Positions 1 to 35,780 of a DNA stretch of 35,780 bases are shown piece after piece. Numbering within the stretch: the stretch's first letter is position 1; each line of letters begins with the position of its first letter. The position numbers and the translations under genes are program-made. The stretch lies in the NCBI GenBank assembly GCA_034190305.1, contig JAXHSV010000003.1, positions 1 to 35,780 of the forward strand, given 5' to 3'. Under the pieces are notes generated by a model, which was given only the letters and a program-made list of their open reading frames with translations, was not told the origin of the DNA and did no database searches. Origin of the DNA: Planctomycetota bacterium (lineage in GTDB: Bacteria; Planctomycetota; Phycisphaerae; SM23-33).

Positions 1-85
1 CCAGCCGTCGTCGTCGGGCGACTCGTCCTTGGTCGGCGTGGGAATGGATGTGTGTACACTAATAGTCTCGACAAGTTCGTCCGGC

Positions 86-301
86 GACGACGGCTGGTGG
101 CTGGCGGCTGCGATACCCTTTGCCGTAATTTCCCAAATTGCAGGCAGGAAGATCGCGCCGAAATCGGGGACACACTGGCGGGCGAACTTCTATCGCTGCG
201 GCGGAAAAACCGACCCGCAGGCAGCCTGCTGGAACCCGATAGACCTTCCGGAACAAGACTACCACAGACCTGAGTTCTTCGGAAACCTGTCGTTCGAATA
301 G
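86..301 (+). CDS. C-terminal part of a carbohydrate-binding family 9-like / DOMON-like protein (5'-truncated; the preceding codons appear inverted at 1-84)
   Basis: Translation DDGWWLAAAIPF...WRANFYRCGG...WNPI...DYHRPEFFG resembles the C-terminus of CBM9-like proteins; stop TAG at 299-301. Confidence 0.7.
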   Translation, partial: DDGWWLAAAIPFAVISQIAGRKIAPKSGTHWRANFYRCGGKTDPQAACWNPIDLPEQDYHRPEFFGNLSFE

Positions 302-409
302 ATTATCCGCCGCACCTGTATTCCGGCTTTAATGCTGCAACGATCTTGCATGTCTGATTGTTTGGCGGGATAATTTAAGTGTGTCGGTACGAATTGGAGA
401 ATTGATAAT

Positions 410-634
410 ATGGTAACGCATAACTTTACGGCTGCGATTTATCGTGAAGGCGACGGCTTCGTAGCGTTGTGCCCCGAACTGGACGTTGCCAGTCAGGGCG
501 ACACGCTTCAGCAGGCCCGGTCCAATCTCCGCGAAGCGGTCGAGTTGTTCCTCGAGACCGCCGGGGAGTCTGAAATCGCCGACCGCCTGCATGGCGAGGT
601 TTATCTGACGGGTCTGGAGGTCAGCGTTGGGTAG
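410..634 (+). CDS. hicB: Type II toxin-antitoxin antitoxin, HicB family (short form)
   Basis: 74 aa with the HicB pattern FVALCPELDVASQGDTLQQARSNLREAVELFLE; GGAG ribosome-binding site upstream. Confidence 0.85.
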   Translation: MVTHNFTAAIYREGDGFVALCPELDVASQGDTLQQARSNLREAVELFLETAGESEIADRLHGEVYLTGLEVSVG

Positions 635-849
635 GCTGCGAGTTCTGTCAGGTAGTGAGGTTGTGGAAATCCTGCAAACCCAGGGATTTGCAGGAAGTCC
701 GTCGGCGGGGCAGTCACATCGCTATGCAAAAAAAAATACAGTCCTCAACGATTACCGTGCCTGTTCCGGATCATAAGGAAATCAGACGAGGTACTCTTTC
801 AGCCATCATTCGCCAAAGCCAACTTCCGCGAACGCTCTTTGAGTCATAG
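627..849 (+). pseudogene. hicA: HicA-family mRNA interferase toxin with a one-base insertion near 690
   Basis: TTG at 627 (GGAGG upstream) reads MGRLRVLSGSEVVEILQTQGF; the continuation QEVRRRGSHIAMQK...VPVPDHKEIRRGTLSAIIRQ (GSH motif) is in the next frame from 691. Confidence 0.8.
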
Positions 850-862
850 ATGTCGGCGTCGC

Positions 863-2041
863 CTAACCCTTCAGCACGTCGGTAAGTATCGTCAGGCCGG
901 CGTCAAGTTCGGCGTCGGTGATTGTCAGCGGCGGAGCCAGTCGGAGGACGTTGTTTTTGGCCACGCAGACCAACAGACCTCGGTCCATGCAGGCCGACAT
1001 GATCTCCTTTACCGGACGAGCGGGGGCGAATTGCATACCGATCAGCACGCCGGCGCCGCGGATGACCTTGAGAGAGTCTGTGTTCGTCTCGCGGATCGTC
1101 CGAGTGATTTTTTGCCCCAGGTTTTCCGCACGTTCGAGGAGGTTGTCGTCTTCGATGAGTTTCATCGTCGCAGCCCCGGCTGCGGCGCAGAGCGGATTTC
1201 CGCCCATCGTGCATCCGTGGGTCCCGGGTACCAGGACGTCGGCGTATTTCGGCGATGCGACACATGCTCCGACCGGCAGCCCGCCGCCGACGGCCTTGGC
1301 CAGTGTCATCACGTCCGGTTCGATGCCGTAGTGCTGGTATGCAAACCACCTGCCCGTCCGCGCCGGCGCCGTCCATACCTCGTCGCAGACCAGCAGCAGG
1401 TCCTTTTCGTCGCACAGCGTCCGCAGGCCCTGCATAAACTCAACGGTCGGAACGTTGATGCCGCCCTCTGCCTGGATGGGCTCGACGAATACGCCGGCAG
1501 TTTCGTCATCGACCGCATCGGCGACGGCTTCGAGGTCGCAGTAATCGACCTTGACGTTACCGGGGAGCATCGGCTCGAAACCTTTCTGGAACGATTCAGG
1601 CGTCAGCGACAGCGAGCCCATCGTCCTGCCATGGAAGCAGTTATTAAACGAGATGATCTTGTACCGGCCCGGTCCCGCAGCCAGTCGGACAAGTTTCAAG
1701 GCGGCTTCGTTCGCCTCGGCGCCGCTGTGGCAGAAGAAGACCTTCCCGCCGAAGGCGTTTTCGGTAATTCGCCGGGCAAGTTCAACCTGAGGTGCGTTTG
1801 TGAAGAGATTGCCGTGCGACAGGAGCATCTCAGCCTGATTCTTTATGGCCGAAACGACAGCAGGATGACAGTGCCCGGTAACTCCGCCGCCGCCGAAACC
1901 GGCGAAGAAGTCCAGATACTCGGTTCCGTCGGCGTCCCATATTTTCGCACCGGACCCGCGAACCATCGCCACCGGCAACCGGCCGTAGTTCTCAATGATG
2001 TACTTGTTCGTCAGTTTCACAAGTTCCGTATTTTTCGACAT
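863..2041 (-). CDS. argD: Acetylornithine aminotransferase (class III PLP-dependent)
   Basis: Motifs SGAEANEAALK, FHGRT, EPIQAEGG, DEVWT, PDVMTLAKAVGGG and HGCTMGGNP. Confidence 0.9.
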   Translation of the reverse strand: MSKNTELVKLTNKYIIENYGRLPVAMVRGSGAKIWDADGTEYLDFFAGFGGGGVTGHCHPAVVSAIKNQAEMLLSHGNLFTNAPQVELARRITENAFGGKVFFCHSGAEANEAALKLVRLAAGPGRYKIISFNNCFHGRTMGSLSLTPESFQKGFEPMLPGNVKVDYCDLEAVADAVDDETAGVFVEPIQAEGGINVPTVEFMQGLRTLCDEKDLLLVCDEVWTAPARTGRWFAYQHYGIEPDVMTLAKAVGGGLPVGACVASPKYADVLVPGTHGCTMGGNPLCAAAGAATMKLIEDDNLLERAENLGQKITRTIRETNTDSLKVIRGAGVLIGMQFAPARPVKEIMSACMDRGLLVCVAKNNVLRLAPPLTITDAELDAGLTILTDVLKG

Positions 2042-2149
2042 GGTTGTTTCCTCTAAAACCTCAAAGGGATATTCTTGGTAAATCAGACATTTGGGGGAAG
2101 TATAACGTTTTACTTTATGTGGGCCATTTGATTTATGTGGAATTTTTCC

Positions 2150-2178
2150 TTGCGTCTGACCGAAAAACGGGCTATGTT
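2150..2178 (+). promoter_or_regulatory. Putative sigma70-type promoter of rpmH
   Basis: TTGCGT-N17-TATGTT about 55 nt upstream of the rpmH start. Confidence 0.45.
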
Positions 2179-2233
2179 ACAATTTCTGCAAAGATGCCCG
2201 GACGCGAAATAATCGAGAATCGAAGGTTCTTTT

Positions 2234-2368
2234 ATGCACTATCCACACAAAATATCGAAACGTCGTCGCGCCCGCCGGATCGGTTTCCGCGCGCGAATGC
2301 GGACACGTAACGGCCGAAAGATCATCAACTCCAAACGCCGCGCAGGACGACAAGCGCAGGCGGTCTGA
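2234..2368 (+). CDS. rpmH: 50S ribosomal protein L34 (not in the ORF track)
   Basis: Hand translation MHYPHKISKRRRARRIGFRARMRTRNGRKIINSKRRAGRQAQAV; L34 signature GFRARMxTxxGRxIxxxRRxxGR. Confidence 0.92.
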   Translation: MHYPHKISKRRRARRIGFRARMRTRNGRKIINSKRRAGRQAQAV

Positions 2369-2370
2369 CA

Positions 2371-2487
2371 AAAAAGAATATCGAACAATGAATGCAGGAA
2401 TGGCGAATTCCGAAGTGTAAAAAACTTCAAAGCATTATGCTCGCCTTGAAATTCGACATTCAGTGTTCATTATTCGATATTCTTTTT
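2371..2487. repeat. Long inverted repeat between convergent rpmH and metK; possible bidirectional terminator or REP-like element
   Basis: AAAAAGAATATCGAACAATGAA (2371-2392) matches the reverse complement of 2466-2487 at 21/22; A-run on the left, T-run on the right. Confidence 0.7.
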
Positions 2488-2492
2488 ATGCT

Positions 2493-3719
2493 TTACATCC
2501 CGCAGGCCTTTCGCAGTTGGCGGACCTTATCGGTCCTTTCCCATGTGAAATTTCTTCCCGTTCTTCCGAAGTGTCCGTTGCGGGCAGTCTCTTCGTAGAT
2601 TGGTCGAAGCAGATTCAGGTAGTCGATTATCTCTGAGGGCGTCAGGGGGAAAGTATCTCTGACGGCCTTTGCCAGCAGGTGATGCTCAACTGTTTCGGTC
2701 CCGCCGCAATCGACAAGGACGCTTATGGGTTCGGCTACGCCGATTGCGTATGACAATTGCACCTCGCACGCCTTTGCCAGTCCGGCGGCGACGACATTCT
2801 TGGCGATATGCCTGGCCATGTAGGAGGCGGAGCGATCGACCTTGGACGGGTCTTTCCCGCTGAAGGCGCCTCCTCCGTGGCTGCCTCGCCCGCCGTAGGT
2901 ATCGACGATAATCTTTCTTCCGGTCAGTCCTGTATCGCCGTGAGGCCCGCCGATGACGAATTTGCCTGTGGGATTGATGTGATATTTTATTTTGTTGGAC
3001 CACAACTGCGGGCAGAGTTCACGGACCACGGGTTTGACGATCTTTGCGATGAGTCTTTCCCTCGCCTTTTGCGTAATCGTGTCTGTTCGCGGGTTGACGA
3101 CGCTTTCGTCGTGCTGTGTTGACAACACAACGGTCAACAGGCGGTAGGGCGTATTACCGCGATATTCGATGGTTACCTGGCTTTTCCCGTCGGGTCGGAG
3201 CCAGTGGATTTCGCCGCTTTCGCGCGCCTCGGTCAGACGGGCGGTAAGGCGATGGGCCAGTTGTATCGGCAGAGGCATCATAGCCTTTGTATCCCTGCAG
3301 GCGAAACCGAACATCAATCCCTGGTCGCCGGCGCCCTGTTCTTTCTTTTTCTTTCGGTCCACGCCGCGGGCGATGTCGGCGGACTGACTATGCAGGCTCC
3401 GAATCACCGCGCAACTTCGATAATCAAATCCCGTAGCGGGGTCGTCGTATCCTATGTCGCGGATGACCCTGCGGGCTGTCTCTTCTGCCGATAACAGTGC
3501 CATCCGGGCCTTGGAGTTATGCACAGTAACCTCGCCGGCCAGAACGACCAGACCGGTGGTTACAAGAGTCTCGCAGGCGACGTGCGCCTTCGGGTCCGCC
3601 GCTATCAGCAAATCCACAATGGCATCGGATATCTGATCGGAGACTTTGTCGGGATGCCCCTTGGTAACTGACTCACTGGTAAAAAGGTGTCTCGGAATGT
3701 TTCTACCTAATGCCGGCAC
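2493..3719 (-). CDS. metK: S-adenosylmethionine synthetase
   Basis: [28 protein letters not shown] and [16 protein letters not shown] motifs; GTG start with AGGAG RBS. Confidence 0.97.
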
Positions 3720-3733
3720 GTTATGCTCCTTTC

Positions 3734-3817
3734 AGTCCACGGATTACACAGATTACACGGATATAAAAACAACAGAAACAACGAATTAAGTCCACGAATT
3801 ACACGAATTACACGAAT
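3734..3817. repeat. Two 29-bp direct repeats built from 9-bp tandem units (ACRRATTAC)
   Basis: AGTCCACGGATTACACAGATTACACGGAT (3734-3762) and AGTCCACGAATTACACGAATTACACGAAT (3789-3817), 25/29 identical. Confidence 0.8.
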
Positions 3818-3829
3818 AAATCAACCTTC

Positions 3830-4906
3830 TTATGCGTGGAGGGTTTTAATCAGCGTTCCGTAGCGGGCGATTTTTTTACTGTCCACTTCCACGCCCAGGC
3901 CGGGACCTCTAATGGGTTTGAGCCTTCCGCCGTATCCGAAGCGGAGGCTTCGTTTCGTCAGGTCGTCGGAAAGAAGGAACCTGCCGTAGTTACCCTCAAC
4001 GAACCTGGGATTCACGGGGTTTGACAGAAGAGACCTTTGAGCGGCAGAGAGTATTCCGCTCTCGCCGACCATGCATCCGAGCGTGTAGGGGACTCCGTAC
4101 TTATCAGCCAGGCTGCATAAACAACCAGCCGGGGAAAGCCCGCCGTTCTTGCTGATGCGGATGTTCCACCAGAGACGATGAGGTTCTTTCAGAAGTATTC
4201 GAGCATCCTCTATTTTCAGCAGCGATTCGTCGGCCATCAGCGGCAGGTCGCATCGTTGCGCCAGTTCGATAAGCGTTTCCGGTGGACCGAATACCGGCTG
4301 CTCCACGACACAGACACCGAAGGGCTTTAGTGCGCCGATGCGCTCCGGCGTCTCATCGGCAGTCCATCCTCCGTTGGCATCGACGCGGAGCGTGCACTTG
4401 CCGGTTTGAATCGCTTTACCGATTTGCTTCTGAACGATTCGGAGGTTTTCGGTATCGGTCTCGTCGCCGAAGCCGAGTTTGAGTTTGAAGTTACGCAGGC
4501 CGAAGACCCGCATCATTCGCAGGCGTTTTCCCGTCCTGTCCGGGTCGGACGATCCCAGTACGCCGCTGACGCGGACGCCCGGCCGGATAGGCCCGCCGAG
4601 GGACTTTCCTTCGGACTTGGCGAAAGCGTCCGTCCTGGAAAGGTCCAGTGCGCAGGCGGCGGCTGTCGCACCGGAGGCCTCGATGTGGTTCCGAAATAAT
4701 TTTTCGATGTCCGAAGGGACTGACTCGATGGTTTCGCCGGTAACGTACCGGCGAGGGAGCGTCTCGCCCCATCCGGACGAACCATCGGATAATTCCAGCC
4801 TGACGACAATTGCTTCTGCCGAATCTCGCGCAGCGGCAGCGTGCTCGAAGGACCGCATGGGAATCGCGGTGCGGTATATGTCCAGTTTTACCGGTCGGAT
4901 GCTCAC
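3830..4906 (-). CDS. Enolase-superfamily enzyme (muconate cycloisomerase / dipeptide epimerase-like); start uncertain, ORF open to 4969
   Basis: GWGE in the capping domain, FKLK, RVDANGGW, EQP, ADES and GPGLG motifs. Confidence 0.8.
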   Translation of the reverse strand: MSIRPVKLDIYRTAIPMRSFEHAAAARDSAEAIVVRLELSDGSSGWGETLPRRYVTGETIESVPSDIEKLFRNHIEASGATAAACALDLSRTDAFAKSEGKSLGGPIRPGVRVSGVLGSSDPDRTGKRLRMMRVFGLRNFKLKLGFGDETDTENLRIVQKQIGKAIQTGKCTLRVDANGGWTADETPERIGALKPFGVCVVEQPVFGPPETLIELAQRCDLPLMADESLLKIEDARILLKEPHRLWWNIRISKNGGLSPAGCLCSLADKYGVPYTLGCMVGESGILSAAQRSLLSNPVNPRFVEGNYGRFLLSDDLTKRSLRFGYGGRLKPIRGPGLGVEVDSKKIARYGTLIKTLHA

Positions 4907-5074
4907 GACGGGCAGATTAGACAAGCGGCGCCGAAATCGCAAGAGGAGACGGTTTGCAGGATAGCGCAAAAAATTTCCAAATTTCCGGTTTTACAGTGGA
5001 CTTACCTGCTTGAGCGGCGTATCTACCCCGAAGTTACAAAGTTATCAGGCTTTTTTACCGGGTTGCCCCGAAAT

Positions 5075-6694
5075 ATGTCCTGGCGTAATAAAACTTTTGA
5101 GGTTCTTCCGGCATTGAGCGTCCGTCGGCGCGACCTCCGCTCGTCGTTGCGGACGGTAACGATCGCGTGGATGTTCGGCATCGTATGGATGGCGTGCATC
5201 TCCGGCAGTCAGATGACGCTTTTCTGTCGGATGCTGGGATTCACCAATCGCGACTTCGGGATACTGGCTGCTATTCCATGGGCGGCTACGCTTGCACAAT
5301 TGGTTGCATCCGTCGCCATCGAGCGAACAGGTCTGCGAAAGTACCCTGTCATCTTCTATGCCAGTGCTCATCGTCTGCTGTGGTTGGCGATTGCGCTTGT
5401 GCCTTTTGTGCTCAATCCCGGCAGGGGGGCCGTTGTGATGTTCATGACCATCTTCGGGACCAGTTGCGTACTGGCCCACATGAGCGTTCCTCGATGGCAC
5501 ATGTGGATGAGCGACCTGATTCCCCGGCGCATCCGCGGGCGATACTTCGCCGCCCGCAGCCTCTGGACGCTTCCGATCCAGGTAGTCGTGGTCATCGCCG
5601 CCGGGATTCTCCTGGACCGCGCCGTAATTTCCGATGCGCCTATGACAGTCCAGGCCCAGCCGGTGCTGCTTTGGACTATCTGCGGCATCTTCGCCGTTGC
5701 GGCAGTTTTTGGTGCCGTTGACTCACTCTTGCACCTGCGGATTCGTGAAATTGTCTCACCGGCGCTGGCGGACCATCCGCTCGTCCGGCGGAAGGGAAGC
5801 CTGCTGGCGGGCATAAGTAAATCGCTGATTGAACCGGTTCGCATCATCGTCGGGTCGTTCCGCGACCGCAACTTTCGCCATTATGCCATCTATTGCGCCA
5901 CCATCACCTTTTCCATGACCGTCAGTGGGCAGTTCTTCTGGCTCAACGCACTTGAGAACATCGGATACAGCAAACTGGGTGCGAACATAGTCTTCCTGGT
6001 CTGCGGGGCTGTCAGTTCACTTCTGATGGTTCGCCTGTGGGGCAGATTGGTTGATCGGTGGGGACGCCGGCCTATCCTTATCCTCGCTACTGTCGGGGTG
6101 GTCTTTATCCCAATCTTATGGCTCCTGATACCATCCGCCCGGGCGGTTCCGGGGCATATGTCACTGGCTTTGCCTTCCGGTTTTCCTGCGGTGAAGATTT
6201 CCGTCCACATATTACTGGCCTATATAATCGGCGCCGCATCGTGCATGCTGGGCGGGGCCTTGTGGGCCGGCGTAACCCTGGCCCAGACCGGCATTGTTCT
6301 GGGTTTTTCCGAGACTGCCGGAAAGAGCAAGTACATGGCCGCCGCTGCCGTCGCCGCAGCGTCCGGCGGATTCGCCGGTGGTTTGACCGGAGGGGAGATC
6401 GCCGAGTTCTTCGAATATCTCCAGAAAAAGCCTATCTGCTTCGGACCGTTCCAGTGGATCAACTATCACATGACGTTCCTTGCAGCCTTGGCTGGGCGGG
6501 TTGCAGCAATCTTCTGCCTGATAGGAATGCCCGATCCGGGCGCAAAGTCCTTCCGGGACGTGGTCAGGCAAATGAGATTCAACGCATACAACAACGTAAT
6601 GACACGCATGTTCTGGCGCATTAGGACATCGGGTTTCCGACGCAAGCGTCACAACCATACCGGTGAAGGCAAAGACACCGACCAGTCGGCGTAG
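5075..6694 (+). CDS. Major facilitator superfamily transporter
   Basis: About 12 hydrophobic segments; WMSDLIPRRIRGRYF and WGRLVDRWGRRP loop motifs. ATG 5075 chosen to avoid overlapping the divergent gene. Confidence 0.85.
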   Translation: MSWRNKTFEVLPALSVRRRDLRSSLRTVTIAWMFGIVWMACISGSQMTLFCRMLGFTNRDFGILAAIPWAATLAQLVASVAIERTGLRKYPVIFYASAHRLLWLAIALVPFVLNPGRGAVVMFMTIFGTSCVLAHMSVPRWHMWMSDLIPRRIRGRYFAARSLWTLPIQVVVVIAAGILLDRAVISDAPMTVQAQPVLLWTICGIFAVAAVFGAVDSLLHLRIREIVSPALADHPLVRRKGSLLAGISKSLIEPVRIIVGSFRDRNFRHYAIYCATITFSMTVSGQFFWLNALENIGYSKLGANIVFLVCGAVSSLLMVRLWGRLVDRWGRRPILILATVGVVFIPILWLLIPSARAVPGHMSLALPSGFPAVKISVHILLAYIIGAASCMLGGALWAGVTLAQTGIVLGFSETAGKSKYMAAAAVAAASGGFAGGLTGGEIAEFFEYLQKKPICFGPFQWINYHMTFLAALAGRVAAIFCLIGMPDPGAKSFRDVVRQMRFNAYNNVMTRMFWRIRTSGFRRKRHNHTGEGKDTDQSA

Positions 6695-6739
6695 CATCAG
6701 ACGCTTCAGTTGCAAAGGAATGAGCGGTACAATCCGAAT

Positions 6740-7303
6740 ATGGGTATTGAGATCGAAGTAAAATTCCGCCTTGCCGACCCGGCGGCTATTCGCGAGAAGG
6801 TGCTTTCAGCCGGGGCCGAAGCGATTGGGAAGGTGCTGGAAGAGAACACCTATTTCGATACATCTGACGCCCGCCTTCGCCAAAGCGACTGCGGGCTGAG
6901 AATCCGGACCGTCAGACCGCTCGACGGCGGGTCGGGACGAAGCACTCTTACTTATAAAGGACCCCGGCGGGCGGGTGAACTGAAGATCCGCACCGAGGAG
7001 GAGACGGCCATAGACTCACCCGCAGCCGCACGTGAAATATTATCGGCTTTGGGATATAAAGCGACGGTTTCGTTCCAGAAGCGGCGGGAGAGTTTCCGCC
7101 TCGGTGCCGCACGAATCGAACTGGACGAACTTCCGGGACTGGGATTCTTCATGGAAATCGAAGCCGACGACGAAAAAACAGTCCAGGCCGCCCGAAAAAT
7201 ACTCGACCTTACCGGCGGACCGACCATTACAAAGACCTATGTCGAAATAGTGGCAGAACACCTTGTTGCCGAAACAAAGGAGACCGACGTTCTGCGGTTT
7301 TAA
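6740..7303 (+). CDS. cyaB: CYTH-domain protein / class IV adenylate cyclase (CyaB-like)
   Basis: N-terminal EIEVK (ExExK) motif, NTYFD, LRIR, LTYKGP, KRRE and GFFMEIE. Confidence 0.8.
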   Translation: MGIEIEVKFRLADPAAIREKVLSAGAEAIGKVLEENTYFDTSDARLRQSDCGLRIRTVRPLDGGSGRSTLTYKGPRRAGELKIRTEEETAIDSPAAAREILSALGYKATVSFQKRRESFRLGAARIELDELPGLGFFMEIEADDEKTVQAARKILDLTGGPTITKTYVEIVAEHLVAETKETDVLRF

Positions 7304-7994
7304 TTACACTTCGATGACCGTCCCCGCTCCGATCTCGATGAAGTCGTCGCCGTACTGCTCCCTGAAAACGGCGATGGCCTTTTCGCCGGTGCAATGGCAG
7401 GCGCCGGTGCGCCTGACGCCGAGCTTGCGAAAGGCCTTTATGGTTTCGAGCGTTTCGTCCCGCGGTTGTTCCATGAGATGGACCCCCCCCGAAAACCAGG
7501 TCTATCGGACCCGGCATGTTTTTATGAATGTTCTCCAATATAGGGACGGGGTCGGGGTGCGCACAGCCGGTAACGACGACGAGTCCCGCTTCGGTTTTTA
7601 TCACCAGCGCCTGCTCGCGTGTGGGATAGCAGCCTGTTACGAAGACGTCGGGCCCAACCTCGGTGAAACCTTCTGCTGAGATTACCTCGGCTCCCCGGCT
7701 GCGGACTTGCTCGACGAACTCATCGCGGAAATCGGAATGCAGCACGACACGGACGGACGGATTCCGCTCCAGAAATCCCATCAGTGCACCGGTGTGGTCT
7801 TCATCCCTGTGGGACAGCGCGACCGTTTTTATCTGTTCGGGACTGACGCCCGCCCGTGAAAGATTATTCAGCAATGCCTCGGCGGTTTCTCCCGTGTCGA
7901 ATAATATGTCTTCGCCGATTATGCAGGCAAACCCCCACTCACATGTAAAACCTTCAACAGCGACCTTGTTGTCTGTGATCACCTGAAGTTTCAC
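7304..7994 (-). pseudogene. MBL-fold metallo-hydrolase (7,8-dihydropterin-methyltransferase-like family), frameshifted in a G8 tract
   Basis: EWGF, ILFDTG, LSHRDEDHTG and VTGCAHP motifs. Removing one G from the tract (C run at 7483-7490 on +) restores GGVHL...GACHCTG...IGAGTVIEV-stop at 7304. Confidence 0.8.
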
Positions 7995-8014
7995 GTTCGC
8001 ACCCCCTTCCGGGA

Positions 8015-9115
8015 TCATTCGGTCTTTTCGACCGCCTCTGCGACAAGGTCACCGACCTCGGTGGTGGTGAACCCCATTTTACCAGCCGATTGTGATTTCA
8101 TTTTCGGAGTTACGGACCTTATAGCCGATTCGACCCGCCGGCCCGCCTCGGCGAGTTCATCGTCGCCGGTGTTCTGACCCGTCTCTCGCAGCAGCATCGC
8201 CATAGCGGCAATCGCGGCGATTGGGTTGATGACGTTCTTACCGGTGTATTTCGGGGCAGAACCGCCGATCGGCTCGAACATGCTGACACCGGCGGGGTTG
8301 ATGTTCCCACCGGCGGCGACACCCATGCCGCCCTGGATAATCGCGCCAAGGTCGGTGATTATGTCGCCGAACATATTGCACACGACGATCGTATCGTAAA
8401 ATTCGGGGTTCTTGACGAACCACATGCAGCAGGCATCGACATGGTTATAATCGGTCTCGATGTCGGCGTACTCGGATGCCACTTCGTTAAACGCCCGCCA
8501 CCACAGGTCGTGGGCGAATGTCAGGACGTTGTTCTTTGCCACCAGCGTCAGGTGTTTCCTGTCGTTTCGCCGACGGCACAGTTCGAATGCGTAGCGTATG
8601 GCGCGCTCCACGCCCCGGCGCGTATTGCACATTATCTGCGTAGCCACTTCGTTGGGCGTGTCCTTGTACTGAATGCCGCCCATCCCGGTGTAGAGGCCCT
8701 CGGTGTTCTCGCGGACGACGACGAAGTCGATGTCATCCGGGCCTTTTCCGACCAGAGGGCACGGCACGCCGGGATAGAGCGTTACCGGGCGGAGGTTGAC
8801 GTATTGGTCCAGCGCGAAACGCAGACGAAGAAGCAACCCCTTCTCCAGTATGCCCGGGGCTACGTCGGGATGACCGACCGCGCCGAGATATATCGCGTCG
8901 AAGGTTTTCAGTTCTTCGATTTCTTCCTCGTGAATGACGGGTATGGACGGTTCGGCCGGGTCGCCGCCGTCGGCGAGGTACCTGTCGCCGCTTACGTTAA
9001 AATCCTTCGTCTTGTAATCGAAACCGACCTTATCGGATGCGGCTTTGAGGACTTTAAGTCCCTCCGCCACCACTTCCGGGCCTGTCCCGTCGCCGCCTAT
9101 GACTGCTATTCTCAT
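8015..9115 (-). CDS. leuB: 3-isopropylmalate dehydrogenase
   Basis: [36 protein letters not shown] and FEPIGGSAP motifs. Confidence 0.9.
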
Positions 9116-9159
9116 CTATGCACCTATCGCCTTTCTCTTTGCTTATCAGCAATGTGCGG

Positions 9160-9188
9160 AGTTTACCTGCCGGAAGACCCTCTGACAA
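9160..9188 (-). promoter_or_regulatory. Putative sigma70-type promoter of leuB
   Basis: TTGTCA-N17-TAAACT on the minus strand, about 45 nt upstream of the leuB ATG. Confidence 0.5.
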
Positions 9189-9294
9189 GGCTTATGGTAA
9201 ACCACCAAGGCGCCGCATTTCACATTCCCGATATTTCAGTTTCTTCGGATTTCACAAAGTAGTTTGATATCTGAAGGGCGCGAATTCATGCTCA

Positions 9295-10276
9295 TCAGTT
9301 ATGGTACTTTCCATGGTCAATCCAGGCCTGAATCATCCCGCGGTAGTTGCCGGTCGGAACCTCGGACTGTACAGCGTTTGAAGCCCCCAGAACCAATCCG
9401 CCGCCGGCTTTGCAATCGATCAGCAAATCCCGCGTGGCGTCATAGACCGCCTGGGGCGCGCCGGTAAGAAGCAGTCCGCAGTCAATGTTTCCGCACGGAC
9501 ACAGTCGCCCGCCAACCTGCCTGCGGACGGTCCGCATATCCATCCCGGCGGTAGGATCAATTGCCTGAAGGGCGTCCAGATAAGTCTCGGCTATCTGCTC
9601 AAGGCATGGCATGATGTTCCCGTCCGTGTGTAGTATTGCGTATTTTCTCATCTCCTTAACCCGCTGGGACCATTCGCGCAGATAGGGCAAAACGAATCGG
9701 TCCATCTGTTCGGGTCCGAAGAATGGCCCGCGGTTGTCGGCGATATCGGAGGCTGTAACGATCGCCTCGACGCCGCAGTCGCCAAGCCGACGAGCAGTCT
9801 GTAATCCCTCTTCCAGGCACTTCCGGGCGCGCTGATCGATCTCCTCCGGGGCGTCGAACATCTTGTAGGAAAACTCCACGTATTCATTCGCAGCGGGCAT
9901 TCCCATCACACCGCCGCTGACGCCTACAAGCATCAGCCCCGGCGGCGCCAGGTCGCGGATAATCTCAATCTGCCTGAAGCGGCCCTCCGGCGCCAGCCAG
10001 TAGTAGGCGGGAACCCCCGGCGCGATCTCCCAGTAGAATCCGGGGACAGTCAAAGCCGAGAAGTGCATCTCCTCGGAGACGGACAGAAAAATCTCTGGCG
10101 TTGTTTCGCAGCGCCTGTTCATTCCGAACCGCCGAAAGCGACTCGAACTCGCGCCCCAGGACTACGTGCCGCCCTGAAAAATTGTCCCATGCGTGAAACT
10201 CGAGCTCCCAGAGGGGTACGGCGCCGGTAGGCTGACGAGACTCAAGGGCTGCGACCATGTCGCTTCCTGTGATCAT
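9295..10276 (-). pseudogene. Uroporphyrinogen decarboxylase / MtaA-CmuA-like family protein, frameshifted near 10096
   Basis: N-terminus MITGSDMVAALE...VPLWELEFH...RNNA (ATG 10276, GGGAG RBS) joins EIFLSVSEE... after removing one base; C-terminal motifs ASDIA, HTDGNI, GNIDC and GGLVLGASN. Confidence 0.75.
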
Positions 10277-10637
10277 TGAGTTACTCCCTGAGATTTGACG
10301 ACAGAGTGACTCCCCTGACAAGCCAAATCCCGCCTCGCCTGCGGGCCGATGTGTCCGTATCCGTGATTTTATTGTCCATCTCTTTTGTGACTTAAAACCC
10401 TGTGTCAACACTTCCGAACCCGTTTCAGTCGCCGGATATGACCGCAATTTTTATCGCTTGCGCTTTTTTACCGGATTATTCCATGTTACCGAGCCACCAA
10501 GTGTACCAGAGCATCCCCGAAACGGCAAAACATAACACGATATGCGTGGATTGGTGCGACCCTTTCCCACGGCTCCCCCTGTGAGCTTGCATGGGTGGGA
10601 TCCCGGAGGTCTGGGCAACCTGTCTGACTGAAACTCC

Positions 10638-11090
10638 TTGACCAAGGACAATTATGCTCCTATATTCGGAGACGTAGAAAAGTTAGCAAGATTGATAGAC
10701 ATGTCGAGTAAGAAGGTAACATTCCGCGAAGTTCTCCAAGATACGTTGTCCCTATTTTCACACTTGCTCGACAAATTGCCGGAGTCATGGAAAACATTTT
10801 CCTGGTGCCGGAGTTTGTGGGTTTCAAAAGAGGCTTCGAATGCTTTGCAGATGGAACTTGGTTTGATCCATGTATTCTGCTTCTTTGATGCCGTGCGGCC
10901 CCTGAAGAGGCGCCTTCACGCTTGGTGGGCTGACCAATTCTGTTCGGCTATTGCTTGGCCGTTCTCGGATGAACTGGCAAATCGCTTCTATGGAGGCGAC
11001 AAGGACGCGTGTTGGACGCTGTTCAAGAAACGCCTGTATGCGTTTAATGAGAGTAGTCGCCACATCGGGAAGAGCAAGGATTCTTCGTGA
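10638..11090 (+). CDS. Hypothetical protein (may be the 5' part of one interrupted gene with 11091-11315)
   Basis: 150-aa ORF with TTG start in a lower-GC stretch; no family recognised. Confidence 0.4.
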   Translation: MTKDNYAPIFGDVEKLARLIDMSSKKVTFREVLQDTLSLFSHLLDKLPESWKTFSWCRSLWVSKEASNALQMELGLIHVFCFFDAVRPLKRRLHAWWADQFCSAIAWPFSDELANRFYGGDKDACWTLFKKRLYAFNESSRHIGKSKDSS

Positions 11091-11315
11091 ATGGGTCAAT
11101 ACTGTCAGGAGCCTGCCGAGAGACTTGCGGCGTTTACCGATGATGACGACGACGGATTTCAGATTCAGATGGGGTTCCGGTTTTATTATTGCCGAACTCG
11201 GTCAGTCGCTTACCGGAACTACAGTGAGTTCCTTTCACGGTACAGAGTTGAGATTGACGAGGAAGACAGACTCTTTATCCGTGAGTTTGAACGTGCCTGG
11301 AACCGTGTGTGGTAG
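11091..11315 (+). CDS. Hypothetical protein, in frame with and directly after the preceding ORF's TGA
   Basis: 74-aa ORF; ATG follows TGA immediately in the same frame, with no clear RBS. Confidence 0.35.
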   Translation: MGQYCQEPAERLAAFTDDDDDGFQIQMGFRFYYCRTRSVAYRNYSEFLSRYRVEIDEEDRLFIREFERAWNRVW

Positions 11316-11432
11316 ATTGGTCTCAATACAATCCAGCCACTTCAGGGGTGGTACATCCGCTAATGAACGCACGAAGTATCCCCGGGGAAAAAGATTATCT
11401 TTGCAATTGGCAAATGTGGTATCATTAGGAAG

Positions 11433-11789
11433 GTGAAAATTTCCGGGACAAGTCTTGCGGTTGATAATCGTCCTGTAACGATGCGGGAGATTCGGCGTGT
11501 TGCAATGCAAATAGCCGAGCGGCTTTCGCCGCGCAAGGTGATTTTGTTCGGCTCGCACGCGCACGGCCGGGCCGACTCGGATAGTGACGTGGACCTTTTA
11601 GTCATAACCGACAGGCCCGCAGGTCCCGATGCATCTCTGCAAGTCAGGCGAGCGATTGACTATGATTTCCCCCTGGACCTGATCATATATGACGCCAATC
11701 GTTTGAAACGGCGTCTGGTTGCGGGGGATTGGTTCCTTCAGGACGCCATCGAAGGTGGAAAGGTGCTATATGAAAAACCTGACCGCTGA
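11433..11789 (+). CDS. Minimal nucleotidyltransferase (MNT) antitoxin
   Basis: VILFGSHAHG...SDVDLLVI (GS-x10-DxD) motif and C-terminal EGGKVLYE. Confidence 0.88.
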   Translation: MKISGTSLAVDNRPVTMREIRRVAMQIAERLSPRKVILFGSHAHGRADSDSDVDLLVITDRPAGPDASLQVRRAIDYDFPLDLIIYDANRLKRRLVAGDWFLQDAIEGGKVLYEKPDR

Positions 11790-12159
11790 ATGGCTGACTA
11801 AGGCTGAAGAGGATTTTTCCGTGGCAATTGGTTTGGTTCGCCGGCGAAGGCTGCCTGCTAATTCTATTTGCTTTCACTGTCAGCCGGCAGCGGAGAAATA
11901 TCTCAAAGCGCTGCTTCAGCACAACCGTACCCGTTTCGGCAGAACACACGATCTCGAAGAACTGCTTCGACTCATATCGGACCAGACGCCGGGTCTAATG
12001 CTGATGTCGGATGACCTGAAACTTCTATCAGATTATTCCGTCAGATACCGCTATCCAGGTATCGACGCCACACCGCGTCAGGCCCGGAATGCTGTAACGG
12101 CTGTCAAACGTGTGCGCCAAGCGGTACTCGGTGTCTTGCCCGGCAAGCGAAAATGTTGA
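11770..12159 (+). CDS. HEPN domain protein (toxin partner of MNT)
   Basis: EWLTKAEEDF, CFHCQPAAEKYLKALL, RTHDL and RYRYP patterns; ATG 11770 overlaps the end of MNT. Confidence 0.88.
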   Translation: MKNLTAEWLTKAEEDFSVAIGLVRRRRLPANSICFHCQPAAEKYLKALLQHNRTRFGRTHDLEELLRLISDQTPGLMLMSDDLKLLSDYSVRYRYPGIDATPRQARNAVTAVKRVRQAVLGVLPGKRKC

Positions 12160-13049
12160 TGGCGATCCAACCCAATCAAATCGAACTGGATAACCTGCGG
12201 CGTCTCCTGGAGCAGGCGAAGTCGGAAGACCTCGGCGGCGGGGATATTACATCGGTCATCCTGCCGGAGGATAAAACCTGCCGCGGTCAATTCGTCGCGA
12301 GGGAAGAGTTGGTTTTCTGCGGTGGGGTTTTTCTGGAAGAAATAGCAGCCGCCTATGATCAAGCGATCCGAACTAACGTATCGGTCGCCGAAGGCGCGCG
12401 TGTCGAGGACGGTGCGACCCTGGCCGAGTGGACCGGTCCGACAGGCGCCATACTGTCGGCTGAACGGGTCGCGCTGAATTTTCTCCAGCGTCTCAGTGGC
12501 GTAGCGACCCTTACTGCCCGTTACGTCGAGGCTGTGGCGGGCACGTCGGCGGGGATTTACGACACGCGCAAGACCACCCCCGGCTGGCGGGCGCTGGAAA
12601 AATACGCCGTTCGCGCCGGCGGCGGATGCAATCACCGGATGGGCCTGTTCGACGCGGTTATGGTAAAGGATAATCATTTGGCCGCACTGGGCGGCAACGG
12701 GCTGAATGCCTTAAGCGGCAAACTGGAGGGTCTGCGCGGTTCACTCGGCCCGGGCGGGTTCATCGAAGTCGAGGTCGATACGCTCGAACAATTGGCCGAC
12801 GCTTTAAAATTGGACGTTGATATTATACTTCTGGACAATATGTCTGCCGGGCAGTTGGCAGAGGCGGTGAGGATGCGGAATGAATCGGCTTCGGGGCGGA
12901 TCGAACTTGAGGCATCGGGGGGGATAACAGAGGAGAACATTCGCGCCGTCGCCGGGACCGGCATCGAGAGGATTTCCATAGGTGCGCTGACGCACTCTGC
13001 GCGGGCGGTCGATATCGCATTGGAAATTGACAACATCAGTAGCCGGTAG
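12153..13049 (+). CDS. nadC: Nicotinate-nucleotide diphosphorylase (carboxylating); alternative start 12159
   Basis: ERVALNFLQRLSGVAT, DTRKTTPG, NHRMGLFD, KDNH, EVEV, LLDN and EASGG motifs. Confidence 0.96.
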   Translation: MLMAIQPNQIELDNLRRLLEQAKSEDLGGGDITSVILPEDKTCRGQFVAREELVFCGGVFLEEIAAAYDQAIRTNVSVAEGARVEDGATLAEWTGPTGAILSAERVALNFLQRLSGVATLTARYVEAVAGTSAGIYDTRKTTPGWRALEKYAVRAGGGCNHRMGLFDAVMVKDNHLAALGGNGLNALSGKLEGLRGSLGPGGFIEVEVDTLEQLADALKLDVDIILLDNMSAGQLAEAVRMRNESASGRIELEASGGITEENIRAVAGTGIERISIGALTHSARAVDIALEIDNISSR

Positions 13050-13075
13050 TCCGTACCGGCTCCTTCCTTAGCGTC

Positions 13076-14071
13076 ATGGAACTGACGAATCGAATTCTGG
13101 AGCGCCTTTATGATCGTAAAGAAGGTTTCTTTGCGGTGGAGGAATTAGTCGATTCGCCGGTGGTGGATTGGGCGAAGGCCGATGAGGCGTTTGACGAGTT
13201 GGCTCGGCGGGGTCATCGATTTGAGCGGTCGCCGGCCAACGGTGTCCGGCTGGTCCGTCCGACGGTAATGGATGCGCATCTGATCGAGCGGGACCTTCCG
13301 GTCAAACATATCGGTCGTCACGTTATCTGCTTCGACGAGGCGGATTCAACCAACGACGTAGCCTTCGCATCGGCCCGCCAGGCGGCCGGAGAGGCCCTGG
13401 TGGTAACTGCAGAGCATCAGCGCGCCGGTCGGGGCAGGTTTGGGAGAAAGTGGATCAGCCCGTCCGGGGCGGCGATTTTGGCAAGCATACTTCTCCACCG
13501 CCAGGCGTGCGAATTACCTCACGAGGCGTTGACGCTTGCAGCCGGTCTGGCAGTGGCTGAAGGGATCGATGAGACCGTCGGAATAGCGCCGGCTCTGACC
13601 TGGCCTAACGATGTCGTCATCGGGGATGCGAAACTGGCGGGGGTTCTGGTGGAGGTTCGCACGTCAGGCGGTGTCCGGCGGATGGTAATCGGATTCGGGA
13701 TTAACGTCTTTGCATCCCCGTCCCGCAACATGCTGATGGACAGGTCCGGCGGGCAGGTTTCCACTCCGGCGGTCTGCCTGTCCGAGGTTGTCGGCGAGGC
13801 AGCGTCTCTGGAGCGCATCGAGATTCTTCGGGCTGTGCTGGTAAGGATGGAAAGTTGGGTTGGCGCTTTGCAGTCCGGTGACGCCGACGAACTGCACAAG
13901 CAATGGTGCAGCCGGTGCGTTATGATAAATCGGCGCCTCTGTATTCAGTCGGCCGGTCGTCGCTTCACAGGACGGGTCGTCGATGTAAGCCCTGCCGAAG
14001 GTTTGATCCTTCTGTCCGACGACGGGCAGCGCCTCCACCTTCCTGCGGCGACTTCCACAATCATTTATTGA
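13076..14071 (+). CDS. birA: Biotin-[acetyl-CoA-carboxylase] ligase with an N-terminal extension (possibly a degenerate HTH)
   Basis: DSTND, AEHQRAGRGRFGRKW, WPND, KLAGVLVE and GFGINV motifs. Confidence 0.92.
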   Translation: MELTNRILERLYDRKEGFFAVEELVDSPVVDWAKADEAFDELARRGHRFERSPANGVRLVRPTVMDAHLIERDLPVKHIGRHVICFDEADSTNDVAFASARQAAGEALVVTAEHQRAGRGRFGRKWISPSGAAILASILLHRQACELPHEALTLAAGLAVAEGIDETVGIAPALTWPNDVVIGDAKLAGVLVEVRTSGGVRRMVIGFGINVFASPSRNMLMDRSGGQVSTPAVCLSEVVGEAASLERIEILRAVLVRMESWVGALQSGDADELHKQWCSRCVMINRRLCIQSAGRRFTGRVVDVSPAEGLILLSDDGQRLHLPAATSTIIY

Positions 14072-14163
14072 GTTGAACCATACCTCACTTTGGGGAGATA
14101 TTGACTATTGATTCGTAAAAAGAGTTTCCAACAGGGGGATTACGAAAATACCCCGTAGCAGTT

Positions 14164-14192
14164 TTGCCTGTCGGCGATCTGTATTTTACATT
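14164..14192 (+). promoter_or_regulatory. Putative sigma70-type promoter upstream of the riboswitch
   Basis: TTGCCT-N17-TACATT about 50 nt before the aptamer. Confidence 0.4.
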
Positions 14193-14242
14193 GTATGTGT
14201 TGCGCGGCCTTGTACGTAGGAGTCGCGTGCAGAAAGAAAATG

Positions 14243-14351
14243 TCCCCGAAAAGGCGTCCCTGCCGGTGAGCGTTCCGGCGGGTCGCAAAGTTACGGGAGT
14301 CGAGAGGTCTTTTTTTTCGGACCTTTCGGGTCAGCCGGGCTGCCGAAGGGG
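14243..14351 (+). promoter_or_regulatory. c-di-GMP-I (GEMM-I)-like riboswitch aptamer, variant
   Basis: CGAAAAGGC, then P2 stem CCTGCCGG/CCGGCGGG, junction TCGCAAAG, P3 closed by AGCCGGGCT, then GCCGAA; P1 CCCCG/CGAAGGGG. Lies upstream of a pilus-like operon that contains an HD-GYP gene. Confidence 0.72.
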
Positions 14352-14455
14352 CTTTCACTAGCGAAGTTTCGCTTCAGTGAACGGTTCCTCTGTGGGTGTG
14401 TATTCCATTTCCCTTCAGCCTTGCGAATGTTTGCCAACAATATCTGCATTTTAGT

Positions 14456-14482
14456 TAAGGCGCGCCGTTACGCAGTCGATAC
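14456..14482 (+). promoter_or_regulatory. Putative sigma28 (FliA)-like promoter
   Basis: TAAG-N15-GTCGATAC versus the consensus TAAA-N15-GCCGATAA. Confidence 0.4.
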
Positions 14483-14615
14483 GACAATGGTTCTGGTGGA
14501 GTATGGTTCTCAAACGCAGAAATGGAGGGAATTGCTATTGAGAGTAATGGAACGTACGTAATTCGTCGGAAATCGTTTTATGAACGTCAATGACACGCAA
14601 AGTGGAGGTGTAACA

Positions 14616-15068
14616 ATGAGTAACAGAACAGGTTTTACATTGGTTGAGATTTTGATTGTCGTGATTATTCTGGGTATTCTCGCGGCAATCGTAATCCCGC
14701 AGTTCACGGAGGCCTCGCAGGATGCCCGGGAGTCCGCCCTGGTTTCAGACCTTCAGACGTTCCGCAGCCAGATCGAACTGTACAAGATTCAGCACAAGGA
14801 CGCGCTGCCCGGCGCAGGAACGGCCAGTTTCGTCGCTGCCATGACAGGTCAGACGGATATTGATGGGGCCGTCGGCACAGACTACGGTCCGTATCTCCAG
14901 AAGATGCCGACCAACCCGTTCAACAACCTGGACACGGTTACGGTCGAAGCCGGCGTCGGCAGTCTCGGGGACGACAGCACCGGCTGGCACTTTAATACCA
15001 GCAATGGGCAGGTTCACGCCAACGACGACGATTCTACCAGCGACGGTACTGCCCATACGGCTTTGTGA
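14616..15068 (+). CDS. Type IV prepilin-like / GspG-like protein 1 (candidate major pilin)
   Basis: Class III signal peptide MSNRTG|FTLVEILIVVIILGILAAIVIPQF; strong GGAGGT RBS; YGPYLQKMPTNPFN motif. Confidence 0.88.
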   Translation: MSNRTGFTLVEILIVVIILGILAAIVIPQFTEASQDARESALVSDLQTFRSQIELYKIQHKDALPGAGTASFVAAMTGQTDIDGAVGTDYGPYLQKMPTNPFNNLDTVTVEAGVGSLGDDSTGWHFNTSNGQVHANDDDSTSDGTAHTAL

Positions 15069-15108
15069 TCGGGCTGACGGTCCGGCGTATCGTTTCAGGA
15101 ACATGGTC

Positions 15109-15146
15109 GAGGCTTCCGACGGCGAAACATCGCCGCCGGATGCCTC
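15109..15146 (+). other. GC-rich stem-loop after pilin gene 1 (mRNA stabiliser or partial terminator)
   Basis: GAGGCTTCCGACGGCGA-AACA-TCGCCGCCGGATGCCTC forms an imperfect hairpin with no U-tract. Confidence 0.5.
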
Positions 15147-15212
15147 TGCCTAATCACGGAACAGTTCAGTCCGGAAGTTGCGCCGGGTGCGCCAAAAAAG
15201 GAAAACGCTAAA

Positions 15213-15719
15213 ATGGGTCGGCAAAAGGCATTCTCGCTGGTGGAACTTCTGATCGTAGTGGTGCTTTTAGGCATCCTGGCGGCGATTGTCCTTCCGAAGT
15301 TTTCCAACGCCTCGGCCGTTGCACGGGCCAGTATGCTCGCCGACACCCTGCGACTCTTTAGGACGCAATTGCCGGTCTTTGAAGCACAGCACCGCGGCGT
15401 AGCGGCGGGTTATCCAGACGGCGACACCAGCGCGACACCCACCGAAGCTACTTTCGTGCTCCACATGACCAAGGCCTCCAACGACTCCTTCCAGACTGCC
15501 GAACCCGGCACGCCCGGATTCGATTACGGGCCTTATATGAGGCGAATCCCGGAAAATCCTATCAACGAGAAGAATACCGTCAAGATAATCGCCAACAATG
15601 AAGCCTTCCCGGACGACGGAGATAACTCTTACGGGTGGATATACCAACCCGCAACGTTGCTGTTCAAGGCCGATTCCCCCGGAACAGACGATAATGGAAA
15701 GGCGTATTTCGACTATTAA
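15213..15719 (+). CDS. Type IV prepilin-like / GspG-like protein 2 (paralog of protein 1)
   Basis: MGRQKA|FSLVELLIVVVLLGILAAIVLPKF; YGPYMRRIPENPIN motif. Confidence 0.88.
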   Translation: MGRQKAFSLVELLIVVVLLGILAAIVLPKFSNASAVARASMLADTLRLFRTQLPVFEAQHRGVAAGYPDGDTSATPTEATFVLHMTKASNDSFQTAEPGTPGFDYGPYMRRIPENPINEKNTVKIIANNEAFPDDGDNSYGWIYQPATLLFKADSPGTDDNGKAYFDY

Positions 15720-15818
15720 TAACCGATAGCAAGTAGTTAGTCGCCGGTGAGGACAGGTGTTCTTTTCCGGTCTATCGGACAGGAATAAGGTTTTTATGAT
15801 GCCTGGCGGTTTTACAAA

Positions 15819-16190
15819 ATGAAGGAGCTCAAGATGAACGGAACACGGGAAAGAACCGGAGGCGGAACAGTCAAAATCGACGGTTACACCCGCTTTTGCC
15901 TCTCGGCGATAGTTGTGCTTCTGGCGATTCTGATTGTCGGGTTGTGGGCTGAAGGCCCGATTTCCCCCATACCCGATGCCGCCGGAGCAGGCGTCGCGAA
16001 GACGCCGCCCGATGTCCTGCCAAATGCCGGAGCGCAGCGTTTGGCCATGATTAAGGCCATCGGCGCGACCAACGATAAACTTGACAAGATAATCGACCTG
16101 CTGAAAAGCGGCGAGATACGCGTCGGCCTGGTTGAGGAAGGTAAAGGAGACAAGGCGCCCGACAATGTCCATAAACTCCCGAAAAAATAG
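15819..16190 (+). CDS. Hypothetical single-pass membrane protein with a C-terminal amphipathic helix (alternative start 15834)
   Basis: Hydrophobic segment FCLSAIVVLLAILIVGLW; co-directional and overlapping the next gene; AAGGAG precedes ATG 15834. Confidence 0.7.
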   Translation: MKELKMNGTRERTGGGTVKIDGYTRFCLSAIVVLLAILIVGLWAEGPISPIPDAAGAGVAKTPPDVLPNAGAQRLAMIKAIGATNDKLDKIIDLLKSGEIRVGLVEEGKGDKAPDNVHKLPKK

Positions 16191-16686
16191 ATTCATCCCG
16201 GCAGCTCGTCGGTACAGTCGAACGGGCTTTACGCTAATCGAGTTGATTGTGGCGTTGGTCGTATTGGCCGTTGCCGCAGCGATAATAATCCCGTACGCCA
16301 CCGGAACCAGCGGCTTTCAGGCCTCCGCCGCAGCCAGGATGATTATGTCCGACCTGGAGTACGCCCAGAATCAGGCCATTACTACGCAGACGCCGGTGTC
16401 GGTAACGTTCGCCGTTTCCAGTAATTCTTATACTGTCTCTAACGCAAGTGGAACCCTGATCCATCCGATTAGCAAACAGGCGTATGTGGTCGATTTCGAC
16501 ACGAGTAGGGGTTTTGGGAATGTGTCGATGTCATCGGCCAATTTCGGCGGCGCGTCGGTTGTTACGTTCGACGCCCTTGGCGCACCGGACAATAACGGGA
16601 CGGTTACCGTTGTCGCCGGTGCGCATACTTACACCGTAACCGTCGCGCCGATAAGCGGGCGCGTAACAGTCTCCGGAAACGACTGA
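16165..16686 (+). CDS. FimT/GspH-like minor pilin
   Basis: RTG|FTLIELIVALVVL, then AAARMIMSDLEYAQNQAI, VTFDALG and a C-terminal VTVAPISGRV. Confidence 0.85.
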   Translation: MSINSRKNRFIPAARRYSRTGFTLIELIVALVVLAVAAAIIIPYATGTSGFQASAAARMIMSDLEYAQNQAITTQTPVSVTFAVSSNSYTVSNASGTLIHPISKQAYVVDFDTSRGFGNVSMSSANFGGASVVTFDALGAPDNNGTVTVVAGAHTYTVTVAPISGRVTVSGND

Positions 16687-16800
16687 CCGTTTCAGAGACC
16701 TGTTGCGTGGCTCTTAGAAAAGGAGCACGCAAACGCGGAAAAGAAACTCCTCGGGCACCTGCCGGCAGGCAGGAATACCGGCGCGTTTGCGTAAAAGGCG

Positions 16801-18060
16801 ATGATGTTCGAGTTGCTTTCAAGAACCAGGTACGGGCAGATCGGTCTGGACATAGGCGCCGAAAGCGTCAAGATGTTGCAACTGGCTGCGATGCGGGGCA
16901 AACCATTTGTCGCAGCCGCTGCTCTGCGCCGCCTTCCCGAAGACGCCACCAGGCCTGACGCCGACCAGCATATGCGACAACGAATCCTCGTAGATACCGT
17001 CCGTGAGATGCTCGCAAACGGAGTGTTCCATGGACGGAGCGTCGTCAGTTGTTTGCGGGCCGACGAAATAGACATCAGGAATGTTCGCCTGCCTCATGTC
17101 TCTGACGACGAACTGGCTTCAGCGGTTGAGCGTGAATGTCAGGAGCGGTTTGGCTTCAGGGTTTCGGACGATCGGATTCATTGGATCAAGGCCGGTGAAG
17201 TCCGACATGGCGCCGATGCGCGAAATGAAGTCATATTGATTGCCGTTCCTGATGACGTCATTGGTCGGCACCTCGATATGCTTTCGAAGATGCGTTTGAT
17301 CCCCGCCCACATGGATTCCGAGCCGACCGCCCTGTTTGGCGCATACGAGAGATTTCTCCGGCGGGCGTCCGATGACGCATCCGTTACCGTGATCGTTGAT
17401 ATAGGACTGTCCTGCACAAAGGTAATCGTAGCCAGAGGCAAGGCGATTCTGATGATTAAGACCATCGATATAGCCGGTCGGAAATTTGACGAAAGTGTCG
17501 CCAAAGAACTGAATATGAGTTACGCCGAAGCAGCCTCTGTTCGCAGGCGCATATTAGAGACCGGAGACGTCGATTCGACAAAAACAGCACGTTCCGACCC
17601 ACAACCTGAAATGGAAGGCAAGGTGGAATGGTCCGTCTTCGACGCCATTCGCGAGCAGGTGGAGGCGCTGGGGCGTGAGATAAGTCAGTGCCTGCGTTAT
17701 TGCTCGGTTACGTTCCGGGGGCTTCGCCCGAGAAAGATAACACTTTCCGGGGGAGAAGCCTGCAACCGGCGCCTGGTCGAATCGCTGAACGAGTACCTGG
17801 ATTGTGAATGCGTGGTGGGTCAGCCTCTTCGGGGTATCGATCTTGGCGGGGTTGAAATGGGCGGCGAGCGGCGAGGTGAACTGGCGGGGTGGTCGGTAGC
17901 GGCGGGCCTGGCCATTCGCGGACTTTACGGAAAGATTGCCAAAGACGTTAACAACAACACAAGCACAACGTCAATGACGACGAATTGTTCACATAAAACT
18001 ACTTCCGCCGGCGGATTGAAACTTGTCGCTTCCGGCGTCTCCAGACAGGAAAGTGAATGA
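16801..18060 (+). CDS. pilM: PilM-like actin-fold pilus assembly protein
   Basis: IGLDIGAESVKMLQL, VIVDIGLSCTKVIV, ITLSGG and WSVAAGLAIR motifs. Confidence 0.85.
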   Translation: MMFELLSRTRYGQIGLDIGAESVKMLQLAAMRGKPFVAAAALRRLPEDATRPDADQHMRQRILVDTVREMLANGVFHGRSVVSCLRADEIDIRNVRLPHVSDDELASAVERECQERFGFRVSDDRIHWIKAGEVRHGADARNEVILIAVPDDVIGRHLDMLSKMRLIPAHMDSEPTALFGAYERFLRRASDDASVTVIVDIGLSCTKVIVARGKAILMIKTIDIAGRKFDESVAKELNMSYAEAASVRRRILETGDVDSTKTARSDPQPEMEGKVEWSVFDAIREQVEALGREISQCLRYCSVTFRGLRPRKITLSGGEACNRRLVESLNEYLDCECVVGQPLRGIDLGGVEMGGERRGELAGWSVAAGLAIRGLYGKIAKDVNNNTSTTSMTTNCSHKTTSAGGLKLVASGVSRQESE

Positions 18061-18827
18061 TGTCGGCAACGAACCCAATTGGAACGAACAAAGCGGTTCC
18101 CTCGAAAGCAGCGGTAAACTCCGCGCAAGGAGGCGATTCCGTCGGCGCCGACGGTCAGGATGTTCTTGCAGTTCCGTCGCACCAGGTGGAGTTCCTTCCG
18201 AAGTATATCCGGCATCAGCGCCGCCGGCGTCGCCGGCTTATTCGCCAGGGATATCTCCTGGTGGCGTGTTTGGTGGTCATGGGGATACTGACCTGCGTTC
18301 GCGCCGAACGGGCCGCACAGGCGCGCAACAACCTGGCAATGCTTGAAAAAAGCAGTAACAACCTGAAAAAACATGCAGCGAAGATAACGTCGCTGGAACG
18401 TCAGATGTCCGACCTGCTGATCAGGAAACAAATCAACGAGGAACTTGGCTGCCGAACTGATTGCACTGTCGTGCTGGCGGAATTGTGCCGGATAACGCCG
18501 CCGGGCATAGTCCTGGTCTCACTTGATTTGAAGACAGTTGGAGTCTCTGCTGAGGATTCGGAACAACCGTCGCCCGCCACCGGTCATCACGACTTGAAGC
18601 CGGGCGTTGTCGGGGAAAAGGGGCGCAAAGCCGACGCGGAAATCGCTCGGCGCGCTCGGATGGTAATTACCGGTCTGGCGCCTAATGACGTGGATGTAGC
18701 CAACTTCATCGGGCAACTCTCCGCCAGCACCCTCTTGGATAACGTGAACACGGATTATACCAGAACGGTTGTCTTTCGCGGGCAGTTGGTGCGTGAGTTT
18801 CAGACAAAATGCTACCTGGCCCGGTAA
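18057..18827 (+). CDS. pilN: PilN-like protein
   Basis: VEFLP (INLLP-like PilM-binding motif), Arg run, one TM helix, coiled coil, and ITGLA...VANFIGQL; ATGA overlap with pilM. Confidence 0.78.
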   Translation: MMSATNPIGTNKAVPSKAAVNSAQGGDSVGADGQDVLAVPSHQVEFLPKYIRHQRRRRRRLIRQGYLLVACLVVMGILTCVRAERAAQARNNLAMLEKSSNNLKKHAAKITSLERQMSDLLIRKQINEELGCRTDCTVVLAELCRITPPGIVLVSLDLKTVGVSAEDSEQPSPATGHHDLKPGVVGEKGRKADAEIARRARMVITGLAPNDVDVANFIGQLSASTLLDNVNTDYTRTVVFRGQLVREFQTKCYLAR

Positions 18828-18870
18828 TCCGGGCAGCGTAAAACAGAGTAAATTAGGGAGAATTATCGGC

Positions 18871-19479
18871 GTGTTCTTTTCACGCGACAACCTGAGGACC
18901 CCAAATCGCAATAAATCGCGATTTGGGGACTCCCTGATAGTCCTGGGGATTCTGGCGGTGATTACTACCACCTATTTTGCGGTTGTGTATCGCGCCCAGT
19001 CAGCCGTCGCCGAAAACATCTCCGCCCGGACCGCAGAGGTCAAAAACCTCCTCGAAACCGACGCCGCGCAGTCCTGTCGCGTTCCGCAGATGCTCCGTGA
19101 GATCAAACAGATGAAACATCGCTGTAACGAAAAAGACCTGAACCGGCGGCTAACCGAACGACAGGAACTGGAGGGTTTCCTCCACGAAATCACATCGGGG
19201 CTTTCCGGGGAAAAACTTTCCATCCGGTCAATCCATCCGGGAAATCCGTCCTCAAACCCACGTTATAACCGCCTCCCGATTACGCTGAAATTCGAAGGCG
19301 ATTTCCTGACTTTGGGGAGGTTCCTCAACCGGATCGATGATATGACCCGATTGACGCGAATCGAACGTTTGGCAATCAGTTCCGACCACAATAATGAAAA
19401 TCTCGAAATCGAAATGGGCATGAATATCTATTTCACGGAACAGCGAACGAAAACCGACCAAACGGGAGTTTGGAAATGA
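18871..19479 (+). CDS. pilO: PilO/GspM-like protein (start uncertain, ORF open from 18769)
   Basis: One TM helix, then LPITLKFEGDFLTLGRFLNRIDDMTRLTRIERL; GTG 18871 has AGGGAG upstream. Confidence 0.78.
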   Translation: MFFSRDNLRTPNRNKSRFGDSLIVLGILAVITTTYFAVVYRAQSAVAENISARTAEVKNLLETDAAQSCRVPQMLREIKQMKHRCNEKDLNRRLTERQELEGFLHEITSGLSGEKLSIRSIHPGNPSSNPRYNRLPITLKFEGDFLTLGRFLNRIDDMTRLTRIERLAISSDHNNENLEIEMGMNIYFTEQRTKTDQTGVWK

Positions 19480-20138
19480 ACGGCGCGAAGGTGAAACTCG
19501 CGGATTTCATAAGCCGGCTCAAGGCAGAGATACGGCAGGATAAGAAAAAGACAACCATGCTGGTAATTCTGCTGATAGTAACCGGTATCGTCGGCGGCAG
19601 GTTTGTTGTTACTCACGGTCCTGCCGACGACGCCTCCGGCGCCGCCCAAAGACTGATTTCCGATACTGGCGCCGGCGGGGGACGAAAAAGTGAGCGTCAA
19701 ATCCGACGGGTCGATCTCGCCTCAATGGATCGGACCATAAACCGCGATCTTTTCCGGCCCGACATCAAATATTTTCCGCCCGCCGACCAGGCCGATAAAC
19801 ATCCTGTTGCGAACCGGCCTGACCAGGCCCGGCAGATCGCTCAGGCCAAACAACCGGAACATCGACGTCCGACGGACCATGCCGGTTCGATTCGCGCCCG
19901 GGCGGAAGCGCTGAGCCTGACGTGCACCATGCTTGGTCGATCGCCGGCGGCATTAATAAACGGAAAAGTCCTTCGGGCCGGAGAGATGATAAACGGATTT
20001 CATCTCAAGTCCATCGCCTCCGACCACTGTATCGTCGCCGCCGAAGGCGTGGACGTAAAACTGCAAATGAGAAAAAAAGCGATCAGCGATCAGCGATCAG
20101 CGATCAGTAAAATCGCACAAAAAGAAGAAACAGATTAG
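19476..20138 (+). CDS. PilP/GspC-like protein
   Basis: N-terminal TM helix, RDLF (RDPF-like), and a C-terminal beta domain ALINGKVLRAGEMINGFHLKSI; position between pilO and the secretin; ATGA overlap. Confidence 0.65.
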   Translation: MNGAKVKLADFISRLKAEIRQDKKKTTMLVILLIVTGIVGGRFVVTHGPADDASGAAQRLISDTGAGGGRKSERQIRRVDLASMDRTINRDLFRPDIKYFPPADQADKHPVANRPDQARQIAQAKQPEHRRPTDHAGSIRARAEALSLTCTMLGRSPAALINGKVLRAGEMINGFHLKSIASDHCIVAAEGVDVKLQMRKKAISDQRSAISKIAQKEETD

Positions 20139-20193
20139 AACTCGGCATTCTTTTTATCTTTTGCTGATAGATGACAGCTGAATGCTGAATGCT
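20078..20193. repeat. Heptamer tandem repeat (AGCGATC)x4 with an imperfect inverted counterpart
   Basis: 20078-20105 is (AGCGATC)4; 20163-20193 is GCTGATA-GATGACA-GCTGAAT-GCTGAAT-GCT. Confidence 0.8.
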
Positions 20194-20298
20194 TTGTTGC
20201 CGACGGAGGCACAAAGAAATTGACAATAACGGGTACTGCTACAGAAGCGGATTCGCCCTGAGGGGCGGGGCGGGTCAACCTGAATAAGGAGCAAAGCG

Positions 20299-22224
20299 AT
20301 GAAAAAGATTACAGAATTACCTTCCGCATTGGTTTTGGCGTGCGTCACGACGGGTGGGCGTCTGTACCGACGAACGGGACGAGTAATCGCGCCGGCAGTT
20401 TTGGTGATACTGCTGGCCGCTGGTTTGGCCGTCGCCCAGCAGGCCGGTCCCGACACATCCAAACCTGCCGACAATAAAGTCAAATTCGACAGGAAAGGAG
20501 GCGTGGATGAACTCCATGTTCGAGGTGTGGACCTCTGTCAGGTTCTCCAGATGCTCAGCATCCCCAACAAGGTCAACATTATTACCAACAAAGAAGTCAG
20601 CGGAACAGTAACAGTCGATCTGTACAATGTAACATTCACAGAGGCCCTTGATGCGGTGTTGCGATCTGCGGGGTTTGAATACGTCCGCAAGGACAACTTC
20701 GTTTATGTGTACACGCCGAAACAGTTTGCGGAAATACTTGCAGCCGAACGCAAACTACAACTGGCGACGAAGGTCTTCAAACTCAATTACATCACAGCCG
20801 AGGACGCCAAGACCCTTATAAAACCGGCAATGAGCGAGGACGGCGCCATTGAGACGACTCCTGCCGCAGAGATAGGCGTGGTGTCGGACGCTGAAGACGC
20901 CGGTGGAAACGCACTGGCGACCGAAGACGTCCTGGTGGTGAAGGATTACCCCGAAAACCTCAAAAAAATCACCGCCATCCTCAGCCGGCTTGACGTCCGC
21001 CCTCAACAGATTCTTATCGAGACGACCATCCTGCGAGCATCGTTGACCGAAAACAACGCACTGGGTATTGATTTCAACGCATTGGCGGGTATCGACTTCC
21101 GCACGATGGGCTACACCAGCACCGACCTGACGGACCTGACACCCGGCGCCGTACCGGCAGCGGAACTGGACCGGCCTCGGGCAAACTTCAACACCGATTT
21201 CGCCGCAACCGTTCCTCCGGGCGGAGTTTCCATAGGGTTTGTCTATAACCAAGTCAGGGTGCTGCTTCGCGCGCTGGAAACCATTACGGACGTCGTCGTC
21301 TTGGCCAATCCTAAACTCCTGGTTATGAACAAGCAACGAGGTGAAGTCATGATCGGGAACAAGGACGGTTACCTGACTACGACCGTTACGGAAACAACCG
21401 CTACGCAGACAGTTGAATTCCTCGAAACCGGTACTCAACTGATCGTCAGGCCTTACATCGGAAGCGACGGTTACATCCGCCTTGAAATCCACCCGGAAGA
21501 CTCCACCGGCGGACTTACCGCGGATCGGTTGCCTTTCGAACAGACCACCGAGTGCACTTCCAATGTACTGGTCAAGGACGGACACACGATCGTCATCGGC
21601 GGGCTGTTCCGCGAACGCACCACCAGCGGACGGTCACAGGTGCCCGGACTGGGCAACATTCCCATCGCCGGCGTGCTGTTCCGCGAACGCTCCGACGCGA
21701 CAGTCCGCGAAGAGGTGATAATCCTTATCACCCCCCACATCATCAAGCATCCCACCGACGAGGCTGTCTCCGAACAGTACAAAGACGAGATAGACCACAT
21801 TCGCCTGGGACTGCGCAGGGAAATGATGTGGTTCGGTCGAAGCCGCCTGGCGCAGACCCAGATGCGATGGGCAAGACATCATCTCGCCGGAGGAAACCGC
21901 TCCAAGGCGCTGTGGGACCTGAACATGACACTGTCGCTTGAGCCGAGAATGTCCGAGGCAATCAGGCTCAAGGAGCGTCTGACAAAAGAGGCCATCTGGG
22001 CGCATGAACCGCGGAACTCCGACACCGGTTACGTCATTGAGCGGATGATCATGTCCGAAATAGGACAACCTCCCGAGAAGGTCATGGTTCCGCTCAAGCC
22101 CATGGATGGAATGCTCCTCGAGAAGGAAATTCGCGATGCCCTCGGAATAGGTCGGCGATTGGAACTGCCTTTGGAACAATCGGGCGGCGCTCCCGTCCCA
22201 CCTGCAACCAGGGCGAAGGAATAA
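20299..22224 (+). CDS. Outer-membrane secretin (PilQ/GspD family) with a C-terminal helical extension
   Basis: Signal peptide ending AVA|Q, STN/N-domains, LDVRPQQILIE, LANPKLLV, GTQLIVRP, VKDGHTIVIGGLF, VPGLGNIPIAGVLF and EVIILITPHII. Confidence 0.92.
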   Translation: MKKITELPSALVLACVTTGGRLYRRTGRVIAPAVLVILLAAGLAVAQQAGPDTSKPADNKVKFDRKGGVDELHVRGVDLCQVLQMLSIPNKVNIITNKEVSGTVTVDLYNVTFTEALDAVLRSAGFEYVRKDNFVYVYTPKQFAEILAAERKLQLATKVFKLNYITAEDAKTLIKPAMSEDGAIETTPAAEIGVVSDAEDAGGNALATEDVLVVKDYPENLKKITAILSRLDVRPQQILIETTILRASLTENNALGIDFNALAGIDFRTMGYTSTDLTDLTPGAVPAAELDRPRANFNTDFAATVPPGGVSIGFVYNQVRVLLRALETITDVVVLANPKLLVMNKQRGEVMIGNKDGYLTTTVTETTATQTVEFLETGTQLIVRPYIGSDGYIRLEIHPEDSTGGLTADRLPFEQTTECTSNVLVKDGHTIVIGGLFRERTTSGRSQVPGLGNIPIAGVLFRERSDATVREEVIILITPHIIKHPTDEAVSEQYKDEIDHIRLGLRREMMWFGRSRLAQTQMRWARHHLAGGNRSKALWDLNMTLSLEPRMSEAIRLKERLTKEAIWAHEPRNSDTGYVIERMIMSEIGQPPEKVMVPLKPMDGMLLEKEIRDALGIGRRLELPLEQSGGAPVPPATRAKE

Positions 22225-22309
22225 AAAGGTGTTTTTTTGGCTGAATTTGTCAATTTGGGAAAAATACGGAGATTAGGCAACCCCAGGCGTGATTCAGAAA
22301 GGATTGGAT

Positions 22310-23572
22310 ATGAAACATTATACGATATTACTGTTAGCGGTATCGGTACTGAGCGGCTGCAGCCTGATGCAAAAAGAAAAGGTCAAGTCATACAAGGAGT
22401 GGCACCAGGCCCGTTCCCGCATAATCTGTGGTATAGGCGAAGAGCACCTCAAGGCGGGAAGCCTCGATAAGGCCCAGTCCTGTGCTATGGAATCACTGAA
22501 CCTCAACAGCGATTACCTCCCCGCCAGGATACTTCTGGCGAAGACCCTGTTGGGCAACGGGCGTTACGAAGAGGCCGACGAACAACTGCAACACGCCGAA
22601 ACGCTCCGGCTGAGCCTGAAGAAAGACTCCTCCTCCGCCTCGCCGGGTGGAGCCGAGATTGCTTACCTTCGCGGCGAAGCCCTGGAAAGGACAGGTAAAT
22701 ATGCCGAAGCGTTGCAGTGCTACCAGAAGGCTCGCGCCCTGAACCCGTCCAACGATATGTATGTAATGGCGTCGGCGGAAGTTCTGGTTTCGATGGGCAA
22801 GCCCAGGGGCGCGCTGGAACTTCTGGAAGTCCGTCTTCAGCGAATTGGAGCCGGTGGCGAACCGTCGATGCTCGTTCTGGCAGGAGAAATTGCAATGTTG
22901 GCGGGCGATTACACACAAGCCGCCGATTTCTTCCAGCAGCGCCTCGACATGACACAAGACCACCATGCCGATAAATCAGGAAAGTCTGTTCGTGAATCGC
23001 TGGCCAAGGCGCATTTCTTTGCCGGTAATTACAGACAGGCAATCGAGTCGCTCAAACAGATTACCAACAATTTCGAATCGTCGCCTTGCTGGGTTCAGAT
23101 CATGATGGGCGACAGTTACATGGCGCTGAATCGCCCGCGCGACGCGAAGGCTGCGTATGAATCTGCCATAAAAATCGAACCCGACGACTGGCCGGTATGG
23201 CTGTCCCTCGCCAAGGCAGCCGTTGCCGACGGCGACACCCGTCGCGGAACCACCGCGGGTCTGCGAGCGATAGAACTGGTCGGCAACGACCGCACTACCA
23301 GCGGCGGAAATAAGGATCGCCTGGAAATATGTATAGTAACCGCCTACGCGATGCTGGCGGAAAACCGCCCGGAAGATGCAATGAAGGTTCTGGCAGGATC
23401 AGCAAAGGAGAATCCAAACGATCCGATGTTGTGGTGCATGTTGGGCAGGTGTTACTCGGCACAGGGACTCGGTGAACGCGCCGCTGCATGTTACATGGCG
23501 GCGTTGCGGGCGGATCCGGACAATCGACTGGCAAAAAACCTGTTAACTTGCCTCGATCGAAACAGGGATTAA
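22310..23572 (+). CDS. TPR-repeat lipoprotein (possible pilotin)
   Basis: Lipobox LSG|C after a short hydrophobic leader; many TPR-like units (for example GEALERTGKYAEALQCYQKARALNP). Confidence 0.82.
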   Translation: MKHYTILLLAVSVLSGCSLMQKEKVKSYKEWHQARSRIICGIGEEHLKAGSLDKAQSCAMESLNLNSDYLPARILLAKTLLGNGRYEEADEQLQHAETLRLSLKKDSSSASPGGAEIAYLRGEALERTGKYAEALQCYQKARALNPSNDMYVMASAEVLVSMGKPRGALELLEVRLQRIGAGGEPSMLVLAGEIAMLAGDYTQAADFFQQRLDMTQDHHADKSGKSVRESLAKAHFFAGNYRQAIESLKQITNNFESSPCWVQIMMGDSYMALNRPRDAKAAYESAIKIEPDDWPVWLSLAKAAVADGDTRRGTTAGLRAIELVGNDRTTSGGNKDRLEICIVTAYAMLAENRPEDAMKVLAGSAKENPNDPMLWCMLGRCYSAQGLGERAAACYMAALRADPDNRLAKNLLTCLDRNRD

Positions 23573-23726
23573 GCCACCCAAGTCCGACAGTCAGAAAAGT
23601 ATAAGAGGCTATAACTATGGCGGCCCGCCCCGCCTTCCGACGTTCCTGTGTCGCCGAATCTACGGAGCGCCGGCAATCTGGTGAAGGCGGTTAATTCGGT
23701 AATCCGGCGACTGATGGGAAAAGATT

Positions 23727-25208
23727 GTGACAACGGCTAAGCGAGTGGGTCTGGCAAGCGTGGTGTTGATTTCCCTCGGCGCCAGCGCAGCATACTACGC
23801 TACCACAATGGCTTTACGTGGATACCAGGTGCATACCCGAACACTGGGATACCTCGTTCTGGGCCTGATTGCTGCGCTGACTTGCCTGATCCTGGTGGTC
23901 TTCTGGCGAAATGTTCATCGCACCGTAAGCAGCATCGCAGATCAACTGGAGCAAATGGCCGATAAACGCCGGATCGGATTGCTGATGGTCAACGGCAGCG
24001 ATGAACTGGCCCAGATAACCGGCCCCTTGAACCATTTACTGGCCGTTATCAGGGATGAATTCGGACGACTCCGGTCCGAAAAACGAGAACTGCAAATCCA
24101 GTCCCGCATTGCCGGAGCCGAAAAGCAACACACCGAGGCGATCGTTTTTTCCATCTCCGACGCGGTTATCGTTACCAATCGTTTCGACGAGATAATCCTC
24201 GCCAACGCATCGGCTGAAAAACTGATGGGCTTCAGCCTGAAGCACAGCATGAGGAAAAACATAGATCATGTAATCCACGACGGTACACTGGTGAGGCTGA
24301 TACGCGAGACCCGCAGCGGCGGATACAGCGAGGCGTCGACGACAGAACACGATGACCGGAAGCCCTGTTTTACGCGCAAGGTGGTCGAGCATACCATCGA
24401 CCAGAAAGGCCAACCAAGGACCTTCAACGCGACCCTTTCCTGTGTAATGACACCCGAAGGGAAAGTCTCCGGCGTTGTGGCCGTCTTGCACGACGTAACG
24501 CGCGAGAGGGAAATATCGCAGATGAAAACGGATTTCGTCTCCAGCGTCTCGCACGAACTTCGTACACCACTATCGTCGATCAAGGCGTATGTGGAGATGC
24601 TCCTTGACGGTGAGGCCGGCGATGAAAAAACGCAGCGTGAGTTCCACGAGATAATCGCCGGCGAGACGGACCGCCTCAATCGCCTTATCGAGAATATACT
24701 CAATATTTCGCGGATAGAGTCCGGCGTCGTCCGAGTTGTCCGCGAATCGATGAGCCTGACTGAAGTATCCAGGCAGGCGCTGGACGTGGTGGCTCCACAG
24801 GCTAAAGTCAAGAACATCACGTTGGTCGAACGCCTGGCGCCGATTTGTTACCAGGTAGAGGCCGACAGGGACATGATCTACCAGGTAGTACTTAATCTGA
24901 CTGGTAACGCCATCAAATACACCCCCGCCGGCGGGACGGTAACCGTCTCAACGAGCATTGATGAACACCGTGGTATGGCAGTCTGCGAAGTTGCCGATAC
25001 GGGCGTCGGAATCGACAGCGAAGACCTTCCCCGCATCTTTGAGAAGTTCTACCGAGCAGAAGGGCATACAAAAATGGCTAAAGGGACGGGGCTGGGACTG
25101 ACCCTGGTCAAACACATTATTGAATCGGTGCACAATGGAAAATTGTCGGTTACCAGCGAAATCGGCGTCGGTAGCACGTTCAGTTTCGAGTTGCCGATTT
25201 TGCAATAA
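23727..25208 (+). CDS. Membrane sensor histidine kinase (2 TM, HAMP-like, PAS, HisKA, HATPase)
   Basis: SISDAVIVTN...ANASAE PAS pattern, H-box VSHELRTPL, N-box NAIKYT, DTGVGI, IFEKFYR and GTGLGL. Confidence 0.93.
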   Translation: MTTAKRVGLASVVLISLGASAAYYATTMALRGYQVHTRTLGYLVLGLIAALTCLILVVFWRNVHRTVSSIADQLEQMADKRRIGLLMVNGSDELAQITGPLNHLLAVIRDEFGRLRSEKRELQIQSRIAGAEKQHTEAIVFSISDAVIVTNRFDEIILANASAEKLMGFSLKHSMRKNIDHVIHDGTLVRLIRETRSGGYSEASTTEHDDRKPCFTRKVVEHTIDQKGQPRTFNATLSCVMTPEGKVSGVVAVLHDVTREREISQMKTDFVSSVSHELRTPLSSIKAYVEMLLDGEAGDEKTQREFHEIIAGETDRLNRLIENILNISRIESGVVRVVRESMSLTEVSRQALDVVAPQAKVKNITLVERLAPICYQVEADRDMIYQVVLNLTGNAIKYTPAGGTVTVSTSIDEHRGMAVCEVADTGVGIDSEDLPRIFEKFYRAEGHTKMAKGTGLGLTLVKHIIESVHNGKLSVTSEIGVGSTFSFELPILQ

Positions 25209-25213
25209 AAAGC

Positions 25214-25283
25214 AGGGACTTGGGACTTGGGACTAGGGACTTGGAAAAGAAAATCCACAATCCGCAATCCGCAATCCGCAATC
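25214..25283 (+). repeat. Two heptamer tandem arrays, (GGGACTW)x4 and (AATCCRC)x4, over the response-regulator start
   Basis: GGGACTT-GGGACTT-GGGACTA-GGGACTT followed by AATCCAC-AATCCGC-AATCCGC-AATCCGC-AATCG. Confidence 0.8.
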
Positions 25284-25675
25284 GAAAAGTACTGGTGGCC
25301 GACGACGAAGCGCACATTCGGCACGTGGTTAAAATAAAACTGACTCAAGCCGGATACGAGGTCCTTACCGCAATGGACGGGGAAGAGGCCCTCGAACTGG
25401 CCATAACCGAAAAACCTGACGTAATTATCACAGATTATCAGATGCCTTACATGAGCGGCCTGGAGTTGTGCACGCACCTGCGGAAAAATGAACCGACCAA
25501 AGATATACCGATACTGATGCTTACAGCCCGCGGGTTCGACATCACCGAACATGAAATGGCGGAGGTGGGGATACGCGGCGTGCTAAGCAAACCCTTCAGC
25601 CCTCGTGAAGCGCTGCGAAGAGTGCAGAATTTTCTGAAGACCACCGGTCAGGATGATCTGACGGAGACCGCGTAA
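25220..25675 (+). CDS. Single-domain response regulator (receiver); TTG start at 25220 or 25241
   Basis: VLVADDE, PDVIITDYQMPYMSG, MLTA and KPF motifs; no output domain. Confidence 0.9.
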   Translation: MGLGTRDLEKKIHNPQSAIRNRKVLVADDEAHIRHVVKIKLTQAGYEVLTAMDGEEALELAITEKPDVIITDYQMPYMSGLELCTHLRKNEPTKDIPILMLTARGFDITEHEMAEVGIRGVLSKPFSPREALRRVQNFLKTTGQDDLTETA

Positions 25676-27471
25676 TGCCGGCCCACTCACCGCAGATAAC
25701 AGAAACAAAGAAAGAAGGATCATCACGCAAAGAGGTTCTTCAGACGGAGTTTTTCCTCCGGCGTCTGGCTGAACAACTGCGCAAACTGGGGATGAGCATA
25801 TCGTTCTGGGACTCAAACGGTTCGATATTGACGACTCCGAGTTTCCAGGGACAGTTCTGCTGCCTGATGTGCGGGCAGAAAGGAGTCTGCCTGGAAGCAC
25901 TAAGTGAAATTGCCGGGAAAGTGTCCCGAGAAGGTCGCAGGGAGATTACAACGTCTCCGAATGGATGCCGCATCTTTTCCGCGCCTATGTATCAGCGTCG
26001 TCGATTGACCGGAGCGGTAGTAGCATGCTTCCCTACGCTTCAGACTATCGAAAGCGAACAGTTCCTCCGCACCTGCAGCCGGACACACCTGGATACCGAA
26101 GCGATGGCTTCATTATGTCGCCGGGAGGCCGTGTACACGGATCGACAGGCCGAAAACATGTGCAGCATCCTGGAGTGGATAATTCAGAGCGAGCAGGCAA
26201 GAGAAGTTAGCAGGGAGGAACTGGCGGCCCTTTCGTCCAATCTGGCTAACACCTACGAGGAACTCTCGCTGCTTTACAGCATCAGCGGGTCGATGAAAGT
26301 TACGCGCGGCGCGAAGGGATTCTTCGAGAATCTTTGCAACGAACTGCTGGAGGTGATGCATGTTCAAACGGCGGCGGTCGTGTTGCATCCCCGAAGTTGT
26401 CAGGATCAACCGAACCGCAACAGCGAATCAGGCGACCGGGTTGTCATTGCCGGCAAACTGCCCCTTACGAAAGAGCAGCTTATCGGAATATCCCAGTGGT
26501 ACATTGCTCCCCAAGCCACGAAACATCGAAGTACTGATTCGGCCGCCGGGAATGAGGGCGGGAACATATTTTCCACGATAGTCGATAACCGGTTCTTCAG
26601 GCACGCCGAACATCTCGGTCCGGACATTGAGCGGATTCGCACTCTTGCAGCGGCGCCGTTGACGATCGCGGGCCGGTACCGGGGTGTTGTAATCGCCGCA
26701 AACAAAGTCAACGGCGAATTCGACAGCGCTGATCTGAAACTCATATCAGCCATCAGCGGTCAGGCGGCGGTGTTCCTTGAAAACCACGATCTCTACGAAG
26801 ACGTCCAGGACCTGTTGATGGGCGTATTGCACGCCCTGACGGCCAGTATCGACGCCAAGGACCCGTACACCTGCGGTCATTCGCATCGCGTTGCAATTAT
26901 TTCCAGGAAACTGGCGCAGTTGAGCGGCTTCGACGAAAACCGCGTCGGTCGGATATATCTGGCCGGACTACTGCACGATATCGGGAAGATCGGCGTATCC
27001 GAAACCGTACTGCAAAAGTCCGGCGTGTTGACCGGTCCGGAATTTGAATCTATGCGGCGACATCCCGGGATAGGCGCAACGATATTGGGCGGCATCCGCC
27101 AAATGAAGGACCTTATTCCCGTTTTACTCCACCACCACGAGCGCCCCGACGGTGGCGGATACCCTGCGGGCCTGTCGGCGGGCGAAATCCCCGTCGAGGC
27201 GCTGATCGTGGGACTCGCCGACAGTTTAGATGCGATGACCTCCAGCCGGACATACCGAAACGCCATGCCGCTGGAGGTTGTCATTACCGAAATTCGTCAA
27301 TGCAGCGGGACGCAGTTTGATCCTCGATTGACGGAGTTGCTGTTGTCGCTGAACCTGGAGGATTTTCTGACGCAAATCCGCACTGCCGCAATGAACGACT
27401 CGAAGACGTTTGAAAGATTGCCCGTCTCGTCGCTCTGTTCAACAAAGGAACTGTCGCAAAACGCAGATTAG
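25675..27471 (+). CDS. HD-GYP cyclic-dinucleotide phosphodiesterase with an N-terminal Cys-rich (PocR-like) domain and a GAF domain
   Basis: DAKDPYTCGHSHRVA, LLHDIGKIG, HHERPDGGGYP, ADSLDAMTSSRTYR and GTQFDP motifs; GAF end ANKVNGEFDSADLKLI; TAATG overlap with the receiver gene. Confidence 0.92.
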   Translation: MPAHSPQITETKKEGSSRKEVLQTEFFLRRLAEQLRKLGMSISFWDSNGSILTTPSFQGQFCCLMCGQKGVCLEALSEIAGKVSREGRREITTSPNGCRIFSAPMYQRRRLTGAVVACFPTLQTIESEQFLRTCSRTHLDTEAMASLCRREAVYTDRQAENMCSILEWIIQSEQAREVSREELAALSSNLANTYEELSLLYSISGSMKVTRGAKGFFENLCNELLEVMHVQTAAVVLHPRSCQDQPNRNSESGDRVVIAGKLPLTKEQLIGISQWYIAPQATKHRSTDSAAGNEGGNIFSTIVDNRFFRHAEHLGPDIERIRTLAAAPLTIAGRYRGVVIAANKVNGEFDSADLKLISAISGQAAVFLENHDLYEDVQDLLMGVLHALTASIDAKDPYTCGHSHRVAIISRKLAQLSGFDENRVGRIYLAGLLHDIGKIGVSETVLQKSGVLTGPEFESMRRHPGIGATILGGIRQMKDLIPVLLHHHERPDGGGYPAGLSAGEIPVEALIVGLADSLDAMTSSRTYRNAMPLEVVITEIRQCSGTQFDPRLTELLLSLNLEDFLTQIRTAAMNDSKTFERLPVSSLCSTKELSQNAD

Positions 27472-27526
27472 CGCGGACGGTAAAAGTAAATTGCTTTATG
27501 AATGAAAGACGCCTCCGGCGAAGACA

Positions 27527-27826
27527 TTAATCGTCGTCCGCTTCGTGCTTAGGAGGGCTCAAATCCCCCGGCCTGATAACGTTCATTTCACATTCCGAAG
27601 CAATGTCTAGAAATTCCTGATGATGAAGTTGCTCCAGTTGCTTTCCTCTGCCTTTGAGTTTTTCATTGAATTTTATGCACTTTTCCTGCATCACCTCGTG
27701 TGTGTCGGCGCTTCCGCCGACGATATGAAAATTATCGCCTCTAGTCGCGCGGAAATGACCGTCGTCGTTATCCAGGCCGACGCCCAACAGCATTGCCTTC
27801 TTTTCCGGCTTGGGAGTTTTCACCAT
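27527..27826 (-). CDS. Conserved hypothetical protein (PVC-type)
   Basis: LLGVGLDNDDGHxRxTRGDNFHIVGGS...THEVMQEKCIKFNEKL pattern recalled from Planctomycetes hypotheticals (not searched); TATAAT on the minus strand upstream. Confidence 0.7.
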   Translation of the reverse strand: MVKTPKPEKKAMLLGVGLDNDDGHFRATRGDNFHIVGGSADTHEVMQEKCIKFNEKLKGRGKQLEQLHHQEFLDIASECEMNVIRPGDLSPPKHEADDD

Positions 27827-27935
27827 TGCCTCGCAGGTATTCCTCTTTATCAACACCCATTATATACGTAACCCATCGGCAATGCCAATATCCATAAGTC
27901 GTCGGTAATGTAAAATCATTAATGGGCTGGGTCGA

Positions 27936-27965
27936 TTGACAGCACGGTCTTCAGGTGGATACTAT
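27936..27965 (+). promoter_or_regulatory. Putative sigma70-type promoter of the heparinase-like gene
   Basis: TTGACA-N18-TACTAT about 56 nt upstream of ATG 28022. Confidence 0.5.
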
Positions 27966-28021
27966 CGGCAGGACAGAAAACCTACGACAAACCAGACAAG
28001 GTAAATATGAAGAGGTGAAAC

Positions 28022-29887
28022 ATGCGTAAGGAGATATTGATAATGTCCGTCATGTTCCTGTCCGGTCAACTCCTCGCATCCGACAGTCCCGTCAAGCCGC
28101 CGACGGCGGAAACGGCGCTGAAAACTCTCAACAAGGCGCATCCCCGTCTGATACTGACAGACAAGCGCCTGGCAGAGTTGAAAGAATTGATGAAGCGCGA
28201 CGAGTTGCTAAAGAATTGTTACAAGGATGTGATAAAACAGGCGAATGATTATTGCACTAAAAAGCCGCTGGCGCATCAACTGCCGGACGGGATTCGCCTG
28301 CTTTACGTTAGCCGAACGTGTCTCAACCGGATTTACGCACTCGGACTGGCTTGGCGTCTGACGGGTAAGGAAAAATACGCCGCCAAAGCCAAGGAAAATC
28401 TCCTGACCGTCTGCGCGTTTCCGGACTGGAATCCAAAGCATTTTCTCGACACTGCCGAGATGTCCCATGCCGTCGGCGTCGGATACGACTGGCTGTTTCA
28501 CTGGCTTGACGCAGAATCGCGTGAAAAAATCCGCACCGGGCTTATCACCAACGGCCTGAAGCCGGGACTTCTCCAGTACAAGGGCGAAGGAACCTGGCGG
28601 GTAAAAAACCGGTTCAATTGGAACCAGGTTTGCAACGGCGGTCTTGTCATCGGCGCGCTGGCCGTTGCTGAAACCGACCCGAAATACGCCGAAGTTATTG
28701 TCCCCGGTGCGGTCAAGTTCCTTCCGAACGCCCTTTCGACCTACGCCCCCGACGGCGCCTGGCCTGAAGGACCGGGATATTGGAACTACGCCACCAGTTA
28801 TACGGTCTATGGCCTGGCGGCGATGGATACTGCCTTGGGTACTGATTTCGGACTTTCCCGCATGAAGGGTTTGTCGGAAGCAGGGATGTTTCCGATCTAT
28901 GCGTGCGGGCCGACGAAATTGTTCTTCAACTTCGCCGATGTTGGCAGCAACAGCAGGAGGAGAAATATTCCATGCCTCTTCTGGCTGGCGAGCAGATACG
29001 ACAAGCCCATGCTTGGGCAGGCGGAAAGAGAAATGCTCGCCAAACATGACGGTAGCCCGCAGGATTTCATCTGGTACACGCCCGCGAGCAAGAAGCCGCC
29101 GGTGCCGACGCTCGATAAGTATTTCCGCGGACCAGTAGAGGTGGCTGTCTTTCGAAGCGCGTGGGACGACCCGAACGCGCTGTTCCTGGCCGTCAAGGCC
29201 GGTTTCAACCAGGTCAACCACGGACACCTTGACCTGGGAAACTTCGAAATCGACGCGCTCGGCGTCCGCTGGGCGCGCGACCTGGGCAAGGAAGGATACA
29301 ACCTTCCCGGATACTGGAACAAAGGACCAAAGGCCAAACGCTGGACATACTATCGCATCAGTTCCTTTGCCCACAACGTCCCGGTCCTAGGTGGGAAGAA
29401 TCAGGACGTGTATGCCGAGACGAAAATTACGAAGTTCAAGACCACGCCTGCGAAGGGTTTTGCTGTTCTGGACCTGACTTCGGCGTACAAGGATTTCGCA
29501 AAGAAGGTGACTCGCGGCGTGGCGCTAACCGCAGGCAGAAAAGCCGTTCTTGTCCAGGACGAGTTTGAGATCAACAAGCCCTGCGAGGTGGCCTGGGGCA
29601 TGACGACGGATGCGAAAATCGCCGTCGATAAGACGGGGAAGGCAGTTCTGACAATCGGCGATAAGAAAATGACGGCGCAGATACTTTCGCCCGCCGGTGC
29701 GGTCTTTACCGTCGAATCGGCAGAGCAGAAGCCGCCGTTGCAACCCAACAAGGGAGTCCGTCGCCTGATGGTCCGCCTGAAGAAGCAGAAAGGCGACGTA
29801 CGGATTGCGGTGTTCTTCACGCCGGAATGGCCGAAGACCCAACGGATAATCAAGAATCCACAAATCAAATCCCTTAGTGAGTGGTAA
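28022..29887 (+). CDS. Secreted heparinase II/III-family (polysaccharide lyase-like) protein
   Basis: Signal peptide; HPRL, WNPKHFLDTAEM, GYDWL, NWNQVCNGG, EGPGYWNY, FNFAD, NHGHLDLGNF and HN motifs; GAGGT RBS. Confidence 0.88.
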   Translation: MRKEILIMSVMFLSGQLLASDSPVKPPTAETALKTLNKAHPRLILTDKRLAELKELMKRDELLKNCYKDVIKQANDYCTKKPLAHQLPDGIRLLYVSRTCLNRIYALGLAWRLTGKEKYAAKAKENLLTVCAFPDWNPKHFLDTAEMSHAVGVGYDWLFHWLDAESREKIRTGLITNGLKPGLLQYKGEGTWRVKNRFNWNQVCNGGLVIGALAVAETDPKYAEVIVPGAVKFLPNALSTYAPDGAWPEGPGYWNYATSYTVYGLAAMDTALGTDFGLSRMKGLSEAGMFPIYACGPTKLFFNFADVGSNSRRRNIPCLFWLASRYDKPMLGQAEREMLAKHDGSPQDFIWYTPASKKPPVPTLDKYFRGPVEVAVFRSAWDDPNALFLAVKAGFNQVNHGHLDLGNFEIDALGVRWARDLGKEGYNLPGYWNKGPKAKRWTYYRISSFAHNVPVLGGKNQDVYAETKITKFKTTPAKGFAVLDLTSAYKDFAKKVTRGVALTAGRKAVLVQDEFEINKPCEVAWGMTTDAKIAVDKTGKAVLTIGDKKMTAQILSPAGAVFTVESAEQKPPLQPNKGVRRLMVRLKKQKGDVRIAVFFTPEWPKTQRIIKNPQIKSLSEW

Positions 29888-29974
29888 ATTCTGATGGTTT
29901 CACAATGCGAATATCCCCCTTCTCGAATTCTCCCGGACAGCGTATAATAAAAGGGCACTTCAGGAGGTGAGGAT

Positions 29975-30205
29975 ATGGATCACGAAACGATGTGTGATTG
30001 TCCGTTCGCGGACCATTGCCAGACTTACGCCGATCCGTTAATCGACAAGACCCGCAAGGGTCCAACCGGTTTCGGATGTAGGGGTCAGAACGATATCTAC
30101 AGAGGTAAACACTGTCACGTTTTCGCCTGTGCTTACCTGTCAATGGTCGTTTCAGATGTCCTGAAACATCAGGCGCCTGCTCCGGCACCCGAACGAAAAA
30201 GATAG
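29975..30205 (+). CDS. Small Cys/His-rich hypothetical protein
   Basis: AGGAGGTG RBS and TATAAT at 29943-29948; 76 aa with 6 Cys. Confidence 0.7.
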   Translation: MDHETMCDCPFADHCQTYADPLIDKTRKGPTGFGCRGQNDIYRGKHCHVFACAYLSMVVSDVLKHQAPAPAPERKR

Positions 30206-30222
30206 CGAGGGTCCCGAGACTA

Positions 30223-30347
30223 ATACTGGGCGCACAAAGTTTTTGCGCTTGCGAATAGGGACACAATGCACCAAAAGAACGGTTCGCATTACCATGAACT
30301 GTGTAGCCGTCAATCATCCTAGCGCCTTAACTTTGTGCGCCCGGTAT
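30223..30347. mobile_element. MITE-like element 1 (125 bp, terminal inverted repeats)
   Basis: ATACTGGGCGCACAAAGTT (30223-30241) matches the reverse complement of 30329-30347 at 18/19; no coding capacity. Confidence 0.55.
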
Positions 30348-30348
30348 A

Positions 30349-30493
30349 ATACGAACGGCAGTTAATTAATGCGCTCGCGTATAGTAGTCACGGCGAACAG
30401 ACTGGGTGGGGACAGCGTTGCATACGGGTGTTTCTACTATTGAACGCCATCGGCAATACACCGCCGAGCGCATTAATTAATTGCCGCCGGTAT
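30349..30493. mobile_element. MITE-like element 2 (145 bp, terminal inverted repeats)
   Basis: CGGCAGTTAATTAATGCGCTCG (30356-30377) matches the reverse complement of 30465-30486 at 21/22; ends in CCGGTATAAT like element 1. Confidence 0.55.
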
Positions 30494-30503
30494 AATCTAT
30501 CCG

Positions 30504-31730
30504 TCAGAATTCCATTGGAAAGACGACGGGCTGATTTGTTTTACTGGCTGTGCGCGCCTTATCATAGGCCTCGTCATACTGGGCGGCGACAATCTCCCAT
30601 GAGACTACTTCGTCCAGGTACCGTTTGAGATTGTTTCCCATTCTCATTCGCGCTTCTTCGTTGCACGCCAGCGTAATGACATGTTCTCGCAGCATATTCT
30701 TGTTTGTAAACAGCAGCCCGCCACCGCTTTCCAGCGTCTGTGCGGTCAGGCCTTCCATCGGAGCGGTGGTAATGTAAGGCTTATTCAGCGCTATGATCCT
30801 CGCCAGCGTTCCCGACTGGGTCTCGTCGGTGCTGGGAAGGACGATGAAGTCGCACACAGCCATCATCTTGTAATACTGCTCACCGCGAGGGACAAATTCG
30901 TAATAATGGGCCAGTCCCTTTTGCTCCAGTAGTTCGACCTGGTGTTTGTAGTTTTCGTACTCGGCCTTGTGGTTGATGTCGCGCATCATGCCCGCCGCCA
31001 GCAGGTCCCACTCCTGACCGGTCCTCTCTTCGATGACATTGGCGATTTCCTCCCACATATTGGTGAGAATGTCCCATCGCTTGTTCGACTGTATCCATCC
31101 GATCAGTCCGACCAGATGCGGACCGAGGTCTTCTAACTTGTCAAGCCCAAGTTCCTTGCGCAACTCCGGAACTTCCTCGACACTCCATCTCCGGTCGGGC
31201 CTCGCCCCGTGAGGAACGACCATGACGTTCCTCGGCGTTTCCCATCCTCTGCCGTGAAAACTCCAGTCCAGACGCCATTTCTGGTAATGGCACTTGAAAA
31301 GCACCACGTCGGCTCGCTGTGTGAGTTTGAAGAGAAAGTCCGCCTCGAAGTCAGTCAGCCGACCATGGACCGTGTGCGGCTCGACAACGGTGGGTACCTC
31401 GCCGATAGCATCCAACAGGGCGAGGAAACCTTCGTTACCGTCGCCGGCGCCGCGGGAATCGAGGTATTCGTACAGACCGTATTCATGCTCGGCGTGTACC
31501 GCGTAAGGCTGGAGTTGGCGAACCTTGGCCGCCACGGGGCGCCACCAGTCGCGCTGCGACATGTCGATTATGGGAAAGACGCCGTCGCCGGCGCCGTCGG
31601 TATGACTTATGACCAGAACATCCCGTTCGGGGTGGCGTTTTTTGATGAACTCACGCGCCTCTTCGCAGAAAGTTGCTATTCCACACAGGCGCGGAGGGTA
31701 CGAACTAATCATTACAATTGGAGACGGCAT
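30504..31730 (-). CDS. Glycosyltransferase family 4 (GT-B)
   Basis: SSYPPRLCGIATF, EHEYGLY, VVPHG and QSGTLA motifs. Confidence 0.88.
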   Translation of the reverse strand: MPSPIVMISSYPPRLCGIATFCEEAREFIKKRHPERDVLVISHTDGAGDGVFPIIDMSQRDWWRPVAAKVRQLQPYAVHAEHEYGLYEYLDSRGAGDGNEGFLALLDAIGEVPTVVEPHTVHGRLTDFEADFLFKLTQRADVVLFKCHYQKWRLDWSFHGRGWETPRNVMVVPHGARPDRRWSVEEVPELRKELGLDKLEDLGPHLVGLIGWIQSNKRWDILTNMWEEIANVIEERTGQEWDLLAAGMMRDINHKAEYENYKHQVELLEQKGLAHYYEFVPRGEQYYKMMAVCDFIVLPSTDETQSGTLARIIALNKPYITTAPMEGLTAQTLESGGGLLFTNKNMLREHVITLACNEEARMRMGNNLKRYLDEVVSWEIVAAQYDEAYDKARTASKTNQPVVFPMEF

Positions 31731-31742
31731 TAGAGGATTTCC

Positions 31743-34082
31743 TTATCCATCACGTGTAACCAAAGAATCAGCTTCGGCATCAATTTCTTTATCGGCAGTC
31801 GGCAGGCCCAACGTTTGCTGCGTTTGCCTTTCGGTCATTAAAAGCAGGCTCATCAACCACGCCAGTGTGCTTTCGGCGCCCTGGTTGCTGTTGAGGCGGT
31901 CCGGGTGGATACCGTCCCTGCAACCGCCCGTAGTGAAATCGCAGATCGATTGCTGGAGGTCGTTGTCGCCGAGGAACCAGTTGAAACACCGACGCGCCTC
32001 GTCAAGCCAGTATTCCTGTCCCGTAACATTGTACGCTTCGATGCATGCGTCGATAAGCCCGTGGGCTTCAATCGGTTGCTGGTCGAACTGCGCCTTCGCC
32101 CCGTCCCGCCTGTACCATCCGTCGGTGCCGATGACCGAAAGGTTCCCCCCGGCGCCGGTCTGTATGTCCAGAAGCCAGCGCAGCGACCGTTCGCCCATTT
32201 CGATTATATCCGAGCGGAACATCCATTTTCCGCTCATCAGCAGCGCGTGAGCGAGTTTGGCGTTGTCGTAGGTTACTACGCCTTCGCACCAAGGCCAGTC
32301 GTCGGAGGAGTTCTCGACAAAATGCCGGAAGAGCATCTCGGTCAGTACGGTCCTGGCGCGTCTGGCCTCGCTGTCCCCGCCAAAACGCCGGAGGTAGGCA
32401 TGGATACCGACGATAACAAACGCCCACGCCCGCGGAGAAACAAATCTGTCCGCAACCACAAGAGCCCGCTCGAACAGGCGTGTTGCAAGACCGATAATCG
32501 GCTCGGAGCTGCACATCGCCACGCAGATCCCCAGACCCCACATCGCCCTGCCGTGAGAATCCTCCGACCCGACCATCTCCGCCCATCGCCGGTCATAGGT
32601 CATAAAATTCCGGAACCTGCCCGAGTCGTCGTCCAGCGCGTAACTCAGAAACGACAGATACGTCTGCAACAGCGGGAGAATTTTCTCGTCATGAGTCTGG
32701 CGCCAGTACATAGACGCAACGATTAACGCCCGCGCGTTGTCGTCCGTGGCGTAGCCGTGCCGGCGATCAGGTGTGGCATAGAGACTGTGCTGGAGGATGC
32801 CCGTACTGTCGGTGAGCATATGAAGATGACGCAGGTCGATCTCCGGTAACTCGTAGGCCGGCGCACCCGCATCAGCGGGGAATGCGTCGGTTCTGGGCAC
32901 CATGACCGGACGAATCGGCCTCTTCTGCGCCTCCTCGAACACCTTCAGGTAACGCTTGCCCACTTCAGGCCAGATCATTTGCCGGCTGTACTGATAAGCG
33001 CGTTTGCGCATCGCATCGCGTTCAACGTCGTTATCCAGCAGGTCTATGAGTTGTTCGGCGATTGCATCGGGGTCCTTAAACGGTACGATCCGCCCGCGGT
33101 CTTCGGCAAGAACTTCCTGAGCGTACCAGTACGGAGTGGATATTATCGCGTTTCCGGTGCCAAGGACGTACGCCAGAACTCCGGAAACAATCTGAGCTTC
33201 ACCCAGGTACGGCGTAATGCAGATGTCTGCGGCGCAGAGAAACTCACACAGTTCCGTCGCTTCAACGAAACGGTTCTGGAAAATGACGTTCCGCTCGACG
33301 CCCAGTTCTCTGGCCAGGCGGTGCAAACTCGTGCGGTATTCCTCACCCTTGCGCCGGCGAACGTGCGGGTGAGTGGCGCCGACGACCATGTAGGCGACGT
33401 TGGGATGCTTGGCCACCACCGCCGGCAAGGCGCGGATGACATATTCGATACCCTTTCCCGGACTCAGCAGGCCGAAGGTCAAAATCAATTCGCGCCCCTC
33501 CACGCCGAACTTGTCCTTGTAAAATGCGGGGTCCACGAAAGGAACGTCCGGGATACCGTGATCAATAACGACTATCTTGTCGGACTCGACGCCATAGATT
33601 TTCTGGAGGAACCTTCTGGCCCTTTCGGCCATTACGACTATCTTCGTGCTGAGCCGGCATATCTCCGTCAGCACCTTCTGCTGGTCTTCGAGTGGTTCGG
33701 ACAGGACGGTGTGAAGCGTGGTAACCAGCGGTCTTCGCAACCTGCGGAGCATTGCCAGGATATGCGCGCCGCTGGGCCCGCCGAACAGACCGTACTCGTG
33801 CTGAAGGCAGACAACAGCCGCGCTGGAAATGTTGATGAACTCGGCAGCCCGGTGGTAATCGCCCTGAACGGCTTCGCGAATCTCAAAACGAACGCAGTCT
33901 TCGTAGCGGTATCCTTCAGGGACGTCGTTTATAACCACCACGCCACAACGAAACGCCTTACCCGCCTGACCGGCAACGGCCTCGCACAAGTCACGCGTGA
34001 ACGTGGCGATACCACACTGCCTTGGGACATAATCTCCGACAAAGATGATTTCCTGTGTGTCAATACGTTTAACTCGACTCAT
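31743..34082 (-). CDS. Glycosyltransferase family 4 fused to a C-terminal (alpha/alpha)-barrel glycoside-hydrolase-like domain
   Basis: YVPRQCGIATF, QHEYGLFGG, FGLLSPGKG and STPYWYA; C-domain GYATDDNARAL, SEDSHGR, YDNA, FDQQPIE and NQGAESTL; ATG 34082 has a GAGG RBS. Confidence 0.88.
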   Translation of the reverse strand: MSRVKRIDTQEIIFVGDYVPRQCGIATFTRDLCEAVAGQAGKAFRCGVVVINDVPEGYRYEDCVRFEIREAVQGDYHRAAEFINISSAAVVCLQHEYGLFGGPSGAHILAMLRRLRRPLVTTLHTVLSEPLEDQQKVLTEICRLSTKIVVMAERARRFLQKIYGVESDKIVVIDHGIPDVPFVDPAFYKDKFGVEGRELILTFGLLSPGKGIEYVIRALPAVVAKHPNVAYMVVGATHPHVRRRKGEEYRTSLHRLARELGVERNVIFQNRFVEATELCEFLCAADICITPYLGEAQIVSGVLAYVLGTGNAIISTPYWYAQEVLAEDRGRIVPFKDPDAIAEQLIDLLDNDVERDAMRKRAYQYSRQMIWPEVGKRYLKVFEEAQKRPIRPVMVPRTDAFPADAGAPAYELPEIDLRHLHMLTDSTGILQHSLYATPDRRHGYATDDNARALIVASMYWRQTHDEKILPLLQTYLSFLSYALDDDSGRFRNFMTYDRRWAEMVGSEDSHGRAMWGLGICVAMCSSEPIIGLATRLFERALVVADRFVSPRAWAFVIVGIHAYLRRFGGDSEARRARTVLTEMLFRHFVENSSDDWPWCEGVVTYDNAKLAHALLMSGKWMFRSDIIEMGERSLRWLLDIQTGAGGNLSVIGTDGWYRRDGAKAQFDQQPIEAHGLIDACIEAYNVTGQEYWLDEARRCFNWFLGDNDLQQSICDFTTGGCRDGIHPDRLNSNQGAESTLAWLMSLLLMTERQTQQTLGLPTADKEIDAEADSLVTRDG

Positions 34083-34179
34083 TTGATCCTCGTTATTCGT
34101 AAAAAGCAACCTCTGGACATTCTATAAAAGGGAAGATTCTATCCCGCCGGCCCATCTTATTCAATTCAATCTGATTTAT

Positions 34180-35520
34180 TTACGAACTTCGTACGACAAC
34201 GCGAAGGCGGGTAATCTTCCGGGCGTCAGCGGCCAGGACGGAGAACTCGGCGCCGTTGGTCGAAAGCGTCTGACCTACAGGCGGGATGAAGCCCAACTCT
34301 GAAAAGACGAACCCCGCCACAGTCTCGTAGTCTTCTTCCTCCGGCAGCGACAGGCCCATTGCGTCGTTGAAGTCATCGACGTACATCCGACCATCGACCT
34401 CTGCGGTTTGCTCGTCTATCCGCTTCAACAGGGGCGATTCGGTTTGGTCGTACTCATCGGAAATGTCTCCGACAATCTCCTCGATAAGGTCCTCGATCGT
34501 AATAAGCCCTGTCGTCCCGCCGTACTCATCCAGCACTATGGCCATGTGCATCTTACGTGCCTTGAACTCGCGCAGTAAGTCGTCCAGGGGCTTTGTTTCC
34601 GGTACGAAGAAGGGCTTCCGCATGACCGACCGCAGGTCGGACTTATCCGGTTCGGTTATTGTCAACAGGTCCTTTGCGTAGAGGATGCCGACAATGTTGT
34701 CGATGTCGCCGGCGTACACCGGGATTCGCGTATGACCCGCCTGGATGACGGTCCTGCGAACCTCTTCCAGAGTGGCTTCGGCGGGTAGGGCGACGATATC
34801 GGTGCGAGGCGTAACAATCTCGCCGGCGCGGCTGTCACCGAACTCGATCACCGACTCGATCATTTCCATTTCTTCGGCATCAACCGCCCCTTCCGCCTGA
34901 GCATCGGAGGCGACCTGCAATATCTCGGCTTTGACGGCTGTCTCCATGCGAGATAGTTCGTCTTCGTCCGCACCGTTTCCGGACTGATTGTCCCGTGGGT
35001 CAGGGACGCCGCTCAGCCGGCGGACCGGTACGTCGAAGGCTCGCATCACCACCATCACCGGCCAAAGCACCCGGCGAAGCCCCAGAAGCATACCGGCTGT
35101 TATTGATAATACCTTCTCCCCGGCATAACGCGCCCAGGCATGAGGAATTGCCACAACAAAGACACTGATCAGACCAGCCGTAACGGAAACGGCAACAAGA
35201 ACCGCAACGGGCCTGCTGTCAAACCAGGAATCGAAGGCAAACAAAAGCAGCACCAGAAGCGACAGATTGCACGCCGACCGCAACAGGCCGCAAACCATCC
35301 GCAGTTCCGACAAGTGTTCGAGGAACTTGTCCAGGCGCCGGCTACGAGCGGAAAAGGCAGACTCAAGATTGTGACGGGACGGATCGCGCAGCGCCCAGGC
35401 GTTCAGCGAAAAGAAACCCGACAGGACAACCACAGCAGCAGCCGACCCGAATAACAGCACTTCCACCTCAGGAATTGCTCCATTGGTACGCGTCCGCTTT
35501 CTTTTGACCGCGCGGGACAC
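34180..35520 (-). CDS. HlyC/CorC (CNNM-CBS-CorC) family membrane protein; start uncertain, alternative 35466
   Basis: N-terminal TM helices, TPRTD, GHTRIPVY, VPETKPLDDLLREF, DEYGGTTGLITIEDLIEEIVGDISDEYD and YETVAGFV. Confidence 0.92.
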   Translation of the reverse strand: MSRAVKRKRTRTNGAIPEVEVLLFGSAAAVVVLSGFFSLNAWALRDPSRHNLESAFSARSRRLDKFLEHLSELRMVCGLLRSACNLSLLVLLLFAFDSWFDSRPVAVLVAVSVTAGLISVFVVAIPHAWARYAGEKVLSITAGMLLGLRRVLWPVMVVMRAFDVPVRRLSGVPDPRDNQSGNGADEDELSRMETAVKAEILQVASDAQAEGAVDAEEMEMIESVIEFGDSRAGEIVTPRTDIVALPAEATLEEVRRTVIQAGHTRIPVYAGDIDNIVGILYAKDLLTITEPDKSDLRSVMRKPFFVPETKPLDDLLREFKARKMHMAIVLDEYGGTTGLITIEDLIEEIVGDISDEYDQTESPLLKRIDEQTAEVDGRMYVDDFNDAMGLSLPEEEDYETVAGFVFSELGFIPPVGQTLSTNGAEFSVLAADARKITRLRVVVRSS

Positions 35521-35556
35521 TAGGCGCGCCGGGCAAACAACCCCGTCAACACGAAC

Positions 35557-35607
35557 ATTCTATCCGTTTCATCACCGTTTGACAAGGCCGCTAAACAGAT
35601 GGATATT
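35557..35607. promoter_or_regulatory. Divergent sigma70-type promoters with overlapping -35 boxes
   Basis: Minus strand TTGTCA(35585-35580)-N17-TAGAAT(35562-35557); plus strand TTGACA(35579-35584)-N17-GATATT(35602-35607). Confidence 0.5.
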
Positions 35608-35613
35608 GTCAAG

Positions 35614-35767
35614 TATTTTGTGTAAGTTCCGAAAGCGGACAAACGCAGGTTTTCGCAAAATCGGTCGAAGAGCGGACATTACAGCCCAGCCATGGCAATG
35701 GCTGGGCTGGGTCTGGCGTTATAACTTGTTCGTCATTTCTGATGCCGCCGCAAACTTACACAAAATA
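35614..35767 (+). ncRNA. Candidate structured RNA (long irregular hairpin, 6S-like shape) or structured leader
   Basis: Perfect 15-bp closing stem 35614-35628/35753-35767 and perfect 12-bp apical stem 35682-35693/35698-35709; begins about 6 nt after a predicted -10 box. Confidence 0.45.
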
Positions 35768-35780
35768 TCTTACGCTATCC

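Follow-up and report, generated by a model that had tools for sequence, protein, structure and literature searches.

The window analysed here (the whole stretch of 35,780 nucleotides) probably contains a gene cluster for a type IVa-pilus-like filament (PilMNOP-secretin) that carries its own signalling trio of histidine kinase (HK), receiver (REC) and predicted HD-GYP phosphodiesterase and is headed by a GEMM-I riboswitch. The linkage of the trio to pilus genes is class-wide and evolutionarily tied, and the riboswitch is a family-restricted overlay on the cluster, found in one family and in a single further one.

Organisation of the gene cluster

The source is a metagenome-assembled genome (MAG) of Planctomycetota (GTDB lineage Bacteria; Planctomycetota; Phycisphaerae; SM23-33) in 379 contigs. 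Domain calls with Pfam and NCBIfam bore out the gene order given in the preliminary description, and between positions 14164 and 27471 a leader is followed by 13 co-directional genes, from pilin 1 to the HD-GYP gene, all of them intact (Table 1). The overlapping start and stop codons mentioned there were found as well: PilM and PilN overlap by 4 nt, PilO and the PilP-like gene by 10 nt, and the REC stop and HD-GYP start have TAATG in common, with a similar REC/HD-GYP overlap in many relatives. A convergent ORF after 27471 forms the 3' boundary of the unit. The true start of the GspH/FimT-like minor pilin is probably the ATG near 16165, and the TPR protein is a possible PilW/PilF-type pilotin. 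A heparinase II/III-like gene lies downstream of the cluster.

Table 1. Leader elements and genes of the filament cluster, in positions of the window
Feature	Position	Strand	Basis or remark
Sigma-70-like promoter (predicted), TTGCCT-N17-TACATT	14164..14192	+	would start the riboswitch transcript
GEMM-I (c-di-GMP-I) aptamer, divergent copy	14237..14357	+	RF03167, RF01051, both below gathering
Hairpin directly 3' of P1, no U-tract	14354..14381	+	same-genus leaders with differing sequences; MFE folds
CCCTTC, weak candidate anti-P1 strand	14411..14416	+	complementary to P1 3' strand GAAGGG
Two-box promoter-like motif, AGTTAAG-N17-CGATA	14453..14481	+	conserved between aptamer and pilin
Major (pseudo)pilin 1, prepilin with G|FTLVE	14616..15068	+	N_methyl; GspG 56 bits (partial match), cut-off 88.85
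Pilin 2	15213..15719	+	N_methyl
Small bitopic TM protein, no family	15819..16190	+	no Pfam/NCBIfam match; place kept in relatives
GspH/FimT-like minor pilin	16132..16686	+	GspH domain; N_methyl at residues 30-52
PilM, actin-like assembly protein	16801..18060	+	PilM_2; TIGR01175 117 bits, cut-off 133
PilN	18057..18827	+	PF05137
PilO	18769..19479	+	PF04350
PilP-like, named by position only	19470..20138	+	Pfam sub-threshold only; place kept in relatives
Secretin, PilQ-like architecture	20299..22224	+	STN + Secretin_N + Secretin
TPR protein	22289..23572	+	TPR families; TIGR02521 PilW 76 bits, cut-off 154
Membrane-anchored PAS histidine kinase	23727..25208	+	PAS, HisKA, HATPase_c; 2 N-terminal hydrophobic segments (from translation)
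Stand-alone receiver, CheY-like	25220..25675	+	Response_reg
PocR-GAF-HD-GYP phosphodiesterase (predicted)	25675..27471	+	HD_5, HD, PocR, GAF; HD + HHExxDGxGYP motifs

Type of filament

Genes for an assembly ATPase, a platform protein and a prepilin peptidase are missing from the cluster; T2SSE and T2SSF genes are located on other contigs of the source genome. The cluster could also be read as a T2SS-like system with a short pseudopilus, whose trio would tune secretion, e.g. of polysaccharide-degrading enzymes. The downstream heparinase II/III-like gene would fit this reading, GspG is the best model for pilin 1 and, with Geopilin domain 1, represents its nearest solved structures, the minor pilin has a GspH domain and relatives possess a weakly matching GspK-like gene; however, the separate coding of PilM, PilN and PilO follows the T4aP pattern. 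The secretin scores equally high with the GspD (218.3 bits) and PilQ (214.7 bits) models, below the cut-off in both cases, but the match runs the whole length of the PilQ model (6-428 of 428) and is confined to the C-terminal part of the GspD model. Furthermore, contig C335 carries a separate cluster with ATPase, platform protein and secretin, and no score for T4aP or T2SS families reaches the equivalog cut-off. A secretion system of this kind is regarded as unlikely.

The pilin complement differs in some relatives, and orthologues of pilin 2 occur in only some of them. Relatives carry genes for a PilV-like protein, a second minor pilin and the GspK-like protein between pilin 2 and the TM protein; these three are absent from the window, and the genome holds only paralogues with 29-40% identity, on contig C89.

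The leader aptamer and its orthologues

At the gathering threshold, Rfam gave no match anywhere in the whole window. In E-value mode one clear match was obtained (14244-14348, RF03167, 30 bits, E = 7e-5; gathering score 59), and RF01051 scored the leader at 24.4 bits (gathering score 35). Although the window copy taken alone is sub-threshold, its earlier description as riboswitch-like was correct, and it can be identified as GEMM-I because of its orthologues at 24 loci that share its sequence class (class A), most of them above the gathering score, at 35-67 bits. All class A leaders lie upstream of the same conserved pilin; at each of the 11 riboswitch-bearing loci that were fetched, a pilin 1 orthologue with 54-77% identity lies 3' of the aptamer. 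A model of our own (R1), built from 23 orthologues with the window copy included, scores the window aptamer at 75.2 bits. The GEMM-I reading is further supported by covariation in 23 class A sequences, where 12 of 24 pairs show changes on both sides; 97.1% of cells are paired against 88.3% after shuffling (0 of 500 shuffles as high), and slid controls gave 28-51%.

GEMM-I is present above the Rfam cut-off in 14 of 41 relative genomes and in 45 of 99 genomes of the order. It is absent from the pilus cluster in most families, and also in one genome of the window's own family.

Among the class A copies, that of the window is the most divergent and the lowest-scoring (24.4 bits versus 28-67 elsewhere). 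It alone among the 23 aligned has the junction AA replaced by GUC and a 3'-side G by U, a junction described as "highly conserved" in GEMM in the available part of PMC1950547. Such changes, together with the three missing minor-pilin genes, might mean that the riboswitch is here a relic in decay and the cluster partly disabled, so that the aptamer no longer binds its ligand, priming of the filament is impossible and expression comes from the internal promoter only. We doubt this: all 13 ORFs are intact, the MFE fold of the aptamer has the P1/P2/P3 architecture, and the cores GGC, CGCAAAG and GCUGCCGAA are retained, GGC, CGCAAAG and CC being those that contact the ligand. Of the junction changes, the first one, from A to G, is shared with the best-scoring relative (66.8 bits), other pilin complements occur in some relatives as well, and in a MAG of so many contigs the missing genes may sit in unassembled parts. 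Nevertheless, with its mutated junction and missing minor pilins, the local copy may be weakened.

Promoter-like motifs and expression platform

The predicted sigma-70-like promoter is of the form TTGnnn-N16-18-TAnnnT, which precedes the aptamer by 71-84 nt at 22 of the 24 class A loci; shuffled sequences would give about 2.1 such loci. The two-box motif is found in all 24, at 98-198 nt 3' of the aptamer; its boxes are always 17 nt apart, and the spacer between them is variable. A pilin paralogue without aptamer in another genome keeps it, and in other families it precedes the pilin at 8 of 15 loci that have no riboswitch. Judged from these sequences, the two-box motif, which may resemble sigma-28 promoters, is older than the riboswitch and is probably a second, riboswitch-independent pilin promoter. 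Because it lies between aptamer and pilin and is older, expression may be under riboswitch control only in part.

In the window, about 270 nt separate the aptamer from the start codon downstream, and the distance from the aptamer to the G|F cleavage site is 280-515 nt across loci. Neither a canonical terminator nor a platform sequestering the Shine-Dalgarno (SD) sequence was found in the class A leaders, where terminator-like sites (22) are no more frequent than expected by chance (17.2 +/- 3.5). The hairpin directly 3' of P1 has no U-tract and does not qualify as a canonical intrinsic terminator. At 14 of 24 loci, against about 5.1 expected, a CCCTTC-like word occurs between the aptamer and the two-box motif, and CCCTTC-GAAGGG pairing appears in several MFE folds.

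The signalling trio and its linkage to pilus genes

Among riboswitch-bearing relatives with a contig long enough to show it, 5 of 5 have the trio 3' of the pilus genes, a sixth contig being cut inside HK. For comparison, 18 further loci were taken around the HK orthologue, from 14 families of the class. REC and HD-GYP genes directly follow the kinase in 18/18, pil genes adjoin the trio in 17/18 and the secretin is present in 15/18; the adjacency persists even where the secretin or PilMNOP has been lost. The preliminary description had proposed that unlinked signalling genes in relatives would speak against its reading, and they are linked. The HK orthologue was found in 153 of 251 genomes of the class, and in only 1 genome outside it in a sample of 201 genomes of the phylum, 5 of them from the class.

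The trio might alternatively be a transcription unit of its own with a general housekeeping role for c-di-GMP, its position reflecting ancient synteny and no functional riboswitch loop existing. The gap between the TPR and kinase genes is 155 nt in the window and up to about 200 nt in some relatives, with GC-rich hairpins or a long inverted repeat, and such gaps leave room for separate transcription. At one exceptional locus the 13 kb upstream of the trio contain no pil gene, and the upstream QRPT-BPL synteny is also old, long-range synteny being generally well kept here. Against this stand the persistent adjacency to pil genes described above, a gap of only about 20-60 nt in a same-genus relative and the finding that, of all proteins of the cluster, the kinase is conserved best, so that we consider a separate trio quite improbable.

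The HD-GYP protein, earlier predicted to be an active phosphodiesterase, has intact catalytic motifs: the HD and HHERxDGxGY residues are invariant in 24/24 HD-GYP sequences and the GYP proline is present in at least 90%. Likewise, D28, D29, D72 and K124 of the receiver are invariant in 23 orthologues. The source genome holds 5 GGDEF genes and 7 HD_5 genes. The first G of the invariant GGC, which we take to be the equivalent of G20 in Vc2 numbering, is present in 23 of 23 aligned class A aptamers. This position guides ligand selectivity, as stated in the accessible part of PMC9262584, and it is very unlikely that leader and enzyme use 3',3'-cGAMP instead of c-di-GMP, even though pilus-linked Geobacter GEMM-I riboswitches sense cGAMP (same source) and, among solved structures, the HD-GYP domain comes nearest to the cGAMP-specific phosphodiesterase 5z7c (E = 4.9e-32), since the c-di-GMP enzyme 4mcw is about equally close (E = 4.7e-30).

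Proposed regulation

Binding of c-di-GMP to the aptamer would set the share of transcripts from the upstream promoter that continue into the pilin operon, and the older promoter-like motif would provide riboswitch-independent expression. The kinase would phosphorylate the receiver, and the HD-GYP enzyme would lower c-di-GMP, perhaps only in a local pool, thereby coupling filament production to the messenger. We infer that one transcript may run from the leader to the HD-GYP gene; if read-through reaches that gene, a feedback loop, positive or negative, would be closed. The built-in loop proposed in the preliminary description is thus upheld in part: leader orthology, linkage of the trio and the HD-GYP motifs favour it, whereas the second promoter-like motif, the lack of a terminator or SD platform and the lost junction adenosines do not. 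Owing to the internal promoter-like motif, both the loop and control of the whole transcript by the riboswitch can be put forward only conditionally.

Comparison with known systems

In Clostridioides difficile, a c-di-GMP riboswitch is likewise placed before a major pilin gene, pilA1 of the type IV pilus operon, but it belongs to class II and the organism is a monoderm; to our knowledge, that operon contains no secretin, phosphodiesterase or two-component genes. A route from kinase through receiver to HD-GYP that affects type IV pili is represented by RpfC/RpfG of Xanthomonas (a sensor kinase and a REC-HD-GYP protein) and other HD-GYP regulators of twitching; in the window, by contrast, the receiver and the HD-GYP protein are encoded by two genes, translationally coupled and embedded in a pilus cluster, and the HD-GYP protein has PocR and GAF sensors of its own. 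Membrane kinases and single-domain receivers dedicated to the pilus are known from PilS-PilR and PilG/PilH of T4aP, whereas an NtrC-type DNA-binding regulator is absent here and the output appears to be the phosphodiesterase, plus the family riboswitch. With PilMNOPQ of T4aP and the PVC-type cluster of Akkermansia (Amuc_1098-1101) the cluster has PilM, PilN, PilO and the secretin in common, and its proteins match the Amuc_1101 and Amuc_1098 family models weakly, below equivalog cut-offs; it differs in its GspG/GspH-like pseudopilins and in the unlinked ATPase and platform genes.

Class A leaders share with the GEMM-I riboswitch RF01051/Vc2 of Vibrio cholerae the three helices, the invariant GGC...CGCAAAG...GCUGCCGAA cores and the 5' position before pilus and signalling genes (PMC1950547, in part), but the GNRA loop is often absent, P3 has long insertions and the platform is without the usual terminator. 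According to the same part of that 2007 paper, GEMM is common in "Plantomycetes" and its associated genes include pilM, pilO, pilQ, histidine kinase and HD-GYP genes. The earlier remark that no characterisation of the arrangement in Planctomycetota was known therefore needs narrowing: the parts are of known kinds, and it is the conserved combination of pilus cluster and trio, with the riboswitch in one family, that is not known to have been described. The pilM GEMM-I(b) element before pilMNOPQ of Geobacter is likewise a cyclic-dinucleotide riboswitch directly 5' of T4P assembly genes and acts as a terminator-based ON switch (PMC9262584, in part), whereas class A leaders have the G20-equivalent G and no evident terminator. 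It can be likened to a second GEMM element (class B) of the source genome, which lies just upstream of a PilM-like gene.

Gene content and type of the filament machine

The metagenome-assembled genome (MAG) to which the window belongs comprises 3.1 Mb on 379 contigs and is 91.6% complete, and the closest public relatives of the cluster's secretin come from MAGs labelled Planctomycetales, Planctomycetota or Phycisphaerae. The stretch 14164–27471 holds a leader and then 13 co-directional genes, and is followed by a convergent ORF. The gene list of the preliminary description was borne out by Pfam and NCBIfam domain calls, and the overlapping start and stop codons it had reported are real, amounting to 4 nt between PilM and PilN and to 10 nt between PilO and the PilP-like gene, and taking the form TAATG between the receiver and the HD-GYP gene.

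Features of the leader and genes of the cluster, in order along the forward strand
Feature	Position (nt)	Basis or remarks
Upstream promoter-like site	14164–14192	TTGnnn-N16-18-TAnnnT match
GEMM-I aptamer	14237–14357	class A copy of the window
Hairpin after P1 helix	14354–14381	without U-tract
Two-box motif	14453–14481	
Two prepilins		N_methyl; first also with sub-threshold GspG match (Pfam, NCBIfam)
Small TM protein		no family (Pfam, NCBIfam)
Minor pilin		GspH domain
PilM, PilN, PilO		separate genes; Pfam PilM_2, PilN, PilO
PilP-like protein		position alone
Secretin		STN, Secretin_N and Secretin
TPR protein		Pfam/NCBIfam
Histidine kinase	23727–25208	PAS-HisKA-HATPase; two N-terminal hydrophobic segments joined by a very short loop (translation)
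Receiver	25220–25675	stand-alone; canonical Asp, Thr, Lys
HD-GYP protein	25675–27471	PocR-GAF-HD_5

The combination that marks a type IVa pilus (T4aP), namely separate PilM, PilN and PilO together with a secretin and a prepilin-type major subunit, was found with the Pfam models. The equivalog cut-offs of NCBIfam were reached neither by the T4aP models (PilM 117.1 against 133; PilQ 214.7 against 284.35) nor by those of the type II secretion system, T2SS (GspG 56.4 against 88.85; GspD 218.3 against 351.35; GspH 28–30 against 80), and no family match to GspL, GspM or GspC was obtained in the cluster at E ≤ 0.01. As judged from sequence models, a T4aP-like machine is favoured by the separate PilM, PilN and PilO genes and by a PilQ model matched over its whole length; the features that speak for T2SS-like traits are the GspG- and GspH-like subunits, the weak GspK-like gene of relatives and an equally high GspD score. 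No T2SSE ATPase or T2SSF platform gene lies within the cluster; on other contigs the genome has 15 T2SSE and 10 T2SSF matches, including an ATPase-PilT-like-ATPase-platform set on contig C320, and secretins number three in the whole genome. Relatives carry three extra genes between the second pilin and the TM protein; their products are a PilV-like protein (~160 aa), a second minor pilin (~270 aa) and a GspK-like protein (~385 aa). No trace of them was seen in the 100-nt gap of the window (15719–15819) when compared with positions 1602–4207 of the relative's locus L035, and the genome has only 29–40% paralogues of these three, on contig C89.

Conservation and spread of the signalling genes

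The region up to 18 kb downstream was fetched for 11 class A aptamers, i.e. GEMM-I aptamers upstream of the major pilin gene. The complete order pilin(s), minor pilins, TM protein, GspH-like protein, PilM, PilN, PilO and PilP, secretin, TPR protein, kinase, receiver and HD-GYP protein was present in all five loci that were long enough (genomes G004, G006, G020, G014 and, from a different family, G039), and a sixth locus (G023) ends inside the kinase gene. The kinase is the best-conserved protein of the cluster, with 83% identity in G004 of the same genus and 54–65% across genera, and its N-terminal membrane segment is strongly conserved in the family. Of the 251 genomes of the class that were searched, 153 have an orthologue of the kinase at E ≤ 1e-90, almost always as a single copy. 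Only six matches at E ≤ 1e-70 came from a sample of 201 phylum genomes, namely the own genome, four more from its class and a single one from outside that class.

In 18 loci centred on the kinase and drawn from 14 families, the kinase gene is in every case directly followed by those of the receiver and the HD-GYP protein; pil genes adjoin this trio in 17 loci (the exception being L107) and a secretin is found in 15. The receiver stop and the HD-GYP start overlap by 1–4 nt in many of them. Since the linkage between pilus genes and trio is thus class-wide, the cluster noticed in the preliminary description is not only real but better supported than it was from the window alone. Our own model of the class A aptamer, built from 23 orthologues, located the aptamer in the window and in two contigs of the same genus only and gave nothing convincing in the 18 loci, and genome G067 of the same family has a complete cluster without GEMM-I. 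For these reasons the cluster of pilus genes and trio is, on comparative grounds, old and class-wide, and the riboswitch with its own promoter a later addition in family f1, plus G039 of family f10.

The gap between the TPR and kinase genes measures ~20–60 nt in G004 and up to ~200 nt, with hairpins, in other relatives, so that co-transcription may vary by lineage. In genome G016 this gap (L112, ~7210–7400) is occupied by a long perfect inverted repeat with arms of ~25 nt, and GC-rich hairpins occur there in other relatives. Reduced clusters were also seen: L106 (family f9) has pilins, secretin and trio without PilM, PilN, PilO and PilP, L109 and L110 (f1) have PilM and the trio without a secretin, and L107 (f11) has the trio alone. 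Genes for quinolinate phosphoribosyltransferase and a biotin/lipoate ligase precede the pilin both in the window (12153–14071) and in L095, L097, L098 and L105; as several distant families share this pair, the synteny around the cluster is very old.

Catalytic and phosphotransfer residues

The HD-GYP protein carries the motifs LLHDIGK and HHHERPDGGGYP, and hence both the HD dyad and the HHExxDGxGYP signature, and its metal-ligand and motif residues (H402, H434, D435, H463, H487, H488, E489, D492, G493, G495 and Y496) are the same in all 24 orthologues. Its nearest solved homologues, the cGAMP-specific 5z7c and the c-di-GMP-specific 4mcw, were retrieved with nearly equal E-values. The HisKA domain of the kinase contains SHELRTP and is accompanied by a HATPase domain, and D72 and K124 of the receiver are invariant in the receiver alignment. 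Because they are adjacent in all 18 loci, we infer that kinase and receiver form a pair. The predicted complex between the HD-GYP protein and the receiver, from their two family alignments, scored 0.02 against a mark of 0.32, with the controls left unfolded, a result that speaks neither for nor against binding. The genome encodes five GGDEF and seven HD_5 genes. The PocR-like N-terminal domain of the HD-GYP protein (25675–26200) has, at residues ~60–100, a cysteine-rich stretch (CC..C......C, then C), which is kept in the family, is not class-wide and might serve to sense metal or redox state.

Identity of the leader RNA

At the Rfam gathering thresholds no RNA family was found in the window. 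Positions 14244–14348 gave 30 bits with RF03167 (c-di-GMP-I-GGC; gathering threshold 59, E = 7e-5 for 901 bases searched) and the window copy gave 24.4 bits with RF01051 (c-di-GMP-I), under its threshold of 35, a family with which the class A orthologues score 28–67 bits, most of them above 35. The 'GGC' variant label was rejected, for the window reads CGCAAAG where the RF03167 consensus has CGCGAAG, and the higher score with that model therefore does not come from the diagnostic change of the variant. Matches in the leader to P11, SorX and mir-73 (E = 0.19–8.6) were dismissed as chance.

Matches to RF01051 at E ≤ 0.1 occur in 19 of 41 genomes of relatives, 14 exceeding the cut-off, and across the order at E ≤ 0.01 in 48 of 99 genomes, 45 exceeding it; those in the order all fall in family f1 (47/91), family f2 having none (0/7). 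Of the matched loci, 47 were examined (25 + 22) and divided by sequence into two classes. Class A (UCCCCGAAA...GCUGCCGAAGGGA) comprises 24 loci including the window, and the same conserved pilin (G|FTLVEILIVVIILGILAAIVIPQF...) follows every one of its aptamers at 280–515 nt. Class B (GGCGGAAAAAGGCAAACC...) comprises 20 loci, each with a PilM-like gene 15–90 nt downstream, and one more class B sequence was without such a gene by our own PilM pattern; the two remaining matches, both of genome G035, lie upstream of other genes.

Covariation was assessed on 23 class A aptamers, window included, the 155-nt copy of L032 being left out. The alignment folds as the P1, P2 and P3 helices of GEMM-I with 24 pairs, 12 of which have compensatory changes on both sides. 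Paired cells amount to 97.1% versus 88.3% in shuffles, and for all five measures 0 of 500 shuffles was as high, a figure that is not to be read as a probability as the aptamer sequences are related; slid controls, which retain the relatedness, gave 28–51% paired. Given this covariation and the same conserved pilin downstream, the leader of the window is, judging from its relatives, an orthologue of a real GEMM-I riboswitch, and provides an example of a sub-threshold Rfam match rescued through orthologues.

The window copy is itself divergent. The GGC, CGCAAAG and CC of GCUGCCGAA, which we take to be the ligand-pocket positions G20, A47 and C92 of Vc2, are invariant in the aptamer alignment, window included. 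Its junction reads GGC-GUC-CC versus GGC-(A/G/U)(A)(N)-C in the other 22, so that the conserved internal loop (AAA) is not found, and on the 3' side of the junction U replaces G. PMC1950547 describes this loop, which adjoins a 2-bp stem, as highly conserved. The A-to-G change at the first junction position recurs in the best-scoring relative (66.8 bits), and the minimum free energy (MFE) fold of the window RNA retains P1, P2 and P3 (z = −2.0).

Elements around the aptamer

Of the 24 class A loci, 22 have a promoter-like site 71–84 nt ahead of the aptamer, against ~2.1 expected from shuffles. On the 3' side of the hairpin that follows P1, a CCCTTC word complementary to the P1 3' strand occurs in 14 of the 24 loci (~5.1 expected). 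Terminator formation or sequestration of the Shine-Dalgarno (SD) sequence was not found in the MFE folds of the 24 leaders, which gave a modest anti-P1 signal only, and a consensus scan of 13800–28200 stayed at chance level for promoters (11 versus 8.3 ± 2.8) and terminators (22 versus 17.2 ± 3.5). Past the two-box motif and ahead of the true SD, the long 5' UTR contains a recurrent purine-rich word resembling GAAGGGAGGUG, seen at 14522–14535 and in the leaders of relatives; it is complementary to the CCCTTC word.

The two-box motif, A[AGT]T[TCG]AAG-N17-CGAT[AG], is present in all 24 class A loci, 98–198 nt past the aptamer (mostly 101–112), with fixed spacing and an unconserved spacer in which consistent pairing was not seen. 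In genome G003 the biotin-ligase gene is immediately followed by a tandem pilin paralogue (L017, ~590–1350) that keeps the motif and the 3' leader and is without both the aptamer and the upstream promoter box. Among 15 riboswitch-less loci of other families, eight have a loose form of the motif 119–425 nt ahead of the first pilin, where we estimate chance at ~0.02 per locus. The paralogue, the riboswitch-less loci and the unpaired spacer suggest that the motif is a DNA-level element independent of the aptamer.

Sigma-28 promoters have the consensus TAAA-N15-GCCGATAA, which the motif resembles. A FliA/WhiG-family sigma factor scored over the NCBIfam cut-off in 5/5 relatives tested; in the MAG of the window nothing exceeded the cut-off of TIGR02479, and only a truncated r2-r3-r4 sigma was met at a contig edge. 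The loose motif has 23 matches in the genome versus ~30 by chance (a hand estimate) and the 29-nt form eight, of which that of the window alone is upstream of a pilin. In its strict form, AGTYAAG-N17-CGATA, the motif hardly occurs outside the pilin leader in G004 and G087, and G051, G070 and G020 do not have this form. With the strict motif nearly confined to the pilin leader, the sigma-28 likeness gains no support from a regulon, and the idea of a FliA regulon was set aside as unsupported.

Proposed control of the cluster

Transcripts from the upstream promoter would carry the aptamer. Binding of c-di-GMP would stabilise the P1 helix and release the CCCTTC strand, and read-through or stability would be altered, with basal pilin transcription possibly arising from the two-box motif. 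The kinase would phosphorylate the receiver, and the HD-GYP protein would degrade c-di-GMP. Should read-through of the operon extend to 27471, feedback would be negative with an ON switch and positive with an OFF switch. The preliminary description had proposed that the messenger controls a transcript for both the filament machine and the enzyme destroying the messenger. That interpretation is supported in part: domain content, synteny, conserved catalytic residues, aptamer covariation and promoter-like motifs were established, and the feedback loop from messenger through riboswitch to phosphodiesterase is, as an inference, plausible. A probable internal promoter and the divergent aptamer weaken the case for it in the genome of the window. 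If true, the loop would be a compact and testable natural circuit, in which a messenger-sensing RNA governs filament genes that are joined to a messenger-degrading enzyme.

A further reading, which we consider improbable, makes the system a self-contained pilin homeostat. The two-TM kinase would monitor, in the inner membrane, either the pilin inventory or the activity of the filament, as PilS does for PilA; the output of the receiver would be the HD-GYP enzyme instead of a transcription factor, and the change in c-di-GMP would be read by GEMM-I riboswitches at the pilin gene and at a second PilM locus. Were it true, a loop of kinase, phosphodiesterase and riboswitch would replace the PilS-PilR/sigma-54 circuit.

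Relation to known systems

In many bacteria c-di-GMP is connected with type IV filaments, as a rule through protein receptors encoded elsewhere, and in C. difficile a c-di-GMP riboswitch is reportedly linked to pilA1 of the type IV pili. RpfC/RpfG and PilS-PilR are the systems for comparison. To our knowledge, surface appendages and second-messenger signalling are almost uncharted in this class. GEMM is common in 'Plantomycetes' according to PMC1950547, in which the GEMM-associated families include pilM, pilO, pilQ, hofQ, PAS, histidine kinase, HD-GYP and GGDEF, and PMC9262584 presents the riboswitch of Geobacter pilM as an ON switch for cGAMP. The arrangement was not found for Planctomycetota or Phycisphaerae in the literature searched, and the supplements of PMC1950547 may already include planctomycete pilin-linked GEMM copies. 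A GEMM-I-controlled pilus operon and the control of pili by HD-GYP or two-component proteins are thus known kinds, and the undescribed part is the conserved module of pilus, kinase, receiver and HD-GYP protein. Kinase, receiver and HD-GYP protein are co-inherited with pilus genes across a whole little-studied class of Planctomycetota, riboswitch control having been added in one family, and the conserved trio offers a ready metagenome marker for the machine.

Other observations in the genome

A second GEMM-I-like element is found on contig C113 of the same genome at 15222–15296 (L001, 1501–1575; L113), with 32.2 bits for RF01051. A PilM-like gene lies ~85 nt downstream of it, and behind this gene come those of a ParA/MinD-type ATPase and of a protein matching T2SSC weakly. 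The element is of class B, the same element that stands upstream of PilM(-PilN) in 20 loci of relatives. Within the window, 11719–12159 encodes a HEPN-domain protein (E = 2.1e-22); ahead of its gene lie small overlapping ORFs without a family, which may make this an HEPN/MNT-type pair. Past the cluster, a heparinase II/III-like/DUF4962 protein (28022–29887) is transcribed from a divergent AT-rich region, and the top promoter-like matches of the consensus scan are at 27859–27965.

Follow-up and report, generated by a model that had tools for sequence, protein, structure and literature searches.

The closest described counterpart of the element analysed here is the class I c-di-GMP riboswitch of Rfam family RF01051, exemplified by Vc2 of Vibrio cholerae: a three-helix junction with G20, A47 and C92, an AAA linker, and C44 and G83, situated 5' of pilus or motility genes (PMC1950547, PMC4744006). 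The roles of the five numbered positions are set out in PMC4744006, PMC3764141 and PMC11705072. The C44-G83 interhelical contact is described as universally conserved (PMC4744006), and Vc2 mutants at G83 or C44 lose proper ligand-dependent folding (PMC11705072). In the internal loop of P2, A23, A25 and G42 are highly conserved (PMC3764141; conservation of this loop is also stated in PMC1950547), and A25 and G42 form a Hoogsteen/sugar-edge pair (PMC11705072).

Three further bodies of work bear on the arrangement. The Vc2-tfoY leader carries four promoters, two upstream of Vc2 that are riboswitch-controlled and two within or 3' of it that bypass it; an anti-RBS element downstream of Vc2 has been proposed, and Vc2 also stabilises upstream sRNAs (bioRxiv 10.1101/617340). 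A class II c-di-GMP riboswitch before pilA1 of Clostridioides difficile is reported as an ON switch, and c-di-GMP riboswitches before pilin genes are already known (PMC4744006). GEMM was described in 2007 as common in Planctomycetes and associated with pilM, pilO and pilQ (PMC1950547). Our literature search for c-di-GMP riboswitches together with Planctomycetes found nothing but a general motif survey. A variant class, c-di-GMP-I-GGC (RF03167), was reportedly defined by Weinberg et al. in 2017 (PNAS).

The window, meaning the whole stretch of DNA analysed, comprises 35,780 nucleotides of a Planctomycetota bacterium genome. Positions 14242-14352 are probably a functional-looking, divergent class I c-di-GMP aptamer in a leader that runs from a sigma-70-like promoter toward a type IV pilus operon. 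Since GEMM is known both in Planctomycetes and before pilin genes, the window copy is a further member of a known family; the finding is a sub-threshold copy of that family and does not represent a novel type of sensor. On the 5' side, the neighbours on the same strand are nadC and a biotin/lipoate ligase-family gene. The features of the leader and of the genes that follow are these.

14164..14192, + strand: sigma-70-like promoter (-35 TTGCCT 14164-14169, 17-nt spacer, -10 TACATT 14187-14192)
14202..14228, + strand: 5' leader hairpin GCGCGGC / GTCGCGT between the predicted start and the aptamer, read from the sequence
14242..14352, + strand: c-di-GMP-I (GEMM-I) aptamer, from Rfam alignments, our own model R1, the 33-sequence alignment A2, covariation and the P2 fold
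14354..14381, + strand: hairpin directly 3' of P1, from a fold of 14353-14425, with no U-tract after it
14410..14420, + strand: C/U-rich element TCCCTTCAGCC, complementary to the aptamer 3' tail (GGCTG..GAAGGG)
14455..14482, + strand: sigma-28 (FliA)-like promoter box (TTAAG 14455-14459, 17 nt, CGATAC 14477-14482)
14508..14543, + strand: hairpin TCTCAA / TTGAGA with a degenerate Shine-Dalgarno-like loop TGGAGGGAA (14523-14531)
14604..15068, + strand: Shine-Dalgarno GGAGG (14604-14608) and pilin gene (ATG 14616, 150 aa)
15213..22224, + strand: remaining pilus cluster, from Pfam hits

The pilin carries a prepilin N-terminal methylation motif (Pfam N_methyl, E 1.6e-7). The cluster behind it encodes, in order, a second pilin-like protein, a GspH-like minor pilin, PilM, PilN, PilO, an unnamed ORF and a secretin; a TPR protein and then a PAS histidine kinase follow (Pfam). 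From the end of P1 at 14352 to the pilin ATG at 14616 is 264 nt, in keeping with the earlier note's estimate of about 265. An in-frame ATG at 14580 was considered as the pilin start and rejected, because one sister species has a stop codon in that stretch. The linkage between aptamer and pilin is well kept among relatives. A pilin N-terminus, GFTLVEILIVVIILGILAAIVIPQF, is found 272-529 nt 3' of the aptamer in 31 of 33 aligned copies, and the two copies that lack it belong to other families within the class. Close relatives of the pilin in public records belong to metagenome-assembled genomes of Planctomycetota, Planctomycetales or Phycisphaerae, and a match to R1 lies upstream in 6 of 8. The alignment of the leader among six genomes of the genus begins roughly 100 nt 5' of the aptamer and extends as far as the start of the pilin gene. 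The locus resembles the C. difficile pilA1 leader in placing a c-di-GMP-sensing leader, here a predicted one, before a type IV pilin gene; it differs in that the pilA1 riboswitch has the unrelated class II fold, belongs to another phylum and works through a terminator-based platform.

The aptamer is 111 nt long, with P1 formed by 14242-14248 and 14344-14352, P2 spanning 14254-14286 and P3 spanning 14289-14341. Reading from the sequence, AAAAGGC ends at 14255 and GGCGTCC occupies 14253-14259. The P2 stem is CCTGCCGG (14259-14266) paired with CCGGCGGG (14275-14282) around the 8-nt loop TGAGCGTT (14267-14274), and the distal part of P3 is GAGAGGTC (14302-14309) paired with GACCTTTC (14320-14327), enclosing T8 and CG. 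The three helices are free of mismatches save for one G-G in P3. The ligand contacts are intact, as is the AAA linker between P2 and P3 (in CGCAAAG), and AA stands 3' of the base of P2 in 33 of 33 relatives. All the sequence features that the earlier note had listed are present where it placed them.

At Rfam's gathering thresholds, no family matched anywhere in the window. The best model for the region is the GGC variant RF03167, which scores 30 bits on 14244-14348 against a cut-off of 59 (E 4.3e-5 with 551 nt searched, 5.7e-5 with the whole genome searched). RF01051 comes behind it with 24.4 bits against a cut-off of 35 (E 0.018), the lowest RF01051 score among the pilin-leader copies listed. 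The Infernal comparison with RF01051 and variant models that the earlier note proposed therefore yields sub-threshold support, and the poor covariance-model scores it anticipated are what is found; the gathering score is an operational threshold, and membership of the window copy is argued by orthology. Folding energy of the aptamer is modestly below that of shuffled sequences (z = -1.99), so the case for the aptamer rests on homology and covariation instead.

To find orthologues, RF01051 was run on the window's own genome and on those of 60 relatives, 61 in all. Matches with E <= 0.1 occur in 27 and exceed the cut-off in 22. Five sister species of the same genus have orthologous matches of 102-104 nt scoring 34.9-38.2 bits, and four of the five reach 35. 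In a separate Rfam scan of 20 related leaders, 17 reach a gathering score, 16 with RF01051 and one with RF03167, and these 20 leaders show no other Rfam family. Because RNAalifold did not recover the base of P3 from the six genus sequences, the GEMM-I structure was written by hand for those six to build our own covariance model, R1, which finds a match in 40 of the 92 genomes of the taxonomic family. Alignment A2 is the structural alignment of 33 R1 matches, the window's included. Standard pairs fill 96.8% of the cells of A2, and double changes are seen in 28 of its 37 pairs, a result reached by 0 of 500 shuffles, although A2 was fitted to R1 and six of its rows built R1, so that these pair counts favour the structure, and the related genomes are not independent. 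Sliding the structure by 1-3 columns as a control drops pairing to 26-50%. Covariation within the genus alone is weak, with 2 double-change pairs among six sequences, a number reached by 129 of 500 shuffles.

The three-helix junction of P1, P2 and P3 is supported by covariation. On the strength of the orthologues over the cut-off and of the A2 covariation, the element is, judged from sequence, a c-di-GMP-I riboswitch by descent, though below the operational threshold. The relationship to GEMM-I that the earlier note proposed is thereby borne out, and the collection of homologous leaders that it recommended gave the 33 aligned sequences and the downstream pilin in 31 of them.

By the Rfam alignment, the equivalent of G20 is G 14253, that of A47 is A 14287 (in CGCAAAG) and that of C92 is C 14343 (in GCTGCCGA); C44 and G83 are also present, as C 14284 and G 14334. 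All 33 copies agree at the positions corresponding to G20, A47-A48, G83 and C92, and each has C at the C44 equivalent, the 3' side of the loop reading GC, AC or UC. A at position 20, which we take to be the mark of the cGAMP-sensing GEMM-Ib, is absent: the window has G there, as do 33 of 33 relatives. At the position of A47, where the RF03167 consensus has G (CGCGAAg), the window has A, and its 30 bits lie far below the 59 of that model. With G20, A47 and C92 and the C44 and G83 equivalents all intact, the contact nucleotides point to c-di-GMP as the probable ligand, and on this point the earlier note, which had read the same type from G, A and C at the three contacts, was correct.

Against Vc2 and the RF01051 description, the window copy differs in its sub-threshold score, its 8-nt P2 loop, its 20-bp P3 and the lack of a recognisable receptor. 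The P2 loop, UGAGCGUU, is non-GNRA. The earlier note took such a loop and a P3 without a receptor as signs of a non-canonical variant with another tertiary architecture, a view that the relatives do not support. A GNRA tetraloop caps P2 in just 7 of 33 related copies, where loops vary from 3 nt up to branched insertions; P3 differs greatly in length among the same 33; and orthologues that share the window's loop and P3 features pass the RF01051 cut-off. According to PMC1950547 the P2 loop is 'almost always' GNRA and a receptor occurs in about half of GEMM RNAs, so that absence of the receptor had already been described for about half and is no peculiarity of this copy. As far as the aligned copies indicate, a non-GNRA P2 loop and a long, receptor-less P3 are within the variation of this planctomycete family, and the family as a whole lies at the receptor-less end of known GEMM variation.

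The single window-specific feature is the internal loop of P2, which reads GUC (14256-14258) on the 5' side and UC on the 3' side, with a window-specific U at 14283. Relatives have AA on the 5' side in 30 of 33 and GC or AC on the 3' side in 32 of 33. The conserved AAA/GAC internal loop of RF01051 and Vc2 is thus changed to GUC/UC in the window copy only, and the replacement takes in the equivalents of A23, A25 and G42. The change to GGCGTCC that the earlier note remarked on is indeed special to the window copy, but among the features that it listed this is the sole one that is. Folding predicts a near-continuous P2 helix for the window copy, with a pair between G 14256 and the C44 equivalent at 14284, whereas a sister species keeps an open 2x2 loop. 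Pairing of C 14284 with G 14256 would compete with the C44-G83 contact, and the closed internal loop may lower affinity. The GUC letters rest on one run (the possible source), and in two further runs from that study the contigs are interrupted around the aptamer.

Transcription of the leader may begin at either of two promoters. The predicted start of the sigma-70-like promoter is near 14199, and the promoter lies within a conserved block of the genus alignment. Of 31 related leaders, 27 carry TTGNNN-N16-18-TANNNT at 65-80 nt 5' of the aptamer model, where shuffles lead one to expect 2.2; the built-in promoter scan did not list the promoter at 14164..14192. The inner, sigma-28-like box is more constant still. 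All 31 pilin leaders contain [TC]NAAG-N17-CGAT without any variation in spacing, and in 25 of the 31 it begins about 100 nt 3' of the aptamer. By our estimate, the chance expectation for a loose form of the box is about 0.03 per 300 nt. Of 30 flagellin genes sampled from the same family, 21 are preceded, at a distance of 150-260 nt, by a near-identical box (C[TC]AAGT ... [TC]CGATAA), with a spacing of 16 in 19 of those 21 regions and 17 in 2. The sigma-28 consensus is TAAA-N15-GCCGATAA, and the inner box of the leader resembles it. Genome-wide, a loose sigma-28 pattern gave 54 matches against 37-56 in shuffles, which is no enrichment, and as the pattern excluded the window's own box this count is uninformative.

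Sigma factors of the FliA/WhiG family score above the NCBIfam cut-off in 4 of 5 sister genomes, with two each in three of them. In the window's own assembly (91.5% complete, 379 contigs), flagellin and FlhA genes were not found, nor did any FliA-family gene exceed the cut-off, a result that leaves their absence from the organism unproven. The sigma-28-like box would start riboswitch-free transcripts. In this the leader is like that of tfoY, which also has promoters on both sides of the aptamer, so that only some transcripts carry it, and for which a downstream C-rich element is proposed to switch partners. It is unlike tfoY in that the inner promoter is sigma-28-like and not VpsR-dependent, and the gene is a pilin gene.

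The region between aptamer and pilin contains candidate elements of an expression platform. Hairpins of variable sequence occupy the place of 14354..14381 in relatives, and a hairpin of other sequence takes the place of 14202..14228 in sister species. A terminator scan found none after the aptamer, the hairpin at 14354-14381 included; the earlier note had likewise read that hairpin as lacking a U-tract. The C/U-rich element is a candidate alternative partner of the 3' strand of P1, as an anti-P1 and possibly anti-SD-like sequence. Of 31 leaders, 13 have CCCTTC in the interval that separates the aptamer from the sigma-28-like box; equal-length control regions contain it in 0 of 31 cases downstream and 0 of 31 upstream, and reverse complements in 1 of 31. 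With a broader set of motifs the count is 19 of 31 leaders versus 3, 2 and 3 in the controls. Pairing of the tail with CCCTTC appears in the minimum free energy fold of 3 of the 6 genus sequences when the 5' half of the aptamer is left out, and duplexes of the tail with the region downstream have weak energies (z +1.2 to -3.6). Minimum free energy folds of whole leaders and of post-aptamer regions disagree among species and give no common switch structure, and no helix that joins the aptamer to the pilin start and sequesters the RBS was found in them.

Further downstream, at 41-129 nt from the sigma-28-like box, 26 of 31 leaders carry RRGGAGGTR in the loop of a hairpin; in the window the motif is degenerate. 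The flanking stems vary in sequence and keep their complementarity. This hairpin has no Rfam match. It recalls the STAB-SD stabiliser of Bacillus and the CsrA sites of flagellin leaders. The possibility that its loop is a second copy of the aptamer 3' tail was rejected as a general rule, an identity of at least 9 nt being found in just 4 of 31 leaders. The expression platform, which the earlier note had called unclear, is now better though incompletely described.

We propose that binding of c-di-GMP would lock P1 (14242-14248 with 14344-14352), and that in ligand-free RNA the 3' strand of P1, CCGAAGGG, would pair instead with the C/U-rich element at 14410-14420. The choice between these partners would alter the fate of the long transcript, whether its read-through, its stability or its translation; once released, the C/U-rich element could mask a purine-rich site or change stability or read-through. 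The inner promoter would bypass the aptamer. Because that sigma-28-like promoter lies 3' of the aptamer, c-di-GMP would control just one of two inputs, gating one of two transcript classes. As to the direction of control, an OFF switch is very slightly favoured over an ON switch, which is a guess; it leans on the analogy with Vc2 and tfoY and on the promoter type that the pilin shares with flagellin, a low-c-di-GMP function.

Riboswitch control of the pilus operon has to be weighed against three other accounts. One of them, which we hold to be unlikely, is that the aptamer does not control the pilin mRNA. Pilin would then be made from the sigma-28-like promoter at 14455-14482 only, and the upstream promoter would give a short riboswitch RNA whose abundance or stability depends on c-di-GMP, as with the Vc2 sRNAs, or which disturbs the inner promoter by read-through. 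The constancy of the inner box fits such an arrangement (invariant spacing in 31/31, about 100 nt after the aptamer in 25/31), as does the lack of any terminator or RBS-sequestering helix linking the aptamer to a pilin start 264 nt away; upstream sRNAs ending at the riboswitch are, moreover, stabilised by Vc2 (bioRxiv 10.1101/617340). What it leaves unaccounted for is the aptamer-pilin linkage in 31 of 33 copies, which control in cis predicts, and the enrichment of CCCTTC 3' of the aptamer, which resembles the partner sequence of a classical expression platform.

The other two accounts concern the aptamer itself. That the window copy is a decaying or weakened riboswitch, with C44 trapped in a closed P2 loop, no docking of P2 on P3 and c-di-GMP bound poorly or not at all, we regard as quite improbable. 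Its ligand contacts, AAA linker, P1, P2 and P3 are intact bar the one G-G in P3, both promoters are intact, and the two sides of the changed loop are complementary (GUC against UC plus G) in a manner that looks selected rather than random. These points stand against its having the lowest Rfam score among the pilin-leader copies listed, its being the sole copy of 33 in which GUC/UC replaces AA/GC, and the predicted pairing of G 14256 with C 14284, to be read beside the loss of proper ligand-dependent folding in Vc2 G83 and C44 mutants (PMC11705072). The Shine-Dalgarno-like loop is degenerate in the same genome, and flagellar and FliA genes were not found in its assembly (91.5% complete), both of which would also suit decay. 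Very improbable, in our judgment, is a variant class with another tertiary architecture or another ligand, of the c-di-GMP-I-GGC type or the cGAMP type. The GGC model does outscore RF01051 on the window copy, which has no GNRA loop, no obvious receptor and a changed internal loop. Against it, the window copy has A at position 47, unlike the G of the GGC consensus, and G at position 20, unlike the A of GEMM-Ib, and the loop and P3 features are common to orthologues that pass RF01051. One sister leader, L050, has canonical contacts and passes the GGC model all the same; the GGC model therefore cross-hits.

Riboswitch control of the pilus operon can be extended to a reading of this family's leader as a conserved integrator of two inputs, one a sigma-70-like promoter whose transcripts are gated by the riboswitch, the other a sigma-28-type promoter, shared with flagellin genes, that bypasses the sensor. 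The C/U-rich element would pair with either the aptamer tail or the Shine-Dalgarno-like stabiliser hairpin, and in the window's species the sensor would have been retuned or disabled by closure of the P2 loop. Taken with all its parts, this extension is speculative and rather doubtful.

Two aspects of the locus appear mildly new: the concerted replacement of the P2 internal loop in the window copy, and a family-wide leader in which the sensor would lie upstream of a flagellin-type promoter, which we do not claim to be unpublished. Knowledge of the riboswitch class itself is unchanged by the window copy. For annotation, the locus shows that genuine c-di-GMP-I riboswitches of Planctomycetota go undetected when Rfam gathering thresholds are applied; the window copy was rescued by its orthologues and by covariation. 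It also provides a natural copy in which three highly conserved nucleotides of the P2 loop have been replaced together, and its affinity would show what weight the loop and the C44-G83 contact carry. For the organisms, a sensor placed upstream of a flagellin-type promoter before a pilin gene suggests a coupling of the motile-sessile decision to pilus production.

Aptamers related to the divergent c-di-GMP-I (GEMM-I) riboswitch of the type IV pilin leader vary both in the P2 domain and in how they score against the Rfam models. Two members of the 33-sequence structural alignment, from loci L047 and L070, carry large insertions that replace the P2 terminal loop, so that their P2 domains measure 53 and 58 nt, compared to 18-28 nt in the other 31; the P2 terminal loop thus tolerates entire additional hairpins in this family. 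A related pilin-leader aptamer, L050 520-606, has the canonical A at position 47, where the c-di-GMP-I-GGC model (RF03167) has G in its consensus, and nevertheless scores 59.3 bits against that model, whose gathering score is 59. Because this sequence passes, the model evidently cross-hits ordinary c-di-GMP-I sequences of the lineage.

Elsewhere in the same genome as the window, a second GEMM-I-like element occurs at G000:C113:15222-15296 (L004 1501-1575). It scores 32.2 bits against RF01051, slightly below the cut-off, and several of its P2 pairs are disrupted. A separate PilM gene (380 aa) lies 86 nt downstream, followed by a gene for a ParA/MinD-like ATPase.

Two further features of the window have counterparts in the related pilin leaders:

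14455-14482, within the pilin leader and 3' of the riboswitch: sigma-28-like promoter box (sequence motif)
14508-14543: conserved hairpin with a Shine-Dalgarno-like loop, shared with related leaders in loci L041-L070

In 26 of 31 leaders the loop of this hairpin reads RRGGAGGTR, which comes close to a perfect Shine-Dalgarno sequence. The real pilin start lies 150-300 nt further downstream, and in the related leaders no conserved start codon follows the loop. The hairpin, which matches no Rfam family, could serve as a stabiliser or bind a protein.

The sigma-28-like box is present in all 31 related pilin leaders, with a constant spacing of 17 nt. A near-identical box, with spacing mostly of 16 nt, occurs upstream of 21 of 30 flagellin genes from the same taxonomic family (loci L076-L105). 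Flagellin was detected in 65 of the 92 genomes of the family, with matches in four of five sister species. In the window's own assembly, which is 91.5% complete, no flagellin, FlhA, or FliA-family gene was found over cut-off, reflecting either gene loss or unassembled regions. Three sister species (G002, G004, and G005; loci L114-L116 and L119, and G004:C35:31090-31734) each encode two FliA/WhiG-family sigma factors scoring over the curated cut-off. One of these sigma genes sits upstream of a flagellin gene, at a distance of about 2.5 kb. The two sigma paralogues might correspond to the two box spacings, 16 and 17.
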